IMG/VR virus record: IMGVR_UViG_3300048599_000737
Location: 11,870 to 75,869 of that record
Reading direction: 5' to 3' (one strand)
Source: a virus
Taxonomy: Duplodnaviria > Caudoviricetes
Length of the DNA: 64,000 bases
Shown here piece after piece: positions 1 to 64,000 of this stretch (its first letter is position 1; every line of letters starts with the position of its first letter). The notes beneath the pieces are model-generated. The model ran no database searches, was not told where the DNA came from, and saw only the letters and a program-made list of their open reading frames with translations. Position numbers and translations under genes: made by a program.

Positions 1-1
1 T

Positions 2-3000
2 CAGTCGGATTCCATTGGTATCCCCAATTCCGACCCCGGTCCCAAAGTGCCCTATGGCGGCGGCTTTTACACTCGGAACTACATCCTCTTTGGGCGAAAC
101 ACTTTCTACTGGGACAAGAAGGCCATGCGCGAGGCCCCTGGCGATTATAGCAAGGCTCGCATTTATCATTGGCTCCACAACAATAATCTGGCCTCGGCGG
201 TGGGTGCCTTGGAAAGCTACAAGGAACCTCTGGAGAACCGCGTCTGGTTCAACTACAGCGGCCAGGACGGAAGCTACGGAGCGACTATTTACGGAACGCT
301 GAACCTGCCTTCTGTCATCGGACGCGTCTTGGATGATGGCACATCCCAGTTTTATCAATACCGCCGCAACTCGCTCGGCAAGATCACGAATTCGGTCGAT
401 CCGGTCGGACGAAGTCTGTCCTTCATCTACTCCACGAACCTGATCGATTTATTGGAGGTGCGGCAAACCACCGGAAACAACAATCAGCTCTTAGCGAGTT
501 ACACTTACAACACTCAACACCTCCCGCTCACCTCAAAAGATGCCTCGGGGCAAACCACCAAGTATTCCTATAATGCCTATGGGCAGGTCACCGGCATTAC
601 CAACGCTCTTTCCCAGGTTGTTTCCTTTGCCTATGGCACTACCGGCAACCTGCTGAGCATAACCGGCCCAAGCAACACGGTCTTTTGTCGCTTTGGATAT
701 GACTCTTGCGACCGAGTCTGTGCTATCACGAACGTGGACGGTTTTTGGAAAACCATCGATTACGATGTCTTCGACCGGTTGCTGACCAACACCTACCCCG
801 ATGGAACGCATGAAGTGTTCACCTATAACCTGCTTGATCCTCAAGCCTATATAGATCGTGCGGGAAAAGTAACACAGTACACCTTCGACAGTCTTCGCCA
901 GTTGCGGCAGATCACCGAAGCGACAAACTGGATCACGCGTTACGATTGGTGCAACTGCGGCGGACTATCCAGCATCACGGACCCGCTCGGACGCACTACC
1001 GAGTGGCTTCACGATATTCAGGGCCGGGTCACTGGCAAACGCTTCACCGATGGCAGCTCGGTCTCCTATGGATATGAGCAGACCACCAGCCGGGTGAAAA
1101 CGTTTACCAACGAGCGCGGACAAGCCCGAACTTACTACTGGGGATACGACGACAATCTGGTCGGCGTGGTCTATGCCGATTCTTCGGTTACCCCGAGTGT
1201 CATCTACTATTACGACACCAATTTCAACCGGCTCTCCGCCACTATAGATACCACTGGCACAAACGTATTCGAGTATTATCCAATTGATTCCTCGCCGGTT
1301 ATTGGCGCAGGACGACTGAAAACCGTTTGGTTTTCCACCAGGTACGACACGGTAACATACCGGTATGATGCTTTGGGCCGGACTACAAACGTGGTGCTCT
1401 CAAACAGCGTGTATGGGTCCGCCCATAACGCGAATGTCTATCAGGCAGGATACACTTTTGACGGTCTGGGACGTCTCTCTATCCTGACTGCGGGAGACAA
1501 GAACGGGGCGTTCTTCTGCGGCACTTACACAAACACCTACATCGGTGGCTCTTCGCGCATATCCAGGGTGAATTACCTGGCCGGCTATATGTACACCGGC
1601 TACAGCTACTATGGAACCAACGGGGATTTCCGCCTCCAGAGCATCACGAATGCGGCCACCCCCTATCTCACCATCAGTGGCACTGGTACAGCCGGGGCGC
1701 AGTTGACGAGATTCACCTATGGCTACGATCCGGTTGGCAAAATCACCAATATAACGTACCAACTCGGTCTCAAGACCATCACGCCCACGGTCAACACCTA
1801 CTCTTACGATGCCGTCGGGCAACTGACAAACGTTACTTCCACGAGCAACACCACCACCAAGACCTATAGCTACGCTTACGATCTGGCTGGCAATCGCACG
1901 ATGGAGGTGAATAACGGCAATACTTGGCGGTCGTGGTACAGCCCGATGAATCAACTTGTTGGCAAAGACAGGGGGATGACCACGAACAGGAGTTTTGTCT
2001 GGGACGAGGAGAATCGATTGGTGAGGGTGACGAACGGCACCTTTGGCGCACAAATCGTGTATGATTCCTTCGGACGAAAAACGCGGATCACGGAGTACAC
2101 CAACGGTTATCAGAGCTATCTCCATTGGTATATCTGGGATGGAAATCGGGTTATTCAGGACGCGCACATGAATGCCACCAACAGCATGTGGTGCCATTGG
2201 AATTACGGCCCGTGCGTTTACGATGCTTACAACTCCCGTGTGCTGGTTAACACTTTTGACCATCTCGGGTCGGTTCGGGAGGTGATTGACTCAGTGGGTT
2301 CGCTTGCCGTCCGCTACGATTACGAGCCCTATGGGAGGCAACTCACTCTTTATTCAAATTACTTCGGCGGCTATTTGCCAGGTTGGGGATTTTGCGGCCT
2401 GTATTCCGTGCCGGGTTACAACCTAGTGTTTGCCGATAATCGAGCCTACGATCCTGACCTGGGACGCTGGCTTTCACGCGATCCAATTGAAGAGGTAGGG
2501 GGCTTAAATCTTTACGAGTATTGCGGTAACGATCCCATCAACAAGATGGACCTGGATGGCCTATGTGCTCAACAAGGCTTTATCGGCGGCCCTGGGCAGT
2601 TTCGCGACCCAAATACGGGCCAGATTCGGGATGGAACAGGCAATGCAATAACGGATCAACTAAACCCATTAAATCCACTGAATTTTAAGGGAAATAGGTC
2701 TTTTGGTATAGGTGAAGGAGAGGATGCTTTTTGGGTTGTTGGTCGGCATGGTGACATGGCCACCCCCAGACCAAGTGGCTACCAATCACATCATGGGGTC
2801 AATACCGTATGGGCAGAAGCAAATATTCGTGGTTATAAGGCCGATCAGGCCCCTGCTGTCTTAATGAGAAACGATCCATATCACAACGCAACTCGGGGAG
2901 TCTTCAACCGTTTCCGAAGCGAAATTGCTGCTAGTCAAGGGGTAAGCGCACGTGATATTGACTGGAGTAAAGTTTCGCCAGGCACCGCTTGGAGACTTGC

Positions 3001-3094
3001 TGAAGAGCAATTCCATGCCGCCCAAACTCCGCTAAGCATACGAGAGGAGTACTTTAGGCAATTCAATAAGTATTTAGACACACTGCAACAATAA
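2..3094 (+). CDS. RHS/YD-repeat polymorphic toxin (5'-truncated by window) with C-terminal SHH-type HNH/EndoVII-fold nuclease tip
   Basis: The frame is open from base 2, so the GTG at 47 is probably internal. Many YD/YxYD repeats; RHS core end RAYDPDLGRWLSRDP...NLYEYCGNDPINKMDLDGL; C-terminal tip contains YQSHHG and a later DPYHNATR. Confidence 0.9.
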   Translation, partial: QSDSIGIPNSDPGPKVPYGGGFYTRNYILFGRNTFYWDKKAMREAPGDYSKARIYHWLHNNNLASAVGALESYKEPLENRVWFNYSGQDGSYGATIYGTLNLPSVIGRVLDDGTSQFYQYRRNSLGKITNSVDPVGRSLSFIYSTNLIDLLEVRQTTGNNNQLLASYTYNTQHLPLTSKDASGQTTKYSYNAYGQVTGITNALSQVVSFAYGTTGNLLSITGPSNTVFCRFGYDSCDRVCAITNVDGFWKTIDYDVFDRLLTNTYPDGTHEVFTYNLLDPQAYIDRAGKVTQYTFDSLRQLRQITEATNWITRYDWCNCGGLSSITDPLGRTTEWLHDIQGRVTGKRFTDGSSVSYGYEQTTSRVKTFTNERGQARTYYWGYDDNLVGVVYADSSVTPSVIYYYDTNFNRLSATIDTTGTNVFEYYPIDSSPVIGAGRLKTVWFSTRYDTVTYRYDALGRTTNVVLSNSVYGSAHNANVYQAGYTFDGLGRLSILTAGDKNGAFFCGTYTNTYIGGSSRISRVNYLAGYMYTGYSYYGTNGDFRLQSITNAATPYLTISGTGTAGAQLTRFTYGYDPVGKITNITYQLGLKTITPTVNTYSYDAVGQLTNVTSTSNTTTKTYSYAYDLAGNRTMEVNNGNTWRSWYSPMNQLVGKDRGMTTNRSFVWDEENRLVRVTNGTFGAQIVYDSFGRKTRITEYTNGYQSYLHWYIWDGNRVIQDAHMNATNSMWCHWNYGPCVYDAYNSRVLVNTFDHLGSVREVIDSVGSLAVRYDYEPYGRQLTLYSNYFGGYLPGWGFCGLYSVPGYNLVFADNRAYDPDLGRWLSRDPIEEVGGLNLYEYCGNDPINKMDLDGLCAQQGFIGGPGQFRDPNTGQIRDGTGNAITDQLNPLNPLNFKGNRSFGIGEGEDAFWVVGRHGDMATPRPSGYQSHHGVNTVWAEANIRGYKADQAPAVLMRNDPYHNATRGVFNRFRSEIAASQGVSARDIDWSKVSPGTAWRLAEEQFHAAQTPLSIREEYFRQFNKYLDTLQQ

Positions 3095-3099
3095 GCCAT

Positions 3100-3402
3100 A
3101 TGCCAAACCTCGATCACAACAAAATCCCATCCGCTTTAGTTCCATTGATCCCCTTTGCAGTGAAGTGGGGTATCGGCGACGATTATGAGCGGGAGGAAGC
3201 AATCACCAAAGCTTCCACCGATGAGCTAGAAACTCTTATTCACTCTATTGACACAATAAGTGACAAGGATTTGTTCGGCTGGCTTTCAGGTCCAGAGTCC
3301 TACAGTCCAACCCCATCACCGGAATATTTGGCATTCACTGCTTTAACAATGGCAATAGACCTTGCCAAATTGAGGCTGAGGCAAAAACGTGTAGATAAAT
3401 GA
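3100..3402 (+). CDS. putative immunity protein for the RHS toxin
   Basis: 100-aa acidic ORF starting 5 nt after the toxin stop; classic toxin-immunity layout. Function inferred from position only. Confidence 0.7.
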   Translation: MPNLDHNKIPSALVPLIPFAVKWGIGDDYEREEAITKASTDELETLIHSIDTISDKDLFGWLSGPESYSPTPSPEYLAFTALTMAIDLAKLRLRQKRVDK

Positions 3403-3600
3403 CTAATTGCAAAACGCATTAATTTGTATTTGGGGCTTCCCTGGCAGCGCAGCCGTCCGCAACCATGAGTCCTCGTCGAGCGATAAACGCACCGACTCGC
3501 AGGCTACGAAGATGAAAGGATACATGTAAGGCATAATATAGATGCATGGATTCCATGAGTGAGCCTCTCCAAATCCTCGGCATGTTAACCATTTAGCTTT

Positions 3601-6600
3601 ATGAACTCTAAACCATATCGACTACTATTCCTCCTGGCTTTCTTGTTTAGTTTGAGGCCAGTTTGTGCCCAGATGGCGTTTTACTACGACGCCTCAGGCA
3701 ATCCCACCAATTGTGTTTACGTCTCAAACGCCACCTTGACTAGCCTCACGGCGACCAATAATGAAACCATCGTGGCGGGTGACGAATTGTCCCTGGCGGT
3801 CTCAGCGTCGGGGTCCGGCCCCATCAGCTACCAGTGGCAGCTTAACGGCGTCAACATCGTCGGGGCCACCAACGCGACCTATTTCAAATCCAGCGCATGC
3901 ACCAGCGACGCTGGCGTTTATACGGTTGTAGTTACGGGCGCGACCGGCTCGCTGACAAATCAGGCGGGAATGGTGACCATTCTTGCCTCGTCGAACACGC
4001 TATACGCGGTTACCTATGGCTTGAATCGTTTCGTTGCCGTTGGGGCCTCGGGAACCATCGTGGCTTCATCCAATCTGGTCTCCTGGGCGCTCCTAAACTC
4101 AGGCACTACCAATGCCCTCTACGGAGTCTGCTCAGCCAACGCTTCGCTGGTGACCGTCGGCGCTCTCGGAACCGCTCTGACCTCAACGGATGCCACCAAC
4201 TGGACCAGCCGCGCCACCGGCACAACCAACGACCTCAACGCAGTGACCTACGGCAACGGCATCTTCGTTGCCGCCGGCTCGAAAGGTTGCATTTTGACTT
4301 CTCCGAACGCGTGTAGTTGGGCAATTCAAACCTTTGACAGTCCCACACTGACCAGCATCGTTTATACAAACAGCCTCTTTATCGCGACAGGCACCGGAGG
4401 AACGATATGGACCTCCTCCAACGGCACGAACTGGTTCGGCCAGGATTTCGACACCACTGAGACTATCAACGCTGTCGGCTATGGTAATGGCAAGTTTGTC
4501 GCGGCCGGAACGAGCGGACTGATCCTGACCTCGTCTGATGGAAGCAACTGGGTGGAGCAGACTAGCGCCACGGCACAGGATCTCAATTCCCTGTTGCCGT
4601 TTAACGGAGAGTTGTTCGGCATAGGGCCGGTTGGACAAAATCTCATTTCATTGGACGGAGCCAACTGGGGAATCAGCGACTCGGGGACATTTGATGTGCT
4701 ATTTGGCTCAACGGTGGGCAATGGTATTCCGGTCGCAGTCGGAGAGAATGGCACGGTTATCCAGGTTCCCAACAGTCTGGCCGACCATTTCGCCTGGAGT
4801 TACGTTCCATCGCCGCAGCGCACCAACCTGGCATTTTCGGTCACGCTCACCGCCAAGGACGCGGCGAACAATACCATTTCCAACTACAGTGGATCTGTAA
4901 CGTTGTCGACCCTAACAGGACAAGTGACCCTCACCAATTCCATCCTCACCAATGTTGCGCCTGAATATACCAACGCCTCGGCCTACACGGTCGGCTATGC
5001 TTTTACGCCCAATTCAGACCTCCTGGTTACCGCCGTGAAACACTTCGACGTTGCCGACAAGGTTTCTATATGGAAGGAAGATGAAACTCTTCTGGCCAGT
5101 GTGAACGTGACCAACCAGCGAAACGCATGGGTCTCCACCCCGCTATCCGCCCCGCTAACCCTGAAGGCTGGGACGACCTACGTGATCGGCGTGTATAGCA
5201 AAACAAACTGTTTCTATAATCTGGATGGCCCCACATCCTTCGCAGATGGCACAATCGACCAGTCATTCTTAACCGACGAAGACGGCTGTCCGATTTATCC
5301 CGAGAGCATTTATTGGTTCCTGGTCGATATAACGTATATCGTCCAGCAAAGTTCCTCCAACAGCATATCGCCCACCGTGGTGACGTTATCCAGCGGAACA
5401 GCTAACTTCAGCGCCACCGTTCAAAATCCAGGGAATGGAATCACGATGAGCGCAACCGATTCGGATGGACATGAGGGCACCAGCAATCCGTTCAATGTCT
5501 ATGGGGCCAACGATTTGGCGGTGACGCTCACGGCGACACCTAATCCAGTTGGCGTAAACAGCAACTTAACCTACACGGCGGTTGTGATTAACTCGGGTTC
5601 CACCTCTTCCACGGGAGTTTATCTGACCAACGTCATTCCTCCCGCCTCGACTTTTCTCCAGGCGACTACGAGTCAGGGAACCTGCCAGTATGCCAATGGA
5701 GTTGTGGTGTGCAACGTCGGGAATCTGGCCGGCCAGGGAAGCGTGACCAATACAATCATTGTGACTCCGGTCGTATCTGGAGTGATGCTGACCAATACCG
5801 CTATTGCAGTCCGCAACGAAACGGATTCAAACCCGAATAACAACCGGGTATCGCTGGCGACTTACGTCCCACCGACCCTGTCTGTGGGCGACGTTTCAGT
5901 AACCGAAGGCAATGTGGGATTGTCCCAAGCCCACGTGCCTGTGACGTTGTCCGCGCCGAGCGTTCTGGCGGTAAGCTTTACTACCGAAACGTTTGATGGA
6001 ACAAATGCCAATTCCGCCGTTGCTGGTCAGGATTATGTGGCATCGAGCCAGACTTGGGTTTTGACTCCTGGCACTACCAGCGCCTATATCCCCATTTCGA
6101 TTCAAGGGAACACGACCATAGAGGCCGACAAGCAGTTTCGAGTCAAGTTGTCAGCCGCTGCCAACGCCACATTGACCCGCGATCAGGCTACCGTGACAAT
6201 TGTTAATGACGACGGGCTGTCGGGGCAGGTGTACAACCTCGTCTGGTCAAGCCTCTCATCCCCCCAGGTAACCAACCAGCCGTTTTCAGCCACCATAACT
6301 GCTTTGGATGCCAGTGGGGCCACGGCGACCAGCTTCGCTAGCCAGGTCATGCTAAGCATGATTAATCCAGCGAACGCCACAAACACAGTTGTGGGTGCGT
6401 CTTCCCCGACTTCGTCTGGAAACGTGGAACTCCGAACAGTGGGATACCTCTTCTCGCCTACAAACGACCTTTACGTTACAGGCGCCAGGACCTATGGAGG
6501 GACGAAGGTCTCGATATGGACCTCTACCGGCTACCTTATTGCGAGCCAAAGCGTGGCTGGGAGCAATAGCGCCTGGACCGAAGCCTCTTTCGCCACACCA

Positions 6601-7941
6601 GTCCACTTGATGGCAGGTTCAAACTATGTAGTAGGAGCGTTCACAGGAGGAAACGCATATTCCTGGGTGCGTGATGGCAGCAGTTCGTTTGCGGATGGCA
6701 CGATTGTCCAAGGATACTCGGCACAGGGGGACACTTTCCCAGATAACCAGGACAGCGCTCGTTGGTACTTGGTTGACCTGCGCTACGTTCACGCTGGTTC
6801 GATGACGCCATCCACAACCGGCAGTTTTGCCAGCGGGGCCTGGACCGGCAATATAAGCTTGAGGGAAACTGGCACCAACATCCTGCTTATGGCTGATGAT
6901 GGCAATGGCCACCTTGGCTATGCCAATGCGCTCAACGTCTATCAGCCAAACGATCTCGCCTCAAGCATGACCGCTTCACCTTCTAACCCAGTGGTCGGTA
7001 GCAACCTGACGTTTACGACAACGGTCTTGAATCCCGGACCCAACGCCTCAACGGGTGTGTTTCTGACGAACCTACCACCGACTGGAGCTACTTTCGTTTC
7101 GGCCCAGTCGAGCCAGGGAACCTGCACCATCGCTAATGGTATCGTGATCTGCAACTTTGGCACCATCGCCTCGATGGCATCAGTCACCTTGGACGTGGTG
7201 GTTTCTCCCACAGTCGGCGGTCTGCCTCTGACGAATTCGGCAAACGTGGTTCGCAATGAGACCGATCCCAATCCCGGCAATAACAGCGTCACATTGGCGG
7301 TTGTGCCCAATCTTGCTCTGTCGCAGGCGTTCTCCCAGGCCACCAGCTACTTCTGGACTCCCTGGAGAACTGGGGGCGATGCCCTTTGGAGCGTGGAGAC
7401 CAGCGTCACGCATGATGGCGTGCAAGCGGCCCAAAGCGGAGCAATTCTCAACAGCCAGCAATCCTGGATCGAAACGACCGTGCGCGGTCCAGGAAGCCTC
7501 AGCTTCTGGTGGAAATCGTCATCTCAGCTCGGGGGCGATTTCTTGAGTTTTTCCACCAACGGTGGCAATTGCACCAGCATTTCCGGCGACGTGGATTGGC
7601 AGCAAGTTAACTGGTCCATCCTGCCGGGTGTTACGGTTCTCCGCTGGACCTATGCGAAAGACGACAGTATTGCTTCAGGCTCAGACACGGCATGGCTGGA
7701 CCAGGTGAGTTACACAATATCCTCGTTTAACTTGAATGAGCCCTCCTTGACCTCCAGTGGATTTGTGTTTTCCGTGGCTGGCATGACCGGTCAACGACTC
7801 ATCATTCAAGGCTCAACCAATCTCGTCCAATGGGTTTCGCTGAGCACCAACGTCGTAACGGGAGGCGTTGTCAATTTCACCGACATGGACGCCACTAACT
7901 ACCCATATCGTTTCTATCGAGCGGTGTTCGTAAACCAGTAA
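3601..7941 (+). CDS. large secreted/surface protein: Ig-like, propeller-like repeats, 2x DUF11-like, Calx-beta-like, 2x DUF4082-like, Verrucomicrobia-type C-terminal domain
   Basis: Signal peptide (...FSLRPVCA|Q); Ig motif SGSGPISYQWQLNG; repeated L(Y/N)AVTYG..FVA.G..G.I..S; two NDLA..TA.PNP..VGSNLT(Y/F)T modules; LSVGDVSVTEGN; C-terminal IIQGSTNLVQW...FTD..ATNYPYRFYRA. Confidence 0.85.
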   Translation: MNSKPYRLLFLLAFLFSLRPVCAQMAFYYDASGNPTNCVYVSNATLTSLTATNNETIVAGDELSLAVSASGSGPISYQWQLNGVNIVGATNATYFKSSACTSDAGVYTVVVTGATGSLTNQAGMVTILASSNTLYAVTYGLNRFVAVGASGTIVASSNLVSWALLNSGTTNALYGVCSANASLVTVGALGTALTSTDATNWTSRATGTTNDLNAVTYGNGIFVAAGSKGCILTSPNACSWAIQTFDSPTLTSIVYTNSLFIATGTGGTIWTSSNGTNWFGQDFDTTETINAVGYGNGKFVAAGTSGLILTSSDGSNWVEQTSATAQDLNSLLPFNGELFGIGPVGQNLISLDGANWGISDSGTFDVLFGSTVGNGIPVAVGENGTVIQVPNSLADHFAWSYVPSPQRTNLAFSVTLTAKDAANNTISNYSGSVTLSTLTGQVTLTNSILTNVAPEYTNASAYTVGYAFTPNSDLLVTAVKHFDVADKVSIWKEDETLLASVNVTNQRNAWVSTPLSAPLTLKAGTTYVIGVYSKTNCFYNLDGPTSFADGTIDQSFLTDEDGCPIYPESIYWFLVDITYIVQQSSSNSISPTVVTLSSGTANFSATVQNPGNGITMSATDSDGHEGTSNPFNVYGANDLAVTLTATPNPVGVNSNLTYTAVVINSGSTSSTGVYLTNVIPPASTFLQATTSQGTCQYANGVVVCNVGNLAGQGSVTNTIIVTPVVSGVMLTNTAIAVRNETDSNPNNNRVSLATYVPPTLSVGDVSVTEGNVGLSQAHVPVTLSAPSVLAVSFTTETFDGTNANSAVAGQDYVASSQTWVLTPGTTSAYIPISIQGNTTIEADKQFRVKLSAAANATLTRDQATVTIVNDDGLSGQVYNLVWSSLSSPQVTNQPFSATITALDASGATATSFASQVMLSMINPANATNTVVGASSPTSSGNVELRTVGYLFSPTNDLYVTGARTYGGTKVSIWTSTGYLIASQSVAGSNSAWTEASFATPVHLMAGSNYVVGAFTGGNAYSWVRDGSSSFADGTIVQGYSAQGDTFPDNQDSARWYLVDLRYVHAGSMTPSTTGSFASGAWTGNISLRETGTNILLMADDGNGHLGYANALNVYQPNDLASSMTASPSNPVVGSNLTFTTTVLNPGPNASTGVFLTNLPPTGATFVSAQSSQGTCTIANGIVICNFGTIASMASVTLDVVVSPTVGGLPLTNSANVVRNETDPNPGNNSVTLAVVPNLALSQAFSQATSYFWTPWRTGGDALWSVETSVTHDGVQAAQSGAILNSQQSWIETTVRGPGSLSFWWKSSSQLGGDFLSFSTNGGNCTSISGDVDWQQVNWSILPGVTVLRWTYAKDDSIASGSDTAWLDQVSYTISSFNLNEPSLTSSGFVFSVAGMTGQRLIIQGSTNLVQWVSLSTNVVTGGVVNFTDMDATNYPYRFYRAVFVNQ

Positions 7942-7984
7942 CTCATGCTGACCATCTTTGATTAACATCACACCAAAGTAATTT

Positions 7985-8053
7985 TCCGGGCGGTGGCTCG
8001 TTTCCCCAGCGGCCCACCCCATGGGCCACCCTCCTTGGCGACCGCCGCCCGGA
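7985..8053. repeat. 69-nt hairpin-forming direct repeat, copy 1
   Basis: TCCGGGCGGTGG...CCGCCGCCCGGA outer stem; inner stem GGCCCA/TGGGCC; near-identical copy at 8491-8559. Confidence 0.85.
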
Positions 8054-8064
8054 TTCTCCCTCCT

Positions 8065-8421
8065 ATGCCTCTCGACATCAAAGATGGTTTCTCTCCGGTT
8101 TTAAGATGTGACCACTGTAAGGAACTCATCACGGAGGCTTCCAAGGCTCTCGCTATCTGGAGACCGCCACAGCCCATCGAATGCCATCTGGCTCAGCATC
8201 CAGACATCTATTTCCTTCACGAGGAATGCAATCTCACTTTCCAGCAGACCGCATTTACGGATAGCGAGCGAGCCCAGGCAAATTCCGCACCGCTAACCGA
8301 GTTCCTGACGCACTTGCTGGCAAATACCGGTATTGCCTTCCTGGAAGCCGCCATCCCCTCAAAAAGCGAGGAACGGCTTGTCTCCGCGCTATCCCAGGAG
8401 AACATGCCTATTTCACGTTGA
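8065..8421 (+). CDS. hypothetical protein, possible Zn-binding (CDHC, HEEC)
   Basis: ATG at 8065 (MPLDIKDG...) chosen over the track start 7993, which lies inside the repeat; Cys/His motifs. Confidence 0.55.
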   Translation: MPLDIKDGFSPVLRCDHCKELITEASKALAIWRPPQPIECHLAQHPDIYFLHEECNLTFQQTAFTDSERAQANSAPLTEFLTHLLANTGIAFLEAAIPSKSEERLVSALSQENMPISR

Positions 8422-8490
8422 GCGGGAGGGCATTGCACAGCCTCAAAAAAAACCTTGTTCCGCACGCTGAACACAGCTACAAACGTCTTT

Positions 8491-8559
8491 ATCCGGGCGG
8501 TGGATCGTTTCCCCAGCGGGATTCCCCATCCCCACCTCCTTGGCGACTACCGCCCGGAT
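8491..8559. repeat. 69-nt hairpin-forming direct repeat, copy 2
   Basis: ATCCGGGCGGTGG...CTACCGCCCGGAT outer stem; inner stem GGGAT/ATCCC. Confidence 0.85.
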
Positions 8560-8663
8560 ACTTTCGGCAGCTACTCATGGCGACCGCCAAGGGCTCCAAA
8601 GGTTGACTTGTTTTGTAATGGCACTTTTCGCTAATTCCGTGCTATTCCATCCTAAATAATCAA

Positions 8664-9488
8664 ATGAATCCCATAGACCCAAACACTGCAAAAATCCTCA
8701 TCGATACCGGCAAGGAACTCGGCATTGATAAGCTCCTCCCAACGGTTTACGCGGATCTTCTCCAGCCAGCCGTCCGGGAAGTTGGCGACGGTTTGCGCAT
8801 CATCGCTAGAACAGCGAAGGTAGCGTTAGCCCCACTAAAAGCTACTATCTTTGGATATGAGCAGATAGAAGATATCCTCTCGGTAATGGTAACAGCGCGA
8901 CTCGCCAAGAAATCGCCCGCAGATATACAGACTCCCGACCCGGTTGTAGCCGGCCCGCTGTTGATCGGAATGTCCTTTACGGTCCAGGCTCCACATTTAC
9001 GCGAGATGTATGCCAACCTATTGGCGACAGCTATGCACCGTCCATCTTCGGCGAAGGCCCATCCTTCCTTCGTGCAAATCATCCAGCAACTCAGTCCGGC
9101 TGAGGCGCTCATCCTGAAGGAAATTTCCAGAGGGTATAAAAGTGGTGATGTGTTATTCCGAGAGGACGTCAAAAACGTACCGAAGCTCCAGCCGACTAGC
9201 ACGCTTAGCATGGCCACAATGCTTACTAATGTGGAGCCGTCGGCAATTTCCGACGTATGGCAAAGCCTTTGCGAGAGATGCGGTGTCACTGAACCGGTTC
9301 TCGCCCGCGCGTTTTACCGCAACCTCATTCGTCTAGGCATTTTCGCTGAACGCAATGAGGGTGAATCAAAGGGGGGCAATTTGGCCGATTACCTGGAATC
9401 CAGCTTTGCTAGAAGGCTGCAAACCCACGTCGAACTGAGCGAGTTTGGCGACCTATTCCTTGATGTCTGCGTCAGGGAAAGCATTTAA
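8664..9488 (+). CDS. Abi-alpha (DUF4393-like) family protein
   Basis: Characteristic PDPVVAGPLL...LREMYANLLATAM...HPSFVQIIQQLSPAEALILK segment. Confidence 0.8.
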   Translation: MNPIDPNTAKILIDTGKELGIDKLLPTVYADLLQPAVREVGDGLRIIARTAKVALAPLKATIFGYEQIEDILSVMVTARLAKKSPADIQTPDPVVAGPLLIGMSFTVQAPHLREMYANLLATAMHRPSSAKAHPSFVQIIQQLSPAEALILKEISRGYKSGDVLFREDVKNVPKLQPTSTLSMATMLTNVEPSAISDVWQSLCERCGVTEPVLARAFYRNLIRLGIFAERNEGESKGGNLADYLESSFARRLQTHVELSEFGDLFLDVCVRESI

Positions 9489-9517
9489 GTGTCCACCCCA
9501 CCTAACTCAAGAGGATT

Positions 9518-10750
9518 ATGAACCAAATCAGCAACCTCCATCCTCTTCGCTGCTTGCAGCTTAGCCCAATCTTCCGTCGGGATTGTAACAGCTATCGTAC
9601 ACGGGTTTACGAAGCCCAGATTCGTTTCAAGAGAGAGGACGGCGCTGAAATCCTCGCAGGAGCGTTTGAAACCCAGTTGCCGAAATTCGAGGGAATGACA
9701 ATTTGTGATCTCCAGGCTCTCATTGCTCGCAGAGGGCGTAACGATCAGGAACTCTACCGGTTTGTTCATTTCTGGGACGGACCTCGCCAAATTTTCCAGT
9801 TCGACGCTGGCTTGGCCGAAATGCTTTCCCAGACAGATGTATGCGACGTCCCCTGGGACTCTTTGAAGGCACCATATCCTGAGTTCTACCTGCACTTTGG
9901 TTGCGTGCTTGAAAACAGCCTGGAGATTGCCAACCGTCGATATAAGGCCGAAGGCGCTTATATTCGGATTCAGGATGGCCCGAGTTTTATTGATGGTTTC
10001 AAAACCGGTGCCATTCACATATCTATCGCGACTCGTTTGGTTTCGCCAAAGTATGAGGAGGTTTTGGCAGGAATGGAAAAGGGCTCTTCTTTATGCGAAC
10101 CTACGTACAACATCACTATTTCCGGCACCACGGGGGAAACGGTAGCCCAGGCACTGGCTCGTGGCCGGGAAACCAATCTCAGTCTGGTTCGCAAGCTTGA
10201 CCAGCAAGCGCTGGACTCGGCCTTGGAAGTCGCCCAGGCCGAGGAAATCGACCCGCTGGGTCTCAGGCAGGCAGAATGCCTCCATATGGAGGAGCAAAAG
10301 TACCTTCGCGGTGAACCCATCACAACCGAAGCTGTGGGGCTGGTTTTTAACTGCATTGCATATTTGACAATGTGCCCACCCGAAGGTGAGCCCGAGTATC
10401 CGTCAGGAGCTCCCAAGAGCCTTATCGACCGCATTAAGAAAGCGCCAACCCCAAAGAAAAAGCGAATCCTCACCAATAACCTGGACCAACTCGGATTTAC
10501 TAAGGTGCGTTTTGTTCGCGATCCTTCTCCTCGGGAAACAACGGCGTCAACGGGAAAAACAGTTCGCACGCATTGGCGACGCGGCCACTGGCGTTCGCAA
10601 CCCTGTGGCACCGGGTTGCTCAAACGGGTTCTTGTTTGGATTCGGCCATGCGTTGTTAATGCGGATAGAGAGCAACCCGGCACACAACTTCCCGGTCACC
10701 TCTATCAGGTTGATAAAGCCACTACGGATGTCAACCAGACTCCGAGTTAG
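9518..10750 (+). CDS. hypothetical protein with C-terminal HWRRGHWR motif typical of phage/island proteins
   Basis: 410-aa ORF 29 nt downstream of Abi-alpha; ends with VRTHWRRGHWRSQPCG...VWIRPCVVN. Confidence 0.75.
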   Translation: MNQISNLHPLRCLQLSPIFRRDCNSYRTRVYEAQIRFKREDGAEILAGAFETQLPKFEGMTICDLQALIARRGRNDQELYRFVHFWDGPRQIFQFDAGLAEMLSQTDVCDVPWDSLKAPYPEFYLHFGCVLENSLEIANRRYKAEGAYIRIQDGPSFIDGFKTGAIHISIATRLVSPKYEEVLAGMEKGSSLCEPTYNITISGTTGETVAQALARGRETNLSLVRKLDQQALDSALEVAQAEEIDPLGLRQAECLHMEEQKYLRGEPITTEAVGLVFNCIAYLTMCPPEGEPEYPSGAPKSLIDRIKKAPTPKKKRILTNNLDQLGFTKVRFVRDPSPRETTASTGKTVRTHWRRGHWRSQPCGTGLLKRVLVWIRPCVVNADREQPGTQLPGHLYQVDKATTDVNQTPS

Positions 10751-10877
10751 GCAGGATACTGCCAGTGATTGCGAGCGTGGCCTTTCTCGATACAGAACCG
10801 TTGAGACTAGCACCCAAGCGGTTAGTCTTGCAGGTGAAAGCCGCTGAACCCGAACTGGCGAGTGGTTCCCCGTTGAC

Positions 10878-10899
10878 GTAACCCTTATATGTGTGTATC
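10878..10899. promoter_or_regulatory. 22-bp palindromic motif, copy 1
   Basis: GTAACCCT-TATATG-TGTGTATC. Confidence 0.55.
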
Positions 10900-11839
10900 T
10901 CTTTTCTATGATTTGCGGGAGCAATCGCATTTTAACGCTTTTCGCCACAAGGACAGATTCCGTCCGTGTCCCCTGCCCCTCGTGCTCACAACACCTGGAG
11001 ATTCCGCATTCCACGCACCAAAGCCCTGACCCCGCGTAATCGGTCAGGTCGGTTAGAGCCGGACGACGCCACAGTAGGCCCTGCGCCAAGCCCGTCCAAA
11101 TCCACGTTCCGAGCAGGTCGATGGGGCACCCGACGCCAACACTACGATGTCCCCGACTGTCAGCGCACCTCCCGCTCCACCACGACCAGGAACCGCCCGC
11201 CAGTCTGCTCCTTGGGTTTACCGCTGACCGTAACCCGCCAACGCAGGCAAAGCAGATTCTGGCGCCCCTAACTATTGGTGGATGTTCCCTGTACACGCCA
11301 GACGCGTCCGACCCAACCTCCTTTTCAGGCTTCTCCTTGCCTTCCTGGCTCTGCCAGACATTGTAGCCAGTCAGAACCAAGCCAGACCAGGTTCCTCCTC
11401 TCCAAACCAGTCCCAAGCTCATCCCAACTCCAAGCCGTCATTACCCGGGATACCCCGCTCCGGCCAGGACGTCACCCCGTGTCCAGAACACCTCGGAAAA
11501 GTGCCTTGGGTTTTCCAGAAAGTTGAGATGGAGGTGGTGTTGTTTACATACGCGCTCCCCGCAGGCCCCCACCCCCACCCCCACCCGCGACTGTTTTTCA
11601 CCCTGCCGGATTGTAACCCTTTGACAAAAGGGTAACTCAGCTTCGCAACCTATTGATTTACAAGGTGTAACGCGGTTCAAAGTCCGCAGTTCCTTGAAAA
11701 TCTACTGGTAAGCGCAGGTCACTCAGCCGGGAATCCGGGCGGACATCGGCGCCAGTCCAGTCGGCGAAGAGCGGGTGTTTTGCCCTTTGAAAATGTGTCG
11801 TCACATATTTAAAAATCGGCAAAAATTTCCCCCTCCCCT

Positions 11840-12330
11840 CGCACGGCCCGCGCCCAGCATAGCGCGGGTGAGCAAGTCGAGTCTGGTGCAATGTCGTGCC
11901 TTCAGACTGCGGTTGCGGCTCATGGGCGATTTATCCCCTTGGCTAGTGCATTCAAGCATTGGCGACCAATTGAGCGGCAGGCGAGACGGTCAAGCTTTGG
12001 GCTTCACCCCGTCCCCGGTTATCGCAAGTGAAAGGTATTGGTATCACCCGATTAAAACAGCCCGTGTCTGCCATGACACGCTAATAAAGAGACGACCAAG
12101 CGTCTCGATCCAACTGTAGGGAATGGCTACAGCAATCAACCCGGGAAAAGTGTCGCGTGGTGAACGTGGCGCTTTGACGGGTACAAAGTTGAACCGCTCG
12201 GGACACTGTTACGCGGTGTCCGGTTGGTATAAGCGGGGGGCTTGGTGGTGCGATGATATTTTGTTACGCAAAATTAGCCTGCCAAGCTCCCCTCTTTTCC
12301 TCTGCTAATGGCCGGGCCATTGGCGGAGTA
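11840..12330 (+). ncRNA. candidate large structured ncRNA or structured leader
   Basis: No convincing ORF. Consecutive stems, several containing G.U pairs that form only on the + strand (e.g. 12147-12175, 12235-12292, 12300-12328). Confidence 0.5.
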
Positions 12331-12367
12331 AAAGACAGTTAACAATCAACATACAGATCGAATTCTT

Positions 12368-12793
12368 ATGACGAGTACAAACCTGATCGTATCCAACACC
12401 AAAACCACGCCGGCCTTGGCGGCCTTGCCAGAAGGGTTTTTAGTGACAACATCCAATAAATCTGGCCGTCGAACGGTGCGACCGATTAGCCGGGTGGAGT
12501 TTAGGAAAGCGCACAAGCTGACCAATGCGGCAGCGAAACGCCAATACGCGCTACACATGCGCCAGTTTACCGTTGCGGCGGCGGCAGACTTCTCAGCCCA
12601 GATAGCGCAAGGGCTGGTGGCGAAGGCTATTTCGGTCAGTTCATCCGGGGTGCGTGGCTACAGCCTGACGGAAGGGGCGCCGGTGGCGGTGGCGGAGCCG
12701 ACTGCGGACCAAGCACGCGAGGTCTATGCGAAGAGCCTGGGGCTGACAGTGGCGGAGTTGGATGCGCTGGTGGGGGTGGGCAAGACGGAATAG
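12368..12793 (+). CDS. hypothetical phage early protein
   Basis: 141-aa ORF preceded by an A/C-rich leader, directly after the structured region. Confidence 0.7.
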   Translation: MTSTNLIVSNTKTTPALAALPEGFLVTTSNKSGRRTVRPISRVEFRKAHKLTNAAAKRQYALHMRQFTVAAAADFSAQIAQGLVAKAISVSSSGVRGYSLTEGAPVAVAEPTADQAREVYAKSLGLTVAELDALVGVGKTE

Positions 12794-12837
12794 CCATTGC
12801 AGCTCAAGGAATATGCACGCCGACAGCTCATGATTAC

Positions 12838-13266
12838 CTACATGTCCTTGAATTCATCAACATTCGCGGGCGACCGAACAACGACATGAATGATGTCTTC
12901 AAACCAGCTTTCAGAGAGTTCAAGGACATCTTCACTGCCGCCCGCAGCCCGCACAGAACTTTGTCCAGGAGCTGGATTAGGAATAAAGCGGATGTCCATT
13001 GGCCAATCAGCCTCATGAACAAGGACACAGCGCACCCACTTGTAAAGTATCTCCTCAATTGAACGCATCTCACCCCGATAGTAAATTAACAGAGGATAGG
13101 GCCGAATGCGTTTTGCGAGTGCCTTGAAAGCCTCACCATCCTTCGCTGTGGGTTGCTCCTTACGAGCCGTTGCCGCAACTGCAACAACGGCGAGCAACAT
13201 GGCGCTTTCTCGCCGCCCATCCTTCCAAAGAAACTTAGCGTCTTCAATGTACCTACGGATGCTCAT
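12838..13266 (-). CDS. putative HEPN-like protein
   Basis: RxxxxH motif (KWVRCVLVHEAD) in a helical 142-aa protein. Confidence 0.55.
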   Translation of the reverse strand: MSIRRYIEDAKFLWKDGRRESAMLLAVVAVAATARKEQPTAKDGEAFKALAKRIRPYPLLIYYRGEMRSIEEILYKWVRCVLVHEADWPMDIRFIPNPAPGQSSVRAAGGSEDVLELSESWFEDIIHVVVRSPANVDEFKDM

Positions 13267-13327
13267 GGGGAATTAAGTCGCCCGGCGGCGCTGTTGGCCA
13301 CGACCTTCATAGTTTCTCATTCGACAA

Positions 13328-13513
13328 TCATCTACCGAGTCTCGGTCCCAGCGTTCGACCGAACGCCCCAACTAATCTTGTCTCCCAGCCGCCGTTACCA
13401 TAGTCGAAAGCGTACCTGGCTATACGCTCCAAGTCCTGGTCCGAGAGGGATAACTCTCCTGTCGTCCTGTTAATGTTTCTCTGGAGCCTTACAGTGGCAG
13501 TGGGCCATCTCAT
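13328..13513 (-). CDS. small hypothetical protein (61 aa)
   Basis: ATGA overlap with the upstream gene's stop; conserved-looking RYAFDYGNGGWE segment. Confidence 0.6.
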   Translation of the reverse strand: MRWPTATVRLQRNINRTTGELSLSDQDLERIARYAFDYGNGGWETRLVGAFGRTLGPRLGR

Positions 13514-14916
13514 TTGAAGAGTCTCTTCGTAGTGTCGGAAATCCAGTTCTTCATTCCTCGGCAGTCACTGCCAGTTTTAGCCATCGCAAAGGTGTATCGT
13601 TCATCGCCTCGAAAGATCAACTTCAGGTGTTTTCCGTCATCAGTGATGTCAAACCCCACATCCTCAAGCTGTCGCTTCTGTTGTTTGCCAAGATTCTGAC
13701 AATTCTGAAGGGCTTCTCGAATGCAATTCTCTATTCTCTCGCCTTCCCCCCTTACGGGGTTTTTCTTAATCAAAGACTGCAACACCTCCGAGACCCGACC
13801 GTCCACCTGAACCCTTCGTTTAGCCTCCTGTAAAGCACGAATGACGATATCTCGCTGCTCACCGCCAAACAGGTCTTGCTCGCTTCCAGGTAAGAGCAGG
13901 CCATCCTGCGAAATCCTCTCGTCACGAACTCGACGCGCGAGTTCGCATTTAAGACGCCCAATTTCACGCTCAGCTTCATCAAGTTGCTTCTTGGTAGCAC
14001 GCATCTCGTTATCGAAAGCTGATGTGTATTCATCAATTCCGGCTTGCCCCGCCAACTTCAGCTTCGCGATCCTCTTTTGAAAGATCAGTCCTCGTAAATA
14101 ATCCCAGGTGCAATGATAGTCTGGACGCCTACCAGCCAGCGCTTGCCTTACCTGATCAGCCACTTCACTTGCGAAGCGAACGGGTGTTGCAAATGCAAAG
14201 GGAGAGATTCGCGTAATCCTCCCGCTTCCTCTCGGCCAACAGATCGCAACAGCCCCCTCGTATGGATTGAGCTTCCCAACTCGTTTAGCAAGTATGAAAG
14301 AGAACCGGCGTGATGGCTCGACGACAACGTGAGCCATACCGGCAGACCACTTCGCAAGATCCTCCGCATTGAAATAAGGCTGATTAGTCCAAGTGGCACT
14401 GGCGTAAATCACCGGCAAGCAGAGTTCCAACTCTCCTCGGAGGAGTCGACATGCAACATCGACCTCAGACTCCTGAAGCGTTATCGGCGAATCTGACACT
14501 TCGAGCACGCCATCCAAATCACCACCGAATTCATCAAGGAGCAGTTTTACAATATACGGCTTTTTGGGCTTTGGAAGTCGCATTCCCGTCTCCGCAGTCT
14601 GGCAATGCAGGTGGATACCTATCAGGAAGCGCTGACTGCGGCTCCATCCGCAGATCTCAGTTGCCCAATCCCGCCTTTCGGCGTCTCGCCATTGGTGCCG
14701 GAACCCAACGTAAATGCCATCCTCCATCTTAATCTTAGCGATCTCAACTTGGTGCGATTCTTTGGACGCGCTAACAATATCATCTTCTTTTATGTCGGGA
14801 ATCACGGCCAAGGAACCTGCGTGAGGCGAACCAACAAGCCATTTTCGACAGAGACCTAGGAGATCATCGCCAGAGTAACTCGGAATAACGGGAAACTGGG
14901 TACTCCATATCAGCAT
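13510..14916 (-). CDS. hypothetical island protein with coiled coil and possible C-terminal HicA-like domain
   Basis: 468 aa; central LPVIYAS...MAHVVVEP...YEGAVAICWP; coiled coil; C-terminal GFDITDDGKHLKLIF...AKTGSDCRGMKN. Confidence 0.7.
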   Translation of the reverse strand: MLIWSTQFPVIPSYSGDDLLGLCRKWLVGSPHAGSLAVIPDIKEDDIVSASKESHQVEIAKIKMEDGIYVGFRHQWRDAERRDWATEICGWSRSQRFLIGIHLHCQTAETGMRLPKPKKPYIVKLLLDEFGGDLDGVLEVSDSPITLQESEVDVACRLLRGELELCLPVIYASATWTNQPYFNAEDLAKWSAGMAHVVVEPSRRFSFILAKRVGKLNPYEGAVAICWPRGSGRITRISPFAFATPVRFASEVADQVRQALAGRRPDYHCTWDYLRGLIFQKRIAKLKLAGQAGIDEYTSAFDNEMRATKKQLDEAEREIGRLKCELARRVRDERISQDGLLLPGSEQDLFGGEQRDIVIRALQEAKRRVQVDGRVSEVLQSLIKKNPVRGEGERIENCIREALQNCQNLGKQQKRQLEDVGFDITDDGKHLKLIFRGDERYTFAMAKTGSDCRGMKNWISDTTKRLFK

Positions 14917-15103
14917 AATACAAAGGTTCTATTTGAGGACTAACGCTAGAACTCGCTCACGCCACACCCCCCAGCACCCTATGCGAACTAGCAACGTCAT
15001 CGTAACATCGGGCGCAACGAGCCCCCCAAGACGGACAAAGAACTACTTCGACCCGTTTCCTCTTCATGCAGGACAATTAGCATTCGCTTGCTGTCTTGGC
15101 TAC

Positions 15104-15139
15104 AAGAATTTTCCAAAGAATTTTCCAAAGAGTTTTCCC
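15104..15139. repeat. 12-bp tandem repeat x3
   Basis: AAGAATTTTCCA AAGAATTTTCCA AAGAGTTTTCCC. Confidence 0.85.
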
Positions 15140-15164
15140 AACATGGCACTGTTAAAGCCTATCG

Positions 15165-15521
15165 CTACGCCAGCCTTGTTGGCCTATTTGACTGCAATTC
15201 AACTTCAGCCGCCAACTGAGCTTCCGCGAACTCCACCGCCGTCCGGGGCGAAATGACCGGGGGCTTCTGCACCACCGCAAAGAGCCGCTCCGGAGCGCCG
15301 GGATTACCTTTCGCAGACGACCAAGCGTAGCACCACCTTGGACTAACGTCCCCCACAAGCTCAAACACCTCGACAATGCCGGTCCACTTCGGCTTGCCAT
15401 TGAGACTCTCCACAGCCGAGGACTCGCGGTGTCTCGCCAGATGCCCATGCAAATCCAAGATGACATCCCGAAGCCGAGCAATATACTGCGGGTCCGCCAT
15501 AAGTTCCTCCTGGTTAAGCAT
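15165..15521 (-). CDS. conserved-looking hypothetical protein
   Basis: 118 aa; WTGIVEVFEL...CYAWS...VVQKPPVISPRTAV; start overlaps the upstream stop. Confidence 0.65.
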   Translation of the reverse strand: MLNQEELMADPQYIARLRDVILDLHGHLARHRESSAVESLNGKPKWTGIVEVFELVGDVSPRWCYAWSSAKGNPGAPERLFAVVQKPPVISPRTAVEFAEAQLAAEVELQSNRPTRLA

Positions 15522-15802
15522 TAAGCGTTAGGTAAAAGCTGAACCAAACAGTCGTTATACAAGTGCTGGCGAATCGCCCGACAATACTCGCAGAGCCGCG
15601 CCGTCGCGCCGGTATCCTCCGTGAAGCTTCGGTTCATCACCTTGTAATCGGTGGCAGGCGCCTCGCCGCAAATCGAGCAAACATCCGTCCGCCCCGTCAG
15701 CTTCAGAATCTGTCTGGTCGCAATGGCGCGGTCCTGGTAGCACACCGCCAGGGCACTGAACCATTCCTGGCTGTGAGGGATGAGATAGTTCATGTCCTGC
15801 AA
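15521..15802 (-). CDS. hypothetical protein with two CxxC motifs
   Basis: CSIC and CEYC; in an operon with its neighbours. Confidence 0.6.
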   Translation of the reverse strand: MQDMNYLIPHSQEWFSALAVCYQDRAIATRQILKLTGRTDVCSICGEAPATDYKVMNRSFTEDTGATARLCEYCRAIRQHLYNDCLVQLLPNA

Positions 15803-15828
15803 ACTCTAGCAAGAATCCACAAAGGCAC

Positions 15829-16203
15829 TCAACGAGTAACTTTCGCCACCGCTTGACGCAAATCTTCCAGCAGGAATGGCTTGCAAATCATGGCATCCAC
15901 CGAACACAACGCCCCCTCCCCCTGCAACTTCTCGGCATAGGCGGTAACCATTATAATCGCCTGCTTGGATGAACGCGCTTTGATTGTCGCTGCCAACGCA
16001 TCCCCTTTCATTCCGGGCATAACATAATCCGTCAGGATCAGGTCGTATTTGCCCTCGTCATACAGCGCCAGGGCTTCCTTGGCGCTGTAGGCAGTGTCCA
16101 CCGAGTGACCATCACCAGCCAATATCATCTTCAGCGCGTCGCACAGAAAGGGCTCATCATCGACCACCAATATGCGATACTGCGGGTTGCTTGGCTGCGT
16201 CAT
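15829..16203 (-). CDS. single-domain response regulator receiver (CheY-like)
   Basis: ILVVDDEP, phospho-Asp in LTDYVMP, VTA and CKP motifs. Confidence 0.92.
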   Translation of the reverse strand: MTQPSNPQYRILVVDDEPFLCDALKMILAGDGHSVDTAYSAKEALALYDEGKYDLILTDYVMPGMKGDALAATIKARSSKQAIIMVTAYAEKLQGEGALCSVDAMICKPFLLEDLRQAVAKVTR

Positions 16204-16230
16204 AGGCCAAATCCAAAGATATAGATTACT

Positions 16231-16659
16231 TTACCCATCGCCGCCTGAATTGCAAAGCTTTTGTGCCTCCGTTGACGCGCAAGCACTCGAGGTCGCCCTC
16301 GCTATCGCCGCCCATACCTCTTCAAGCAAGAATGGTTTGCAGATTATGCCGTCCACCTGGAATAACGAACAGCCGTAGTTCACCATCTCCGCATTGGCTG
16401 TAGTCATCACAATAGCCTGCTTGGGAAAACGAGTCTTGATAATCGCTGCAAGTTCATCACCTCTCATCCCAGGCATCCTAAAGTCGATAAAGATGAGGTT
16501 GTATTTCCCCTCCTCCAACATCGCCAGAGCATCTTTGGCGCTGTGGGCCATCTCAACGACATGGCCATCCGTAGCCAACACTATTTTGAGCGCCTCGCAC
16601 ACGAAGGGCTCATCATCGACTACCAGAATACTACCTAGTGAGCTTGGCGGCTGCGTCAT
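16231..16659 (-). CDS. single-domain response regulator receiver (CheY-like), tandem paralog
   Basis: ILVVDDEP, FIDFRMP, TTA and CKP; highly similar to the neighbouring receiver. Confidence 0.92.
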   Translation of the reverse strand: MTQPPSSLGSILVVDDEPFVCEALKIVLATDGHVVEMAHSAKDALAMLEEGKYNLIFIDFRMPGMRGDELAAIIKTRFPKQAIVMTTANAEMVNYGCSLFQVDGIICKPFLLEEVWAAIARATSSACASTEAQKLCNSGGDG

Positions 16660-16812
16660 AATGTCAACACACTACGCACTCTACTCCCTGAGTCTTCCGA
16701 ATTGCAAAGCTTTTTTACCCTGCCCTCAATGGCCTAGCCGTTGATTCCCTACCAAAGCGGCTGACACCGACGCCAGCCGCCTTGTTAGTGAACCATTCAA
16801 CAAAACCAAGTT

Positions 16813-17082
16813 ATGAGCAGAATCGACAACGACGACCGCAAGATCACCGAACCCACCGAAGGCGATTACAAGGGCAACCCCACCCTGGCCATCCCGCTAG
16901 CCAGCGGCAAACCCTTCACCTTTGGCGTGGAAAAGGCTCACGCCATCCTGCGCCACACCGACGCCATCCAGGAGTTCGCCGCCAAACACCCCAGCCGCAC
17001 CAGCGGCACCGTGGCCGCCATGCTGGCCAGCTTGTCCGATACAGACAAGGAGGCCCTCAAAGCCGCGCTCTCCGCCGTCTAA
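16813..17082 (+). CDS. small hypothetical phage protein
   Basis: 89 aa; EGDYKGNPTL...PFTFGVEKAHAIL; A/C-rich leader. Confidence 0.7.
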   Translation: MSRIDNDDRKITEPTEGDYKGNPTLAIPLASGKPFTFGVEKAHAILRHTDAIQEFAAKHPSRTSGTVAAMLASLSDTDKEALKAALSAV

Positions 17083-17114
17083 TGCTTCCGCGTTGACACA
17101 GTTTAAACCGTATT

Positions 17115-17136
17115 GTTACCCTTATTGCAGTGTTTC
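17115..17136. promoter_or_regulatory. 22-bp palindromic motif, copy 2, overlapping a sigma70-like promoter
   Basis: GTTACCCT-TATTGC-AGTGTTTC; TTGACA at 17093-17098 with 18 nt to TACCCT (TGn-extended -10-like). Confidence 0.7.
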
Positions 17137-17155
17137 TTTTACTAGGAATTGCACC

Positions 17156-18619
17156 ATGGACACCATGACTGTCTCAAAAGAGCAGTGCTCCGAACGCTTC
17201 GCCGCGTTGGTCACGCTCATCAAACATGTGGGCGGCGAGGCCCAGGCCCGCGTCGCTGCCCACCTCCGTGCCATCACAGGCGGCAAGGTCCAAAGCCTCG
17301 CCCTCTACCACGTCTCCAAGGAGTTCAGCGACGAGGCCAAGTTCGAGGAATACGCCAACATCAGCTCTGCCCTGGGGGTCGTCCGCGGCCCGGACGGTAA
17401 GAACACCCTCAGCAAACCCAACTGGAGCAAGCTCCAGGGCAGCCTGGGCAATGGCGCCAAGAAAGCCGAGGCTGATGAACCGGAGCACGTCCAGCGTGCG
17501 GACCCGCTCAGCGCACCTCGCCCCATCCCCGCGACACTGACGCCGGAACCAACCGATGCCTCCATAGAGCTGACTCCGGAGCAGCCGCCCCAACCGGAGC
17601 CTATCTCCCCTGCCAGCCAAGACCTGGCTACCCTGTTGGCCCAAGCGGTCCAGCCGTTCCTAAAAGTTCAGCAGGCCGGACAACTCGACGAAGGCCGGGT
17701 TCGGCTTATCTGCCAGGAACAAATCGGCAGGCTCGACCTGGACGGACGCATCAAGGCGGCGAACCTTAACGGCGCGTTTCCTTTGGACCGGGTGCGAAAG
17801 CTCATTGCTGACGCCCTGTCCAACCACGCCACCCGCATCGAATTAATCACACCCAGCGGTGAGGTCAAAAGCATCGAAGGGCTTGTCCACAAGTCGTTTG
17901 AGACAGTGCTCAAAATGACCCGGTCCCGGGTGGCTTCCGGCCATCCGGTGCCGGTCTGGCTGGATGGCCCGCCCGGCGGTGGCAAGTCCCATCTCATGGA
18001 GCAGGTTGCCCGAGCCCTGGACTTGGAGCCCTACATCTTGGCCATCGGTCCGACCGACACCAAGACGGCAATCGTCGGCAGCGTGGCCACGGGTGAGTTC
18101 AAGCCGGGCATCGCCTACAAACCCTACAAGGAAGGCGGACTCCTGGGCATTGATGAAATCGCCGCCGGCGACCCGGGCGTTCTGGTCAGCCTCAACTCTT
18201 TAGTCGCCAACACCAGCTACCGTTTCCCCAACGGCGAGTATGTGCCAAAGCACAAGGACCTCCACGTCATTGTGGCGGACAACACCCGGGGCCACGGCAG
18301 CGCCAAGGGAATGATTCGCAATCGGCTTGATGCGGCTACGCTGGATCGGTTCGCTTTCCTGAAAGTGGATTACGACGAGCAGCTTGAAGCTGCGCTCTGC
18401 GGCAACGCCGCCTGGGCGACCTACGTCCAGAAGGTGCGTGCCTATATCGCCAGCAACTCTGGCGAATCGGTTTACATCACACCCCGGGCCTGCCTCAACG
18501 GGGCGGCCTTGCTGGCGGGCGGGCTCGCCCCGCAGCTGGTGGCGGACGCGACCGTGTTCAAGTTCTGCTCCCCCGACTTGAAGAACGCCATCATCAGCAG
18601 CATCGGAGGTTACCCGTGA
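17156..18619 (+). CDS. MoxR/CobS-like AAA+ ATPase with long N-terminal region
   Basis: Walker A GPPGGGKS, Walker B IDEI, NTRGHG, LDAATLDRF; start taken at ATG 17156 downstream of the promoter. Confidence 0.85.
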   Translation: MDTMTVSKEQCSERFAALVTLIKHVGGEAQARVAAHLRAITGGKVQSLALYHVSKEFSDEAKFEEYANISSALGVVRGPDGKNTLSKPNWSKLQGSLGNGAKKAEADEPEHVQRADPLSAPRPIPATLTPEPTDASIELTPEQPPQPEPISPASQDLATLLAQAVQPFLKVQQAGQLDEGRVRLICQEQIGRLDLDGRIKAANLNGAFPLDRVRKLIADALSNHATRIELITPSGEVKSIEGLVHKSFETVLKMTRSRVASGHPVPVWLDGPPGGGKSHLMEQVARALDLEPYILAIGPTDTKTAIVGSVATGEFKPGIAYKPYKEGGLLGIDEIAAGDPGVLVSLNSLVANTSYRFPNGEYVPKHKDLHVIVADNTRGHGSAKGMIRNRLDAATLDRFAFLKVDYDEQLEAALCGNAAWATYVQKVRAYIASNSGESVYITPRACLNGAALLAGGLAPQLVADATVFKFCSPDLKNAIISSIGGYP

Positions 18620-19605
18620 GCGCCGCCGTCCATTCCCCGGACCTCATTCATTGGCAAAGCAAGACCAAGAACGGTGGCCGGACCACTATCATCCCCTCCG
18701 CCGCCGCAGCCATCGCCATGGGTAGGGGCTATGTTCAAACCGTTCTGGACAACCTCCAGCGGATCAAGGACGCAGGTTGGGAGAAGGTCCAGTTGGAACT
18801 GACCTATCGGCACAGTGGAAAGGTCAGAAAGAAAACCCTGTCGGTGTCGGCATATGAATGCCGGGAGAAAGGTGCCATTGACAAATACAGCGAAGCCGCT
18901 AGCGAGATTACCGTAGGCGACCCCGCTATCAAGCACAGCATCAGCGAGCTGGCCGCCAAGCTCATGCAAATGGCCCTGGACCTGAATCCCTCCATCAAAT
19001 CGAGCTACTGCGGCTTCGAGCGCTGGGAGGATGGCGACGAGGTTCTGATGGACCTGCTGCGCGAGGGGGATGATCGTCCGTTCCTGCGGCGCAAGCTGGG
19101 CCAGACTGAGCCGCGTTCCGGCAAAGGCGACGGGGCTTATCGCATCATCCTCAACACGGATGTGGCCTGGTGGGGAACTCCCACCATGAACGCCTCGGTC
19201 ATGGGCGCGTTGGTGCTGGTCCTCCAGCAGTATTCCCCGGTGGAGATCTGGATTCAACAGGGCTGGCTGGGCGACAACCCGGACGACGGGGTGAGCCTGT
19301 TCAAGCTGGACTTCAACGGGAACTTCGACCCCACACAACTGGCGTTCTGGTGCGGCTCCAAGCTCAAGGACGTCCCCTTTAGCCAGTTCGTAAACCGGAG
19401 CATCGGCCGGGAATGCTCAAAAACCTCCATCCATCCCGAACTGCCCTGCGACCTGTATCTGCGCGGCGACTGGATGACCTTGCACGGAATCGACAGCAAA
19501 AGCTTCCCGCTCCTTCCACCCGCAGAACAGTTGAAACTGGCCACCCAATGGATTGCGGACACCTGCGCCAACGTCCTCTATGGCGAGGAAGCGGAGACGG
19601 CCTAA
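18616..19605 (+). CDS. CobT-like / degenerate vWA partner of the AAA+ ATPase
   Basis: GTGA overlap with the ATPase; RIILNTDVAWW...ALVLVLQQYSPVEIW resembles a vWA beta-alpha-beta start. Assignment relies largely on adjacency. Confidence 0.55.
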   Translation: MSAAVHSPDLIHWQSKTKNGGRTTIIPSAAAAIAMGRGYVQTVLDNLQRIKDAGWEKVQLELTYRHSGKVRKKTLSVSAYECREKGAIDKYSEAASEITVGDPAIKHSISELAAKLMQMALDLNPSIKSSYCGFERWEDGDEVLMDLLREGDDRPFLRRKLGQTEPRSGKGDGAYRIILNTDVAWWGTPTMNASVMGALVLVLQQYSPVEIWIQQGWLGDNPDDGVSLFKLDFNGNFDPTQLAFWCGSKLKDVPFSQFVNRSIGRECSKTSIHPELPCDLYLRGDWMTLHGIDSKSFPLLPPAEQLKLATQWIADTCANVLYGEEAETA

Positions 19606-19785
19606 CCTTTGGGCGGCAGTGGCACAATAGAAGGCATGACGCACGCCTGTTTACAGGCCCGCACGGCGCCGTTACTACACAGCCGCCCCTCTATCCATTC
19701 AGGTCATCGCCTGCCGGTGGCCTGACTGGAGCGCATCCAACCCGATGCGCCATCACAACAACAACAAAACATCACTCACATATCT

Positions 19786-20052
19786 ATGCCAAAACGCATG
19801 CACAACCTTAACCTCAACCTCTCTCCCGACCTGGAAGCCCAACTGCAATGGGAGGGCAACGAAATCCTGGAACAGGATGAAGAGTTCTGCTCCAGTTACC
19901 GGTCCATCCGGGACCGCTTCACCAGTGGCACCGTCCCTAAACACACGTTCGAGTCCGTGGTTCGCTGGCTGGTGAGCAACTGTTTTCGCCGCGCCAACAT
20001 TCCGCTGGGGCTGGCCCGCTCCTATCAAGCGCTCGTAACCCTGGGAGTCTGA
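19786..20052 (+). CDS. hypothetical phage protein
   Basis: 88-aa ORF after an A/C-rich leader; tight operon. Confidence 0.6.
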   Translation: MPKRMHNLNLNLSPDLEAQLQWEGNEILEQDEEFCSSYRSIRDRFTSGTVPKHTFESVVRWLVSNCFRRANIPLGLARSYQALVTLGV

Positions 20053-20053
20053 C

Positions 20054-20278
20054 ATGAGAAAACGAGCCAAGATCTTGCGTTACTGGGCTAACCCCGGCGG
20101 CGATGTCGGGCTGAGAAACGGAAGTTTCGTCCGGGAAATCCTCTGGGAAGACGGTGAAAAGACGTTGAGCCAGTTCATGAACGGCGACTACATGGGAACC
20201 ATTTCCAAAGTGCCCGCTGGCTTCACCGAAGTCAGCATCCAACACGCCACCGACCTAATTCCAAACTGCTGCAAATGA
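20054..20278 (+). CDS. hypothetical phage protein
   Basis: 74 aa; 1-nt gap upstream and ATGA overlap downstream. Confidence 0.6.
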   Translation: MRKRAKILRYWANPGGDVGLRNGSFVREILWEDGEKTLSQFMNGDYMGTISKVPAGFTEVSIQHATDLIPNCCK

Positions 20279-20565
20279 ATCCCGCAATGAAACACAAATC
20301 CCAACTCCCGCCCGACCCCGATAGATTGAATCAGGCGCGTGCCCGCTGGGCCGCCGAACCCATCACCAAGGCCCGCCTTGGAGCCGAACCAGACTCCATC
20401 GAAGCGGTGGGCGGGCTGCTCGCCAATATCGCTCACTGGTGCGACCGCAACGGCGTGAACATGCAAGCCGCCATCCAGCGCGCCGGACTCCACTACCAAT
20501 GCGAAACCAGCCATCGCGGCAAACAGCTCACCTTCAACGAAGAACCCTCATGCGAACCATCCTAA
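20275..20565 (+). CDS. hypothetical mobile-element protein
   Basis: LPPDPD..N..RA.WA...LLANIAHWCDRN...HYQCET pattern; coupled to neighbours. Confidence 0.65.
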   Translation: MNPAMKHKSQLPPDPDRLNQARARWAAEPITKARLGAEPDSIEAVGGLLANIAHWCDRNGVNMQAAIQRAGLHYQCETSHRGKQLTFNEEPSCEPS

Positions 20566-21071
20566 TCGACCCTCTCGCCCGCACCATTCAAAACCTCACC
20601 CTGCCCGACGCCCATACGTTGGACGACCTGTACACCGCCCTCGGCTGCAACAGTGTGGACTGCATCCATCTGGACCCGGAGGTTGACCTCTGGATGGATG
20701 ACGAGGGGCTCATGGTCCTGCCAACCGGCCCGGACGGTAATGTCACCCAAGGCTTCTTTGTCCTGCATGACCGCACCGGACGCCCCCACAACCTGGTCGC
20801 TGGCAAAGCGTTGCTCACCGGTTCTTGTAACCAGGAGACCGTCGGGCTGCCGACCTGGCTCACGCCCGATCAAATCGAGCACATCATCAAATGGGTGCCA
20901 GACGACCGACGCAATGAGGCCGCCCGGATTGCCGGAGCCATCGTCGGACAGAATACCGTGATCCGTGACCAGGCCGATCTGGACAAAATCCGAATCCATT
21001 ACGCAGTGCTGATGCGCTCAGCCTTGGCGCTAACAACGCCTTCTTCCACGCCAAAACCCTCAAACACCTAA
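20550..21071 (+). CDS. DUF3846-like protein
   Basis: MRTILIDP...LDDLYTALGC..VD....VDLWMDDEGL...LVAGKALLTG; start taken at ATG 20550. Confidence 0.7.
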   Translation: MRTILIDPLARTIQNLTLPDAHTLDDLYTALGCNSVDCIHLDPEVDLWMDDEGLMVLPTGPDGNVTQGFFVLHDRTGRPHNLVAGKALLTGSCNQETVGLPTWLTPDQIEHIIKWVPDDRRNEAARIAGAIVGQNTVIRDQADLDKIRIHYAVLMRSALALTTPSSTPKPSNT

Positions 21072-21087
21072 ACCAATACCGCAATAA

Positions 21088-21109
21088 GTAACCCTCTATA
21101 CGGGGTTTC
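21088..21109. promoter_or_regulatory. 22-bp palindromic motif, copy 3
   Basis: GTAACCCT-CTATAC-GGGGTTTC, 13 nt before ATG 21123. Confidence 0.65.
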
Positions 21110-21122
21110 TTTTATTATCCCT

Positions 21123-21782
21123 ATGATCGCACAGTCCCAAATCCCGCCCCAGCCGCCCAACCTGCCCCAGTACATCGGCAAGACTGCGGCCATTGCCGCC
21201 ACGCTCTGGCGACAGATCCCCAAGCTCCAAACCGCCACCGACCCGTGTGAACGACGCTATCTCTTCACCGGCCCGCCTGGCCTGGGCAAGACGGATCTGG
21301 CCGAACACCTGGCGGCAGCGCTGGCCGGAGACACCTACGAACGGGTCCACGCCGGGATGGCTCTCAACGTTGAATCCCTCAACGGCCAGTCCTGCACCGT
21401 GGACGTGGTCCGGCGCTGGCAGGACGCCGGGCACTACCGCCCCATGTTCGGCGCCTGCCGGGTCATTCTGGTGGATGAGGTTGACGCCCTCAGCAGCGCC
21501 GCGCTCAACGAAAGCCGCACCTACCTGGACCGGATGCCTCTGGGCACCGTGTTCCTGGCGACCACCAACAAACCGGTCAATCAGTTGCAGGAGCAACTCC
21601 AGAGCCGGTTTAAGGTGTGTTACTTCGAGACGCCCAAACCCGCCGAACTCCAGGCTTGGCTCACCAGCACTTATCAACTGCCCACCGACTTCGCCGCCAC
21701 CGTGGTCCAGGGTGCCAAGGGCAACGTGCGCGCCGCCAAGCTCGACGCCTTGGCTTGGAGGGAGGCCAACGCATGCCACTAA
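21123..21782 (+). CDS. clamp-loader/RarA-like AAA+ ATPase
   Basis: Walker A FTGPPGLGKT, Walker B VILVDEVD, FLATTN...LQSRF. Confidence 0.8.
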   Translation: MIAQSQIPPQPPNLPQYIGKTAAIAATLWRQIPKLQTATDPCERRYLFTGPPGLGKTDLAEHLAAALAGDTYERVHAGMALNVESLNGQSCTVDVVRRWQDAGHYRPMFGACRVILVDEVDALSSAALNESRTYLDRMPLGTVFLATTNKPVNQLQEQLQSRFKVCYFETPKPAELQAWLTSTYQLPTDFAATVVQGAKGNVRAAKLDALAWREANACH

Positions 21783-22018
21783 CCGAAGACATCTGCGTCG
21801 TCGAGCAAGCCCGCGACGCCATGGCAACCATGGCCGTTGACCTCAAGAAGGCCAAACGGACCATCGACAAGCTCCTGACAGCAGCTCCAGCCGGATCGGA
21901 GGTTTTTAAATGCCTGACCCGGCTGTCTGACTACATCACGTATGCCACTGGCAGCGCCCAATACGCCGAGTGGCACCTGACCAACCACGGCTGGGGCGAG
22001 AATCAGGAGGAAACATGA
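21773..22018 (+). CDS. hypothetical phage protein
   Basis: ATG 21773 preceded by GGAGG; overlaps both neighbours. Confidence 0.55.
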   Translation: MPLTEDICVVEQARDAMATMAVDLKKAKRTIDKLLTAAPAGSEVFKCLTRLSDYITYATGSAQYAEWHLTNHGWGENQEET

Positions 22019-22305
22019 GCCGAAACGATTCCCTATCAGAGGCCGACAAGGCTGAGATTGCCACGTTCATCGACACCGGCAAAACCATCCTCCATCAGGG
22101 TCGGACCTTTCACATCCTCAACCCGCCGCCCGACGAGCACCGCGCCGAGTCGCCTTGGATTCTACGGAGCCAGAGCGGCGGCTACTACGCCCTGCTCCGC
22201 AACCTCCAACGTCCCGAACTCCTGTTTGGAGTCGCCCTCTATCAAACCCCATCCCTGCCCGGCTGGTTCACCGACAAGAGCGGCGAACTGCTCAGCCTGG
22301 GCTGA
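22015..22305 (+). CDS. hypothetical phage protein
   Basis: ATG 22015 preceded by AGGAGG; ATGA overlap. Confidence 0.6.
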   Translation: MSRNDSLSEADKAEIATFIDTGKTILHQGRTFHILNPPPDEHRAESPWILRSQSGGYYALLRNLQRPELLFGVALYQTPSLPGWFTDKSGELLSLG

Positions 22306-22309
22306 CCTC

Positions 22310-22468
22310 ATGAAAAGCACACAGCAAATCGAAGTCAACTGGGGCGAACCCGAAGCCTTCGCCCTGATCATTCAACAAACCACCGACGGCGAGCGCGAGG
22401 CCAAAGAGAAGGCCCGCGCAGCCAAAGACAGACAGGAATCCGAAAACCGGCAGGAACCATTGATATAA
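22310..22468 (+). CDS. small hypothetical protein (52 aa)
   Basis: Fills the gap in the operon: MKSTQQIEVNWGE... Confidence 0.45.
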   Translation: MKSTQQIEVNWGEPEAFALIIQQTTDGEREAKEKARAAKDRQESENRQEPLI

Positions 22469-22473
22469 ACCCC

Positions 22474-22974
22474 ATGCAAATTCCACTCAGTAATTCATTC
22501 CAAACCGCCACGGTTGACCCGGGCGACGCCAATCTCATCCTGTATCGCTGGAGCCTCGTCACCCGCCGGCAGAAACAATACGCCTGCGCCCGGGTCAATG
22601 GTCGCCGGGTTTACATGCACCGGCTCATTATGGGCAACCCCGCCGCCAAGGTCGTGGATCATGAGGACGGCAACGGGCTTAACAACACCCGCCGCAATCT
22701 CCGTGTCTGCACTCGTTCCCAGAACATGGGCAACTGCAAACCCCATGCCGACCGCAAGGGCCTCTATAAAGGGGTTTGCTTCGAGAAAGCCAGCGGCCGG
22801 TTCGTCGCCCAAATCTGTCTCCGTGGCAAGCGCATCAAGATTGGCCGGTTCAAGTCCGCCGCAGATGCCGCCCTGGCTTACGACCATCGGGCGGCCGAGG
22901 CGTTCGGAACCTTCGCCAAATTGAACTTCGCCAACAGCCCGCTCCCCTATGCTGCCACCACGAATCCACGTTGA
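22474..22974 (+). CDS. HNH endonuclease with AP2 domain (homing endonuclease-like)
   Basis: YMHRLIM...VVDHEDGNGLNNTRRNLR (HNH) followed by YKGVCF...FVAQI...IGRFKSAADAALAYD (AP2). Confidence 0.92.
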   Translation: MQIPLSNSFQTATVDPGDANLILYRWSLVTRRQKQYACARVNGRRVYMHRLIMGNPAAKVVDHEDGNGLNNTRRNLRVCTRSQNMGNCKPHADRKGLYKGVCFEKASGRFVAQICLRGKRIKIGRFKSAADAALAYDHRAAEAFGTFAKLNFANSPLPYAATTNPR

Positions 22975-23557
22975 AGCCGCCCGCCTGAATTGCGTGATGT
23001 GGGATTCCCAAGCGGGCGACATCTATCAGTCCATGCAGACCATCATCCCGCCCAGCCGCGTGGTTAAGGTGTTCCTGCACGAGGGCAAGCTCTGGACCAG
23101 CACCGGGTGCTGCCTTAGCTTCTACCAGGCCGAGTCCTTCTGTTATCCGCTCATACCCAGCCTCGAATATTCCGGACCGGAACAGGTAAAGCAGAGTCAT
23201 GAGGGGGAGGAGGTCCGTCACAACAGCTCAAAGTTCCGGCTTGGGCCGTGCCATTGGTTCACCGCCAAAGACCGGCCCGTCGAGGAGTGGCGCCGCAGAC
23301 TCAAGCGCCTGTATGCCAATGGCGGCATGTTCACCGCGGGCAAAACCTACCATGAAGTTTTGCTGCACGACCAAACCAAGAGCAAATGGAACCCGGAAAC
23401 GTTAAGCTGGGTTCCCTGCTCCACCGTCGTCCCCAACTGCTTTGAAGCCATCCGGCTGGAACTGGCCGGGCCGGACTTCGATAAATGGAAACCGGCCACC
23501 TCCCCCAGCCCCGCACAAAACAACCTATTCGCCCCCCAACTCACCTTGGCCTTATGA
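22949..23557 (+). CDS. hypothetical protein
   Basis: 202-aa ORF; its stop overlaps the helicase ATG (ATGA). Confidence 0.6.
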   Translation: MLPPRIHVEAARLNCVMWDSQAGDIYQSMQTIIPPSRVVKVFLHEGKLWTSTGCCLSFYQAESFCYPLIPSLEYSGPEQVKQSHEGEEVRHNSSKFRLGPCHWFTAKDRPVEEWRRRLKRLYANGGMFTAGKTYHEVLLHDQTKSKWNPETLSWVPCSTVVPNCFEAIRLELAGPDFDKWKPATSPSPAQNNLFAPQLTLAL

Positions 23558-26500
23558 CTGCAACTCTCACCGAATCACGCTCCGGCCAATCCCTGGAAAA
23601 CCTCCAGGAGATTCTCGATGCCGGACAGCAAGGCGATACCAGCCTCGAACAGTATCTGACAGCACCAGGTCTTGCCGCTGAACTGGCCAGCTACCTGCCC
23701 AGCCGCAATCCTGCCAGCGTCTTTGACCCGCAGGCAGGCGATGGCGCCCTGCTCAACTGTATCCACGGCTGGCCCAGCCGCTTTGGCATCGAGCTGGACC
23801 ACACCAAGAGCCCCGGCGCCGTCAACCTCATCACCGCCAACTGCATGAAGGTCTTCGAGGCGGTCGAGGAACTGATGCCTGAGCTGCGGTTTGTCATGGC
23901 CAACGCCAACCCGCCCTTTGGCAAAAAGTGGAAGACTAAAACCGGGGCCTTCATCGACTCCACCCTGGCCACCTGGCAGTTCGTCACCCGCCACGCCAAC
24001 TGCGGCTTCTTCATCGGCAACGCCAACACGGTTGAAAAGCTGTGCCGGCCCGACGCCAGTATAGACATCATCCGGCAGGAGCGCCGGCCCGCCAGCAAAT
24101 ACTGGAAGGGATTGCGCTCCAGCCTGGAAATCGGAATCGTCTGCTGGAAACGCAAGGACTTCGCCAGCGCCAAATGCACCTATCCCCAGGAGATTGGTCT
24201 GTTCTGGAACCAGCTCCGGGCCATCTTCGAGGAAGAGAAACTGTCGCGCCCGCCGTTCAACATCTACCTCACCCGCCAGGGCTTTCTCAAAACCTATCTC
24301 TCGCAGCGCAACACCTTCAAGCTCAAGCTCAAACCTGAGCAAATCAAGCGGCTCCACAGCCTCAATGATGTGCATCCGCTCACGCTAACCACGGAGAAGG
24401 AAACGCGAGTGCTTCTGCGCAATCTGGTGGACTGCGGGCTCTACACGCTCCAACCGGAAGCGCGGCAGGCCATTGAGAGCGCGCTGGCGGAGGTCAACGC
24501 CATCGCCTGTCCGATTATGAACATCTCCGAGTTCGAGCACGTGGCCTATACCGAGGAGGAGGACAGCCTGATGTGCCACGCCAGTATCGACGAGGAAATC
24601 AACGGACAACCCGTGGCATTGACTGCGGGCAAGTCCTACCCGTTGCGCACTGGCACCTACAAGTTCACCCAGGCATACAGACGCAACAAAGTCCACTACA
24701 ACGAAGAGCACAAGGAAACTTACACCCAGTCCCACCAATGCGTCCTCTCCGGCAGCGACCGCTACATTGAAATCAAAGATGACTGCGGCCGCGTGTTACG
24801 GTTCATGGACCGACCGCGCAAGGAGAACCCAGGCGAACTGCCCGAATCCACCCTCTGGCATTACTTCGACAAGCCTGCGGTTCAAACCGTGGCTGAGGTT
24901 TGCCGTGAACAGGTCGCTGCCAACCTTGCGGTCTTGAAGGCGTGCGAAATGCTGGCGGGCTACGCCTACTACCCGGGCCAGATCAATTACCTGGCTCGCG
25001 TGGCCGCCAAGGACTGCGCGTTGATTGCGGCGGCGGTAGGCACGGGAAAGTCGCTGTTCGCCATCTCCATGCTGGCAATGAAATCCCCCAACCGCGCCGT
25101 CATCATCGCTCCCCAAGGCACCATGCGGGCCAGCGCCATCGAGGAGGATGACGACGAGGAAGACGTGTCAGCCTCCATGTCCGCCTCTCAATGGATCAAG
25201 GAGCTGAACAAGTTCGCCCCCTACCTGCAAGTTTGGGAACTGTTCAGCTACGAGGATTACCTCCGCATCCTGTCCCTGAACAACGGCAAGCTGCCCTTTG
25301 GCGTCTATGTCACCTATTACGAAGCGTTCTTCTCCAACGGAGCCATGGAGAAAGCCCCAGCCACCTGGGACGATGACAAGCTCAACGCCTGGGCGACCGC
25401 CAACGGGTTTGCGCCACTGCCCGAACACAACGACGCCGGCAGCCGCGACAAGCATCACTGGTGCGACTCGGTGGGCCATGAGGTTGAAGGTGTGCGCTGC
25501 ATCATCCAGCCCTGCCTGTCCACTCTCATTGGCAATCAGTTCGACTGCGTGCTCATCGATGAGGCTCATAAATGCAAAGGGCTCTCCGCCAACCTCACCC
25601 AGATGCTCATCCGGCTCCAGCCCCGCTATCGCTACGCCATGACTGCCACTCCCGTGTCCAATATCGTCAGCGACCTCTTTCCCCTTCTGGGCTGGCTGGC
25701 CGTACCCGAATGGTACAAAGGCAATCGACGCAACGCCGCTTGGCCCTACGCCCGTCAGGATCTGGGCCGGTTCAACTCCACGTTCCTCACCCAGGAACGC
25801 GATCTGACCCAGGAGGACCACAACCGCCAGAAAGACCCCAAGTGGCGCGGCAGGTGCATCAAGGAGTCTCCCATCATCTCCTCTCCCGCCCGACTGCTCA
25901 AGCTGCTCAAGCCCAACATGGCCTTTATCGACAAGCCCGAGTGCCGGGCCGAATACATTCCTCCCAAGATTATCGATGTCCGTGTCCCTATGGGCAAGGA
26001 ACAGGCCAGGCTCTACGGCCATTTCACCAACCGGGCCAACATCACCGCCAAAAGCGCCTACATCCGCGCCGGCAAGCAAACCACCTACCTGCGCAACATT
26101 TGCGCCGACCCGGCGGGATTTAGCTACGGCGGCCCCAAGGTGCTCAGCAATATGAATCCCAAGGTCATCGCCATCCTGGAGTTGACCCGGGACATCCTGG
26201 GACGCGGGGAGCAGGTCGTCATTATCAACTCCCGCGTGGGTATCACCTCCACGCTGGCCACCAAGCTCACCGAGGCGGGCATCCCCATCGCCAGAATTGA
26301 CTCCACCACCCAAGCCGAACAGCACGCCTATCAGGCCAACCTGTTCAAGGCCGGTAAAGCCCGGGTGTGCTTCATGGGCATCAAAAGCGCCGCCGCCTAC
26401 AGCTTTGACGCCTGTGAGAATCTGATTATCGGCTCGCTCGAATACTCCTTTGGCACCTTTGCCCAAGCCTGCGGACGCATTGACCGGGTTGTTAACCAGG

Positions 26501-26796
26501 TGGTGAAGCACATCTACGTCATTCTCCACAAGAACAGCATCGAGGAGATCATGTTCGACGTCTGCGCCTTGAAGGGGGACGCCTCCGCCCTGTGCCTGCG
26601 CGGCAAGCGCATCCCCCGGGAGTTTAAGCCGGTCGATAGCGGGGAGATTCTGGCCCAGGCGCTGGACCGCTTCGACCTCTCCGGGGCCAAACCCGAATCC
26701 GAGTGTGAGCGGGAATGGCCCAGGCTCCGGACCGCCCTCAGTCAGGCGATGAAACAGGTCTCAACAGCAACGCCCCGTTTCCAGCCAACAGTTTGA
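23554..26796 (+). CDS. DNA amino-methyltransferase-like + SNF2 helicase fusion (DarB-like architecture)
   Basis: MTase motifs FDPQAGDG and NPPF; helicase motifs AVGTGKS, LIDEAHK, MTATP, QACGRIDR. Confidence 0.85.
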   Translation: MTATLTESRSGQSLENLQEILDAGQQGDTSLEQYLTAPGLAAELASYLPSRNPASVFDPQAGDGALLNCIHGWPSRFGIELDHTKSPGAVNLITANCMKVFEAVEELMPELRFVMANANPPFGKKWKTKTGAFIDSTLATWQFVTRHANCGFFIGNANTVEKLCRPDASIDIIRQERRPASKYWKGLRSSLEIGIVCWKRKDFASAKCTYPQEIGLFWNQLRAIFEEEKLSRPPFNIYLTRQGFLKTYLSQRNTFKLKLKPEQIKRLHSLNDVHPLTLTTEKETRVLLRNLVDCGLYTLQPEARQAIESALAEVNAIACPIMNISEFEHVAYTEEEDSLMCHASIDEEINGQPVALTAGKSYPLRTGTYKFTQAYRRNKVHYNEEHKETYTQSHQCVLSGSDRYIEIKDDCGRVLRFMDRPRKENPGELPESTLWHYFDKPAVQTVAEVCREQVAANLAVLKACEMLAGYAYYPGQINYLARVAAKDCALIAAAVGTGKSLFAISMLAMKSPNRAVIIAPQGTMRASAIEEDDDEEDVSASMSASQWIKELNKFAPYLQVWELFSYEDYLRILSLNNGKLPFGVYVTYYEAFFSNGAMEKAPATWDDDKLNAWATANGFAPLPEHNDAGSRDKHHWCDSVGHEVEGVRCIIQPCLSTLIGNQFDCVLIDEAHKCKGLSANLTQMLIRLQPRYRYAMTATPVSNIVSDLFPLLGWLAVPEWYKGNRRNAAWPYARQDLGRFNSTFLTQERDLTQEDHNRQKDPKWRGRCIKESPIISSPARLLKLLKPNMAFIDKPECRAEYIPPKIIDVRVPMGKEQARLYGHFTNRANITAKSAYIRAGKQTTYLRNICADPAGFSYGGPKVLSNMNPKVIAILELTRDILGRGEQVVIINSRVGITSTLATKLTEAGIPIARIDSTTQAEQHAYQANLFKAGKARVCFMGIKSAAAYSFDACENLIIGSLEYSFGTFAQACGRIDRVVNQVVKHIYVILHKNSIEEIMFDVCALKGDASALCLRGKRIPREFKPVDSGEILAQALDRFDLSGAKPESECEREWPRLRTALSQAMKQVSTATPRFQPTV

Positions 26797-26814
26797 CATT
26801 GACCAAACTCCTAT

Positions 26815-26836
26815 GTTACCCTTCCCATGGTGTTCC
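26815..26836. promoter_or_regulatory. 22-bp palindromic motif, copy 4, overlapping a sigma70-like promoter
   Basis: GTTACCCT-TCCCAT-GGTGTTCC; TTGACA at 26793-26798, same spacing as copy 2. Confidence 0.6.
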
Positions 26837-26871
26837 CGTAAGCGCAACACGCCCTGGCGCACCACTACCGC

Positions 26872-27282
26872 ATGAGCAATTTTTACAGACTCTGTGACCG
26901 TTTTCCGCCTCCGCTGGTGCGCCTGCTCGCCAGAAAGGACGGCCGGGCCATGACTACCGCTCAGATTGCCCACGCCGCTTCCATGCCTCCAATGAGCGTC
27001 ATCACCCTATCCCAGACCCCCACCTGGCAACGCGTGGAACTCGAATCACTCAAGGGGTTTACCCGGGCCTGCGGGGTGGACTTTGACAATCCCACCAGCC
27101 TCAACCGGATAGAATGCTACCTCCGTAAAAACGACGGACACCCGTCCTTCAGGTATCTGACGCGCGACCCGCAATGGAAGTCCTACTACCTGCCGCTCAT
27201 CGTGAGCTGGCGCAAATCCCTGACCACCGTGCCCGAGGAACTCCCCGCGCCCATCAAACGCCTATTGGCCAATCTCAACTGA
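26872..27282 (+). CDS. hypothetical protein, possible HTH regulator
   Basis: MTTAQIAHAASMPPMSVITLSQ...LKGFTRACGV resembles an XRE-type HTH; weak. Confidence 0.55.
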   Translation: MSNFYRLCDRFPPPLVRLLARKDGRAMTTAQIAHAASMPPMSVITLSQTPTWQRVELESLKGFTRACGVDFDNPTSLNRIECYLRKNDGHPSFRYLTRDPQWKSYYLPLIVSWRKSLTTVPEELPAPIKRLLANLN

Positions 27283-27283
27283 C

Positions 27284-27745
27284 ATGAACCGCGCCAACTC
27301 AATGCCCAACTCTATGCTCCTGGAAATCCAGCAATGGATTACCGGGGACAGGTCTTGTCTGGCCCGGAAGGCTCGCCTGCTCGAACTTTGGAAGCAGAAG
27401 CGCCAGACCACGGAGACCTATCGCAAGGCGGAGCTAGACTCAACCCACTATGCGGAGCGGGAGATAAAGAAGCTCAGTCCGCGATTGAGCCACGACGAGC
27501 GCAAGCGGCGTCAGGTCGAAATCTTTAACCGGAGGGCCGTGGAGCACCGCAAACTCTTCTTGGCAATGCGCCACAGATTAAGGAAGCTCGACGCGATGGT
27601 TGAGGCGGCGGCGATAGCTCTGGGCAAACGCCAGGGCTTTCTGCGCTCCCATTACGGTGTTCGCTACACCCTGATAGCCCAGCGCGAGCGGAATCGAATT
27701 GCCCGCAGGAACGGCGTGCAGGCAGACACAGTAACTCAAGACTAA
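27284..27745 (+). CDS. hypothetical basic helical protein
   Basis: 153 aa, tightly packed between the HTH-like gene and the recombinase. Confidence 0.6.
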   Translation: MNRANSMPNSMLLEIQQWITGDRSCLARKARLLELWKQKRQTTETYRKAELDSTHYAEREIKKLSPRLSHDERKRRQVEIFNRRAVEHRKLFLAMRHRLRKLDAMVEAAAIALGKRQGFLRSHYGVRYTLIAQRERNRIARRNGVQADTVTQD

Positions 27746-27748
27746 AGC

Positions 27749-28864
27749 ATGACAATAAAACTGAAGAAAATCGGCGGGGTCTATCACACCCAGGTAACGG
27801 CGGCAGGCAAGTCCAAGTGGATTTCGACCCGCTGCACCACCAAGCCGGAAGCGGAGAAGGTGCTGGCCCAATCCAGCGTGGCAGAACTGGAACAGGCCGG
27901 CAAAGCCGCCAGCTTGTCCCAACGAGCCATCGGTCAGATCCTGACCGGCAAAAACCTGACCTGCCTCAAAGCCGTTGAGGAGTATCGCAAGGTCGCGGTC
28001 GCCAGCAAGGCCCAAAAGACCGTTTTCAACGTCGTGCTGGTGGTGTTGAACTGGCTGAAGGAGCTCAAGCTTGAAACCCAGCCCCCCTCAGCCATAACAC
28101 CGGAACACATTTCCAAGTGGATCAACAATCCTCAATCCACCTGGAAGCGCGGCACCCGGCTGGCGGCGCTCGCCAGCATTCGCACCTTCTTCCAGTTCTG
28201 CGCCCATCATGGCTGGATCGCCTCCGACCCGTCGCAGCTCGTTGCCGTGGACTACTCGGTTATGTCCCATGAGCAGAAGGAGGATTCAGACCGGCAGCCC
28301 TTCACCATCGAGGAAGTGAAACACCTCCTGACCGAACTGCGCCACGATTGGGCCGCAGCCGCCAAGGGAGAGCACCGTCTCTTCAGAAAAGCCGAAGACG
28401 TGCTCTTCTGGCTGGTTGCGGTTACCGTGGGCAAGGAGACCGGCTTGCGCCTGTCAGACGTTGCCGGGCTGGAATGGCGCTGTTTTAGCGAACCGGGCAA
28501 GCTGGTGGTCTGGACCGGAAAAACCAACCAGCGCATTGAGCACGAAATCAGCGACACCTTGCAGGAACTCATCGGCGAAATCCCGGTTAACGACCCAGAC
28601 TATCTCTTCCCGGAACAGCGGGCCACCATCCAGAACGTGGCCAAGCGCGCGGCATTGTCGGTGCAATTTGGTCGGCTCTGTGAGCGGCTCAACATCAAGG
28701 GGAAATCCTTTCACAACCTGCGGCATTTCAAGGCCACCAGCGAGTATGCCAAGCTCGACAAGAATGCGCTGGCCAAGAAGCTGGCCGAGGTGTTGAGCTT
28801 AGAGCAGATTGCGCAGCTTCTGGGACATGCGAACAGCAAGACCACAAAAGGTTACGTGCATTAA
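27749..28864 (+). CDS. tyrosine recombinase/integrase
   Basis: Catalytic set TGLRLSD (R), HNLRH (HxxR), LLGH, KGYVH (Y). Confidence 0.92.
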   Translation: MTIKLKKIGGVYHTQVTAAGKSKWISTRCTTKPEAEKVLAQSSVAELEQAGKAASLSQRAIGQILTGKNLTCLKAVEEYRKVAVASKAQKTVFNVVLVVLNWLKELKLETQPPSAITPEHISKWINNPQSTWKRGTRLAALASIRTFFQFCAHHGWIASDPSQLVAVDYSVMSHEQKEDSDRQPFTIEEVKHLLTELRHDWAAAAKGEHRLFRKAEDVLFWLVAVTVGKETGLRLSDVAGLEWRCFSEPGKLVVWTGKTNQRIEHEISDTLQELIGEIPVNDPDYLFPEQRATIQNVAKRAALSVQFGRLCERLNIKGKSFHNLRHFKATSEYAKLDKNALAKKLAEVLSLEQIAQLLGHANSKTTKGYVH

Positions 28865-28921
28865 CTAACCACCTGAGGATGTGAGACGCGCTAAAAGCAT
28901 CAGTCAAAGACCAAACCGAGC

Positions 28922-29290
28922 TTAACGATTCAGAAAACCGGCCAAAAGCAGCACAAAAACCACGACCATGCCCCCCAACGCGCCTCCCAAGAACTCAGCC
29001 TTCCGGTTGTGCAGGGATGTACGCAAATAAGGCCCGGCCTGCCCCCCCAGAAACCATCCAGCGAGACCGCCAGCCACACCGCCCACTATGGTTAACTTTG
29101 GGGCGGTTAGCAGGTTCATCAGGTTCCCATGCTCAACGACGCCCGGAAGTTGAATGGCAAACATGCCCCCGAACACCCCCACTAAAAGCCCAGCCAGCGC
29201 GCCATGATTGAGTTCACCCCATTCTGGTTTTATCGCCATAGACTCAGGTCTAAAAATCGCTCCACGAATAAGTAACAGGAACTGTTCCAC
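28922..29290 (-). CDS. small membrane protein
   Basis: GTG start; three Gly-rich hydrophobic segments. Confidence 0.6.
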   Translation of the reverse strand: MEQFLLLIRGAIFRPESMAIKPEWGELNHGALAGLLVGVFGGMFAIQLPGVVEHGNLMNLLTAPKLTIVGGVAGGLAGWFLGGQAGPYLRTSLHNRKAEFLGGALGGMVVVFVLLLAGFLNR

Positions 29291-29440
29291 CCGTATTCAT
29301 TCCGATACTTAACAGTTTAGCAACCTAAGGGTGCTCAGCCGGATTGTCAAACGGCCCCCACTTCAAGATCTGGAACACACAGCGTATTCCTTACTTGCCC
29401 ACGAGGAGAACAATGGGAGGAAACCGCATCCTTGGGGCAG

Positions 29441-32400
29441 TCATGGCAGGGCTTCCTGGTGGTAGCCAAGTCCCACCGCGCCACGTTTCATGTCCTCCAA
29501 GGTGAGCACGACGCGATTTACCCTTCCAAAGCCAGCAGGACCGGATAACCGTCCGCCCTTGAAGTCACCCTTGTCCCGGCTATAGACACTGGTGTTGGCT
29601 CCAATCTGAGCGGCATAATGCTGGTACAGTGCCACTGCCCCGGTCACCGATTGTCTGCCGCTGTCGGGCAGTTGCGTCAGCAACTTGCTATACTCCCCTT
29701 CCGTGGGAGGAGACTTGAAAACGATGCGCAGGGGATTCTGCGCCTCGAACATCGATACCACCTTCTTCATCGCCTCCTCGGGCTTCATCCCCTCGGCGCG
29801 CGCCTGGCGGAGCGCGTCCTTCATGGCACGGCTAAAGGACTCATGATCATTGGCATAGGCGCTCAACACCATCCGGCCTATAAACGGCTTGATGGGATTG
29901 GGAATGCTCTGGTTCTGGAGCATCCCGCCAAACGTCCGCACATCCAGGCCCAGTTCCCGCCCAGCCACCCGCAGGTAGTTGTTCACCGAGATCCGATTGC
30001 TCACCCGGGCTTCGGCGTCATCAATAGACAACAGGTGATTCAACGCGCCGAGATTCTGGAGCAAGCCATTCCCACCTAAAGTTTGGAACAAGGGACGCAA
30101 CACCGTCTGGTAATCCGTCCCGGTCTCCAGTGCGCCTTGGAAATTGCCTTGAGCGACCTGTGGGGCGGTCTGTTGCAGGAGCGCCCGGGCCGCGTTCCAC
30201 ACGTTCTGGATGGTGTTGGCGAAGAATATCCGATTATCCAGGGTGATGGGCCGCACATTGTCGTCGTTCAGGGTATAGTTCAATCCCTCCCCGATGAATC
30301 CGAACGTGCCGATGCGAGACGCATTATCCAGCGCGGTCATCAGTCCGGACTTGAGATCATGAATATTGCCCAGGTCGGATACGTTCATCTTCCGCCCCAG
30401 CACTTCTTCGTCGAACTTGTTACGCAGCCAACTGGCAGCCATGCCAATCGGCAGAATTGCCATATAGGCCGCCAGCCCGCCTCGGAATGCCTTGGCGGTA
30501 GCCAATCCGTTGGGCTCGCGCAGCTCCCGCAGAACCTGATAGGTCTTTTGCAGCGGCCAGCCCAGGAATGGATTCATGGCAACGCCCAGCCCGTTGGTCT
30601 GAAGGAGTGGCAGTCGGCTGGTGAGCGAGGACTCCAGCGTGATTTCGTTCAATGTGAGCTGCGAAATGGCCTTGTTCACCTCCGCAGAGAGAATCGGCTT
30701 GTCGCTCCCCCGGTTCCGATAGGCTTCACGCGCAAGCTGCTCCAGGCTGAACCCAAAGTTACTCATGCGCTCAGTCAGGAAGTTGAACTCCCGCTCCCCT
30801 GCTCCGAAGCCACTCAGGTTCTTGCGGTCGAACCTGAAGCCGGCATCCTCAACCAGTTCCGGGTGCTCCACAAAGTGTAACACTCCGGAGGATACCATGC
30901 CCTCGATGTGGCGTTGCCAGGTGATGAAGTTTGAGATCTGCAGGCACTCGGCGGCGAAGTGAAACGGAGAGAGCACCTTCATCGTTGGGGCCACCGCTTT
31001 ACCTTCGGCCTGCCGTTGGATGGCCTTCTCCCGGGCACCGGGCGCAAACACGTCGCTTTGCAGCACCGCGCTGCCCAGCTCCGCAGCCCTCCCGACCGCC
31101 TGCCCCATCGGCCCCGCATTGCGATAGGCCGCGTAAGCGTGCGTCCAGGCGGTAACGAGCCGTTGACGGTTGGTGTTGAGGGTGTCAAAAAGACCGACCT
31201 GGTTGGCCGCCAGCAGGCGGTCGGCGTCAAAGACACACTCTCGGCCAACAGCCTGAAGCATTGCATTGGCCGCAACTTTAGCCGCATCCACCAGCGAGCG
31301 ACCGGTCAAGGCCAGCGAACGGACATTGAGCCCCAAGAGCCTAGTCGGCTGCTCCAGGAAGACGCTGTGCGCCGTAATGGCTGTGCCCGCACCACTGACA
31401 GTCCACCCTCCGATGGTGCGAATCAGCCGTGCCCAGGGCTGAAGCTCCGGAATTATCCCGGAATTATTCATCCCCTGGATGGCCTTGAAAGCGTCGGCCA
31501 CCCCGTTGAGGGTCGCCAGGTTGTTTCTGGATTCCTTCAGGGCCGTGTAGCTGATCCCTTCCAGCCCGCACCGGTCCTTGATTCCTCGCTGAACCAGCTT
31601 CTCCGAGATGCCCGGGTTCTCCTTCAGGATGGCTTCTCGCCACCCATTGTAGCGATCCAGCATTCCCTGCTGGTCGTTGATGGCGGCAGCCAGATTCCTT
31701 TCCATCGCCGCACCGTTCCGTCCAAATCCGGCCTGAAACGCCTGGGCATGGATAACCTTCTCCATGTTGTAATGGTCCGACATCAGGTAATTGAGCCATT
31801 CCTTGGGAGCGGCTTCGATGTGACGCGCATCGACAATGAAACGCTTGGGCGCCGGGGAACCTCCGCGAATGGCCTCGAACTCCTCCCCCACCATTGCCCG
31901 CAGCAGGTTGTGAAAATTTTGCACCGTATCCAGTGTATCCGCAACGAAAGCTCCATCTGGCCGGTAACCATGAAGGTTAGCCAGATTCTCGGCGAACCTC
32001 ACCGGATCGCCTTCGGCGGTGTCATAAGCCTGAATCACCTTCTCCCGGCTCGCCAACGGCCGGATGCTGTCCTCGGTCGGCGCGTAGAAGTAAGACCGGT
32101 CGTTGTAGGCGAGCGACTTCATGAACCAATTCCACACCTGGGGCGTAAACCTTGATTTGAGTGTCTCGCGTAAGGCATCCGGGTCCGCGCTGTAGGCTTT
32201 CTCAATCGCCTCGGGCTTGAGGCTGTCACCAGTCCAGCCTCCCATGTGCTCCCGATAAAAGTTCTGGGCAATGTCAGTTAGCACCCGCGGCAGCGTAAAC
32301 GGCGCGGTCCCCAGCACCTTGCGGTAAACTCGGTAGCCTTCGCCCTGGTCGAGCACCTTGTTCCCCAGTTCCTCACCGTTGCGCACAAGTATCCTGCTGT

Positions 32401-35400
32401 TGTCAATGTGCTGGCGCAGCAGCTTGCCCACCGCCGCCCGGGCCTTCGGATTCTTCAAATCCATGAAGTCGAGCGCGTGTTCAATGGATTTCTCCACCAT
32501 GCCCTCCACCGTTTTCCCGCTCGCCCAGAACCGCTCTCCGTTCTGCTCCAGGTCATGGAACGCCGGGGCAACCACGTTATCCCAGAAGGTGGCTTCGCTG
32601 GACGCCGGGAAGCCGCAAGCTTTCCGGGCTTCGTTCAAGGCCGCCCCGAAGTGGGTTCCTTGCTGTGTCACCTCTCTCATCCGGGCGCGCGAAAGGGCCG
32701 AGTAACGATTGAACGCCTGGCCGCAGAGCCGGGCAGCGGCCGTTCCGGCCTGGTTACACTTTTCCTGCAACGGCCCAAGCATTCGGGTGGCAAGCGAGTC
32801 GCTCAAATTGCGGTGCTCATCGGCGACATAGTGGTTCTTCAGCTTGCCCAGAGCCTCGGACACTTCGTTATACTTCGCGCCAAAACGCTGATTCTCGGCG
32901 TTATCAACCCAGTCCTGCATCGCCTTCATCCATGAAACAACCTCGGGGGTGGGCGTGGGCCGAATGCCTTTCTTGCCGATGTCGGTGCGCAGGGCTAGCA
33001 TCCTGTAATCGAACTTGTCCGGCGCGCTGCTGGCTGCCGCTGGCACCGGAACCTCGGCGCCGTGATACACTTCAAAGCTCTTAAGTTGAATGCCTGCGGT
33101 TCGCTCCAAACCGTTCATCGCCGCCTCAACCAGCGGTTTGAACACGTCTTCGTGAAAGTCCACCTTGGCCTGATTGCTCTCAACGGACGCTTGAAGGTCA
33201 TAGTTCCGTTTCTTCAACTCGGCGAACTTATCGGCGATCCGCACCATCCGGTCCCGCATCTTAAGGCTTTTAAAGGTGCTATTGATTCGCTCGCGCAGCT
33301 CGCCGGCATCCCCGCGCCCGGCTCCGAGCAACTCCTTGAGAAACTCGTTGGCCAGAGCGTGCTCCTCGGTGAGCTTCTCGCCTCGTATCGCCAGCATATC
33401 CATGATGTGACTGTTGGACTTGCCAAAAGCCGTTATTGTCGCCAACAGCGCCTTGGACTGGACATTGTCCGAAAGGAAGGGCGCCAGATACTCATGGCCG
33501 CCTGCCAGGAATGCCTGCCGAATCGCCTCGAACACCTGTCCGGTGGGCCTGGTCCAATCAATGTCCAGGCTGGCTACCTTCTGTAGCGTATCTGAAAACC
33601 GGGGGTCATTCTCGGCAAGCAGCTTGTAAACGCCATCCAACGCCCGGCGGTATGGCGGCGGCAACTCACCCGTCTGGAGCTGCTCCACCTGCCGCAGCGT
33701 CTGCTCGATCATGCCCGCTTGATGCGAAAAATCACGCACACCACGAATGCTCGTAGAGAGGTCATCTAACAGGTGCAGCATCGCCTCCCGGCTCACGCTG
33801 TCCATATAGTCCAGATCCCGGTAATCCTTCGTCAACCGCAACAACCGCTTTTGGTTCTGGTCCAGCTCGTGGGCCGAGGAACGCCATTCCTTGCGCGCTT
33901 CCATCGCCGCCCCGGACTGCGCCGCTTTCCAGGCATCAAAGAGGCGGTGCGCTACAGCAGCGGCGCGTTGTTTGGCGATGCTGTTGGGCAGGTCAGCAAT
34001 GCGCGTGTCCGGGCTGACACCATGAGTCTTCACCGCCTGGTCTATCAACCGCTGCGGGGTCGCCTCGTTGACAAACATTTCCGATTCGCCAACCTTCTCG
34101 GGCAGCTTGATGAAGTGGCGGGCGATCTCATCATCCGTCAGGCCGGCGAGATTGCCGGTAACATCCCACTGATGAATCTGCTCCCGGATGGCATCCATGA
34201 AATGGTTCAAGGCAGCGACACCGACCGGAGCGCCTTCGGGTGTTTCCAGATACTTGCGCGGGTTGGTAACCGGGTTGAGGCCGGAATGGCGGGTAGCTTC
34301 GCCTTCTGTATCCCAGTTAGGTTGAGCCTTCCTTGGTCCGCCTAGATAATTGAGAAACGACATTGGTTTCTCCCCGGCCAAAGCCATTTTCAGCCGGTTC
34401 TCAAAGTAAGCCATGGCCCGCTCTTTGGAGATCGGATAGCCTGCCACCTTTTGCAATCCCATCAAAGTGCCCTGGTAAATGTCGCTCACCACCCGCCAAA
34501 GACGCTGCACCGCGCCGGATGCTTCGGCGGGGTTAAACCCTTCAGCTACCAGCTTCCTTCCCAACGCCTCCGCCAATCGGCCTTCCTGCTCTACGTCTGG
34601 ACGCCGCTCTATCGGCACAGTAGCCGCAACGGCCTCTCTGAATCCCTGGATTCCAAGAGCCTCATCGGTGAAAGCCTTAACCGCCCTATGGCCGGCCGCT
34701 TGCAGTTCGGGTGTCTCCCGGGCAAAGACGGCATGAAACGCTTCATGGAACAGGGCCACCAGATTCTCACCGCTCGGGTTATGAGCGTCAGCCACCGTCC
34801 AGGTGATGACCCTGACGGCATTCCCCTTGCCGTTGACCAGCTCCTTATACTCGCCGCTGCTAAAGTGCTTGGCCAGCGGGTCGATGACGACGTCAACGCG
34901 CACACCAAGCGCACGCAGACCGCCAATAGCCTCCCGAGCAATCCATCCAGTTTTCGCCGCGCTGGGCCGAAGGTGTTCAATCTCGGTAACCGCCTGGCTG
35001 CGGCGGAACCGTGTAAGCGCTTCAGAAACCTCGACCTTGGGCACAAAACTCGTGCCCTCCTGCGTGTAAACCAGTCCATTGTGCAGCAAGGCGGACTTTC
35101 CATCCACCTTGACGGATTGCCCGGAATCGAGGATTTCGTCGGCGGCAGCCTCAATGGCATCCCTACCCTCGTGTCCCAACCCCTCGGCAATTTGTTCGGC
35201 TATGGCCTGGAGTTTGGTCAACTCCTTTGGGCCAATGCCATCCTTATCAACGACCTTTACCTCCGGAGGAGTTACGTCGGCGGCAGCTTCTTCGGCAGAA
35301 CGTTGCCTGATTGTGGGCTCTGCTGCATCCCCTGCGCCACTTGTTTCATGCGGGCTTCCTCGCGTTTCAATTCCGCTTCCGCCCGATTCGCCTCCGGTTG

Positions 35401-37891
35401 GCGCTGAGCGTCCCTCACGGACTGGATCTCCTGCAACAGTAGTTTGCCGTCCGGACTGTCCCAAAACTTCTGAACTGACGGCATCTTCGAAAGCCTGATA
35501 GCTCGTTCTCGATGATTGATATTGCTCATGTAATCGTGAAATCAGTTCAGCTGCGGCCAGTCTAGGCTCACCAGCAATCCCGCTGTCAGCGAGCAATAAT
35601 GCAAAGGCTCTCCTTGCGTCAGGGTCCGCACCAATTGCACTAATGGCCTCTTCAGGCGTTTCTGGCTTTCGTTCATCAAGCACATCCCACAGAACTTGAC
35701 TATGTCTGTCAACTTCGTAATGGCTGGCTGTAGCCGAATCTGTGGACCCTTCGCCCACCCGTTCTCCTCCCACCTCATGGGTAATCCCTGCGTTATCTTC
35801 ATGCTCGGCAATCTCTGCGGGTGTCGCTGTGTCCTGGTTTATGGTGTGCGCCGCCCGGCCAAACTCGGGCGCGGCCTCAAGCCCAGCCGACACCGCTTCG
35901 TAGGTGCTCTGCGCCTTCGCCTTGATCGACTGTAATCCTGATGCAATCTCATGCCACTGTTCCGTTGAATAGGTTGCGAAGTGGCCCTTGAGCGGAATAT
36001 CGGACTTCATCGAGGCCAATGGCTTCCAGCCCAGCTCCAGCATCCGGTCGTAGCCGCTCGCGTAGGACGTTGCATGGGGTGACTTGCGCCCGGCCCCAAT
36101 GTCGTAGGTGGCCACCTTGGCGGTCCGCTTTCCATTGCTGGTCGTCTCGGAGGCGACCCCGACAACCACGTGCGTCCCGTCCGGCGACTGCATCGCGACC
36201 AGCTTTCGACTCTGCGCCCCGGCGTTCGCGTCAGCCCGCTTATCCTTGTAAACCAACTCCTTGGCCTCGGCCCGGTCAAGCCCGGCCAGATCGGTGAATA
36301 TCCCAGCCCGGTTCTTCTGCTCGGCTACATCCACCTTGCCCGACTCCATCACCCTGCGGAACTGCTCCACTAGCTGAGCCGGATCGCCCTGGTGCTCGGC
36401 CCAGGCAGGCTTGCCCGGCACAGCTGCCGCCGCGGGAGTTTCCTCCGATGGAGGCGTTCCATGTGGAACACTTTCTAAAGGGTTCCTCTCTATACTAGAA
36501 ACAAGCTCATCCTCCGGGGCTTGCAGCGCCTTGCCCGCCGCCGCACCGCTATCAACGACGGTGGGAATGGGAACGACATCCGTCGCAGGTGCCGGCTCTT
36601 CTCCAGGACGCTCGGCGTCGTGGACTGAACCATGCACTTGCTCTGTTTGGGTTTGCGCAGTTCGCGCCGTTGCGGCCGTTTCTGTGGGACTTGATTCATT
36701 TTGCTCTGTAGCTGGTATTTCAAAACCGGATTGATGCGGCAGCTCGCCGCCAACGTAGTCGCTTTCACCGCCCCCTTTGGCATCTCCAAACGCATCCCGC
36801 TCCTGCGACGCCAAAGCCAGACGCTGGGCTATCTCAGTGGAATAGCGCTTTTTCTCGGCATCGAAAAACTTGCGAGCCGGATCATTGTCAGCCATCAAGG
36901 CATGCAGGGCGCCGTCCCCTTCAGCCATCGGCGCTCCCGTGGTGGCCCGTCCAGCCAAGGCGGACAGCTCGCCACGCTGCTTATCGGTAAGCCCGGGCAC
37001 GGGCGGGGCTTTATAGGCTTCCCCGGGATGGTCCACCTGGTTCTCGTGCCTGGCAGACTCAAGCTTGTCCTTTGCCGCTTCCTCCTTGGCGACACCCTCA
37101 GCCGCGTGCCTGCCAAACACACCGTATCTGGGCTGGCCCAGAATCAATGACTGAACAAATGCTTCGACCAACCCTTGCCTGGTAGGACTCTCGCCAAACA
37201 GGAACGGTGTAACCGCCGCCTGCCCCGTCCCGAGCCCGACCTGGGCGGCCAGCGCTTTTGCGGACTCCTTCTCCGCCACATTCAATCCGGCTCCCCGCGC
37301 CCCCTTGACCAGCGCCGCCAGCCCCTTTACGGACTGGAGCGGAGCGAACTCAAACGCCGGCAAGGCTGAGGCGATACGCCCCACAGCACCGGCCAGTGGA
37401 TGCTGTTCTTCACCGGCAACTTCCAGCTCGTTGAACTGGCGAGTGGCCTCGGGAACAAGCGCCTGAGCGGCCTTGTGCTGAGCCCAGGCCGCACTGCCAG
37501 CGGCCAAAGCGGAAGAAACCACGCCTCCCACCAGCCCGCCTACCCCTTCGGAAATGCCGGTCTCGCCCAACCCCGGCACCAGAGCGCCAATAGCCGCACC
37601 GGCCTTCATACCCGGCGCGAAGGCCACCGCCGCTGCCGCGCCCGGGCCAAGGTTGGCTATCGTCTCCCGAGCGGCATGGCCCAGAGCGGTCACCTCCGGC
37701 CCAGCCGATCCCGAATTCAGCACCGGGGCTCCACCAAACATCGCTCGATACTGAGCCTCGGCCTGGGATTCCGCATCCTGGCCGGGAGCGGACTGGTCTG
37801 CCGGACCGCCCCCCGACGAATCGGTGCCAAAGAGGGCGCTGTACATTTCTTCCGCTTTGGCCTCGGTTAAATTTTGCGCTGGAGAATCCAT
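29441..37891 (-). CDS. giant internal virion / DNA-ejection-type protein (2816 aa) with HExxH metallopeptidase-like motif
   Basis: Last gene of the virion operon after two smaller ejection-like genes; helical Ala-rich composition; LFHEAFHAVF near 34740. Confidence 0.7.
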   Translation of the reverse strand: MDSPAQNLTEAKAEEMYSALFGTDSSGGGPADQSAPGQDAESQAEAQYRAMFGGAPVLNSGSAGPEVTALGHAARETIANLGPGAAAAVAFAPGMKAGAAIGALVPGLGETGISEGVGGLVGGVVSSALAAGSAAWAQHKAAQALVPEATRQFNELEVAGEEQHPLAGAVGRIASALPAFEFAPLQSVKGLAALVKGARGAGLNVAEKESAKALAAQVGLGTGQAAVTPFLFGESPTRQGLVEAFVQSLILGQPRYGVFGRHAAEGVAKEEAAKDKLESARHENQVDHPGEAYKAPPVPGLTDKQRGELSALAGRATTGAPMAEGDGALHALMADNDPARKFFDAEKKRYSTEIAQRLALASQERDAFGDAKGGGESDYVGGELPHQSGFEIPATEQNESSPTETAATARTAQTQTEQVHGSVHDAERPGEEPAPATDVVPIPTVVDSGAAAGKALQAPEDELVSSIERNPLESVPHGTPPSEETPAAAAVPGKPAWAEHQGDPAQLVEQFRRVMESGKVDVAEQKNRAGIFTDLAGLDRAEAKELVYKDKRADANAGAQSRKLVAMQSPDGTHVVVGVASETTSNGKRTAKVATYDIGAGRKSPHATSYASGYDRMLELGWKPLASMKSDIPLKGHFATYSTEQWHEIASGLQSIKAKAQSTYEAVSAGLEAAPEFGRAAHTINQDTATPAEIAEHEDNAGITHEVGGERVGEGSTDSATASHYEVDRHSQVLWDVLDERKPETPEEAISAIGADPDARRAFALLLADSGIAGEPRLAAAELISRLHEQYQSSRTSYQAFEDAVSSEVLGQSGRQTTVAGDPVREGRSAPTGGESGGSGIETRGSPHETSGAGDAAEPTIRQRSAEEAAADVTPPEVKVVDKDGIGPKELTKLQAIAEQIAEGLGHEGRDAIEAAADEILDSGQSVKVDGKSALLHNGLVYTQEGTSFVPKVEVSEALTRFRRSQAVTEIEHLRPSAAKTGWIAREAIGGLRALGVRVDVVIDPLAKHFSSGEYKELVNGKGNAVRVITWTVADAHNPSGENLVALFHEAFHAVFARETPELQAAGHRAVKAFTDEALGIQGFREAVAATVPIERRPDVEQEGRLAEALGRKLVAEGFNPAEASGAVQRLWRVVSDIYQGTLMGLQKVAGYPISKERAMAYFENRLKMALAGEKPMSFLNYLGGPRKAQPNWDTEGEATRHSGLNPVTNPRKYLETPEGAPVGVAALNHFMDAIREQIHQWDVTGNLAGLTDDEIARHFIKLPEKVGESEMFVNEATPQRLIDQAVKTHGVSPDTRIADLPNSIAKQRAAAVAHRLFDAWKAAQSGAAMEARKEWRSSAHELDQNQKRLLRLTKDYRDLDYMDSVSREAMLHLLDDLSTSIRGVRDFSHQAGMIEQTLRQVEQLQTGELPPPYRRALDGVYKLLAENDPRFSDTLQKVASLDIDWTRPTGQVFEAIRQAFLAGGHEYLAPFLSDNVQSKALLATITAFGKSNSHIMDMLAIRGEKLTEEHALANEFLKELLGAGRGDAGELRERINSTFKSLKMRDRMVRIADKFAELKKRNYDLQASVESNQAKVDFHEDVFKPLVEAAMNGLERTAGIQLKSFEVYHGAEVPVPAAASSAPDKFDYRMLALRTDIGKKGIRPTPTPEVVSWMKAMQDWVDNAENQRFGAKYNEVSEALGKLKNHYVADEHRNLSDSLATRMLGPLQEKCNQAGTAAARLCGQAFNRYSALSRARMREVTQQGTHFGAALNEARKACGFPASSEATFWDNVVAPAFHDLEQNGERFWASGKTVEGMVEKSIEHALDFMDLKNPKARAAVGKLLRQHIDNSRILVRNGEELGNKVLDQGEGYRVYRKVLGTAPFTLPRVLTDIAQNFYREHMGGWTGDSLKPEAIEKAYSADPDALRETLKSRFTPQVWNWFMKSLAYNDRSYFYAPTEDSIRPLASREKVIQAYDTAEGDPVRFAENLANLHGYRPDGAFVADTLDTVQNFHNLLRAMVGEEFEAIRGGSPAPKRFIVDARHIEAAPKEWLNYLMSDHYNMEKVIHAQAFQAGFGRNGAAMERNLAAAINDQQGMLDRYNGWREAILKENPGISEKLVQRGIKDRCGLEGISYTALKESRNNLATLNGVADAFKAIQGMNNSGIIPELQPWARLIRTIGGWTVSGAGTAITAHSVFLEQPTRLLGLNVRSLALTGRSLVDAAKVAANAMLQAVGRECVFDADRLLAANQVGLFDTLNTNRQRLVTAWTHAYAAYRNAGPMGQAVGRAAELGSAVLQSDVFAPGAREKAIQRQAEGKAVAPTMKVLSPFHFAAECLQISNFITWQRHIEGMVSSGVLHFVEHPELVEDAGFRFDRKNLSGFGAGEREFNFLTERMSNFGFSLEQLAREAYRNRGSDKPILSAEVNKAISQLTLNEITLESSLTSRLPLLQTNGLGVAMNPFLGWPLQKTYQVLRELREPNGLATAKAFRGGLAAYMAILPIGMAASWLRNKFDEEVLGRKMNVSDLGNIHDLKSGLMTALDNASRIGTFGFIGEGLNYTLNDDNVRPITLDNRIFFANTIQNVWNAARALLQQTAPQVAQGNFQGALETGTDYQTVLRPLFQTLGGNGLLQNLGALNHLLSIDDAEARVSNRISVNNYLRVAGRELGLDVRTFGGMLQNQSIPNPIKPFIGRMVLSAYANDHESFSRAMKDALRQARAEGMKPEEAMKKVVSMFEAQNPLRIVFKSPPTEGEYSKLLTQLPDSGRQSVTGAVALYQHYAAQIGANTSVYSRDKGDFKGGRLSGPAGFGRVNRVVLTLEDMKRGAVGLGYHQEALP

Positions 37892-39483
37892 TATTGAGGG
37901 GCGTAAAGGTTGCGCATCCGCAACGCGTTCAGGGCGTCATCATACGCGGATACACCATCGGAAACCTCCGGCTGAAAACTGGGCGCGAAGAGCCCGGCCT
38001 CGGGCGCGATTGAGGCTCCAGCGGGAATCGCCTGGGCTTCAGGCATTGGCGCCACCATCACATTGGCCTGCGGGGTTGCGGCAACACTGGCGTTTGGCAC
38101 CATGACTACCTGTCCCATAGCGGGTGCGGGCGCTGGGCTCCGAATGCCGGACCGCCCCCACACCTCAACCATATGGTGCATCCATTGCAGGTCTTGAGGG
38201 GAGGCTCCAATGGCTGGCTGAGCCGCCATGGCCGCCGGAGAACCACCCAGCATGACCGGTCCGCCTGAAGGCACGAACTGCACTTGGTTATTCTGGTCGA
38301 GCGTGAAAACGCCGGCTCCGCTGGGAGCGGGAAGCGGTCCATTCTTGAAGAGCTCCGGAACCCCGCCCCGGGTTCCCAACGCCGCTGCGGGCGGGGTGAT
38401 AACCGGCTGCGAATAGGACTCTCCCCCGGCACTCTCTCCGAATGAGATCGGGGGCGCTCCAGGGGCCGGAGCCAACACCGGGTTTAGCGGACGGACCGAG
38501 GCGGCGGGAGCGGCCGCTGGCTTCTGTTTGTCCCGGAGCATCCATTCATCGGCCAGATTGGATGAGCGGGAGGCCCAAAAGCGCGGCACCGTGCGCCCGT
38601 TCTCGCCGGGCATCAGGTCCAGGTTATGTTCCTGCTTATCCAGGAGCTGCAATTCGCTCTTGGCCGCGGCCAGCTTGGCGGCGGCGCCTCCGGCCAGAGT
38701 CCCATTCTGGTGCAGCCACTGCGATTGCATCGCCTGATGGTAGCCGTTGAAGGTCTGCATGAAGTCGGCGAACGAATTGGTCTTCTTGAGCGCCTCCTCG
38801 AAGGAGGCACCCTGCCCGACCAAGTTCCCGACCTCTGGACGGCTATTGAGAAAAGCCTTCTGAGCTGCCATCGCCGCCTCGGCCTTGGTGGACTGGGCAG
38901 CCAACTGCGCCACCTGTTGAAACGCGGGCGCGTTGGCGCTCAAGTATCCGGTCAGTTCCTCCCGCCGCTTACGAATAGACACCTTCGCCTGGGCATCCGC
39001 CTGGGTATTGGCCTCCACCTGCTTGGCAGCGGTTTCATCCACCCGGTTCTTGTAGGCCGAGTCGCCCTCTCCGGCCAGGCGTGCGGGCACCACACCCCCG
39101 ACTTGGTTGCGCAAAAAGGCTACCGACTTTTCGAGACTGTTCAGATCATGCTTCTGCCGGATCTCCTCCAAGGCCGTCTTGGCCCGCAGCTCGGCCACAT
39201 GGGTCATCCGGTCATCCCGCATCTGCTCGCGTTGAAGCTGCATCCCATGCTGCTCCCTGGCGATCTGCAACTGCCGGTCACTGACCCGCCGGTTGAGATC
39301 CACCGCTTCGGCGTGCTGGAGCTGGTTCATCAGGAATTGGTTGCGAGCCGCGTTGGCATTCTCGACGGCTTGAGCCACGGGAGCAGCGGCGGCCGAACCG
39401 GCACGCACCCAATCCACGGGATTAGGCGCTTGATACCCGTAATCCAGGACTCGAACTGGGGGTGAAATAACTTCTCCAGGCAT
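37891..39483 (-). CDS. putative internal virion/ejection protein
   Basis: 530 aa, Ala/Gln-rich coiled coil plus Pro-rich tail; position between pilot-like and giant genes. Confidence 0.6.
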   Translation of the reverse strand: MPGEVISPPVRVLDYGYQAPNPVDWVRAGSAAAAPVAQAVENANAARNQFLMNQLQHAEAVDLNRRVSDRQLQIAREQHGMQLQREQMRDDRMTHVAELRAKTALEEIRQKHDLNSLEKSVAFLRNQVGGVVPARLAGEGDSAYKNRVDETAAKQVEANTQADAQAKVSIRKRREELTGYLSANAPAFQQVAQLAAQSTKAEAAMAAQKAFLNSRPEVGNLVGQGASFEEALKKTNSFADFMQTFNGYHQAMQSQWLHQNGTLAGGAAAKLAAAKSELQLLDKQEHNLDLMPGENGRTVPRFWASRSSNLADEWMLRDKQKPAAAPAASVRPLNPVLAPAPGAPPISFGESAGGESYSQPVITPPAAALGTRGGVPELFKNGPLPAPSGAGVFTLDQNNQVQFVPSGGPVMLGGSPAAMAAQPAIGASPQDLQWMHHMVEVWGRSGIRSPAPAPAMGQVVMVPNASVAATPQANVMVAPMPEAQAIPAGASIAPEAGLFAPSFQPEVSDGVSAYDDALNALRMRNLYAPQ

Positions 39484-39486
39484 AGA

Positions 39487-40569
39487 TTACCATCCTCCAG
39501 CGGTGATTTCGGAACCGAATGACGGACTGACTGTGCCCGAACTCGTGGCGTCATAGGAAAGTCCGGGAGAGGAAATCGTGCTACCGAAGGCGGGAGTGGA
39601 TTCCACCCCGGCCGTCTGGCTGCTATAGAGATTCCCGCCGGACAAGCCGGTCCCGGTTGTGGTTTGCCCGGCTTGCCACGCCTTGATCTGAGCGAGCATG
39701 TTTTGCTGATTCTGCTTCTGGCTGTAATAGTTCATGGCGGCTCCGGCAATTTGACCGCCCGCTCCAGAGACCACGCCCATGGCATTGGCTACCCCGCTAT
39801 TGGGTCCACCGGTCGGTAACGGCTGGTATTGGAACGGCCCGGTATAGCCCAGCTTGAGCATGTTGAACGGCTGCATGCGCTGCCCGATGCTCTGGAGCCA
39901 CTGGTCACTGGGCATGAACGCCAGGTCGCCGTTCTGCTTGGCCATCTGAAACGGCAGATTGATATTCTGCATCGGCATCGTGATGTCGCCGTAATTGCGA
40001 ATATCAGCGGTCTGCTGCAAGTTTTGGAGGGTGGCGGCACCCGTGGCGTCTCCGGCGGCTCGCCCGGCCTGAAACCGGAGCAGACGCCGGCCATAGGAAT
40101 CCCCCACCAATCCCCGGCTGGCCTGCTGAGAGTCGATGGCATCCAGAGTCTTATGCAGGGCATCGAGCGAGGAGCTGCGCGCCGTAGCCAGCCGTGCGGC
40201 CTGCACAGGCGCGGCATTACGCTCCATCCGCCGGGTAACCCCGCCGTCAAAGATGTCGTTGGTGAGGCTGGTGGCACCCTCTTGAGCCAGGGCAGTCCGT
40301 CCCACCGCCGACTGGAACGAGGAGAGCGGCATGGCGGACCGGTTGTAAGCCCCCACCAGGTCGTTACCCAGTTCCCCCTCGAACAATCCGCCATCCGCGC
40401 CCTTGAGGTACAGCGGCATGACCGCGCTGCCCGTCGAGCCGCGCGACTCTTGGAACATCTTATAGTTCAGCTTGTTGGCCTCCCGCTGCGAGTCTCTGGC
40501 GGTATTAGTGGCTCGGCGGGAAGAGTCGGCCTGCGTAAGGGCGCCGATCACTCCTGAGATTGCGGACAT
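39487..40569 (-). CDS. putative DNA transfer/pilot protein
   Basis: True start MSAISGVIGALTQADSS at 40569; Gly/Ala/Gln-rich; follows the GNAT gene as in P22-like podovirus layouts. Confidence 0.65.
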   Translation of the reverse strand: MSAISGVIGALTQADSSRRATNTARDSQREANKLNYKMFQESRGSTGSAVMPLYLKGADGGLFEGELGNDLVGAYNRSAMPLSSFQSAVGRTALAQEGATSLTNDIFDGGVTRRMERNAAPVQAARLATARSSSLDALHKTLDAIDSQQASRGLVGDSYGRRLLRFQAGRAAGDATGAATLQNLQQTADIRNYGDITMPMQNINLPFQMAKQNGDLAFMPSDQWLQSIGQRMQPFNMLKLGYTGPFQYQPLPTGGPNSGVANAMGVVSGAGGQIAGAAMNYYSQKQNQQNMLAQIKAWQAGQTTTGTGLSGGNLYSSQTAGVESTPAFGSTISSPGLSYDATSSGTVSPSFGSEITAGGW

Positions 40570-41021
40570 AGCACCTTTCTGTAGCCGCACTCGTAGAGCG
40601 AGTAACCGGCCTGTTCGTAGAACCCCTTCATTCTTTCGGGCATGGACGCCTGCATATAGATCATGGCCACGGTGGCGCACCCGCGCCGTCTGGCCCACAC
40701 CTCGAAACCTTTGAGCAGCCGGACCGGCCACAGCCCTCTTCGATGCTCTCGCTTCACGTACCAGAACAGCTCCACGGCACACAGTCTGCCGGTGAGCAAA
40801 TCGGGGTGAATCATGCCGCCAATTCCGCCGACGACCCTGCCGTCGTCCTCCTCCAGGAGCAGGATGATGCCTGCGCGCGACTGCAACGCTCCGCGCCAGA
40901 ACTGGCTGTAGTGGCTTTCGTCCAGCGGGCAATCGGGCAGGATGGCCGTGAACTCCCGGGCACATTCCAGGATGCGCGGCACATCGTCGATGGTGGCGGC
41001 AGTAATTCTCACAGGCGCCAT
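40548..41021 (-). CDS. GNAT-family acetyltransferase
   Basis: ATIDDVPRI...VELFWYVKREHRRG...LLKGFEVWARRRG...FYEQAGY. Confidence 0.88.
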   Translation of the reverse strand: MAPVRITAATIDDVPRILECAREFTAILPDCPLDESHYSQFWRGALQSRAGIILLLEEDDGRVVGGIGGMIHPDLLTGRLCAVELFWYVKREHRRGLWPVRLLKGFEVWARRRGCATVAMIYMQASMPERMKGFYEQAGYSLYECGYRKVLCPQSQE

Positions 41022-42019
41022 CCCTTCAGCCAGCCCCTGCCCATCCCTTCATTGATGAGCCCGGCGGTGACGAAGTTCGCCACCTCGCCATTCCGGGCTC
41101 GGTAAAACGGAGGACAGTTGATCTCATGCAGGTCCACGTTGGTCACGTCGTGCCAGGACACCAGCATCAGATTGACGCCTTCCACCAGAGTGTTGACGAA
41201 CACGCTCTTGTTCTCCCGCCCCACAACGGTGAGGAGCCGGACCTCCATCCCCGCCCCTTCCAGCCAATGGAGCATATCGGACACGAATATCTTTTCCGTG
41301 GGCTTTTGCTCCGCCCAGATACGCGAAGCGGCCTTGAGGCGGAAGGCCATCACCACATCGGAAAGCTCCTTGGCCAGAGCCACGGCTTTCAAAAAGCTCG
41401 CCTGCGAGTCCACCACCAGGAGCGCGCTCTCCAATTTGATCCCGGCGGCGCGGGCATGCGCAATCACATCCCTCCACTTGTCCGTCTCGGGATGGATCGA
41501 AAGATTCACGTTCGCGCACCCGCTATCGCCCAGAATCTGCGGCATGGACATGAGCTGGTCGAAGTACTCCCGCTCAGCCAGCCGGATTCCGTTGGTCAGC
41601 AGCTCAACTCCGCCATACCTGGAAACCTGCTCAATGATGACGGGCAGGTCCGGGCGAAGGGTGGGCTCGCCGCCGGTCAGGATGAACGGGCCGAGATGAG
41701 AATTGACCCGGCACTCCTGAACGATAGCGTCCAGCTCCAGCCCGACCGGCTCCCCTTGTTCCAGGTGATAGTAACAGTATCGGCAGCGCAGGTTGCACTG
41801 GCGTGTCACATCGACGAAGTAGCCGGCATAGATAGTCGCGGACTTGAGCCCCATGACGTAGGTGTAGAACACGGGGTCATGCTCCACCAGGCTGGTTTGT
41901 CGGCCATGCGCGCTGCACTCCTTTTCCATCTGGACGCCCTGTGGGTTCACCGTCACCACGGCAGGCACTTCCTTGTAGCAGACGGAGCAAAGCGAGGTAG
42001 TCAGTCGTTGCAGTTTCAT
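41009..42019 (-). CDS. radical SAM protein, MJ0619/Tes-like N-terminus, shortened
   Basis: TSLCSVC...KECSAHG N-terminal motif; CNLRCRYC (CxxxCxxC); TGGEPT; LLTNG. Confidence 0.88.
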   Translation of the reverse strand: MKLQRLTTSLCSVCYKEVPAVVTVNPQGVQMEKECSAHGRQTSLVEHDPVFYTYVMGLKSATIYAGYFVDVTRQCNLRCRYCYYHLEQGEPVGLELDAIVQECRVNSHLGPFILTGGEPTLRPDLPVIIEQVSRYGGVELLTNGIRLAEREYFDQLMSMPQILGDSGCANVNLSIHPETDKWRDVIAHARAAGIKLESALLVVDSQASFLKAVALAKELSDVVMAFRLKAASRIWAEQKPTEKIFVSDMLHWLEGAGMEVRLLTVVGRENKSVFVNTLVEGVNLMLVSWHDVTNVDLHEINCPPFYRARNGEVANFVTAGLINEGMGRGWLKGWRL

Positions 42020-42022
42020 AAA

Positions 42023-44305
42023 TCAGTTTTCAATCCAAGGCACACGGGTCACGCTGCCGGTATAGTTGGCGCTCGCATCCCGGGTAAACACAATGGCCGC
42101 CTCATCCCCGCTCGACTGGTCCACCTCAATGGTCATGTTGCACCGCAACGGACTGCCCCAGGCCGCGCCGTCCCCCGAGAGCGCAATGCTCTTCACATAC
42201 GAAAGGCTGGGGTAACGGGTAGCCGCGGCCCAAAAGGCGGACAGGTCGTTGGCGGCGGCGCTGGTGGTATTCCAATCCGTGCCGGAGATTTGGAATATGT
42301 GAATCAACCCAATCTCATCGGTGACGACATAGAGGCGCTTCTTGAACGGGTTGTATTGGAAGAAGGTCACCCGGGCGGCGCTGGAGGCCGGATGCCACTT
42401 GTTGAACTCGGCAATGTTGACAATCCCGCTATTGGTCAGGTCCAGGGAAGTTCCCACCACGGCGGCGGCCGTGCTCCCGACCGGGATGGAATACATGCGG
42501 AGGCCCGAAATCGTATGCCCCAGATTGTAGGAGCTGGAGCAGGCGTAAACCACGGTGATGCTGCCGCTGCTCTCGGTAATCCATGCCGGCTTGTATTCGT
42601 AGAAGCCGGTCTTGGTGCTGTTGATCTGCACCGGCTGCCACGTCCCGATGGTGGCAACCGACGCCGTCACCGAACCGTTCGGATTACCTTTGAGGTAGAG
42701 CGTGGTGTAGGTGTTGGAACTGGGGATGGCAACCTGCGAGCTCGTGAGATCCGTGTAGGTCGCCCCGTCAAAACTGTATTGGAGGTCGTTGCTCCCCTTG
42801 GTGATGGTGTAGGCAACCCCGGCGGAGATGGTCAGCGAGTAAAGCCCGGTGCTGTCATAGACCTGGGCGACCGGGACGATGTTGGTCGATGGATCTACCG
42901 CCGGCACCCGGTAGAGTCCCGCGTTGGAGGTAAAAACGCTGTCCACGCTCCCATCAGCCCGGGTGAACAGACCGTGGTTCTGATACCGGGGCTTGCCGGA
43001 GTTGGGCGCTGTCAGCGGGGTAGCGACATTGCTGGTAAGGTTGATAACACTGCCGCGAACCACAGCCGCATGGTTGGCGTAATTGAACACCAGCAACTTG
43101 TCGCCATAAGACACCGCCCCTTCGGGCTCGGCCAACGTATAGGTCAGGGCTGGAAAGACGTTAGTGCTGACATTACCCAGCTTCTGCGCTCCAATAACCA
43201 GCCGCCAGCTTCCGGTGGTGATAGCGGTTCCATTGAAAGTCGGAGTCGAAGCGCCGAGCTGAACGGTAACGTTCGTATCGTCAAAGACCGCTGCAAACGC
43301 GGGCGAGCCGTTGGCTAAGAACTGGTCCAGGCTCACATACTGACCAACGGCGGCGGTCGTGGCATCAGCGTCCACCTTTATCAGGGACGCGGTAACAACC
43401 GTTGGAATCTGCCCCAGACCGTGAGCCAGAGTCGTGCTGCCGCCAGCGGCTGGCAGAGCGATTTGGCCCGACGAATACAGCACCACGCCGCTTACGGTGT
43501 AGGAAATGGTGGAATCGCTCGACGAGCTGGAGGAATCACTCCCGCTGCCGCTCAAAAGCACGAAGCTGCCCGCCTTGTAAACCGCCGCAAACACCGAGCT
43601 GGCACCAATTTCATTTTCCACCAGCGCCTTGCCGTTCCTCAGGATGGGAATGTTGCCCAGGTTATTGACGTTGAGCGTGCTGGCCCCCGTGTTGGCGGTG
43701 GCGGTATAGACAAAGAACATCTGGCCGTCCTTGTAGGCGGAAACGGGGGCGGAGAGCGACAGGCTGGCGGTCACCGACGCCGAGGGGGTTCCGGTCAAGG
43801 TCACCATTGTCTGGGTCGCCGTGAAGGCACCGCCGCTGCTATCGCTGCTATCCCCTGAAAGCGTCAGGCTGGTATTGACGACCACTGAGGCGTCATTGGT
43901 GCCCTTGGCCCAGTAATACCCGTAGTTTTTGGTCAGGCCGGTGAGCACATAGTTGCCATTGGCATCGTAGGCCGCACCCGAAGGAATCAGATTGGTGCCG
44001 CCCAGCCCGCCTTTGGCGGTGATGGCGTATTTGTTGACCGTGCCCGAATCCGTATCCACCGGCACAATGGAGTAGAGCAGGCTCGGGTTGAGCGCCGCCA
44101 GCGTGACCGCCGCGGCCTGAAGCGACTCGGTGCTGACCGCATCGGCCACCAGCGTCCCGTCCGCGTTCAGCGCGGTGGAGAGGAGATTGGCCAGCGTCAG
44201 GCAATAGGACTTCAGGTTCGCCCAGTTGGCGTCCAGCTCGGCATCCAGCAGCGCCTCGCCCTTGAGGGCGCGCGTCACCAGCGTAGGAAATTGCGGTATG
44301 CTCAT
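42023..44305 (-). CDS. tail fibre/spike-like protein
   Basis: 760 aa, Thr/Ser/Gly-rich beta composition; NTGASTLNVNNLG segment typical of fibre proteins; lies in the tail module. Confidence 0.7.
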   Translation of the reverse strand: MSIPQFPTLVTRALKGEALLDAELDANWANLKSYCLTLANLLSTALNADGTLVADAVSTESLQAAAVTLAALNPSLLYSIVPVDTDSGTVNKYAITAKGGLGGTNLIPSGAAYDANGNYVLTGLTKNYGYYWAKGTNDASVVVNTSLTLSGDSSDSSGGAFTATQTMVTLTGTPSASVTASLSLSAPVSAYKDGQMFFVYTATANTGASTLNVNNLGNIPILRNGKALVENEIGASSVFAAVYKAGSFVLLSGSGSDSSSSSSDSTISYTVSGVVLYSSGQIALPAAGGSTTLAHGLGQIPTVVTASLIKVDADATTAAVGQYVSLDQFLANGSPAFAAVFDDTNVTVQLGASTPTFNGTAITTGSWRLVIGAQKLGNVSTNVFPALTYTLAEPEGAVSYGDKLLVFNYANHAAVVRGSVINLTSNVATPLTAPNSGKPRYQNHGLFTRADGSVDSVFTSNAGLYRVPAVDPSTNIVPVAQVYDSTGLYSLTISAGVAYTITKGSNDLQYSFDGATYTDLTSSQVAIPSSNTYTTLYLKGNPNGSVTASVATIGTWQPVQINSTKTGFYEYKPAWITESSGSITVVYACSSSYNLGHTISGLRMYSIPVGSTAAAVVGTSLDLTNSGIVNIAEFNKWHPASSAARVTFFQYNPFKKRLYVVTDEIGLIHIFQISGTDWNTTSAAANDLSAFWAAATRYPSLSYVKSIALSGDGAAWGSPLRCNMTIEVDQSSGDEAAIVFTRDASANYTGSVTRVPWIEN

Positions 44306-44308
44306 AGT

Positions 44309-44330
44309 GTTACCCTCTTTATGGTGTATC
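44309..44330. promoter_or_regulatory. 22-bp palindromic motif, copy 5
   Basis: GTTACCCT-CTTTAT-GGTGTATC, 3 nt from the fibre gene start. Confidence 0.65.
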
Positions 44331-44382
44331 TATTTAGCCCAAAACGCAAGCCTCCATCATTCAAACATGACGCCAGCTCGGT

Positions 44383-44607
44383 TTAGCTCTTCGTTGTCTT
44401 GGTCCGTAAGCTTTCAAGCTCCTTGGACATCGCGTCCATCCGCGTGTTCACCGCGCCCTGAACCGAAGCGTACCATTTATGAAGCTGCTCCTGGTGCTCC
44501 GCCGTCATGCCCGTGCGCGGGTCCGGCTCCGGCAGGTCGAGCTTGGGCCAGGTCATTCGGGCGTGTTCCGGCTTTTCAGTGGAGGTCTGTTCTTTCAATG
44601 CGCTCAT
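44383..44607 (-). CDS. small hypothetical tail-module protein
   Basis: Start MSALKEQ at 44607 with ATGA overlap. Confidence 0.55.
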   Translation of the reverse strand: MSALKEQTSTEKPEHARMTWPKLDLPEPDPRTGMTAEHQEQLHKWYASVQGAVNTRMDAMSKELESLRTKTTKS

Positions 44608-47027
44608 AATCTTCCCGCGCTCCGGCTGTTGACGGGCGTGGTCTGCCAAATCTGCTGCACCAGCTCAAACGGGTTGTTCCGACCGCCGAGGGTCAGGCGC
44701 GCGCCGATGTAACAGCCCATAAATGTGGGCTGCACCAGATTGTGACCGGCCTGAGGAGCCGGCACCGTCGCCGACTGGCAAAAGACCGGGCTGCCAGGAT
44801 TGATTCCCGTCTTAAAATCAATGGTCAGAACCGCATTCTGCGATTTGGAGGATGCCACCGGAATATAGCGGGTCACGAGCTTCTCAATATCCGAGGCGCC
44901 CAAATCGCCCAGGCCGGACTCGATCACCGAATCGTAAGGCTCCCCGTTACGATGCCAGATGCCTGGAAGCAGCATGAACCGACCGGTAGCCTGCGGAATG
45001 GCCCCGGTAAAAGTCATCTCGGTTGCTGAGGTGTATCCTGTGATGGCCACCGTATCACCAGAAGCAAACACGAGCGTCCGGCCCACATGCTCGGGGGCGA
45101 AGAAATCGGCCGACGCCCTCACCACTCCATCAGATGTAACCGAGGCTGTAACCTTTCCGGACTGAACCACCTTGGCGTCCCAGAGCCCGTAGCGCTGAAC
45201 CCCGCCGCTATCGTCCCCAAAGAGGAACAGCCAATCGTTTCGGGTCTTGCCCGGATGCTGGACCCTGGCTGCGGCAGCAATGGGCGCGCTGGTGGTCCGA
45301 CACGTCTTGTAGGCGTAGTCGTAGCACAAGGCCCGGTCCTCGCCGGTCCCCGTCCACCCCCAAACCCATTCCCGGGTCAGTGGATTTTCGCACACAAACG
45401 CGTTCTCAGGATCTTGCGCCGCGCCGTCAAAAAAGAGGCTTTGAGCCGCCTGCAACTCCGGGATTTCCTGCGGCGTCTGGGTAAACAGGTCGAACTTATA
45501 GAAAGCTTCCCTCCCGGCATAGACATGGCAGGAGCCGTAAAACCCACCGCCCGAGGCAACCACGGTATTGCGGTAATGCAGCGACTGGCCGGCGTTGGCA
45601 ATAACCACCTTCTGGAATTGGTAAGGGGTGGTCGTATCCCCGGTGAACGTGCCCTGGTAAACGACCGGGGTATCCTTATAAATGAGGATCTGATCCCGGA
45701 GCTGTAGCGCCTTGATGATAATCCCCCCATCATCGACCAAATCAATGAACGTCCCGGCGTAGCTGTCGGCGGCATCCAGCGGCTCCAGGCTCGCCTTAAG
45801 ATCCTCATCCCCGTCATAGGTGATGGGGTAAAGGACGGGATCGGAAATCAGGCACGACATGGCTATATCCTTGCTCGCGGCGATGACGCTCGTGCTCAGC
45901 GTCCCGCCGCCCGACCCCGCATAGAGCACTACAATGTCCAGCGAGCCGCCAACGAGCTTCGAGGTGGCATATCCCCCCGCCTGATTGAAGCGCACCAGCT
46001 CCGGAAGGGACCGAATTGGGTATTTAAACCGCAGCCTGCGGTCAAACAGGCTGGCCTTGACTGGAACCGTGGCCCCAAATCGCCGAGGCAAGCCCGGCAT
46101 AGACGGCAGCACCCGCCACGGGTAACGCTGCATCTTCGACGTATCGGCAAACACCCCGTATGCCTCCGACCGCTCCAGATACACCGTGCCCTCGGCAATC
46201 GCCTGCTGGGCGTCCGTGGTGATGGCGCCTTCGCTGGAAACGGAGGTGATCCGGACGGCCTCTCCGCTGTCCCAAAACAGGCAAAGACCTGGCGTTACCG
46301 TTGCGTCCGGGAACAGCTCCCCCGCCAGAACGGAGACAACCCCGGTCGCATCCTGCGAGGCGGCAAGGGCGGACTCCGCCGGAGCCATCAGGTCATCAAA
46401 AGCATTGTCGTTAATCTGCCACAGATCCATGCAGAGCAAATTGCCGTCATGAACCGCGATAGTCCCCACGCTCGCAATCTGCTGCTCGCGCAGCTCGTAG
46501 ATGGTATAGGCCGCCGGATCGCCGGGCCGGTAGGTCACTGGCAGGTCCACCCCGTTATTCAGGCATAGGTAGTCTCCCACGGCCACAGCCTCCCATCGCC
46601 GCCCGCTGGTGGATAGCCCCTGGGCAATTTGAATCCAGCCGTATTGCATCTCATCGACGTAACTGCCGGAAGCGAAGTAGTCTGATTCCCCGCCGGCACT
46701 CAGGCAGTAATGCCTCTCCTCCGTCCCCGTGTAGGCCCAGAGGGTCGTCGGATTTCCCGCAACAATCACCCGCTTTCCATCGCCACGCTTGGCCATGGCG
46801 ATTACCGTCAAAGCGGTCGCGGAGCCCGGAGGTGTCACTTGAATGTCTGAAGTCACCGACGGGCTTAAGACCAGCCCAGTGTAGCCTTCGGCGCGAATCT
46901 CCCGCTCCATCACCCGGCGCCAATCCCGTTTGACGATGTAGTTCGCCAAACCGGCGGATTCCGAGGACAGCCCGGGCATAAGTTTGCCGGGCTTAATCTG
47001 GATGGGAGGTGGAGGCTGTCTGGCCAT
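44604..47027 (-). CDS. putative tail nozzle / tubular protein B (P22 gp10 / T7 gp12 analogue)
   Basis: 807 aa, propeller-like beta-rich; position after the adaptor-like gene. Inferred from synteny and size. Confidence 0.6.
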   Translation of the reverse strand: MARQPPPPIQIKPGKLMPGLSSESAGLANYIVKRDWRRVMEREIRAEGYTGLVLSPSVTSDIQVTPPGSATALTVIAMAKRGDGKRVIVAGNPTTLWAYTGTEERHYCLSAGGESDYFASGSYVDEMQYGWIQIAQGLSTSGRRWEAVAVGDYLCLNNGVDLPVTYRPGDPAAYTIYELREQQIASVGTIAVHDGNLLCMDLWQINDNAFDDLMAPAESALAASQDATGVVSVLAGELFPDATVTPGLCLFWDSGEAVRITSVSSEGAITTDAQQAIAEGTVYLERSEAYGVFADTSKMQRYPWRVLPSMPGLPRRFGATVPVKASLFDRRLRFKYPIRSLPELVRFNQAGGYATSKLVGGSLDIVVLYAGSGGGTLSTSVIAASKDIAMSCLISDPVLYPITYDGDEDLKASLEPLDAADSYAGTFIDLVDDGGIIIKALQLRDQILIYKDTPVVYQGTFTGDTTTPYQFQKVVIANAGQSLHYRNTVVASGGGFYGSCHVYAGREAFYKFDLFTQTPQEIPELQAAQSLFFDGAAQDPENAFVCENPLTREWVWGWTGTGEDRALCYDYAYKTCRTTSAPIAAAARVQHPGKTRNDWLFLFGDDSGGVQRYGLWDAKVVQSGKVTASVTSDGVVRASADFFAPEHVGRTLVFASGDTVAITGYTSATEMTFTGAIPQATGRFMLLPGIWHRNGEPYDSVIESGLGDLGASDIEKLVTRYIPVASSKSQNAVLTIDFKTGINPGSPVFCQSATVPAPQAGHNLVQPTFMGCYIGARLTLGGRNNPFELVQQIWQTTPVNSRSAGRL

Positions 47028-47566
47028 TATTGCACTTTGTAGATCCAGCAGACGCTGTTACTGCTGATGGCCGGTAGAGCGGTCGGGTCCGGGGAAAGCT
47101 GCCGGATAAAGAACCCATACCAGCTATTGCTGGAGACCGTCAGCATCCCGGAGGCGAACACCGGGGTGGCGACCTGGTTGGAGGCGACCAGAACCACCCC
47201 GTTGGTGGAGCCAAAACCACACTCCCAGCCACGGGTTGAAGCTGTGGCCGACACCGCGCATTCGACATGATACACTCCGGGCGGAAGCTCCACCGCCAGA
47301 ACGGACGGAAAATAGGAGTTGGTGGAGGCCACCAGCGCCGAGCAATTGGTGGACGCCGAGACCACGATGGAGTTGGTCGCGTTCATCACAAAGAGCATCC
47401 CAAGCGCATCGGCCTGACCGCGGCTGAGCAGCAGCCTCTGCGACCAATCCGTGGTGTACGGAATTACCCGCACCGTGCCGGCTGGCGGGTTACCGGCAAA
47501 ATCCGGAAACGCGGGACACCGCATGGCGGCCGCAATGACCAGAAGGGTTGAAAACAAATTTCTCAT
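47027..47566 (-). CDS. hypothetical late protein with signal-peptide-like N-terminus
   Basis: Start MRNLFSTLLVIAAAMRCPA at 47566 (ATGA overlap). Confidence 0.6.
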   Translation of the reverse strand: MRNLFSTLLVIAAAMRCPAFPDFAGNPPAGTVRVIPYTTDWSQRLLLSRGQADALGMLFVMNATNSIVVSASTNCSALVASTNSYFPSVLAVELPPGVYHVECAVSATASTRGWECGFGSTNGVVLVASNQVATPVFASGMLTVSSNSWYGFFIRQLSPDPTALPAISSNSVCWIYKVQ

Positions 47567-47934
47567 GTCTGACTGGAAGGTTGAGCATTTCCCCCGGCGA
47601 ACTGCCAGGCCCCGCCATCCCACTCCAGCACCGCGCTGAAGGCCGTATTGTTGAAGATGAGGCTGGCAAAACCCACAAAGGCCCCCACTAACAGAAACGG
47701 GGCCGTGTTGGCGGCGGTCGAGCTATGGACGTACACCCGCTTGAACTGCCTCTGATAATTGCCGTTGGGCAACGTCAACCGGTAGGGCGAGTTATCGGAC
47801 TTGGGGCTGGTCTGCATCAAATAGGTAACATCCATTCCCAAATCGATGGCATCGTCGCCAAAGCAGTTCTGAACCGCGAACGATTGCACTGGCCGCAGCC
47901 AGGGAGGGGTTGGGGCGGGCGCCTGGGCGTTCAT
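47563..47934 (-). CDS. hypothetical structural protein
   Basis: Start MNAQAPAP at 47934 (ATGA overlap); beta-rich. Confidence 0.6.
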   Translation of the reverse strand: MNAQAPAPTPPWLRPVQSFAVQNCFGDDAIDLGMDVTYLMQTSPKSDNSPYRLTLPNGNYQRQFKRVYVHSSTAANTAPFLLVGAFVGFASLIFNNTAFSAVLEWDGGAWQFAGGNAQPSSQT

Positions 47935-48689
47935 TTCAATGCGCCTTTCTCCTTGGTCCGCAGGTATAGGTTGTTGCGCTTGAGATTGTATTGCTGGAGG
48001 CAGGCCGCCGCCCGGGCATAGTCGTGGTCGATATAGCTGGCAAACTGCCCCTGCACCCACAACGCGACCGCAAAGGCGGCTTCCTCCTCGAAGGGAACCA
48101 GCTCAGCCTCGCGATAATCCAGCTTCTGACCGTCCCAGAACAGGGACAAGACCCACTCCCCGTCGATCTTTGGAAATACATAGAACTGCTCATGTTTGGG
48201 ACTCAGGGCTATGACGCCCACGTGCTGTCCGGGCAGGCTCTTCACCACGGCATCCATCATTTCCATCGCGCCGAGGCTGGCTGCCGTCATGACGGTGCAG
48301 CCATGGTCAAGCTTGTCCCCGCCCCCGTTCATGGCCAGGGAAAACCGCCGTTCCCACGCGATTTCAACGACCGGAAACCGGCGCTGCCGGTCCTGGCTAT
48401 AAAGCCAAGCCCCGGTGAGCTTGCTCAGCGGCGGCAAAGCGCCCACGTGCGCTTGTCCGTCCGCAACAAAATCCTGGTTGTAATAGAGGGTTTCATGGTT
48501 CCTGTTGAACTCCGGGATGTAGTTGGATAAGTCCAGGACCGCCTGCCGAATGTGGCCCCGGTAATAGGCGGAGCTGCCGTCCGGGTTCATCTGCCCAAAG
48601 ATCCGCTTGCACTCTAACGGGCACAGCGTATCGACCTGGGCGTTAAACTGCGCCCAGGTCCATAGTCCAGCCTGCGGATCGACATTCAT
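47931..48689 (-). CDS. putative head-tail adaptor (tubular protein A analogue)
   Basis: 252 aa beginning WTWAQFNAQVD and ending with a helical AAACLQQY segment; position between capsid and nozzle. Confidence 0.5.
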   Translation of the reverse strand: MNVDPQAGLWTWAQFNAQVDTLCPLECKRIFGQMNPDGSSAYYRGHIRQAVLDLSNYIPEFNRNHETLYYNQDFVADGQAHVGALPPLSKLTGAWLYSQDRQRRFPVVEIAWERRFSLAMNGGGDKLDHGCTVMTAASLGAMEMMDAVVKSLPGQHVGVIALSPKHEQFYVFPKIDGEWVLSLFWDGQKLDYREAELVPFEEEAAFAVALWVQGQFASYIDHDYARAAACLQQYNLKRNNLYLRTKEKGALK

Positions 48690-48692
48690 GCG

Positions 48693-49103
48693 TTACTTCT
48701 TCTTGCGCGCCTGAACCGCGACCACCTCCACCGCCTCACTCACGCTCTCCAGCGGGGTCACGGGTGGCTCCAGTGGCGGGACCGGGGGATTCGTATCGAT
48801 GGGTTCTCCCGAGCCAACCGGTTCCGACACGCCCGGCGTCGCGGACGAAACTGCCAAAGAAGGCGCATAGCTGTTGGAGGCGCTGGTCTTAATCCGCAGG
48901 GCTTTGCGGTATTGGGCCTCGGCAATACCGGTGACGCCCGACTTCGGGTCGAGCGCCAGCTTGTCCAGCAAGGCGATCTCCTTCTCTTCAGCCGTGGCAT
49001 ACACGCCCAGCCAGGCGCCGGTGTGCTCGTAGGGCGCAAACTGGATAACCCCATCCCCCACGCGCAGCGGGCGGTTACAGTTGGTCAGGTGATAGAATTT
49101 CAT
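48693..49103 (-). CDS. hypothetical late protein
   Basis: Start MKFYHLTN at 49103; Pro-rich tail. Confidence 0.6.
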   Translation of the reverse strand: MKFYHLTNCNRPLRVGDGVIQFAPYEHTGAWLGVYATAEEKEIALLDKLALDPKSGVTGIAEAQYRKALRIKTSASNSYAPSLAVSSATPGVSEPVGSGEPIDTNPPVPPLEPPVTPLESVSEAVEVVAVQARKKK

Positions 49104-49114
49104 AGGCGTGAAAA

Positions 49115-49663
49115 CTACTGCGTCCAGAACCCCGCTCGCGCCTGCACCCGCAGCGCATTGGTCCCCTGGTAATTGAGGGAGACGAGCTTGAACCACTTGG
49201 CGCCCAAAAAGTTGGAGGCTGGCACAAACACCAAACACGAAGCCGGGTTGGTTTGGCTTGAGGCCAGGTTGGTCAGGCTGAACATGGCATTGGTGGCGGG
49301 CGGCCAGTTGCGCGCCAGCGCCGCGTCATCCAGCGCCGTGGCGATGGTCGCGCTGAAGCTGGTCGCACTTTGCGCCGTAACCGCGTTGGTCATATCCTTC
49401 CCCACCTGCGCGGTCAGGAACTGGAATGTGACACCGGTCGCGTTGGGGTCCACCGCGTCCACCCCCTTGGTGCTCATCCATTGGCCCTGGCCGGGAGGAT
49501 AGTTCGCGCCGGAGAGGTTGGTGGCCCCGGGTTGCATCACGAAGTTGGTGGCGAGCAAATCGCCGCCGTAGTAGCTGGCGGTCTGCGCCCAGGCTGCCAC
49601 CGGCAGCGCCAGGCCCAGAATCAAGCCGGCCTGGTGAGATAAGGTCTTGCTTAAGTGAGTCAT
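49115..49663 (-). CDS. hypothetical late protein with Sec-like signal peptide
   Basis: ...LILGLALPVAAWA|QTA; directly downstream of the capsid gene. Confidence 0.7.
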   Translation of the reverse strand: MTHLSKTLSHQAGLILGLALPVAAWAQTASYYGGDLLATNFVMQPGATNLSGANYPPGQGQWMSTKGVDAVDPNATGVTFQFLTAQVGKDMTNAVTAQSATSFSATIATALDDAALARNWPPATNAMFSLTNLASSQTNPASCLVFVPASNFLGAKWFKLVSLNYQGTNALRVQARAGFWTQ

Positions 49664-49690
49664 AGATTATTGGGTAATTAAAAGGCCGGG

Positions 49691-51583
49691 TTAGTTGCTC
49701 ACGGTCAGGTCGTAGCCCGGCACGGTGAGCTTGGCGCCCGCGTCGGCGTAGTTCTCGATCAGGCGATGGCGATTGGTGTTGCCCACCGCCACCTCGAAGG
49801 TCCGGCTATTGAGCTGCACATGCTGCACGTTCTGGGTCATGACGTACTTGTAGAGGTTGTCCGCCAGGTTGTTGGTGCGCGGCACCGACTTGCTGGCAAT
49901 CACCCCCACCGCGATGTCCGACCAGTCAATCATCCAGATCGCGCGCCCGGCGGATTTCTGTCCGGTCTGGAACTGGGCCACCTTGTCGTCGAAATACTCA
50001 TCGCTAAAGACGTGCAGCGTGTAGCCGTAGTCGGGCAGCTCATAGGAGTCATACTCGAAGAGCACCGCGCCGTTGAACGTGTCGGTGATCTTCTTGCCCG
50101 ACTCGACGAACATCGTCACGTCGTCGATGGCGTACTTCGCCTTGAAGTAGCGGATCATCAGCTGCCGAATCATGGGCCGGGTAAACCGGCGATCCGTCAT
50201 GACATCGATGTCCGTGACGGTCACCCTGGATTCCTCTTCGCGCTCCCGCTTGACGTAGTAGCCCGCCTCAAACAGCGCATCCAGGTCCAGCGGCCCCGCC
50301 TGGCAGTCATACACGTTGCCCGAGGCCGCAATCTGCGTGCGGATGCCGACGGTCCGGGAAACATACTCGATGAGCTGCGTCCCGGTCTCACCCGAAGCCG
50401 CCCAGGCCGGGTCTTCCACATGCGGCAGCTTGTTCCAGGTGCTGATGGTCTGAAGCTCGTTCTCCACGTCGCCGTAAAAGCAGGTCTCGTAGAAAAAGTC
50501 CTCGTTCATCTTCTCCTGCTGCGCCCGCAGCTTGGCCAACGGCAGCAGGCGGAACTTCTTCAGGCCCTCGCTCGTGGTGGACGCCGCCAGCGCCTCCACA
50601 TACTGGTCGTTGAACTTGTGATTCCACCGCTGCGTCTGGCGCCAATACTCGATCAGCCCATACTCGTTGAATCCGGGAAGCTGGGCGCCATACGATTGGT
50701 AGTCGCTTACCGCGTTGACCCCGACCTTTACGATGCCGGTCGTCGGCTGATACGTCGCCTGCGCCGCCGCGGTCGCGTTCTCCCACCAAAGCGTGGTGTC
50801 GTTGATCGACCCGTTGCCAAACGCCCCGGTCAGCAGCGTGCCGCTCGGGATGGTCGAGTCGCCCCGGAACGTCCGGTTGGGAATCACTAGCACGTACGCC
50901 TGGTTGGCGTCCGGCCCGGCGGCGGAGTCCACCACCCGCAGCTGGCTGGTGATCTTGCTGTTGGCCCCGTTCAGGAATTCCGCCGTCAGGCTGTGCCGGG
51001 GCAGAAAATACTTCTCCGGGCTCTTCAGCACATTGTTGGGCGATTTGGCAAACGGCGAGCTGTCGGCATCGATGCTGCCGTTGTTGACCACCAGCACCCA
51101 GCAGGCGCCCACCCCGGCGTTCAGCGTGATGGTCCCGTTGGAGATGCCGGTGAAGGAAACGTTCGCCCCAGCCGTGCCGCCCTGGGCCGTGAAATTGGCC
51201 AGCGAGAACCCGCCGGACACGCGAAAATACCCGGGGTTCACCCGGTTGCGCCTCGGAATCAGCCGGAAGGGCTGAATCACCGACTGCGCCGCCGCCCCGC
51301 CGCCGAGCTTGAGCGGGGTGTGCCGGGAAAGCAGCAGGTCGGTAAGCGTCCGCTGCTTGCTGCCCGCCAAACGCCCCTCCTTGGTCTGGGAGATGATCTT
51401 GTCCAGGCCGACCTCCTTGAACATCGTCCCCTCAATATCCGACTTGTTCCAGCCGGTGTAGTTGGCGCGGGTCAGGCTCATCGCGTCGTCAACCACGATC
51501 AGCCGAGGATCGCTGTTCGTGGGGTTGAAACTGTTGGCCGCGCTGTTGGGTGCCTGCGCCGCGCCGGGAGGTGTATTTGCCAT
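49691..51583 (-). CDS. major capsid protein (inferred; SU10/DUF5309-like features)
   Basis: Follows portal and scaffold; segment YWRQTQRW...KLRAQQEKMNEDFFYETCFYG...RTVGIRTQI resembles an HK97-fold spine/P-domain; has its own upstream motif. Confidence 0.7.
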   Translation of the reverse strand: MANTPPGAAQAPNSAANSFNPTNSDPRLIVVDDAMSLTRANYTGWNKSDIEGTMFKEVGLDKIISQTKEGRLAGSKQRTLTDLLLSRHTPLKLGGGAAAQSVIQPFRLIPRRNRVNPGYFRVSGGFSLANFTAQGGTAGANVSFTGISNGTITLNAGVGACWVLVVNNGSIDADSSPFAKSPNNVLKSPEKYFLPRHSLTAEFLNGANSKITSQLRVVDSAAGPDANQAYVLVIPNRTFRGDSTIPSGTLLTGAFGNGSINDTTLWWENATAAAQATYQPTTGIVKVGVNAVSDYQSYGAQLPGFNEYGLIEYWRQTQRWNHKFNDQYVEALAASTTSEGLKKFRLLPLAKLRAQQEKMNEDFFYETCFYGDVENELQTISTWNKLPHVEDPAWAASGETGTQLIEYVSRTVGIRTQIAASGNVYDCQAGPLDLDALFEAGYYVKREREEESRVTVTDIDVMTDRRFTRPMIRQLMIRYFKAKYAIDDVTMFVESGKKITDTFNGAVLFEYDSYELPDYGYTLHVFSDEYFDDKVAQFQTGQKSAGRAIWMIDWSDIAVGVIASKSVPRTNNLADNLYKYVMTQNVQHVQLNSRTFEVAVGNTNRHRLIENYADAGAKLTVPGYDLTVSN

Positions 51584-51610
51584 AATCGGTTCGCTGTGTT
51601 CGCGTTATTT

Positions 51611-51632
51611 GTTACCCTTATTGTAGGGTTAC
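51611..51632. promoter_or_regulatory. 22-bp palindromic motif, copy 6, upstream of the capsid gene
   Basis: GTTACCCT-TATTGT-AGGGTTAC; on the minus strand TACAAT (-10-like) lies at its centre. Confidence 0.7.
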
Positions 51633-51650
51633 TTTTACGCCTCACAACGA

Positions 51651-51688
51651 AACCGGCGCGGATGGACGCATTTCCATCCGCGCCGGTT
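51651..51688 (-). terminator. perfect 16-bp hairpin between scaffold and capsid genes
   Basis: AACCGGCGCGGATGGA-CGCATT-TCCATCCGCGCCGGTT; only a weak U-tract follows. Confidence 0.55.
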
Positions 51689-51719
51689 CAATCTCGAACC
51701 CGTTTGGCCTTCTACAAAC

Positions 51720-53252
51720 TCAGCGCCCCCGCTTCAGGCTCGACACAATCGACGCCACCGGGATGGGTGAGCCATCGGGATTGCCCTGCGCGGGCGGGGT
51801 CGTGGCGGCTCCCGGCGCCTGCGCCGGAGTGGCCCGGGGAGGCCGGATTTCCCGGGGTTCCTCCCCGGGTTTGGTTTGGTCTTTGGCAACCGGTTTTCGG
51901 GCGGCCCGTTCAAAGCCCAGCTGTTTGGCCCGTTTCAGCTCGGTCGCCACATTGCTTTCCGCCTCTTCCTTGCCCCGGATGGCCATCATATCGACAATCG
52001 CCGCGTCGGTGAACGTCCAGAATTTCGACGTGGTCCAGTCCGCCGCGTTGAAGGCCCGGGCTTCGGCGGCGCTGTAGCCCGCCTCCCCGGGAGTAATCAT
52101 GGCGATAAACTCATCGCGTGGGAGAAACCGTCTTGCGCCCTGGACCAGATACTTGCCTCCCCGCTGCGCAAAGAGCCGCCCCTCCTGGGAGATGAAATCG
52201 GCAATTTCCTTATGCACGGCGTTCCTGGGGTTGAACGGCGTGGCGCGATTCTTAAGCAGCAGGAACTCCTCCACGCGTTTCTGCTGTCGCCCGTAGGATT
52301 CCGCCATGACCCCGCACTCCAGCGGAAACTCCTGGGCGGCGGCGGCAAACCCCTTCTCCTCCACCCGCTTGAGCGCCTCGGACAAGGGCGACTGGGCATC
52401 CGCGCTAATCAAGTTCCGGATGCCCTGCGGAAACGTTTCCGAGGCAAACTTCTGCACGGCGGGCAGGATCTCGGCCCGCCGCGTATCCATCGCCTGTTGG
52501 TCGAAGCGCGGTGCCAGCTCTTTGGCCACGTCCCGGCGAACATCTTCCCGGACACTCGCTTTGAGCACTTTCTTGTAGTCCGCCGGCTTCACCGTCGGCT
52601 TGCTATTGAGCAGGCGTTGGTATTCATCATCCTCCTCGGTCAGATTCGGATTCTTCTCCAGGAGCGCTTTCGCCCTGGCGCCAAACCCCTCATACCACTT
52701 CTTCAGCTCGGTGGGAAAGTCCCCATAGCGGCTGGGAAACAGCCGGGCGGCGACCTCGGCCTCCTCCAATTCCTCGATCTGGTCGGAGGTCAGAGTGGAA
52801 TCCTCTGCCGGTGCGGGTGGCGAGGCCGCAGGAGGCTCCTCCCCGGGCTCTTGAACCAGTTGGGCCGGGGTTCCTTCCACCAAGGGATGCCCCTGCGAAA
52901 TCGATTTGATTGCCGGTTTTCGCCCGGGCTCGGCCGGAGCGGCAGCGGGAGCAGCCGGGGCTGCGGGGGCGGCAGACGCAACGGGAGGCACTGGGGCGGC
53001 GACAGGAGGCGGCTCCGGCTCAAGCTCAGGCTCGGGCGCAGGAACAACCGGAGGCGGCTCCTCCCCGCGCAAGTCGCGCAGCACCGCCGCCAGCAAGTGG
53101 TCCGGTTCCGGCACCGTGCTGGCTGCGGCCGGTGGCTGGCCCGTTCCCTCTGCCGACGTAGCGGGAGGAGGAGTTGCGGGAAGAGTGCTGTTAGGTTCCG
53201 CCGGGGCGGCGGTTGCGGATGGTTTGGTCTCGGTTTCGGTCTTTGGTGTCAT
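51720..53252 (-). CDS. putative scaffolding protein
   Basis: 510 aa with Pro/Ala/Glu-rich disordered N-terminus and helical core; lies between portal and capsid. Confidence 0.65.
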   Translation of the reverse strand: MTPKTETETKPSATAAPAEPNSTLPATPPPATSAEGTGQPPAAASTVPEPDHLLAAVLRDLRGEEPPPVVPAPEPELEPEPPPVAAPVPPVASAAPAAPAAPAAAPAEPGRKPAIKSISQGHPLVEGTPAQLVQEPGEEPPAASPPAPAEDSTLTSDQIEELEEAEVAARLFPSRYGDFPTELKKWYEGFGARAKALLEKNPNLTEEDDEYQRLLNSKPTVKPADYKKVLKASVREDVRRDVAKELAPRFDQQAMDTRRAEILPAVQKFASETFPQGIRNLISADAQSPLSEALKRVEEKGFAAAAQEFPLECGVMAESYGRQQKRVEEFLLLKNRATPFNPRNAVHKEIADFISQEGRLFAQRGGKYLVQGARRFLPRDEFIAMITPGEAGYSAAEARAFNAADWTTSKFWTFTDAAIVDMMAIRGKEEAESNVATELKRAKQLGFERAARKPVAKDQTKPGEEPREIRPPRATPAQAPGAATTPPAQGNPDGSPIPVASIVSSLKRGR

Positions 53253-53255
53253 GAG

Positions 53256-55661
53256 TTACTGCGGTTGTAATGGCTGAGGCTGGGAGGCGGAACCCTCTGC
53301 CGGAGGAGGCGAAACTTTGCGCATCGCCTCGGCAATCATCTGACCGGCCTGCGGGTTCATCTTTCCAATGACCTCGCACAGCGCGTCCAACGCCTGGTGA
53401 ATCTGTGAGATGTCGGCGCTATCCTTCTGCACCGACTCGGCGAGCCTCTGTAGCCCTTGAACCATCTGCTGGTCCTGGGAGAGCAGCAGGGTGTCCTCCT
53501 CGCCGGGCTTAAGCTCCAGGCGCATGTCCACCCCGGCATCGATGCTGCGGAAGATCTGGTTGAACACCTCAAACACCTTCTGCTTGCCCATCGCTCCCAG
53601 GATAGCCTGCTGCATGCTCGCCTCCAGGCTTCCGATAGCCTGCAACATCTGGACCAGCACGGTGGCCGCCTGCTGCCCCGAAGGCCGGTCGCCACCGTCC
53701 CGCGACGTGTAGTTGTACTCGTGAACCAAACCCGACTTCTTGCCCACGACTTTGACGTGCCCGTTGAGCTCCATCAGCGAGTCGCGATGCACCTCAAAGC
53801 CGGCCTGCTTAATCACCGACTCCGGGTAACGGTTCATCACGGTCAACTCCACGTCATCGCTGCCGCAAGCCGTGAGCGATTCATACAGAATCCGCTTCAT
53901 CGCCTCGCGGCCCTCATCCACCCCGGTCGAGATGAAATCGTAAACCGTGTCGGTGGACTGGCTAATCTCATGGCTCTCGGTCGCCGAAATCTCGTGGCTG
54001 GCCGCCTGCCCCTGCTCATGGGGAGACATGACCGAAAGCCGATCCGCCATGTTGAGCAGATGAGTGATGGCCTGGAAAATCTTGTCGATGGCCGTGTTGG
54101 GCGTGGAGCGGACCACAATGAACGCCTGCTCCGGCTTGATGCCCAGCTGGCTCAGCTTGCTGAAGCTCACCTCCAGCATCTGCATGCTGGTGTATTTGGC
54201 CCCACCCCGCATCAGCTCCTCAAACTCCGCCAAGGCCGCCTTGCCCTGCTCGTTGTCCGGGAAGACATCCGTATTGAGCACGCAGACGCTGAAGAGATCC
54301 TGTTTGATGGTCTCCAGCAGCTGGCTGAACAGGTTGGTAAGCTGATCCTGAAACGGCAGCAGCTCATGCGCCATCGCGATATTGAACAGCCGGCTGTCGT
54401 TGGCGTTATAGCTGAACACCGCCGCCGGTGACGACGGCATGATCTTGGCATAGACCACCGTGGCATCCCCCGCCACCTTCAGATGAACCCACACCGGATG
54501 CGGATACCGGCCCCAGCCCCAATTCTGCGGCCGAACCTTGACCCAGATGTGGGAGAAGATCGTGCTAACCGATTCAGGCTGACCTGTAAACAGGCCCACC
54601 TGGTTCTTCATGTCATTGGCCGCAGTCGGGTTGCTTCCCTGCACCTGCGGCATGGCCGGAGGCGTTATCGTCGTGAAATACTGGTTGAAGTACGCCCAGT
54701 AGGTGCTGAACCAGTCGCACATTCCGCTGGTGTAACTGACCTTCCGGCGGTTGAAGTAGGCCCCGTTGTTGGCTATATCCCCCCACCGCGCCACATCCCA
54801 GAACCCAACATACTCGCACCCAATGTCCTGGTTCAGGCTCGTGATGGGATAGTTGTTGTCGTAGAACACCCGGCTGGGATGCGCAATGACCCATGAAATG
54901 CCCTCGCGCACCACTCGCGCCCGCGTCCGTATCCTTCCGTTTTCGTCCCGCTGTATGTCTCCCGGAACCCGCTCCAGCTGGACTTCCCGCTCCCAATACG
55001 ACCGGGGGAATGCCACACACCGCTGATGCAGCAGCATGTGCAGAATCGATTGGGAGACAAAATGGCGGTAGCCATATTGGTCGGCCATGATGTCCATCCG
55101 CTGGCTCACCATGTCCGCGCGCAGCTTCCCCACCGCCGTCTGGTCCCGCGGCTCATACCACAGATACGGCCAGGCCCGGTTGTACTTCTGGACCTGCGCC
55201 GCCCGTCGGCGCGTCACCACCGACCGGAGCAGGTTGACGTTGCTCTCGTAAAACTTCGGCACGTCCGCCCCAACCACCTCGCCGCTCGCATTCTTGCGCA
55301 AATAGCTCTGCCCGTCCGGAACCTCCTCCATGCACTTCTGAAACTTGGAGAGATCAATGCGTCCCTGGGCATACTGCATCAGCGGGACCACGGCTTTATT
55401 GACCGGAAACGAGTCCCATGCCATGTCCACCGCCGCATACTTCTGGTAGTTGGCCAGCGAGAAAACAATGTGCTCCTGCAAGATGCCGGAAAGCCACTTC
55501 TCAAACTTCGCCCGCTGCTTGATGTCGCGCTCTCTCACCCGAATCTCCGCCGGGGTCATTCGCGCCCGTTGGGTCACGGTGGGTTCTACGGCGGTGAAAA
55601 ACTCACGCAACCGGTCGTCAGTCGTCTGATAATCGGCCAGTATGTCAAAATCCAGGGGCAT
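53256..55661 (-). CDS. putative portal protein
   Basis: Start MPLDFDIL at 55661; ~800 aa; position after terminase and before scaffold. Confidence 0.7.
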   Translation of the reverse strand: MPLDFDILADYQTTDDRLREFFTAVEPTVTQRARMTPAEIRVRERDIKQRAKFEKWLSGILQEHIVFSLANYQKYAAVDMAWDSFPVNKAVVPLMQYAQGRIDLSKFQKCMEEVPDGQSYLRKNASGEVVGADVPKFYESNVNLLRSVVTRRRAAQVQKYNRAWPYLWYEPRDQTAVGKLRADMVSQRMDIMADQYGYRHFVSQSILHMLLHQRCVAFPRSYWEREVQLERVPGDIQRDENGRIRTRARVVREGISWVIAHPSRVFYDNNYPITSLNQDIGCEYVGFWDVARWGDIANNGAYFNRRKVSYTSGMCDWFSTYWAYFNQYFTTITPPAMPQVQGSNPTAANDMKNQVGLFTGQPESVSTIFSHIWVKVRPQNWGWGRYPHPVWVHLKVAGDATVVYAKIMPSSPAAVFSYNANDSRLFNIAMAHELLPFQDQLTNLFSQLLETIKQDLFSVCVLNTDVFPDNEQGKAALAEFEELMRGGAKYTSMQMLEVSFSKLSQLGIKPEQAFIVVRSTPNTAIDKIFQAITHLLNMADRLSVMSPHEQGQAASHEISATESHEISQSTDTVYDFISTGVDEGREAMKRILYESLTACGSDDVELTVMNRYPESVIKQAGFEVHRDSLMELNGHVKVVGKKSGLVHEYNYTSRDGGDRPSGQQAATVLVQMLQAIGSLEASMQQAILGAMGKQKVFEVFNQIFRSIDAGVDMRLELKPGEEDTLLLSQDQQMVQGLQRLAESVQKDSADISQIHQALDALCEVIGKMNPQAGQMIAEAMRKVSPPPAEGSASQPQPLQPQ

Positions 55662-55662
55662 G

Positions 55663-55971
55663 CTATTGCTTCTCCAGCAGGTTGAGCGGAATGATGGGCT
55701 CGCCAGGGTCACCAAACCGCGACCCCTTCAGCGTGGCCTCAATCAGGGCGAAATGAAGACTGACCGGCGGGGGAAACCGCCCTTTCTCGATCAGTGCGCG
55801 GGTCTGGCTGGGCATCAGTCCCGCCATCGCCCCGATCTCCTCCACGGTGCGATTGGCCAGATGCGCCAGGCGCACCAATTGCGCGGGCTTCCAGCCCGGG
55901 ATAATGCCCATCTGGCGGTATCGGCTGATTACCCGGGGCGCGATCAAATCATCATCTTGGTGGCGGGACAT
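55663..55971 (-). CDS. hypothetical protein, possible HTH
   Basis: LVRLAHLANRTVEEIGAMAGL resembles an HTH; weak. Confidence 0.55.
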   Translation of the reverse strand: MSRHQDDDLIAPRVISRYRQMGIIPGWKPAQLVRLAHLANRTVEEIGAMAGLMPSQTRALIEKGRFPPPVSLHFALIEATLKGSRFGDPGEPIIPLNLLEKQ

Positions 55972-55975
55972 AACC

Positions 55976-56302
55976 TCAATGCGTCATGCTGTTGTCCGGC
56001 GGGAGGTTCCGGTCGTTCTCCGGCACCCCGGCCCGGTTCTTAAACATCTTCACCGCCACTGATTCCTCAGGCTCGGCATCCCCGGTCGCCTCCGTCGGCT
56101 CTACCTCGGTCTCCTCCGGTTGGTCGATGGCGATTTCCGTTATCGAGAGCACCACCATCTTCTGCCCGGCCTCGTCCAGCGTGGCTTTGAAGGTGCCGCT
56201 CACCTCGTCCCCCGGGTCCAGCCGGCTGAAAAGCTCGGCCATGGCCTCGGAATCCGTTGGGTCCAGATAGATTTTGTCTTTAGCCGACAGCGATTCGCTC
56301 AT
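55976..56302 (-). CDS. acidic hypothetical protein
   Basis: 108 aa, directly downstream of motif copy 7. Confidence 0.65.
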   Translation of the reverse strand: MSESLSAKDKIYLDPTDSEAMAELFSRLDPGDEVSGTFKATLDEAGQKMVVLSITEIAIDQPEETEVEPTEATGDAEPEESVAVKMFKNRAGVPENDRNLPPDNSMTH

Positions 56303-56320
56303 ATGGATGTTCTAGCATGT

Positions 56321-56342
56321 GTTACACTTTTTATAGTGTTAC
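56321..56342. promoter_or_regulatory. 22-bp palindromic motif, copy 7
   Basis: GTTACACT-TTTTAT-AGTGTTAC. Confidence 0.7.
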
Positions 56343-56369
56343 TCTTTGAATCTCTTTTTGCAACTCGTT

Positions 56370-57980
56370 TCACTTCAACCGCATGATTCGCACCCTGCCC
56401 GCCTGGGCCTCCAGCGGCAGCCGCATGCGCGGGTCGCCTCCCACCTCCATCTTGAAGATCGGGTAGCTGAACGAGTCAAACTTGTGCAGCCACTTGGACC
56501 GCTTCGGGTTGGTGGGGTTTCCCTCATCAAACTCCAGGTGGTTCAGGCAATCCACCGTATTCTCGCACTGGGCTCCCACGTAAAGCTCCTCTTGATACAG
56601 CTTGGACTGCATCAGGCGCACTCGCGCGGCGACCGAGCCCGGGCCTTTGGGGCAGCCCAGCAGCTTGGCCGGCTCCACGCTGCCATCCGCGCCAATGCGG
56701 CCAAACTCCGCCAGCACCTTGTTGAATTCCTTCTCAAACTCCCACGCGTCGTAGCTCCCCTCGCCCCCGGGCCGCCACTGGTTGATAGCTGAATCGTCCG
56801 TGATATGGCAGTAGGCGAACCGGAACCCCACTCTCCGTCGCCAGTAGCGCATGCGCTCAATTATCTCCCAGGCCAGCATCTTGTAGATGATGCGCTCGTT
56901 CAAGTGGTCGCATTCGTCAAAGATGATCCACACGGCTTTCGTGGTGGTCGGAATGCACTGCAAAAAGGTCACCCCCTGCCACCGCTGCCCGATGTCATAC
57001 CCGATGTAGATGGGGAATCCCCGCTTGGGCTCGATGCCGGTTCCCTTAACCGCATCGCCTCTTAAATGCAGCGCCGGGGTATAGAACCCTTTGAACACCC
57101 CTCGGCCGGATGGCTGGTCGATCCACTCCCCGCCAATGAGCCGCTTCCACATGATGGGGTCATGCGCGAAGGTGCGCTGGAGCCGCTCGATATAGCCGGG
57201 CGGCAGCCGGTGCAGGTTCTCCGTAATCGGGACATGATGCACCGAGAAGTGCGGGTCGCGTTTCCCGGTGTCCGGGTCCACACACTCCACAAAGAATATC
57301 CGGTAGATCCAATGCGATGGCCCCTTGGGATTGCAGGAGGCGGTAAACTGCTGCGGCGCGTCGCCCAGGTCGCGACGCCGTCCGAGCTGGGCGGCGGGGA
57401 ACTTCCAGTATTCCTCCCCGTCACACTTATCCAGCTCATCCACATAGACCATCGACGGAGCCGGCCCAGCGATGCGCCTCTCCACCTGGCTGGCATGCGG
57501 GATGGACATCAGCAGGAGCTTGCTCCAGCCGCCAAACCGGTTGCGTATCCACCGATGCCGGTCCTTGGTATTGGGGTCCAGCTTGGACTGGGTAAACTCC
57601 AGCTCAATGCCCTCTTTCCAGGCCGGGAGCACCAGGTTTTCCAGATCATACCAGATGCCTTCGTTGCCGGTGCGGATCATCGGAGTGATGCACAGCACCA
57701 GCGCGTTGTTGTTCTCGTAGGCGTGCCGGACCATCTTATTTCCAAAGGCTATGGTCTTGCCTGAACCTTTCTCCGCATGCCCCAGGACATTCTCCGCCGC
57801 GTCGTTGAAGATTTTGAGCTGGGCCGGATTCAGGTCCGGCGTCCAGCCCCCGCCCCCCGTCGCGTCCGCTTTGGAGTCGTCGCGAGGCGGTGGCGGCGCA
57901 TCGGACGGCTCCAGGGGCTCCCCCAGAAACTCGGCCATCAGCTCCGCGCCCTCCAGGCTAATCTCGGGCGGCGACTTCAC
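56370..57980 (-). CDS. terL: terminase large subunit
   Basis: Walker A EKGSGKT, Walker B MVYVDE, ASCNPKG coupling motif, nuclease IGYDIG and HKFDSFSY. Confidence 0.9.
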   Translation of the reverse strand: MKSPPEISLEGAELMAEFLGEPLEPSDAPPPPRDDSKADATGGGGWTPDLNPAQLKIFNDAAENVLGHAEKGSGKTIAFGNKMVRHAYENNNALVLCITPMIRTGNEGIWYDLENLVLPAWKEGIELEFTQSKLDPNTKDRHRWIRNRFGGWSKLLLMSIPHASQVERRIAGPAPSMVYVDELDKCDGEEYWKFPAAQLGRRRDLGDAPQQFTASCNPKGPSHWIYRIFFVECVDPDTGKRDPHFSVHHVPITENLHRLPPGYIERLQRTFAHDPIMWKRLIGGEWIDQPSGRGVFKGFYTPALHLRGDAVKGTGIEPKRGFPIYIGYDIGQRWQGVTFLQCIPTTTKAVWIIFDECDHLNERIIYKMLAWEIIERMRYWRRRVGFRFAYCHITDDSAINQWRPGGEGSYDAWEFEKEFNKVLAEFGRIGADGSVEPAKLLGCPKGPGSVAARVRLMQSKLYQEELYVGAQCENTVDCLNHLEFDEGNPTNPKRSKWLHKFDSFSYPIFKMEVGGDPRMRLPLEAQAGRVRIMRLK

Positions 57981-58654
57981 GGCTCAACCACCTGGGCCTT
58001 CTTAAGCGGGGTGAACCCCGGCTTGCCATCCCCCCGCCCTCCCCGGCCGCCCTCGGAGAACATCTTCTGAATCTTCGCCTGAATCAGCACGCCCTGATCC
58101 ACCTTCGCCGACGCTTTGTAGATGAATTCAAGCAGCCGCGACCGGTCTTCGCGCAGAATGCCTTCCATGGCCACCTGTTTCTCTTCGGGCAAATCCCCGA
58201 TGCGCTCCAGCTTCTCGTTGATCTTCTCGATCTCAACCAGCGCCTCAAGAAACGCCTTGGTGATGCCTCCCCCCGTGATTTTGATGACCTCGCGGAAGTT
58301 GTTTCGGTAGAACCGCTGGCACGACACCGCCAGATCCTTGCCGCGGTTGGATAGCCCCAGGCCGTCCACCCCCTTCTTGAGCGCGTTCTCCTCGCGCTGG
58401 ATGGCCTCGGCCACCGCCACATCATCCGGCCGGTTCAGGATGGCGGAGACCGGCGGGGCCTTGGGCGCTTCCAGCCAGCGCATCCTGAGCGCGGGCTCCG
58501 CACTGACGAGCTTGCGAAAATACTCCGTCGTGGTGCTCAACGAGGCGGCCGCAGCCGAAAAATCCCCGTTATGGTCTAACAGCGCCTGGTTGGCCTGCAA
58601 CGGGCTTATCCGCGATATGGTGGGCTGGTCTCCTGGTGCGCTTGAGCTGTTCAT
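57977..58654 (-). CDS. candidate terminase small subunit
   Basis: Helical protein coupled (GTGA) directly upstream of terL; start MNSSSAP at 58654. Positional inference. Confidence 0.45.
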   Translation of the reverse strand: MNSSSAPGDQPTISRISPLQANQALLDHNGDFSAAAASLSTTTEYFRKLVSAEPALRMRWLEAPKAPPVSAILNRPDDVAVAEAIQREENALKKGVDGLGLSNRGKDLAVSCQRFYRNNFREVIKITGGGITKAFLEALVEIEKINEKLERIGDLPEEKQVAMEGILREDRSRLLEFIYKASAKVDQGVLIQAKIQKMFSEGGRGGRGDGKPGFTPLKKAQVVEP

Positions 58655-59130
58655 AGCGGAGCTTTCAGCGGCACGGGATAAAGCCTCGGTGAAATGCGCA
58701 GATCCCGGGGACTGGCCCAATCACCGCCCGGGATGCGAACCAGCGGCAATTGGTTGTCCGCCAGCACGGCGCGGCAGCACTGAAGCACATACCGGCTGCA
58801 AAAGGTATGCTGCTTGCTCCGACACGGTCGGTTGAACGCGTACCGGAACAAATCCGCCACGCAATAGTCTATCCCCTTGCGCAGGTTGGCATCAAACAGC
58901 CGCTCGAACTGCCCATGTTGTGCCCGGGTCACCCCGGCCAGTTCATAGCACTCCGCATTGGCGTAATCGGCGGCGGTTATCAGCCGATCCCGCACCCGAG
59001 GAAAGAACGCCTCATGGATGGTCCGGCCATCCGCCCGGAGGAACGCGGCATGGCTGCCTTTGCCATGGGTGAAAAACTTGATGGCGGCATCCAGCAAATC
59101 ATGATGCCCGGTCCAGATAAGAATCTTCAT
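58651..59130 (-). CDS. permuted papain-like NlpC/P60 (YiiX/YebB-like) hydrolase
   Basis: His before Cys: GSHAAF ... TFCSRYV; DY motif in between. Confidence 0.8.
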   Translation of the reverse strand: MKILIWTGHHDLLDAAIKFFTHGKGSHAAFLRADGRTIHEAFFPRVRDRLITAADYANAECYELAGVTRAQHGQFERLFDANLRKGIDYCVADLFRYAFNRPCRSKQHTFCSRYVLQCCRAVLADNQLPLVRIPGGDWASPRDLRISPRLYPVPLKAPL

Positions 59131-59141
59131 TTCAGAATAAA

Positions 59142-59171
59142 GCCCGCCTCAGAAACCAATCCTGGGCGGGC
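59142..59171 (-). terminator. putative intrinsic terminator after the OMP-like gene
   Basis: GCCCGCC/GGCGGGC stem followed by TTTATTCT on the minus strand. Confidence 0.5.
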
Positions 59172-59175
59172 AATG

Positions 59176-59197
59176 TTTACCCTTTTTAGAGGGTTAC
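59176..59197. promoter_or_regulatory. 22-bp palindromic motif, copy 8
   Basis: TTTACCCT-TTTTAG-AGGGTTAC. Confidence 0.65.
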
Positions 59198-59205
59198 AGT
59201 TTTGG

Positions 59206-59802
59206 TTAAAACTTGAAGGTGAGCCCGGTTTCCAGCTTCCCGTCCACATCATCCTTGCCTGAACCCGACACGTCGATCACGTAGTTCAGGAAGGCGCCAG
59301 CGTGCCGGGACATCCAGTATTCCCCGCCCGCTCCCACCTCGCCGGAACTCTTGTCCTGGTCGATGTCGCGCGAGAACCCCGCGATGGCGTGGACGCTCAG
59401 GTTATGGTAAGCATACCGGTAGAACAGCCGGCCATTATACCCATTCAGGGCCGAGCCCGCCTCGCCCAGCGTGAGAATGCCTGCGCCCACTCCGAGCCAA
59501 CCAACCGAGTTGAACTTATGCCACATGATGGGCTCGGTCAGCTGCCGGATGCCGCTGCCCGAGGACTTATACTCAAACCCCTGTTGCAGCTCGAACTGGT
59601 TGGTCGCGTCGAAGTAATCCACGCTCTCATCCAGCAGGTTCAGACCGGTCTGCACGAAGTTGGCTATGACGCCAGTGTTTGCGTTGGTGACGCTCACATA
59701 GTTCGTCACAGTCACGGTCTCGGACCTCGCCACCCCAGGGGCCATGGCAACCAACCCGGCTGCCAGGAATCCCATCCATCCCAATCGTTTCGTTTCTTTC
59801 AT
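59206..59802 (-). CDS. outer-membrane beta-barrel-like protein
   Basis: Signal peptide (...APGVARS|ET); alternating amphipathic strands; C-terminal LETGLTFKF ending in Phe. Confidence 0.7.
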   Translation of the reverse strand: MKETKRLGWMGFLAAGLVAMAPGVARSETVTVTNYVSVTNANTGVIANFVQTGLNLLDESVDYFDATNQFELQQGFEYKSSGSGIRQLTEPIMWHKFNSVGWLGVGAGILTLGEAGSALNGYNGRLFYRYAYHNLSVHAIAGFSRDIDQDKSSGEVGAGGEYWMSRHAGAFLNYVIDVSGSGKDDVDGKLETGLTFKF

Positions 59803-60090
59803 CTACTTGTCTTTCTCGGCGTCTCCGCCGTTCTGTTGTTGTATCACTGGTGCCTCGGGCACCAGCAAAGCTCTTTCCATCAGCCCCCGGCCCGCCTCGC
59901 TCACCGGAGGCAGGCTCAGCAGCGACCGGGTATCCTTCGCCGCCGAAACCAGACCCAGCCCAACCGCCATGACCATGGCGGACCGGTTCAGCGTGTTGCC
60001 GCTCCCAACCACGACCACCACCGCGCCTCCGGCGGCAATGACAAAGGCCGTGATGGCGCTAACGATGACGGTGATGGTTTTTGGATTCAT
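59803..60090 (-). CDS. holin-like membrane protein
   Basis: Start MNPKTITVIV at 60090; two hydrophobic helices and a charged C-terminus. Confidence 0.55.
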   Translation of the reverse strand: MNPKTITVIVSAITAFVIAAGGAVVVVVGSGNTLNRSAMVMAVGLGLVSAAKDTRSLLSLPPVSEAGRGLMERALLVPEAPVIQQQNGGDAEKDK

Positions 60091-60253
60091 GTCGTTTGCT
60101 CCACCAGCTATGAATGGTGCAGGCCCCGGCCACAATGCCCACGATGGCGCAGACCAGACTGGCCAGATCGCTGGCCTGCGAAAGCGTGATGGAGCCAACA
60201 AAGCCCAACCCGCTCACCACGGTGCCTGCGGCGTGCTTGATCGTATCGTTCAT
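60059..60253 (-). CDS. small membrane protein (holin/antiholin-like)
   Basis: 64 aa; hydrophobic segments followed by a basic tail. Confidence 0.5.
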   Translation of the reverse strand: MNDTIKHAAGTVVSGLGFVGSITLSQASDLASLVCAIVGIVAGACTIHSWWSKRHESKNHHRHR

Positions 60254-60269
60254 AGGTGTCAGTCCTTGG

Positions 60270-62129
60270 TTACGGCCCGGTCAAAACCCGCAACCACGCC
60301 GCATTGCTGCGCAGATACAAGGTGCCATTGGTAACGCTGCACATGGAACCATCTCGCCCGACCAGGTGATTGGGCACGTTGTTCGTATAGGCCGCCAGCC
60401 ACACCAGTCCGTTATTGGTGAAGGCTCCAGAAAGAACGTTCACGCTGTTGGTCACTACCAGGGTGTTTCCGACATTGAGCGAGCCCCTCACTGTGCTTTG
60501 CCCGGTCCCAAGGGTGGTAAGCACTCCCTGATTGGTTATGTTCCCTTCCAGGTTCAGCCCACCATCCCCCGGGTCGCCTCGATAGTAACTGCCGTAGGTG
60601 CCCAGCGTCAGTCCACCGCTGGGCCAAAAATGGGCCGCAAAGCTCCCATTGCCGCCCTTGTAGCCGTTGGCGAAGAGATAGACGCCGCCGCTGCCACCAC
60701 CAATCAAGCTCAAATCTCCGTTCACGGTCTGAGCTACGAATTGGTTGCTCACGTTCCAGTAGTTCCAGGAGCTGGGCGTTACCAGAGTCATCATCGCCCC
60801 GTAGGTTGTGTTCCTGAGCACCGCCGCGCCGCCATTGGGGCCAAGGTAATACGGAACATACCCGCTATTGAGACATTGCGACCCGGTTCGGTTGTCCAAG
60901 CCATACCAGTTGAATACCTTGTTGGCCATCACGCTGAACCCCTGTCCCGTCAGATGAACCGCGTCCACCCCCGGATTGAAATAGCCGTTGTTGGTCAGCG
61001 AATACCAGTCGCCAAAGCAATTGAACCCGTCGAAATAGCTCCAATGGTTGCTGTGGCACATCTCCCGGGCATAATAGTTCCCGGTCAGCATGTTGGAGTT
61101 GCAGTAGAAGGTGCTCGTGTTCCCCGGGTCAAACATGTGCTGGCCAACCCACAACAGGTCAACGCCAGGAACCGTTCCCGTAATCCAACTGGACAGCGGC
61201 CCGACATCCGCCCGATACGCATCCCCGCTCTGCAAATGGCACCCGATTATCAGACTTGGGTTAAACCACTTGAGCGCCTTGGTGGCTATCGGGTTGGTGG
61301 CGTAGTAGATCAAGTCGCCGCTGGACCGATACCAGTTGACGATGATCGGCGAGCGCGCTGACCGGCAGGTCAACACCGGCCCCAACGACAACACCGTCCC
61401 CGAAGTCGGCACGATGCCGTAGGTGGAAATGTTATAGTTGGTCCCGGGATAGCCGCTGTCATTGGTGACAACGAAATAGCCAAAATCCAGCGCCCCGCCG
61501 TTATCGGTGGAAATGCCGGTCGCCCAGTTGGTCCCGTTCATGGTGATATTGAACGTCCCGCCCCCGTTGGTCTTGAGGAACAGCCAGCCGACCGTATCGA
61601 ACAGGGTGCCTCCCATCAGCCCGCCATTGTTCAGGGTGAAGGTGTTGCTCTGCCCCGAGGCCGCGGAATAGGAAGTCAAACCGCACGGCCAAAGCGCCGG
61701 ATTGTCGATGCCGGTGCCAGACCCGGCACTCGCATAGGAGCGGTTGATGCCCAGCATGCCGCCGCCGTAAGCTCCAAAATGCCCGAACTGAAAATAATCG
61801 CTGACATAGCTCGCCCAGCCCCCCATGTAGGAGTTCCCTATCAGCAGGATTACCGGGCTGGCCGCTTGCTGCACCGAGTAGAGCAGGTTCGAGCACCCGA
61901 ACTGGTTCAGGTTGCTCGTAATCATCGGGTCGGTCGGAAGGTTGGTCAGCCCCGCCCCGCTCCCGCTCACAATGGTCACTTCCGTAAGCGTGCCATTGGT
62001 CGCCGTTACATAACCGGATGCGGGAAGCCCCCCAAGCGTGGTGGCCGCTCCGCTGGTGCCTCCGACAAACCCGTCAGCAAATGCAAGCGCGGGTGCCAAA
62101 GCCAGAATGGATACAATTTGTCTCTTCAT
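60270..62129 (-). CDS. SGNH/GDSL hydrolase-containing fibre/spike-like protein with signal peptide
   Basis: Start MKRQIVSILALAPALAFA|D at 62129; ILLIGNSY (block I), DAVHL (block V DxxH); beta-rich C-terminus. Confidence 0.75.
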   Translation of the reverse strand: MKRQIVSILALAPALAFADGFVGGTSGAATTLGGLPASGYVTATNGTLTEVTIVSGSGAGLTNLPTDPMITSNLNQFGCSNLLYSVQQAASPVILLIGNSYMGGWASYVSDYFQFGHFGAYGGGMLGINRSYASAGSGTGIDNPALWPCGLTSYSAASGQSNTFTLNNGGLMGGTLFDTVGWLFLKTNGGGTFNITMNGTNWATGISTDNGGALDFGYFVVTNDSGYPGTNYNISTYGIVPTSGTVLSLGPVLTCRSARSPIIVNWYRSSGDLIYYATNPIATKALKWFNPSLIIGCHLQSGDAYRADVGPLSSWITGTVPGVDLLWVGQHMFDPGNTSTFYCNSNMLTGNYYAREMCHSNHWSYFDGFNCFGDWYSLTNNGYFNPGVDAVHLTGQGFSVMANKVFNWYGLDNRTGSQCLNSGYVPYYLGPNGGAAVLRNTTYGAMMTLVTPSSWNYWNVSNQFVAQTVNGDLSLIGGGSGGVYLFANGYKGGNGSFAAHFWPSGGLTLGTYGSYYRGDPGDGGLNLEGNITNQGVLTTLGTGQSTVRGSLNVGNTLVVTNSVNVLSGAFTNNGLVWLAAYTNNVPNHLVGRDGSMCSVTNGTLYLRSNAAWLRVLTGP

Positions 62130-62764
62130 ATAAATCGAACCGAAAGTGTTCCCGAACCGCTGACCAGCCAGTCCCCCAAGTCGAACTTTGAGCCGGTCTG
62201 CGCCGTGAGCTCGTACTCCGAATTGCCAGCCGTCAGCGAAACCGAATAAGGCGCCTTGCTGCCCCCATCCACCACCGGCGCCACCGAAACCGTTCCCTCG
62301 CTGGCGCACAGCATCGCCTTCTGCGCCTGCAACAGCAGGGCCACAGAAACCGCCGGAGAATCCGCAAAGGTCATTTGCCCCAGCGGCTGATTGAGCGATA
62401 CCGCGTCCCTCACCCCGTTCGGGCTGGGAGCGTTCACCTCGAAATACTTCCCCTCCGCCGACACACTCTTAACGAGGTATGAGCCGGAGAGATCCAGGGT
62501 GGTCCCGTTGATGGTGACGCCCGCCGAAATGCACAGCCCGGTTCCCGGCTTAACCCAGGCCGGTTGCGACCCGTCCGCCCAGAAGCGGTAGGCAAGTGAC
62601 AGATACGAGGAGGAGCCCAGTTGCACAACAGCCTCGAATCGGGTCGGGGTGAACGACGCCGCCAAAGGCACGTAGCTCGCTCCAGGATTGGCTTGGGAAA
62701 ACGCGTTCCAGCGCAGGGGCGTCAACCCCAGCGCGGCGGTGCTGGTAAGCAATGATGTATTCAT
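62126..62764 (-). CDS. hypothetical late/structural protein
   Basis: 212 aa, beta-rich; coupled to the next gene by an ATGA-type overlap. Confidence 0.65.
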   Translation of the reverse strand: MNTSLLTSTAALGLTPLRWNAFSQANPGASYVPLAASFTPTRFEAVVQLGSSSYLSLAYRFWADGSQPAWVKPGTGLCISAGVTINGTTLDLSGSYLVKSVSAEGKYFEVNAPSPNGVRDAVSLNQPLGQMTFADSPAVSVALLLQAQKAMLCASEGTVSVAPVVDGGSKAPYSVSLTAGNSEYELTAQTGSKFDLGDWLVSGSGTLSVRFI

Positions 62765-62801
62765 GCAGCAAAGCGCGTGCGGTTGAAGGCCGCCAGCGTG
62801 T

Positions 62802-62823
62802 GTTACACTTATTACAGTGTTTC
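62802..62823. promoter_or_regulatory. 22-bp palindromic motif, copy 9
   Basis: GTTACACT-TATTAC-AGTGTTTC, overlapping the recombinase stop codon. Confidence 0.7.
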
Positions 62824-64000
62824 ATTTCGCGCAAGTCCTTTCTTTTTCCTGCCCCACGCTCTTTGCCTCTTCCTTCAGCCAGTCCACCCACATCACCACT
62901 TTTGGCGTCAGCATCCAAAAAGCGGCCGCGTCCTGCGGCGTCACCATCGCCCGATAGTGGCCAAACAGCATGTCGTAATCCCCGTGCCCCATTGCCTTGA
63001 TGGTCTGCTCTCCCCCAAACACCGGCAGGTAGTGCGAGGCAAAGGTGTGCCGCAAGCAGTCCTGAACCCAGCCCGAGGCAACGATCTGCTTGCGGGCCTT
63101 TCCCTCCACCTTCTCGCGCTGGATTAGCCCTGCCGCTTCCCGCACCGCTTCAAAGCGCCGTCTCAGATTCGTGGGGTTGAAATCTCCTCCCAGGTTCAGC
63201 CACGCCTGCAAGATCGGATGAATCGGCACATGCCGCCTTTGCCGGTCCTTGGCATGCGCTCCCAGAACGTGGATATGCCCATCGCGCAAGTCATCCCGAG
63301 ACAGTTTCCCCGCCTCTCTCTCCGGACGCAGCCCGGCGAACAAGCACACTGCCACAAAGGGCACCAGTCCCGGGTCGCTCTCCAGCGTCACCTTGAGCAG
63401 CCTGCCGCACTGGCACAGGCTCAGGACAGCGGGTGCCTTATCCAGATCCGGCATCCGCCGCTCTGAAATGCGCTCAATGCTATCGACGGGATTTTCGCTC
63501 AGATACTTGAGGCCCTTGCACCATCCAAAGAAGATCTGCAAACCCGCTCGCCGGGCGTTGAAGGTGCGCGGGCTCCACTCGGGATTGGATAGCCAGCCGG
63601 TTACCTCTTCCCGGGTCACTGAACTGACTAACGCCTTGGTCCGTTCTGAAACAAACTGCCCGACTCCAGACTTGTACCAAAGCAAGGACTTGGGAGCCAA
63701 CCGGATGGCTTTCTTTTCAGCGATGAAGGTATCGTAGGCTTCTCCCAGCGTGATCGACTTGGTTGGCGTCTTTCCAAGATGGCGGAAGCCTTCCCAGACC
63801 GTGCGCAGTGAAAACCCAGCGTCTTGTATCTCCCGAAGAATCGCGGCGGATGCCTCCCGCTCCAGGGCGCTCAGAGTGAGCCAGTAGGAACCTTGCTCGC
63901 CGTTGAGCATCTCAATGGATTCACGCTCCTTGTCCGCCGCCAACTTGGCGGCAAAATACTTGCGCTTCCGCTTCTCCCCTGGTGGCTTCCAACTAACCAT
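62822..64000 (-). CDS. tyrosine recombinase/integrase (may extend past the window edge)
   Basis: AGLRPERE (R), DCLRHTFASH (xxRH), MGH, FGHY (Y); N-terminal core-binding-like helices. Confidence 0.92.
   Translation of the reverse strand: MVSWKPPGEKRKRKYFAAKLAADKERESIEMLNGEQGSYWLTLSALEREASAAILREIQDAGFSLRTVWEGFRHLGKTPTKSITLGEAYDTFIAEKKAIRLAPKSLLWYKSGVGQFVSERTKALVSSVTREEVTGWLSNPEWSPRTFNARRAGLQIFFGWCKGLKYLSENPVDSIERISERRMPDLDKAPAVLSLCQCGRLLKVTLESDPGLVPFVAVCLFAGLRPEREAGKLSRDDLRDGHIHVLGAHAKDRQRRHVPIHPILQAWLNLGGDFNPTNLRRRFEAVREAAGLIQREKVEGKARKQIVASGWVQDCLRHTFASHYLPVFGGEQTIKAMGHGDYDMLFGHYRAMVTPQDAAAFWMLTPKVVMWVDWLKEEAKSVGQEKERTCAK

Follow-up and report, generated by a model that had tools for sequence, protein, structure and literature searches.

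A candidate folded 5' leader with a kink-turn-type hairpin upstream of the first early gene in a temperate phage of Verrucomicrobia

Phages of soil Verrucomicrobia are, to our knowledge, almost unstudied, and we know of nothing reported on how their early genes are controlled. The locus described here raises the question of what a gene-free stretch of about 490 nt, built of one stem after another, represents at the head of the early region of such a phage. The stretch occupies positions 11840-12330 of a 64,000-nt piece of DNA, called the window in the following, which was taken from a record of a provirus on a 301-kb metagenome contig. The original prediction, made from the letters alone, had seen in it a large structured RNA, either a noncoding RNA (ncRNA) comparable to the GOLLD and ROOL classes or an antitermination-type leader. 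As judged from sequence comparisons, it is on balance probable that the region from about 11825 to 12367 forms a highly folded 5' leader of about 0.54 kb, belonging to the gene that opens the early region in a temperate phage of Verrucomicrobia. Most likely this would be a cis-acting leader with one conserved hairpin and not an RNA class of the GOLLD/ROOL kind.

The hairpin array and the strand that folds

The region 11828-12335 is a run of about 11 hairpins, followed by a short spacer. Its main features are these:

11828-12234, + strand: array of hairpins 1-9, lineage-specific, about 95% identical in three metagenomes and unalignable with related phages
11847-11853/11862-11868, + strand: stem, confirmed
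11880-11886/11902-11908, + strand: stem, confirmed
12063-12080, 12089-12106 and 12114-12132, + strand: three perfect 6-bp hairpins with A-rich linkers
12147-12158/12164-12175, + strand: 12-bp hairpin with 3 G.U pairs
12199-12223, + strand: hairpin
12235-12292, + strand: two-tier hairpin (12235-12248/12279-12292), a conserved motif with UCUUUUCC directly after it
12293-12335, + strand: last hairpin (stem 12300-12312/12316-12328), 6+13 bp with triloop CGG
12336-12367, + strand: A-rich spacer, unstructured, leading up to the start codon; the related loci L114, L116 and L109 have comparable A-rich spacers

All the stems of the original prediction are present, either at the same positions or 1-3 nt away. 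The outer pairs of the last hairpin draw on the U-tract that follows the two-tier hairpin. One minimum free energy structure contained a long-range helix, 11993-11999/12184-12190, which was rejected in favor of a local hairpin at 11988-12008, because natural variants at 11996-11998 break the helix, while the local hairpin tolerates them. As a separate observation, leader positions 12175-12192 are 83% identical over 18 nt to the start of the following ORF, 12369-12386 (TGACGGGTACAAAGTTGA vs TGACGAGTACAAACCTGA), a likeness that may be due to chance or to a small duplication.

Folded as + strand RNA, 11840-12330 reaches -210.5 kcal/mol with a z of -4.49, and none of 100 dinucleotide shuffles folds as well, whereas the - strand gives a z of just -1.21 in the same test; the stretch thus lies beyond its shuffled controls, as the original prediction required of a structured RNA. 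Within the stretch, 150-nt windows place the signal clearly beyond shuffles only at 12050-12350 (z -3 to -8), and 11850-12050 taken alone is not beyond them. In a scan covering 54 kb of the window, single windows with z < -5 were also found elsewhere, and the four-window run that begins at 12001 on the + strand is second among about 1070 such runs. Other strongly negative runs lie at about 28001-28450 (- strand) and at 51501-51750 and 16601-16850 (both strands), and 51651-51688 is a perfect palindromic hairpin of 13 bp.

The stretch matches no known RNA family and no gene. A cmscan search with Rfam 15 returned no match at the gathering score in the whole window, including GOLLD, ROOL, C4 antisense RNA, riboswitches and ribozymes, and the models of self-cleaving ribozymes (twister, hammerhead) gave none. 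Regarding weaker matches, 11300-12900 searched up to E 10 yielded microRNA and lncRNA noise only (E 0.1-4), and 10700-29500 searched up to E 0.1 yielded nothing. No tRNA or tmRNA gene was found for the stretch, and gene callers placed no gene across 10751-12367. The statement that it holds no credible ORF is borne out by natural variants, which have no third-position bias in the 114-aa and 46-aa frames, and one of which carries a 1-nt insertion within the sole 61-aa frame (positions counted by hand).

The strand of the fold bears on a different reading, in which the stretch is a left-end element at the DNA level, i.e., a recombination arm, a replication or packaging site, or a set of palindromic protein-binding sites, and the stems are not RNA stems. 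We regard this as very unlikely. In its favor, the stretch lies within about 300 nt of the inferred left end of the phage, the motif GTGTC/GACAC occurs in 6 copies in 11795-12221 vs 0.7 expected per bin, also within the palindrome of a promoter-like site, and hairpins 5-7, as perfect palindromes, can fold on either strand. However, when each stem was extended base by base and the opposed non-Watson-Crick positions were tallied, the + strand had 15 G.T against 1 A.C, which is unexpected for decaying DNA palindromes, and no direct repeats or iterons are present. The argument that G.U pairs on the + strand point to RNA therefore holds on a full count.

The same bias is relevant to one further candidate, N4-like DNA hairpin promoters read by an ejected giant RNA polymerase, which was set aside: the 2816-aa protein of the virion region (29441-37891, - strand) has no Pfam or PHROG match, and the G.T bias is on the non-template strand.

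Close relatives of the stretch come from public sequencing runs, where three soil-type metagenomes (rhizosphere, soil, peat) share a few words each with it. Contigs from these metagenomes were compared over 10700-13300, and four short contigs proved 95-96% identical, approximately, to the window, all inside 11828-12250. They carry a compensatory change in hairpin 12089-12106, where 12090 A>G and 12105 T>C turn an A-U pair into G-C, and two changes, 11944 T>C and 11945 A>G, that retain their pairs via wobble. Apical loops or the closing pair hold about 8-10 of the 16 variable sites. The variants break 1 pair, against a mean of 5.7 expected when the substitutions are placed at random (P 0.007, a value that overstates independence, since two of the variants, X1 and X3, share several changes).

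Searches by blastn of phage and plasmid records gave no homologue, and exact-pattern scans of viral, genome and metagenome contigs found nothing; two matches from another metagenome exact-pattern scan were dismissed as chance. The leader DNA was not found in the records of three phages related by their large terminase subunit, in the five closest host genomes or in all 163 genomes of the host family, and 401 genomes of the host order have just chance matches of about 35 nt.

The metagenome variants argue against the view that the region is a fast-evolving spacer without specific function, in which the hairpins are incidental (terminator remnants, insertion scars) and the conserved one is a stabilizer or an RNase III site. 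This view, which we likewise consider highly improbable, gains something from the fact that single structured windows are not rare in the genome. Yet the region is about 95% conserved in close relatives, with changes that avoid breaking pairs.

Left-end module, leaders and first early gene in related phages

Five related loci with DNA were available for comparison: L109, L111, L114 (in genome G284), L116 (in genome G509) and L119. The features of the window that matter for this comparison are listed here:

11510-11710, + strand: conserved left-end module, starting with CCAGAAAGTT at 11516 and holding a C-rich tract at 11563-11588
11613-11636, + strand: palindrome GTAACCCTTT/AAAGGGTAAC of the module, which also contains CGCAACCTATTGA
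11787-11816, + strand: promoter-like site TTGAAA-18-AAAAAT, with the palindrome ATGTGtcgtCACAT in its spacer at 11793-11806
12368-12793, + strand: first early gene, 141 aa (ORF141), from a small family that is conserved; the leader leads into this gene
12838-16659, - strand: opposite-strand block with a 142-aa ORF, a 468-aa HEC-07-like protein and two response regulators, GC 0.52
17156-21071, + strand: continuation of the early operon, with an AAA_5 ATPase, a 329-aa protein and a DUF3846 protein, in the order seen in L109

The module, of about 170-200 nt, is common to four of the five related loci and is 60-65% identical to L109 1934-2080, L111 6-182, L114 4193-4400 and L116 794-1003. Probably it serves for control and marks where the phage backbone begins. 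Homology between the phages starts only about 300 nt upstream of the hairpin stretch, and the genes on the other side of the module differ: an FGE-sulfatase (sulfatase-modifying enzyme) gene in L109, a host-type regulator in L114, and an AcrVA2-like gene with an Abi_alpha/PDC-S47 gene in the window. The DNA with these two window genes has a GC content of 0.52, compared with 0.60 in the phage core and 0.63 in the host flank. Because of these differing genes and GC values, the backbone most likely starts near 11510, which would put the anti-defence island outside the phage. As an observation on the module itself, 11563-11588 reads on the - strand as four G-tracts with single-T separators, which could form a G-quadruplex, and a similar tract is found at the same place in L109, L111, L114 and L116.

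The island beside the prophage has a low GC content (0.52-0.56) and comprises window positions 1-11500 together with the preceding 11.9 kb (L015). Its genes include an RHS toxin with an SHH nuclease tip, a 1446-aa adhesin, and the following two:

8664-9488: Abi_alpha/PDC-S47 gene
9518-10750: gene of the AcrVA2-like protein, for which viral contigs gave only distant C-terminal matches

The provirus call probably extends too far leftward, since homology with the related phages begins only at about 11516. Between the AcrVA2-like gene and the left end of the phage, 10751-11500 consists of some 750 nt of gene-free, C-rich DNA with no fold signal, whose ORFs (291 aa on the - strand, 117 aa on the + strand) have no family match. 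At the right end of the phage, an integrase gene (62822-64000) adjoins a tRNA-Pro(GGG), located 215-291 nt past the right end of the window (L014:9710-9786). An attachment-site repeat of the 3' end of this tRNA was not found in the record, its left side included, the short TTTTCC alone is common to both junction regions, and synteny with host relatives did not locate the prophage junctions.

Turning to the promoter-like site, its predicted start, at about 11823-11828, falls where the block of 95% conservation begins: the first positions covered by the metagenome contigs are 11828 and 11835, and upstream of 11835 one contig no longer follows the window. The scan with the promoter consensus, taken alone, is at chance level, with 2 sites found vs 1.2 expected.

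These data give weight to an alternative in which the stretch is an independent, possibly trans-acting ncRNA of about 475 nt, with its own promoter at 11787-11816, a terminator formed by 12235-12292 plus the U-rich tract, and a separate ORF. A promoter-like site with a palindrome does stand just before the conserved block, the apical loops are far more variable than linkers and stems, in the manner of antisense RNA specificity loops, and the three metagenomes yielded only 11828-12250 and not the ORF. On the other hand, contigs at depth 2-3 cannot show absence, so that missing cover says nothing of a missing ORF; no complementary target of at least 14 nt beyond chance occurs in the 76-kb record; and the related phages keep the ORF and the upstream module, not hairpins 1-9. 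We consider this alternative unlikely, and the preferred reading remains a leader that continues into ORF141.

A word-indexed protein search had matched only ORF141 itself, and the orphan status that this implied was overturned by full HMMER, which found 16 distant relatives, with identity down to 53%, among 1.8 billion representatives. The relatives align (A1) with conserved basic and aromatic positions, and the codon-position GC of 0.60/0.51/0.70 looks coding. The AlphaFold model of ORF141 has a pLDDT of 78; Foldseek returned no significant match in the PDB, the best Z of a wide VIA-align comparison was 4.8, and the family model gave no L7Ae-like or other match. Searches of viral contigs with ORF141, with alignment A1 and with the AAA ATPase found no locus.

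In every relative listed, a gap of at least 254 nt that is free of genes precedes the ORF141-family gene, which is the first to follow it, and in the relatives with DNA this gap measures 0.5-1.6 kb. Small co-directional ORFs directly follow the gene in L109, L111 and L119. Where the contig is long enough to show it, an AAA/AAA_5 ATPase comes after them, as in L109, in L119 and in the contigs of P0005 and P0006, and next DUF7192 in the P0005/P0006 contigs and L109, with DUF3846 in L109. Since this gene order is shared by the related loci, the original prediction was right to place the stretch at the head of the early region of a prophage, as synteny with all five loci agrees. What it missed is that the following ORF belongs with the element. 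In the window, 12838-16659, annotated from PADLOC and Pfam matches, is an inserted block that separates the first early gene from the remaining early operon. For 17-27 kb, a defence island of the Hma type was also considered, and PADLOC gave no support for it.

The early operons of three related phages also contain Twister-P5 ribozymes between their genes, scoring 60-63 bits vs an Rfam gathering score of 37.6, and two hammerhead candidates lie just under threshold:

L111:1279-1339, + strand: Twister-P5, directly after the ORF141-family gene
L119:1751-1807, + strand: Twister-P5
L109:3754-3809, + strand: Twister-P5
L111:4261-4325 and L119:1231-1270: further ribozyme sites listed with the Twister-P5/hammerhead set

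In L111, L119 and L109 the Twister-P5 copies lie outside the leaders. As predicted from these matches, the ribozymes may cut the early transcripts of the phage group; neither Twister-P5 nor hammerhead was found in the early region of the window or in L114. In the prophage of genome G284, a tRNA-Met gene at L114:11432-11508 (- strand) lies roughly 6 kb downstream from the ORF141-family gene, and it could either belong to the phage or stand at the other end of the element.

The leaders themselves have next to nothing in common by BLAST or local alignment, and this is so even for the pair L114 and L116, in which the ORFs reach 72% identity. As they cannot be aligned between related phages, the hairpin array of the window is specific to its lineage, and by this comparison so is most of the 490 nt. 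The comparison also goes against the idea of a large conserved ncRNA class on a par with GOLLD or ROOL, as hairpins 1-9 (about 400-535 nt) share no alignable sequence among related phages. Two properties are common to the leaders, the strand of the better fold and the place of a stable hairpin; local-fold z and the distance from module to ATG are as follows:

Window, 11701-12367: sense (+) -6.1, antisense (-) -3.1; 668 nt from module to ATG
L111: sense -3.2, antisense -1.1; 643 nt
L114: sense -5.8, antisense -2.2; 673 nt
L116: sense -3.4, antisense -1.7; 501 nt
L109: sense -4.1, antisense -3.3; 609 nt
L119: sense -1.5, antisense +0.2

The sense strand folds better than the antisense strand in all six leaders, and in each of them the local hairpin that ranks first or second in stability ends 14-94 nt upstream of the ATG. 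A hairpin ending at most 61 nt from the ATG is found in four of the five relatives with DNA (L111, L114, L109, L119). The common design is therefore a left-end module, then a sense-structured leader of 0.5-0.67 kb, then the ORF141-family gene, and then the early operon. The advantage of the sense strand speaks against a DNA-level element, and so does the way in which stem sequences change completely, while shape and position are kept, which is unlike protein-recognition sites. As for a spacer without function, the complete turnover of the leaders between related phages, with lengths from 500 to 673 nt, would suit it, but the negative sense-strand z in six of six leaders would not.

A two-tier hairpin of kink-turn type

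One hairpin stands out from this turnover. In four of the six phages (window, L111, L114, L116), a two-tier hairpin is located 40-94 nt before the ATG, with a shared layout of a lower stem of 11-16 bp and an upper stem of 6-7 bp closed by a triloop. The 6-nt 5' side of its inner loop reads GAUGAC, GUUGAU and AAUGAU in L111, L114 and L116, respectively, and GAUGAU in the window, while the 3-nt 3' side reads CGA, GGA and GGA in the same three relatives and UA or UUA in the window. The inner-loop sequence is thus kept while the stems change, a further point against an incidental spacer hairpin. L109 and L119 are without the motif: L109 has an analogous large hairpin that does not carry the inner-loop motif, and none was recognized by the model in L119.

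In L111, L114 and L116, the inner loop has a 3-nt bulge followed by GA opposite GA, which is the kink-turn consensus. The window copy, 12235-12292, lies 75 nt before the ATG and is made of a lower stem of 14+2 bp, the inner loop GAUGAU/UA, a 7-bp upper stem and the triloop UAC. It has the stem and the 3-nt bulge of a kink-turn, with the stem ending at C12251-G12277 and the bulge formed by G12252, A12253 and U12254. It lacks the tandem sheared pairs, because G12255 faces A12276 and A12256 faces U12275, where G is required, and there is an extra A12258. On these grounds, we class the window copy as a putative degenerate motif of the kink-turn type.

Covariance models support the relationship. 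Model R1, built from L116 and L111 only, had its best match outside the training set at window 12238-12289 (21.9 bits, E 0.011 in 118 kb), and with filters off it scored the L114 hairpin at 22.9 bits (E 0.0018). Another R1 match, 62348-62388 (- strand), fell to the level of a generic hairpin under the refined model R2, for which 12238-12289 alone is significant in the whole record. Among 151 genomes of the host family, R2 matches two, G284 and G509, which are the same two that have the ORF141-family gene. In a structural alignment of the four sequences (A8), 97% of the cells form pairs, and both partners differ in 15 of the 19 pairs, far exceeding shuffled and slid controls. The four sequences were fitted to the model's own structure, so that any four hairpins of similar shape would score well, and for this reason we weigh the position, the conserved inner loop and the model matches above the pair count. 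The two-tier hairpin is a previously undescribed motif that is not in Rfam, and our search of the literature found nothing relevant. In sum, the evidence is good for the structure, fair for the motif, which is represented by four sequences, and nil for function.

What follows the hairpin bears on the reading as an independent ncRNA. In the window, the U-rich tract UCUUUUCC after 12292 gives the hairpin the look of a terminator, in agreement with an RNA that ends there, but no U-tract follows the equivalent hairpin in L111, L114, L116 and L109. The sole terminator-like feature of the leader is therefore not conserved in related phages, and because of this transcription probably continues past the hairpin into the gene. 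Accordance is greatest with the leader part of the antitermination-type leader that had been offered as a second possibility, as the stretch reads as a 5' leader that continues into a genuine gene, one that is conserved. The position between the control module and this gene, the sense-strand structure, and the missing U-tract in the relatives together lead us to the cis-acting 5' leader.

Under this preferred reading, transcription would run rightward from the left-end control module, and the promoter-like site at 11787-11816 would start the RNA at about 11823-11828. The leader might then act in cis to affect how the early operon is expressed, by way of RNA stability, processing or the start of translation. 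The conserved hairpin, the best candidate for a functional site by its conservation, would be a protein-binding or fold-directing element, and the early protein itself might bind it as a feedback control. The variable hairpins would supply bulk structure or lineage-specific contacts.

A more ambitious version, which we hold to be quite unlikely, sees in the leader not just a passive untranslated stretch but a modular RNA platform at the front of the phage genome: the k-turn hairpin would recruit the ORF141-family protein to form an RNA-protein complex, the apical loops, under diversifying selection, would be specificity determinants, and twisters would release the RNA in the relatives. In this version, the loops could serve, e.g., in superinfection immunity or as decoys for host RNA-targeting defences, and the locus would represent a new kind of phage regulatory or anti-defence RNA.

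The locus defines three things, namely a left-end control module, an unnamed family of small early proteins, and a sense-structured leader with a kink-turn-type hairpin. Should the hairpin turn out to be a protein switch or a bend that directs the fold, a phylum that has been sampled sparsely would gain a new and compact RNA element for regulation in cis; if the leader merely stabilizes the transcript, the finding is an ordinary one. The twister ribozymes of the sister phages, taken together with the leader, suggest that early expression in these phages relies heavily on RNA structure.

Comparison with known RNA systems

Several systems invite comparison. Large RNA classes such as GOLLD and ROOL keep a common multi-stem architecture across distant hosts. 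The stretch resembles them in its length of several hundred nucleotides, its many stems and its phage context. Unlike them, it has no cmscan match even at E 10, it shares one hairpin alone among related phages, and it abuts a gene into which it probably leads.

Antisense control regions that work by kissing loops are known from ColE1 (RNA I/RNA II) and from the c4 RNA of P1/P7. The three short perfect hairpins at 12063-12132 are similar to these regions, with loops of 6-7 nt and the ability to fold on both strands, and the variation among close relatives is concentrated in loops. In contrast to ColE1 and c4, the stretch is not matched by the Rfam C4 model, the rest of the record offers no complementary target, and the trio is not conserved in related phages. 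Promoter- and terminator-like sites on the - strand (12285-12258, 12106-12089 and 12080-12063) are consensus matches not above shuffled expectation.

Kink-turns are found in box C/D RNAs, in the ribosomal Kt-7, and in SAM-I and T-box leaders, where they are protein sites or bends that allow long-range contacts as a helix folds back. The hairpins of L111 (GAU-GA-C/C-GA), L114 (GUU-GA-U/G-GA) and L116 (AAU-GA-U/G-GA) follow the same layout of a regular stem, a 3-nt bulge, tandem G.A/A.G, one non-standard pair and a second stem. The window copy departs from it, with GAU-GA-U/UA, an extra A, and A.U as its second sheared pair, and the analysis found no protein of the k-turn-binding kind.

The closest parallel is with structured leaders of phage early operons, such as the lambda N leader (nutL and an RNase III hairpin), the put RNAs of HK022 and the RNase III sites of T7 early mRNA. 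As in these, a folded RNA is encoded in cis, downstream of the early promoter region and ahead of the gene that comes first in the early set, with hairpins upstream of the start codon, and the region heads a long polycistronic operon. Unlike them, it is much longer, with about 0.54 kb and at least 11 hairpins, and has no Rfam match; unlike lambda and HK022, it shows no two-stem unit recognizable as boxA/boxB-like or put-like. As we read it, the region adds a new case to the structured leaders of phage early operons, one that lies outside all Rfam families.
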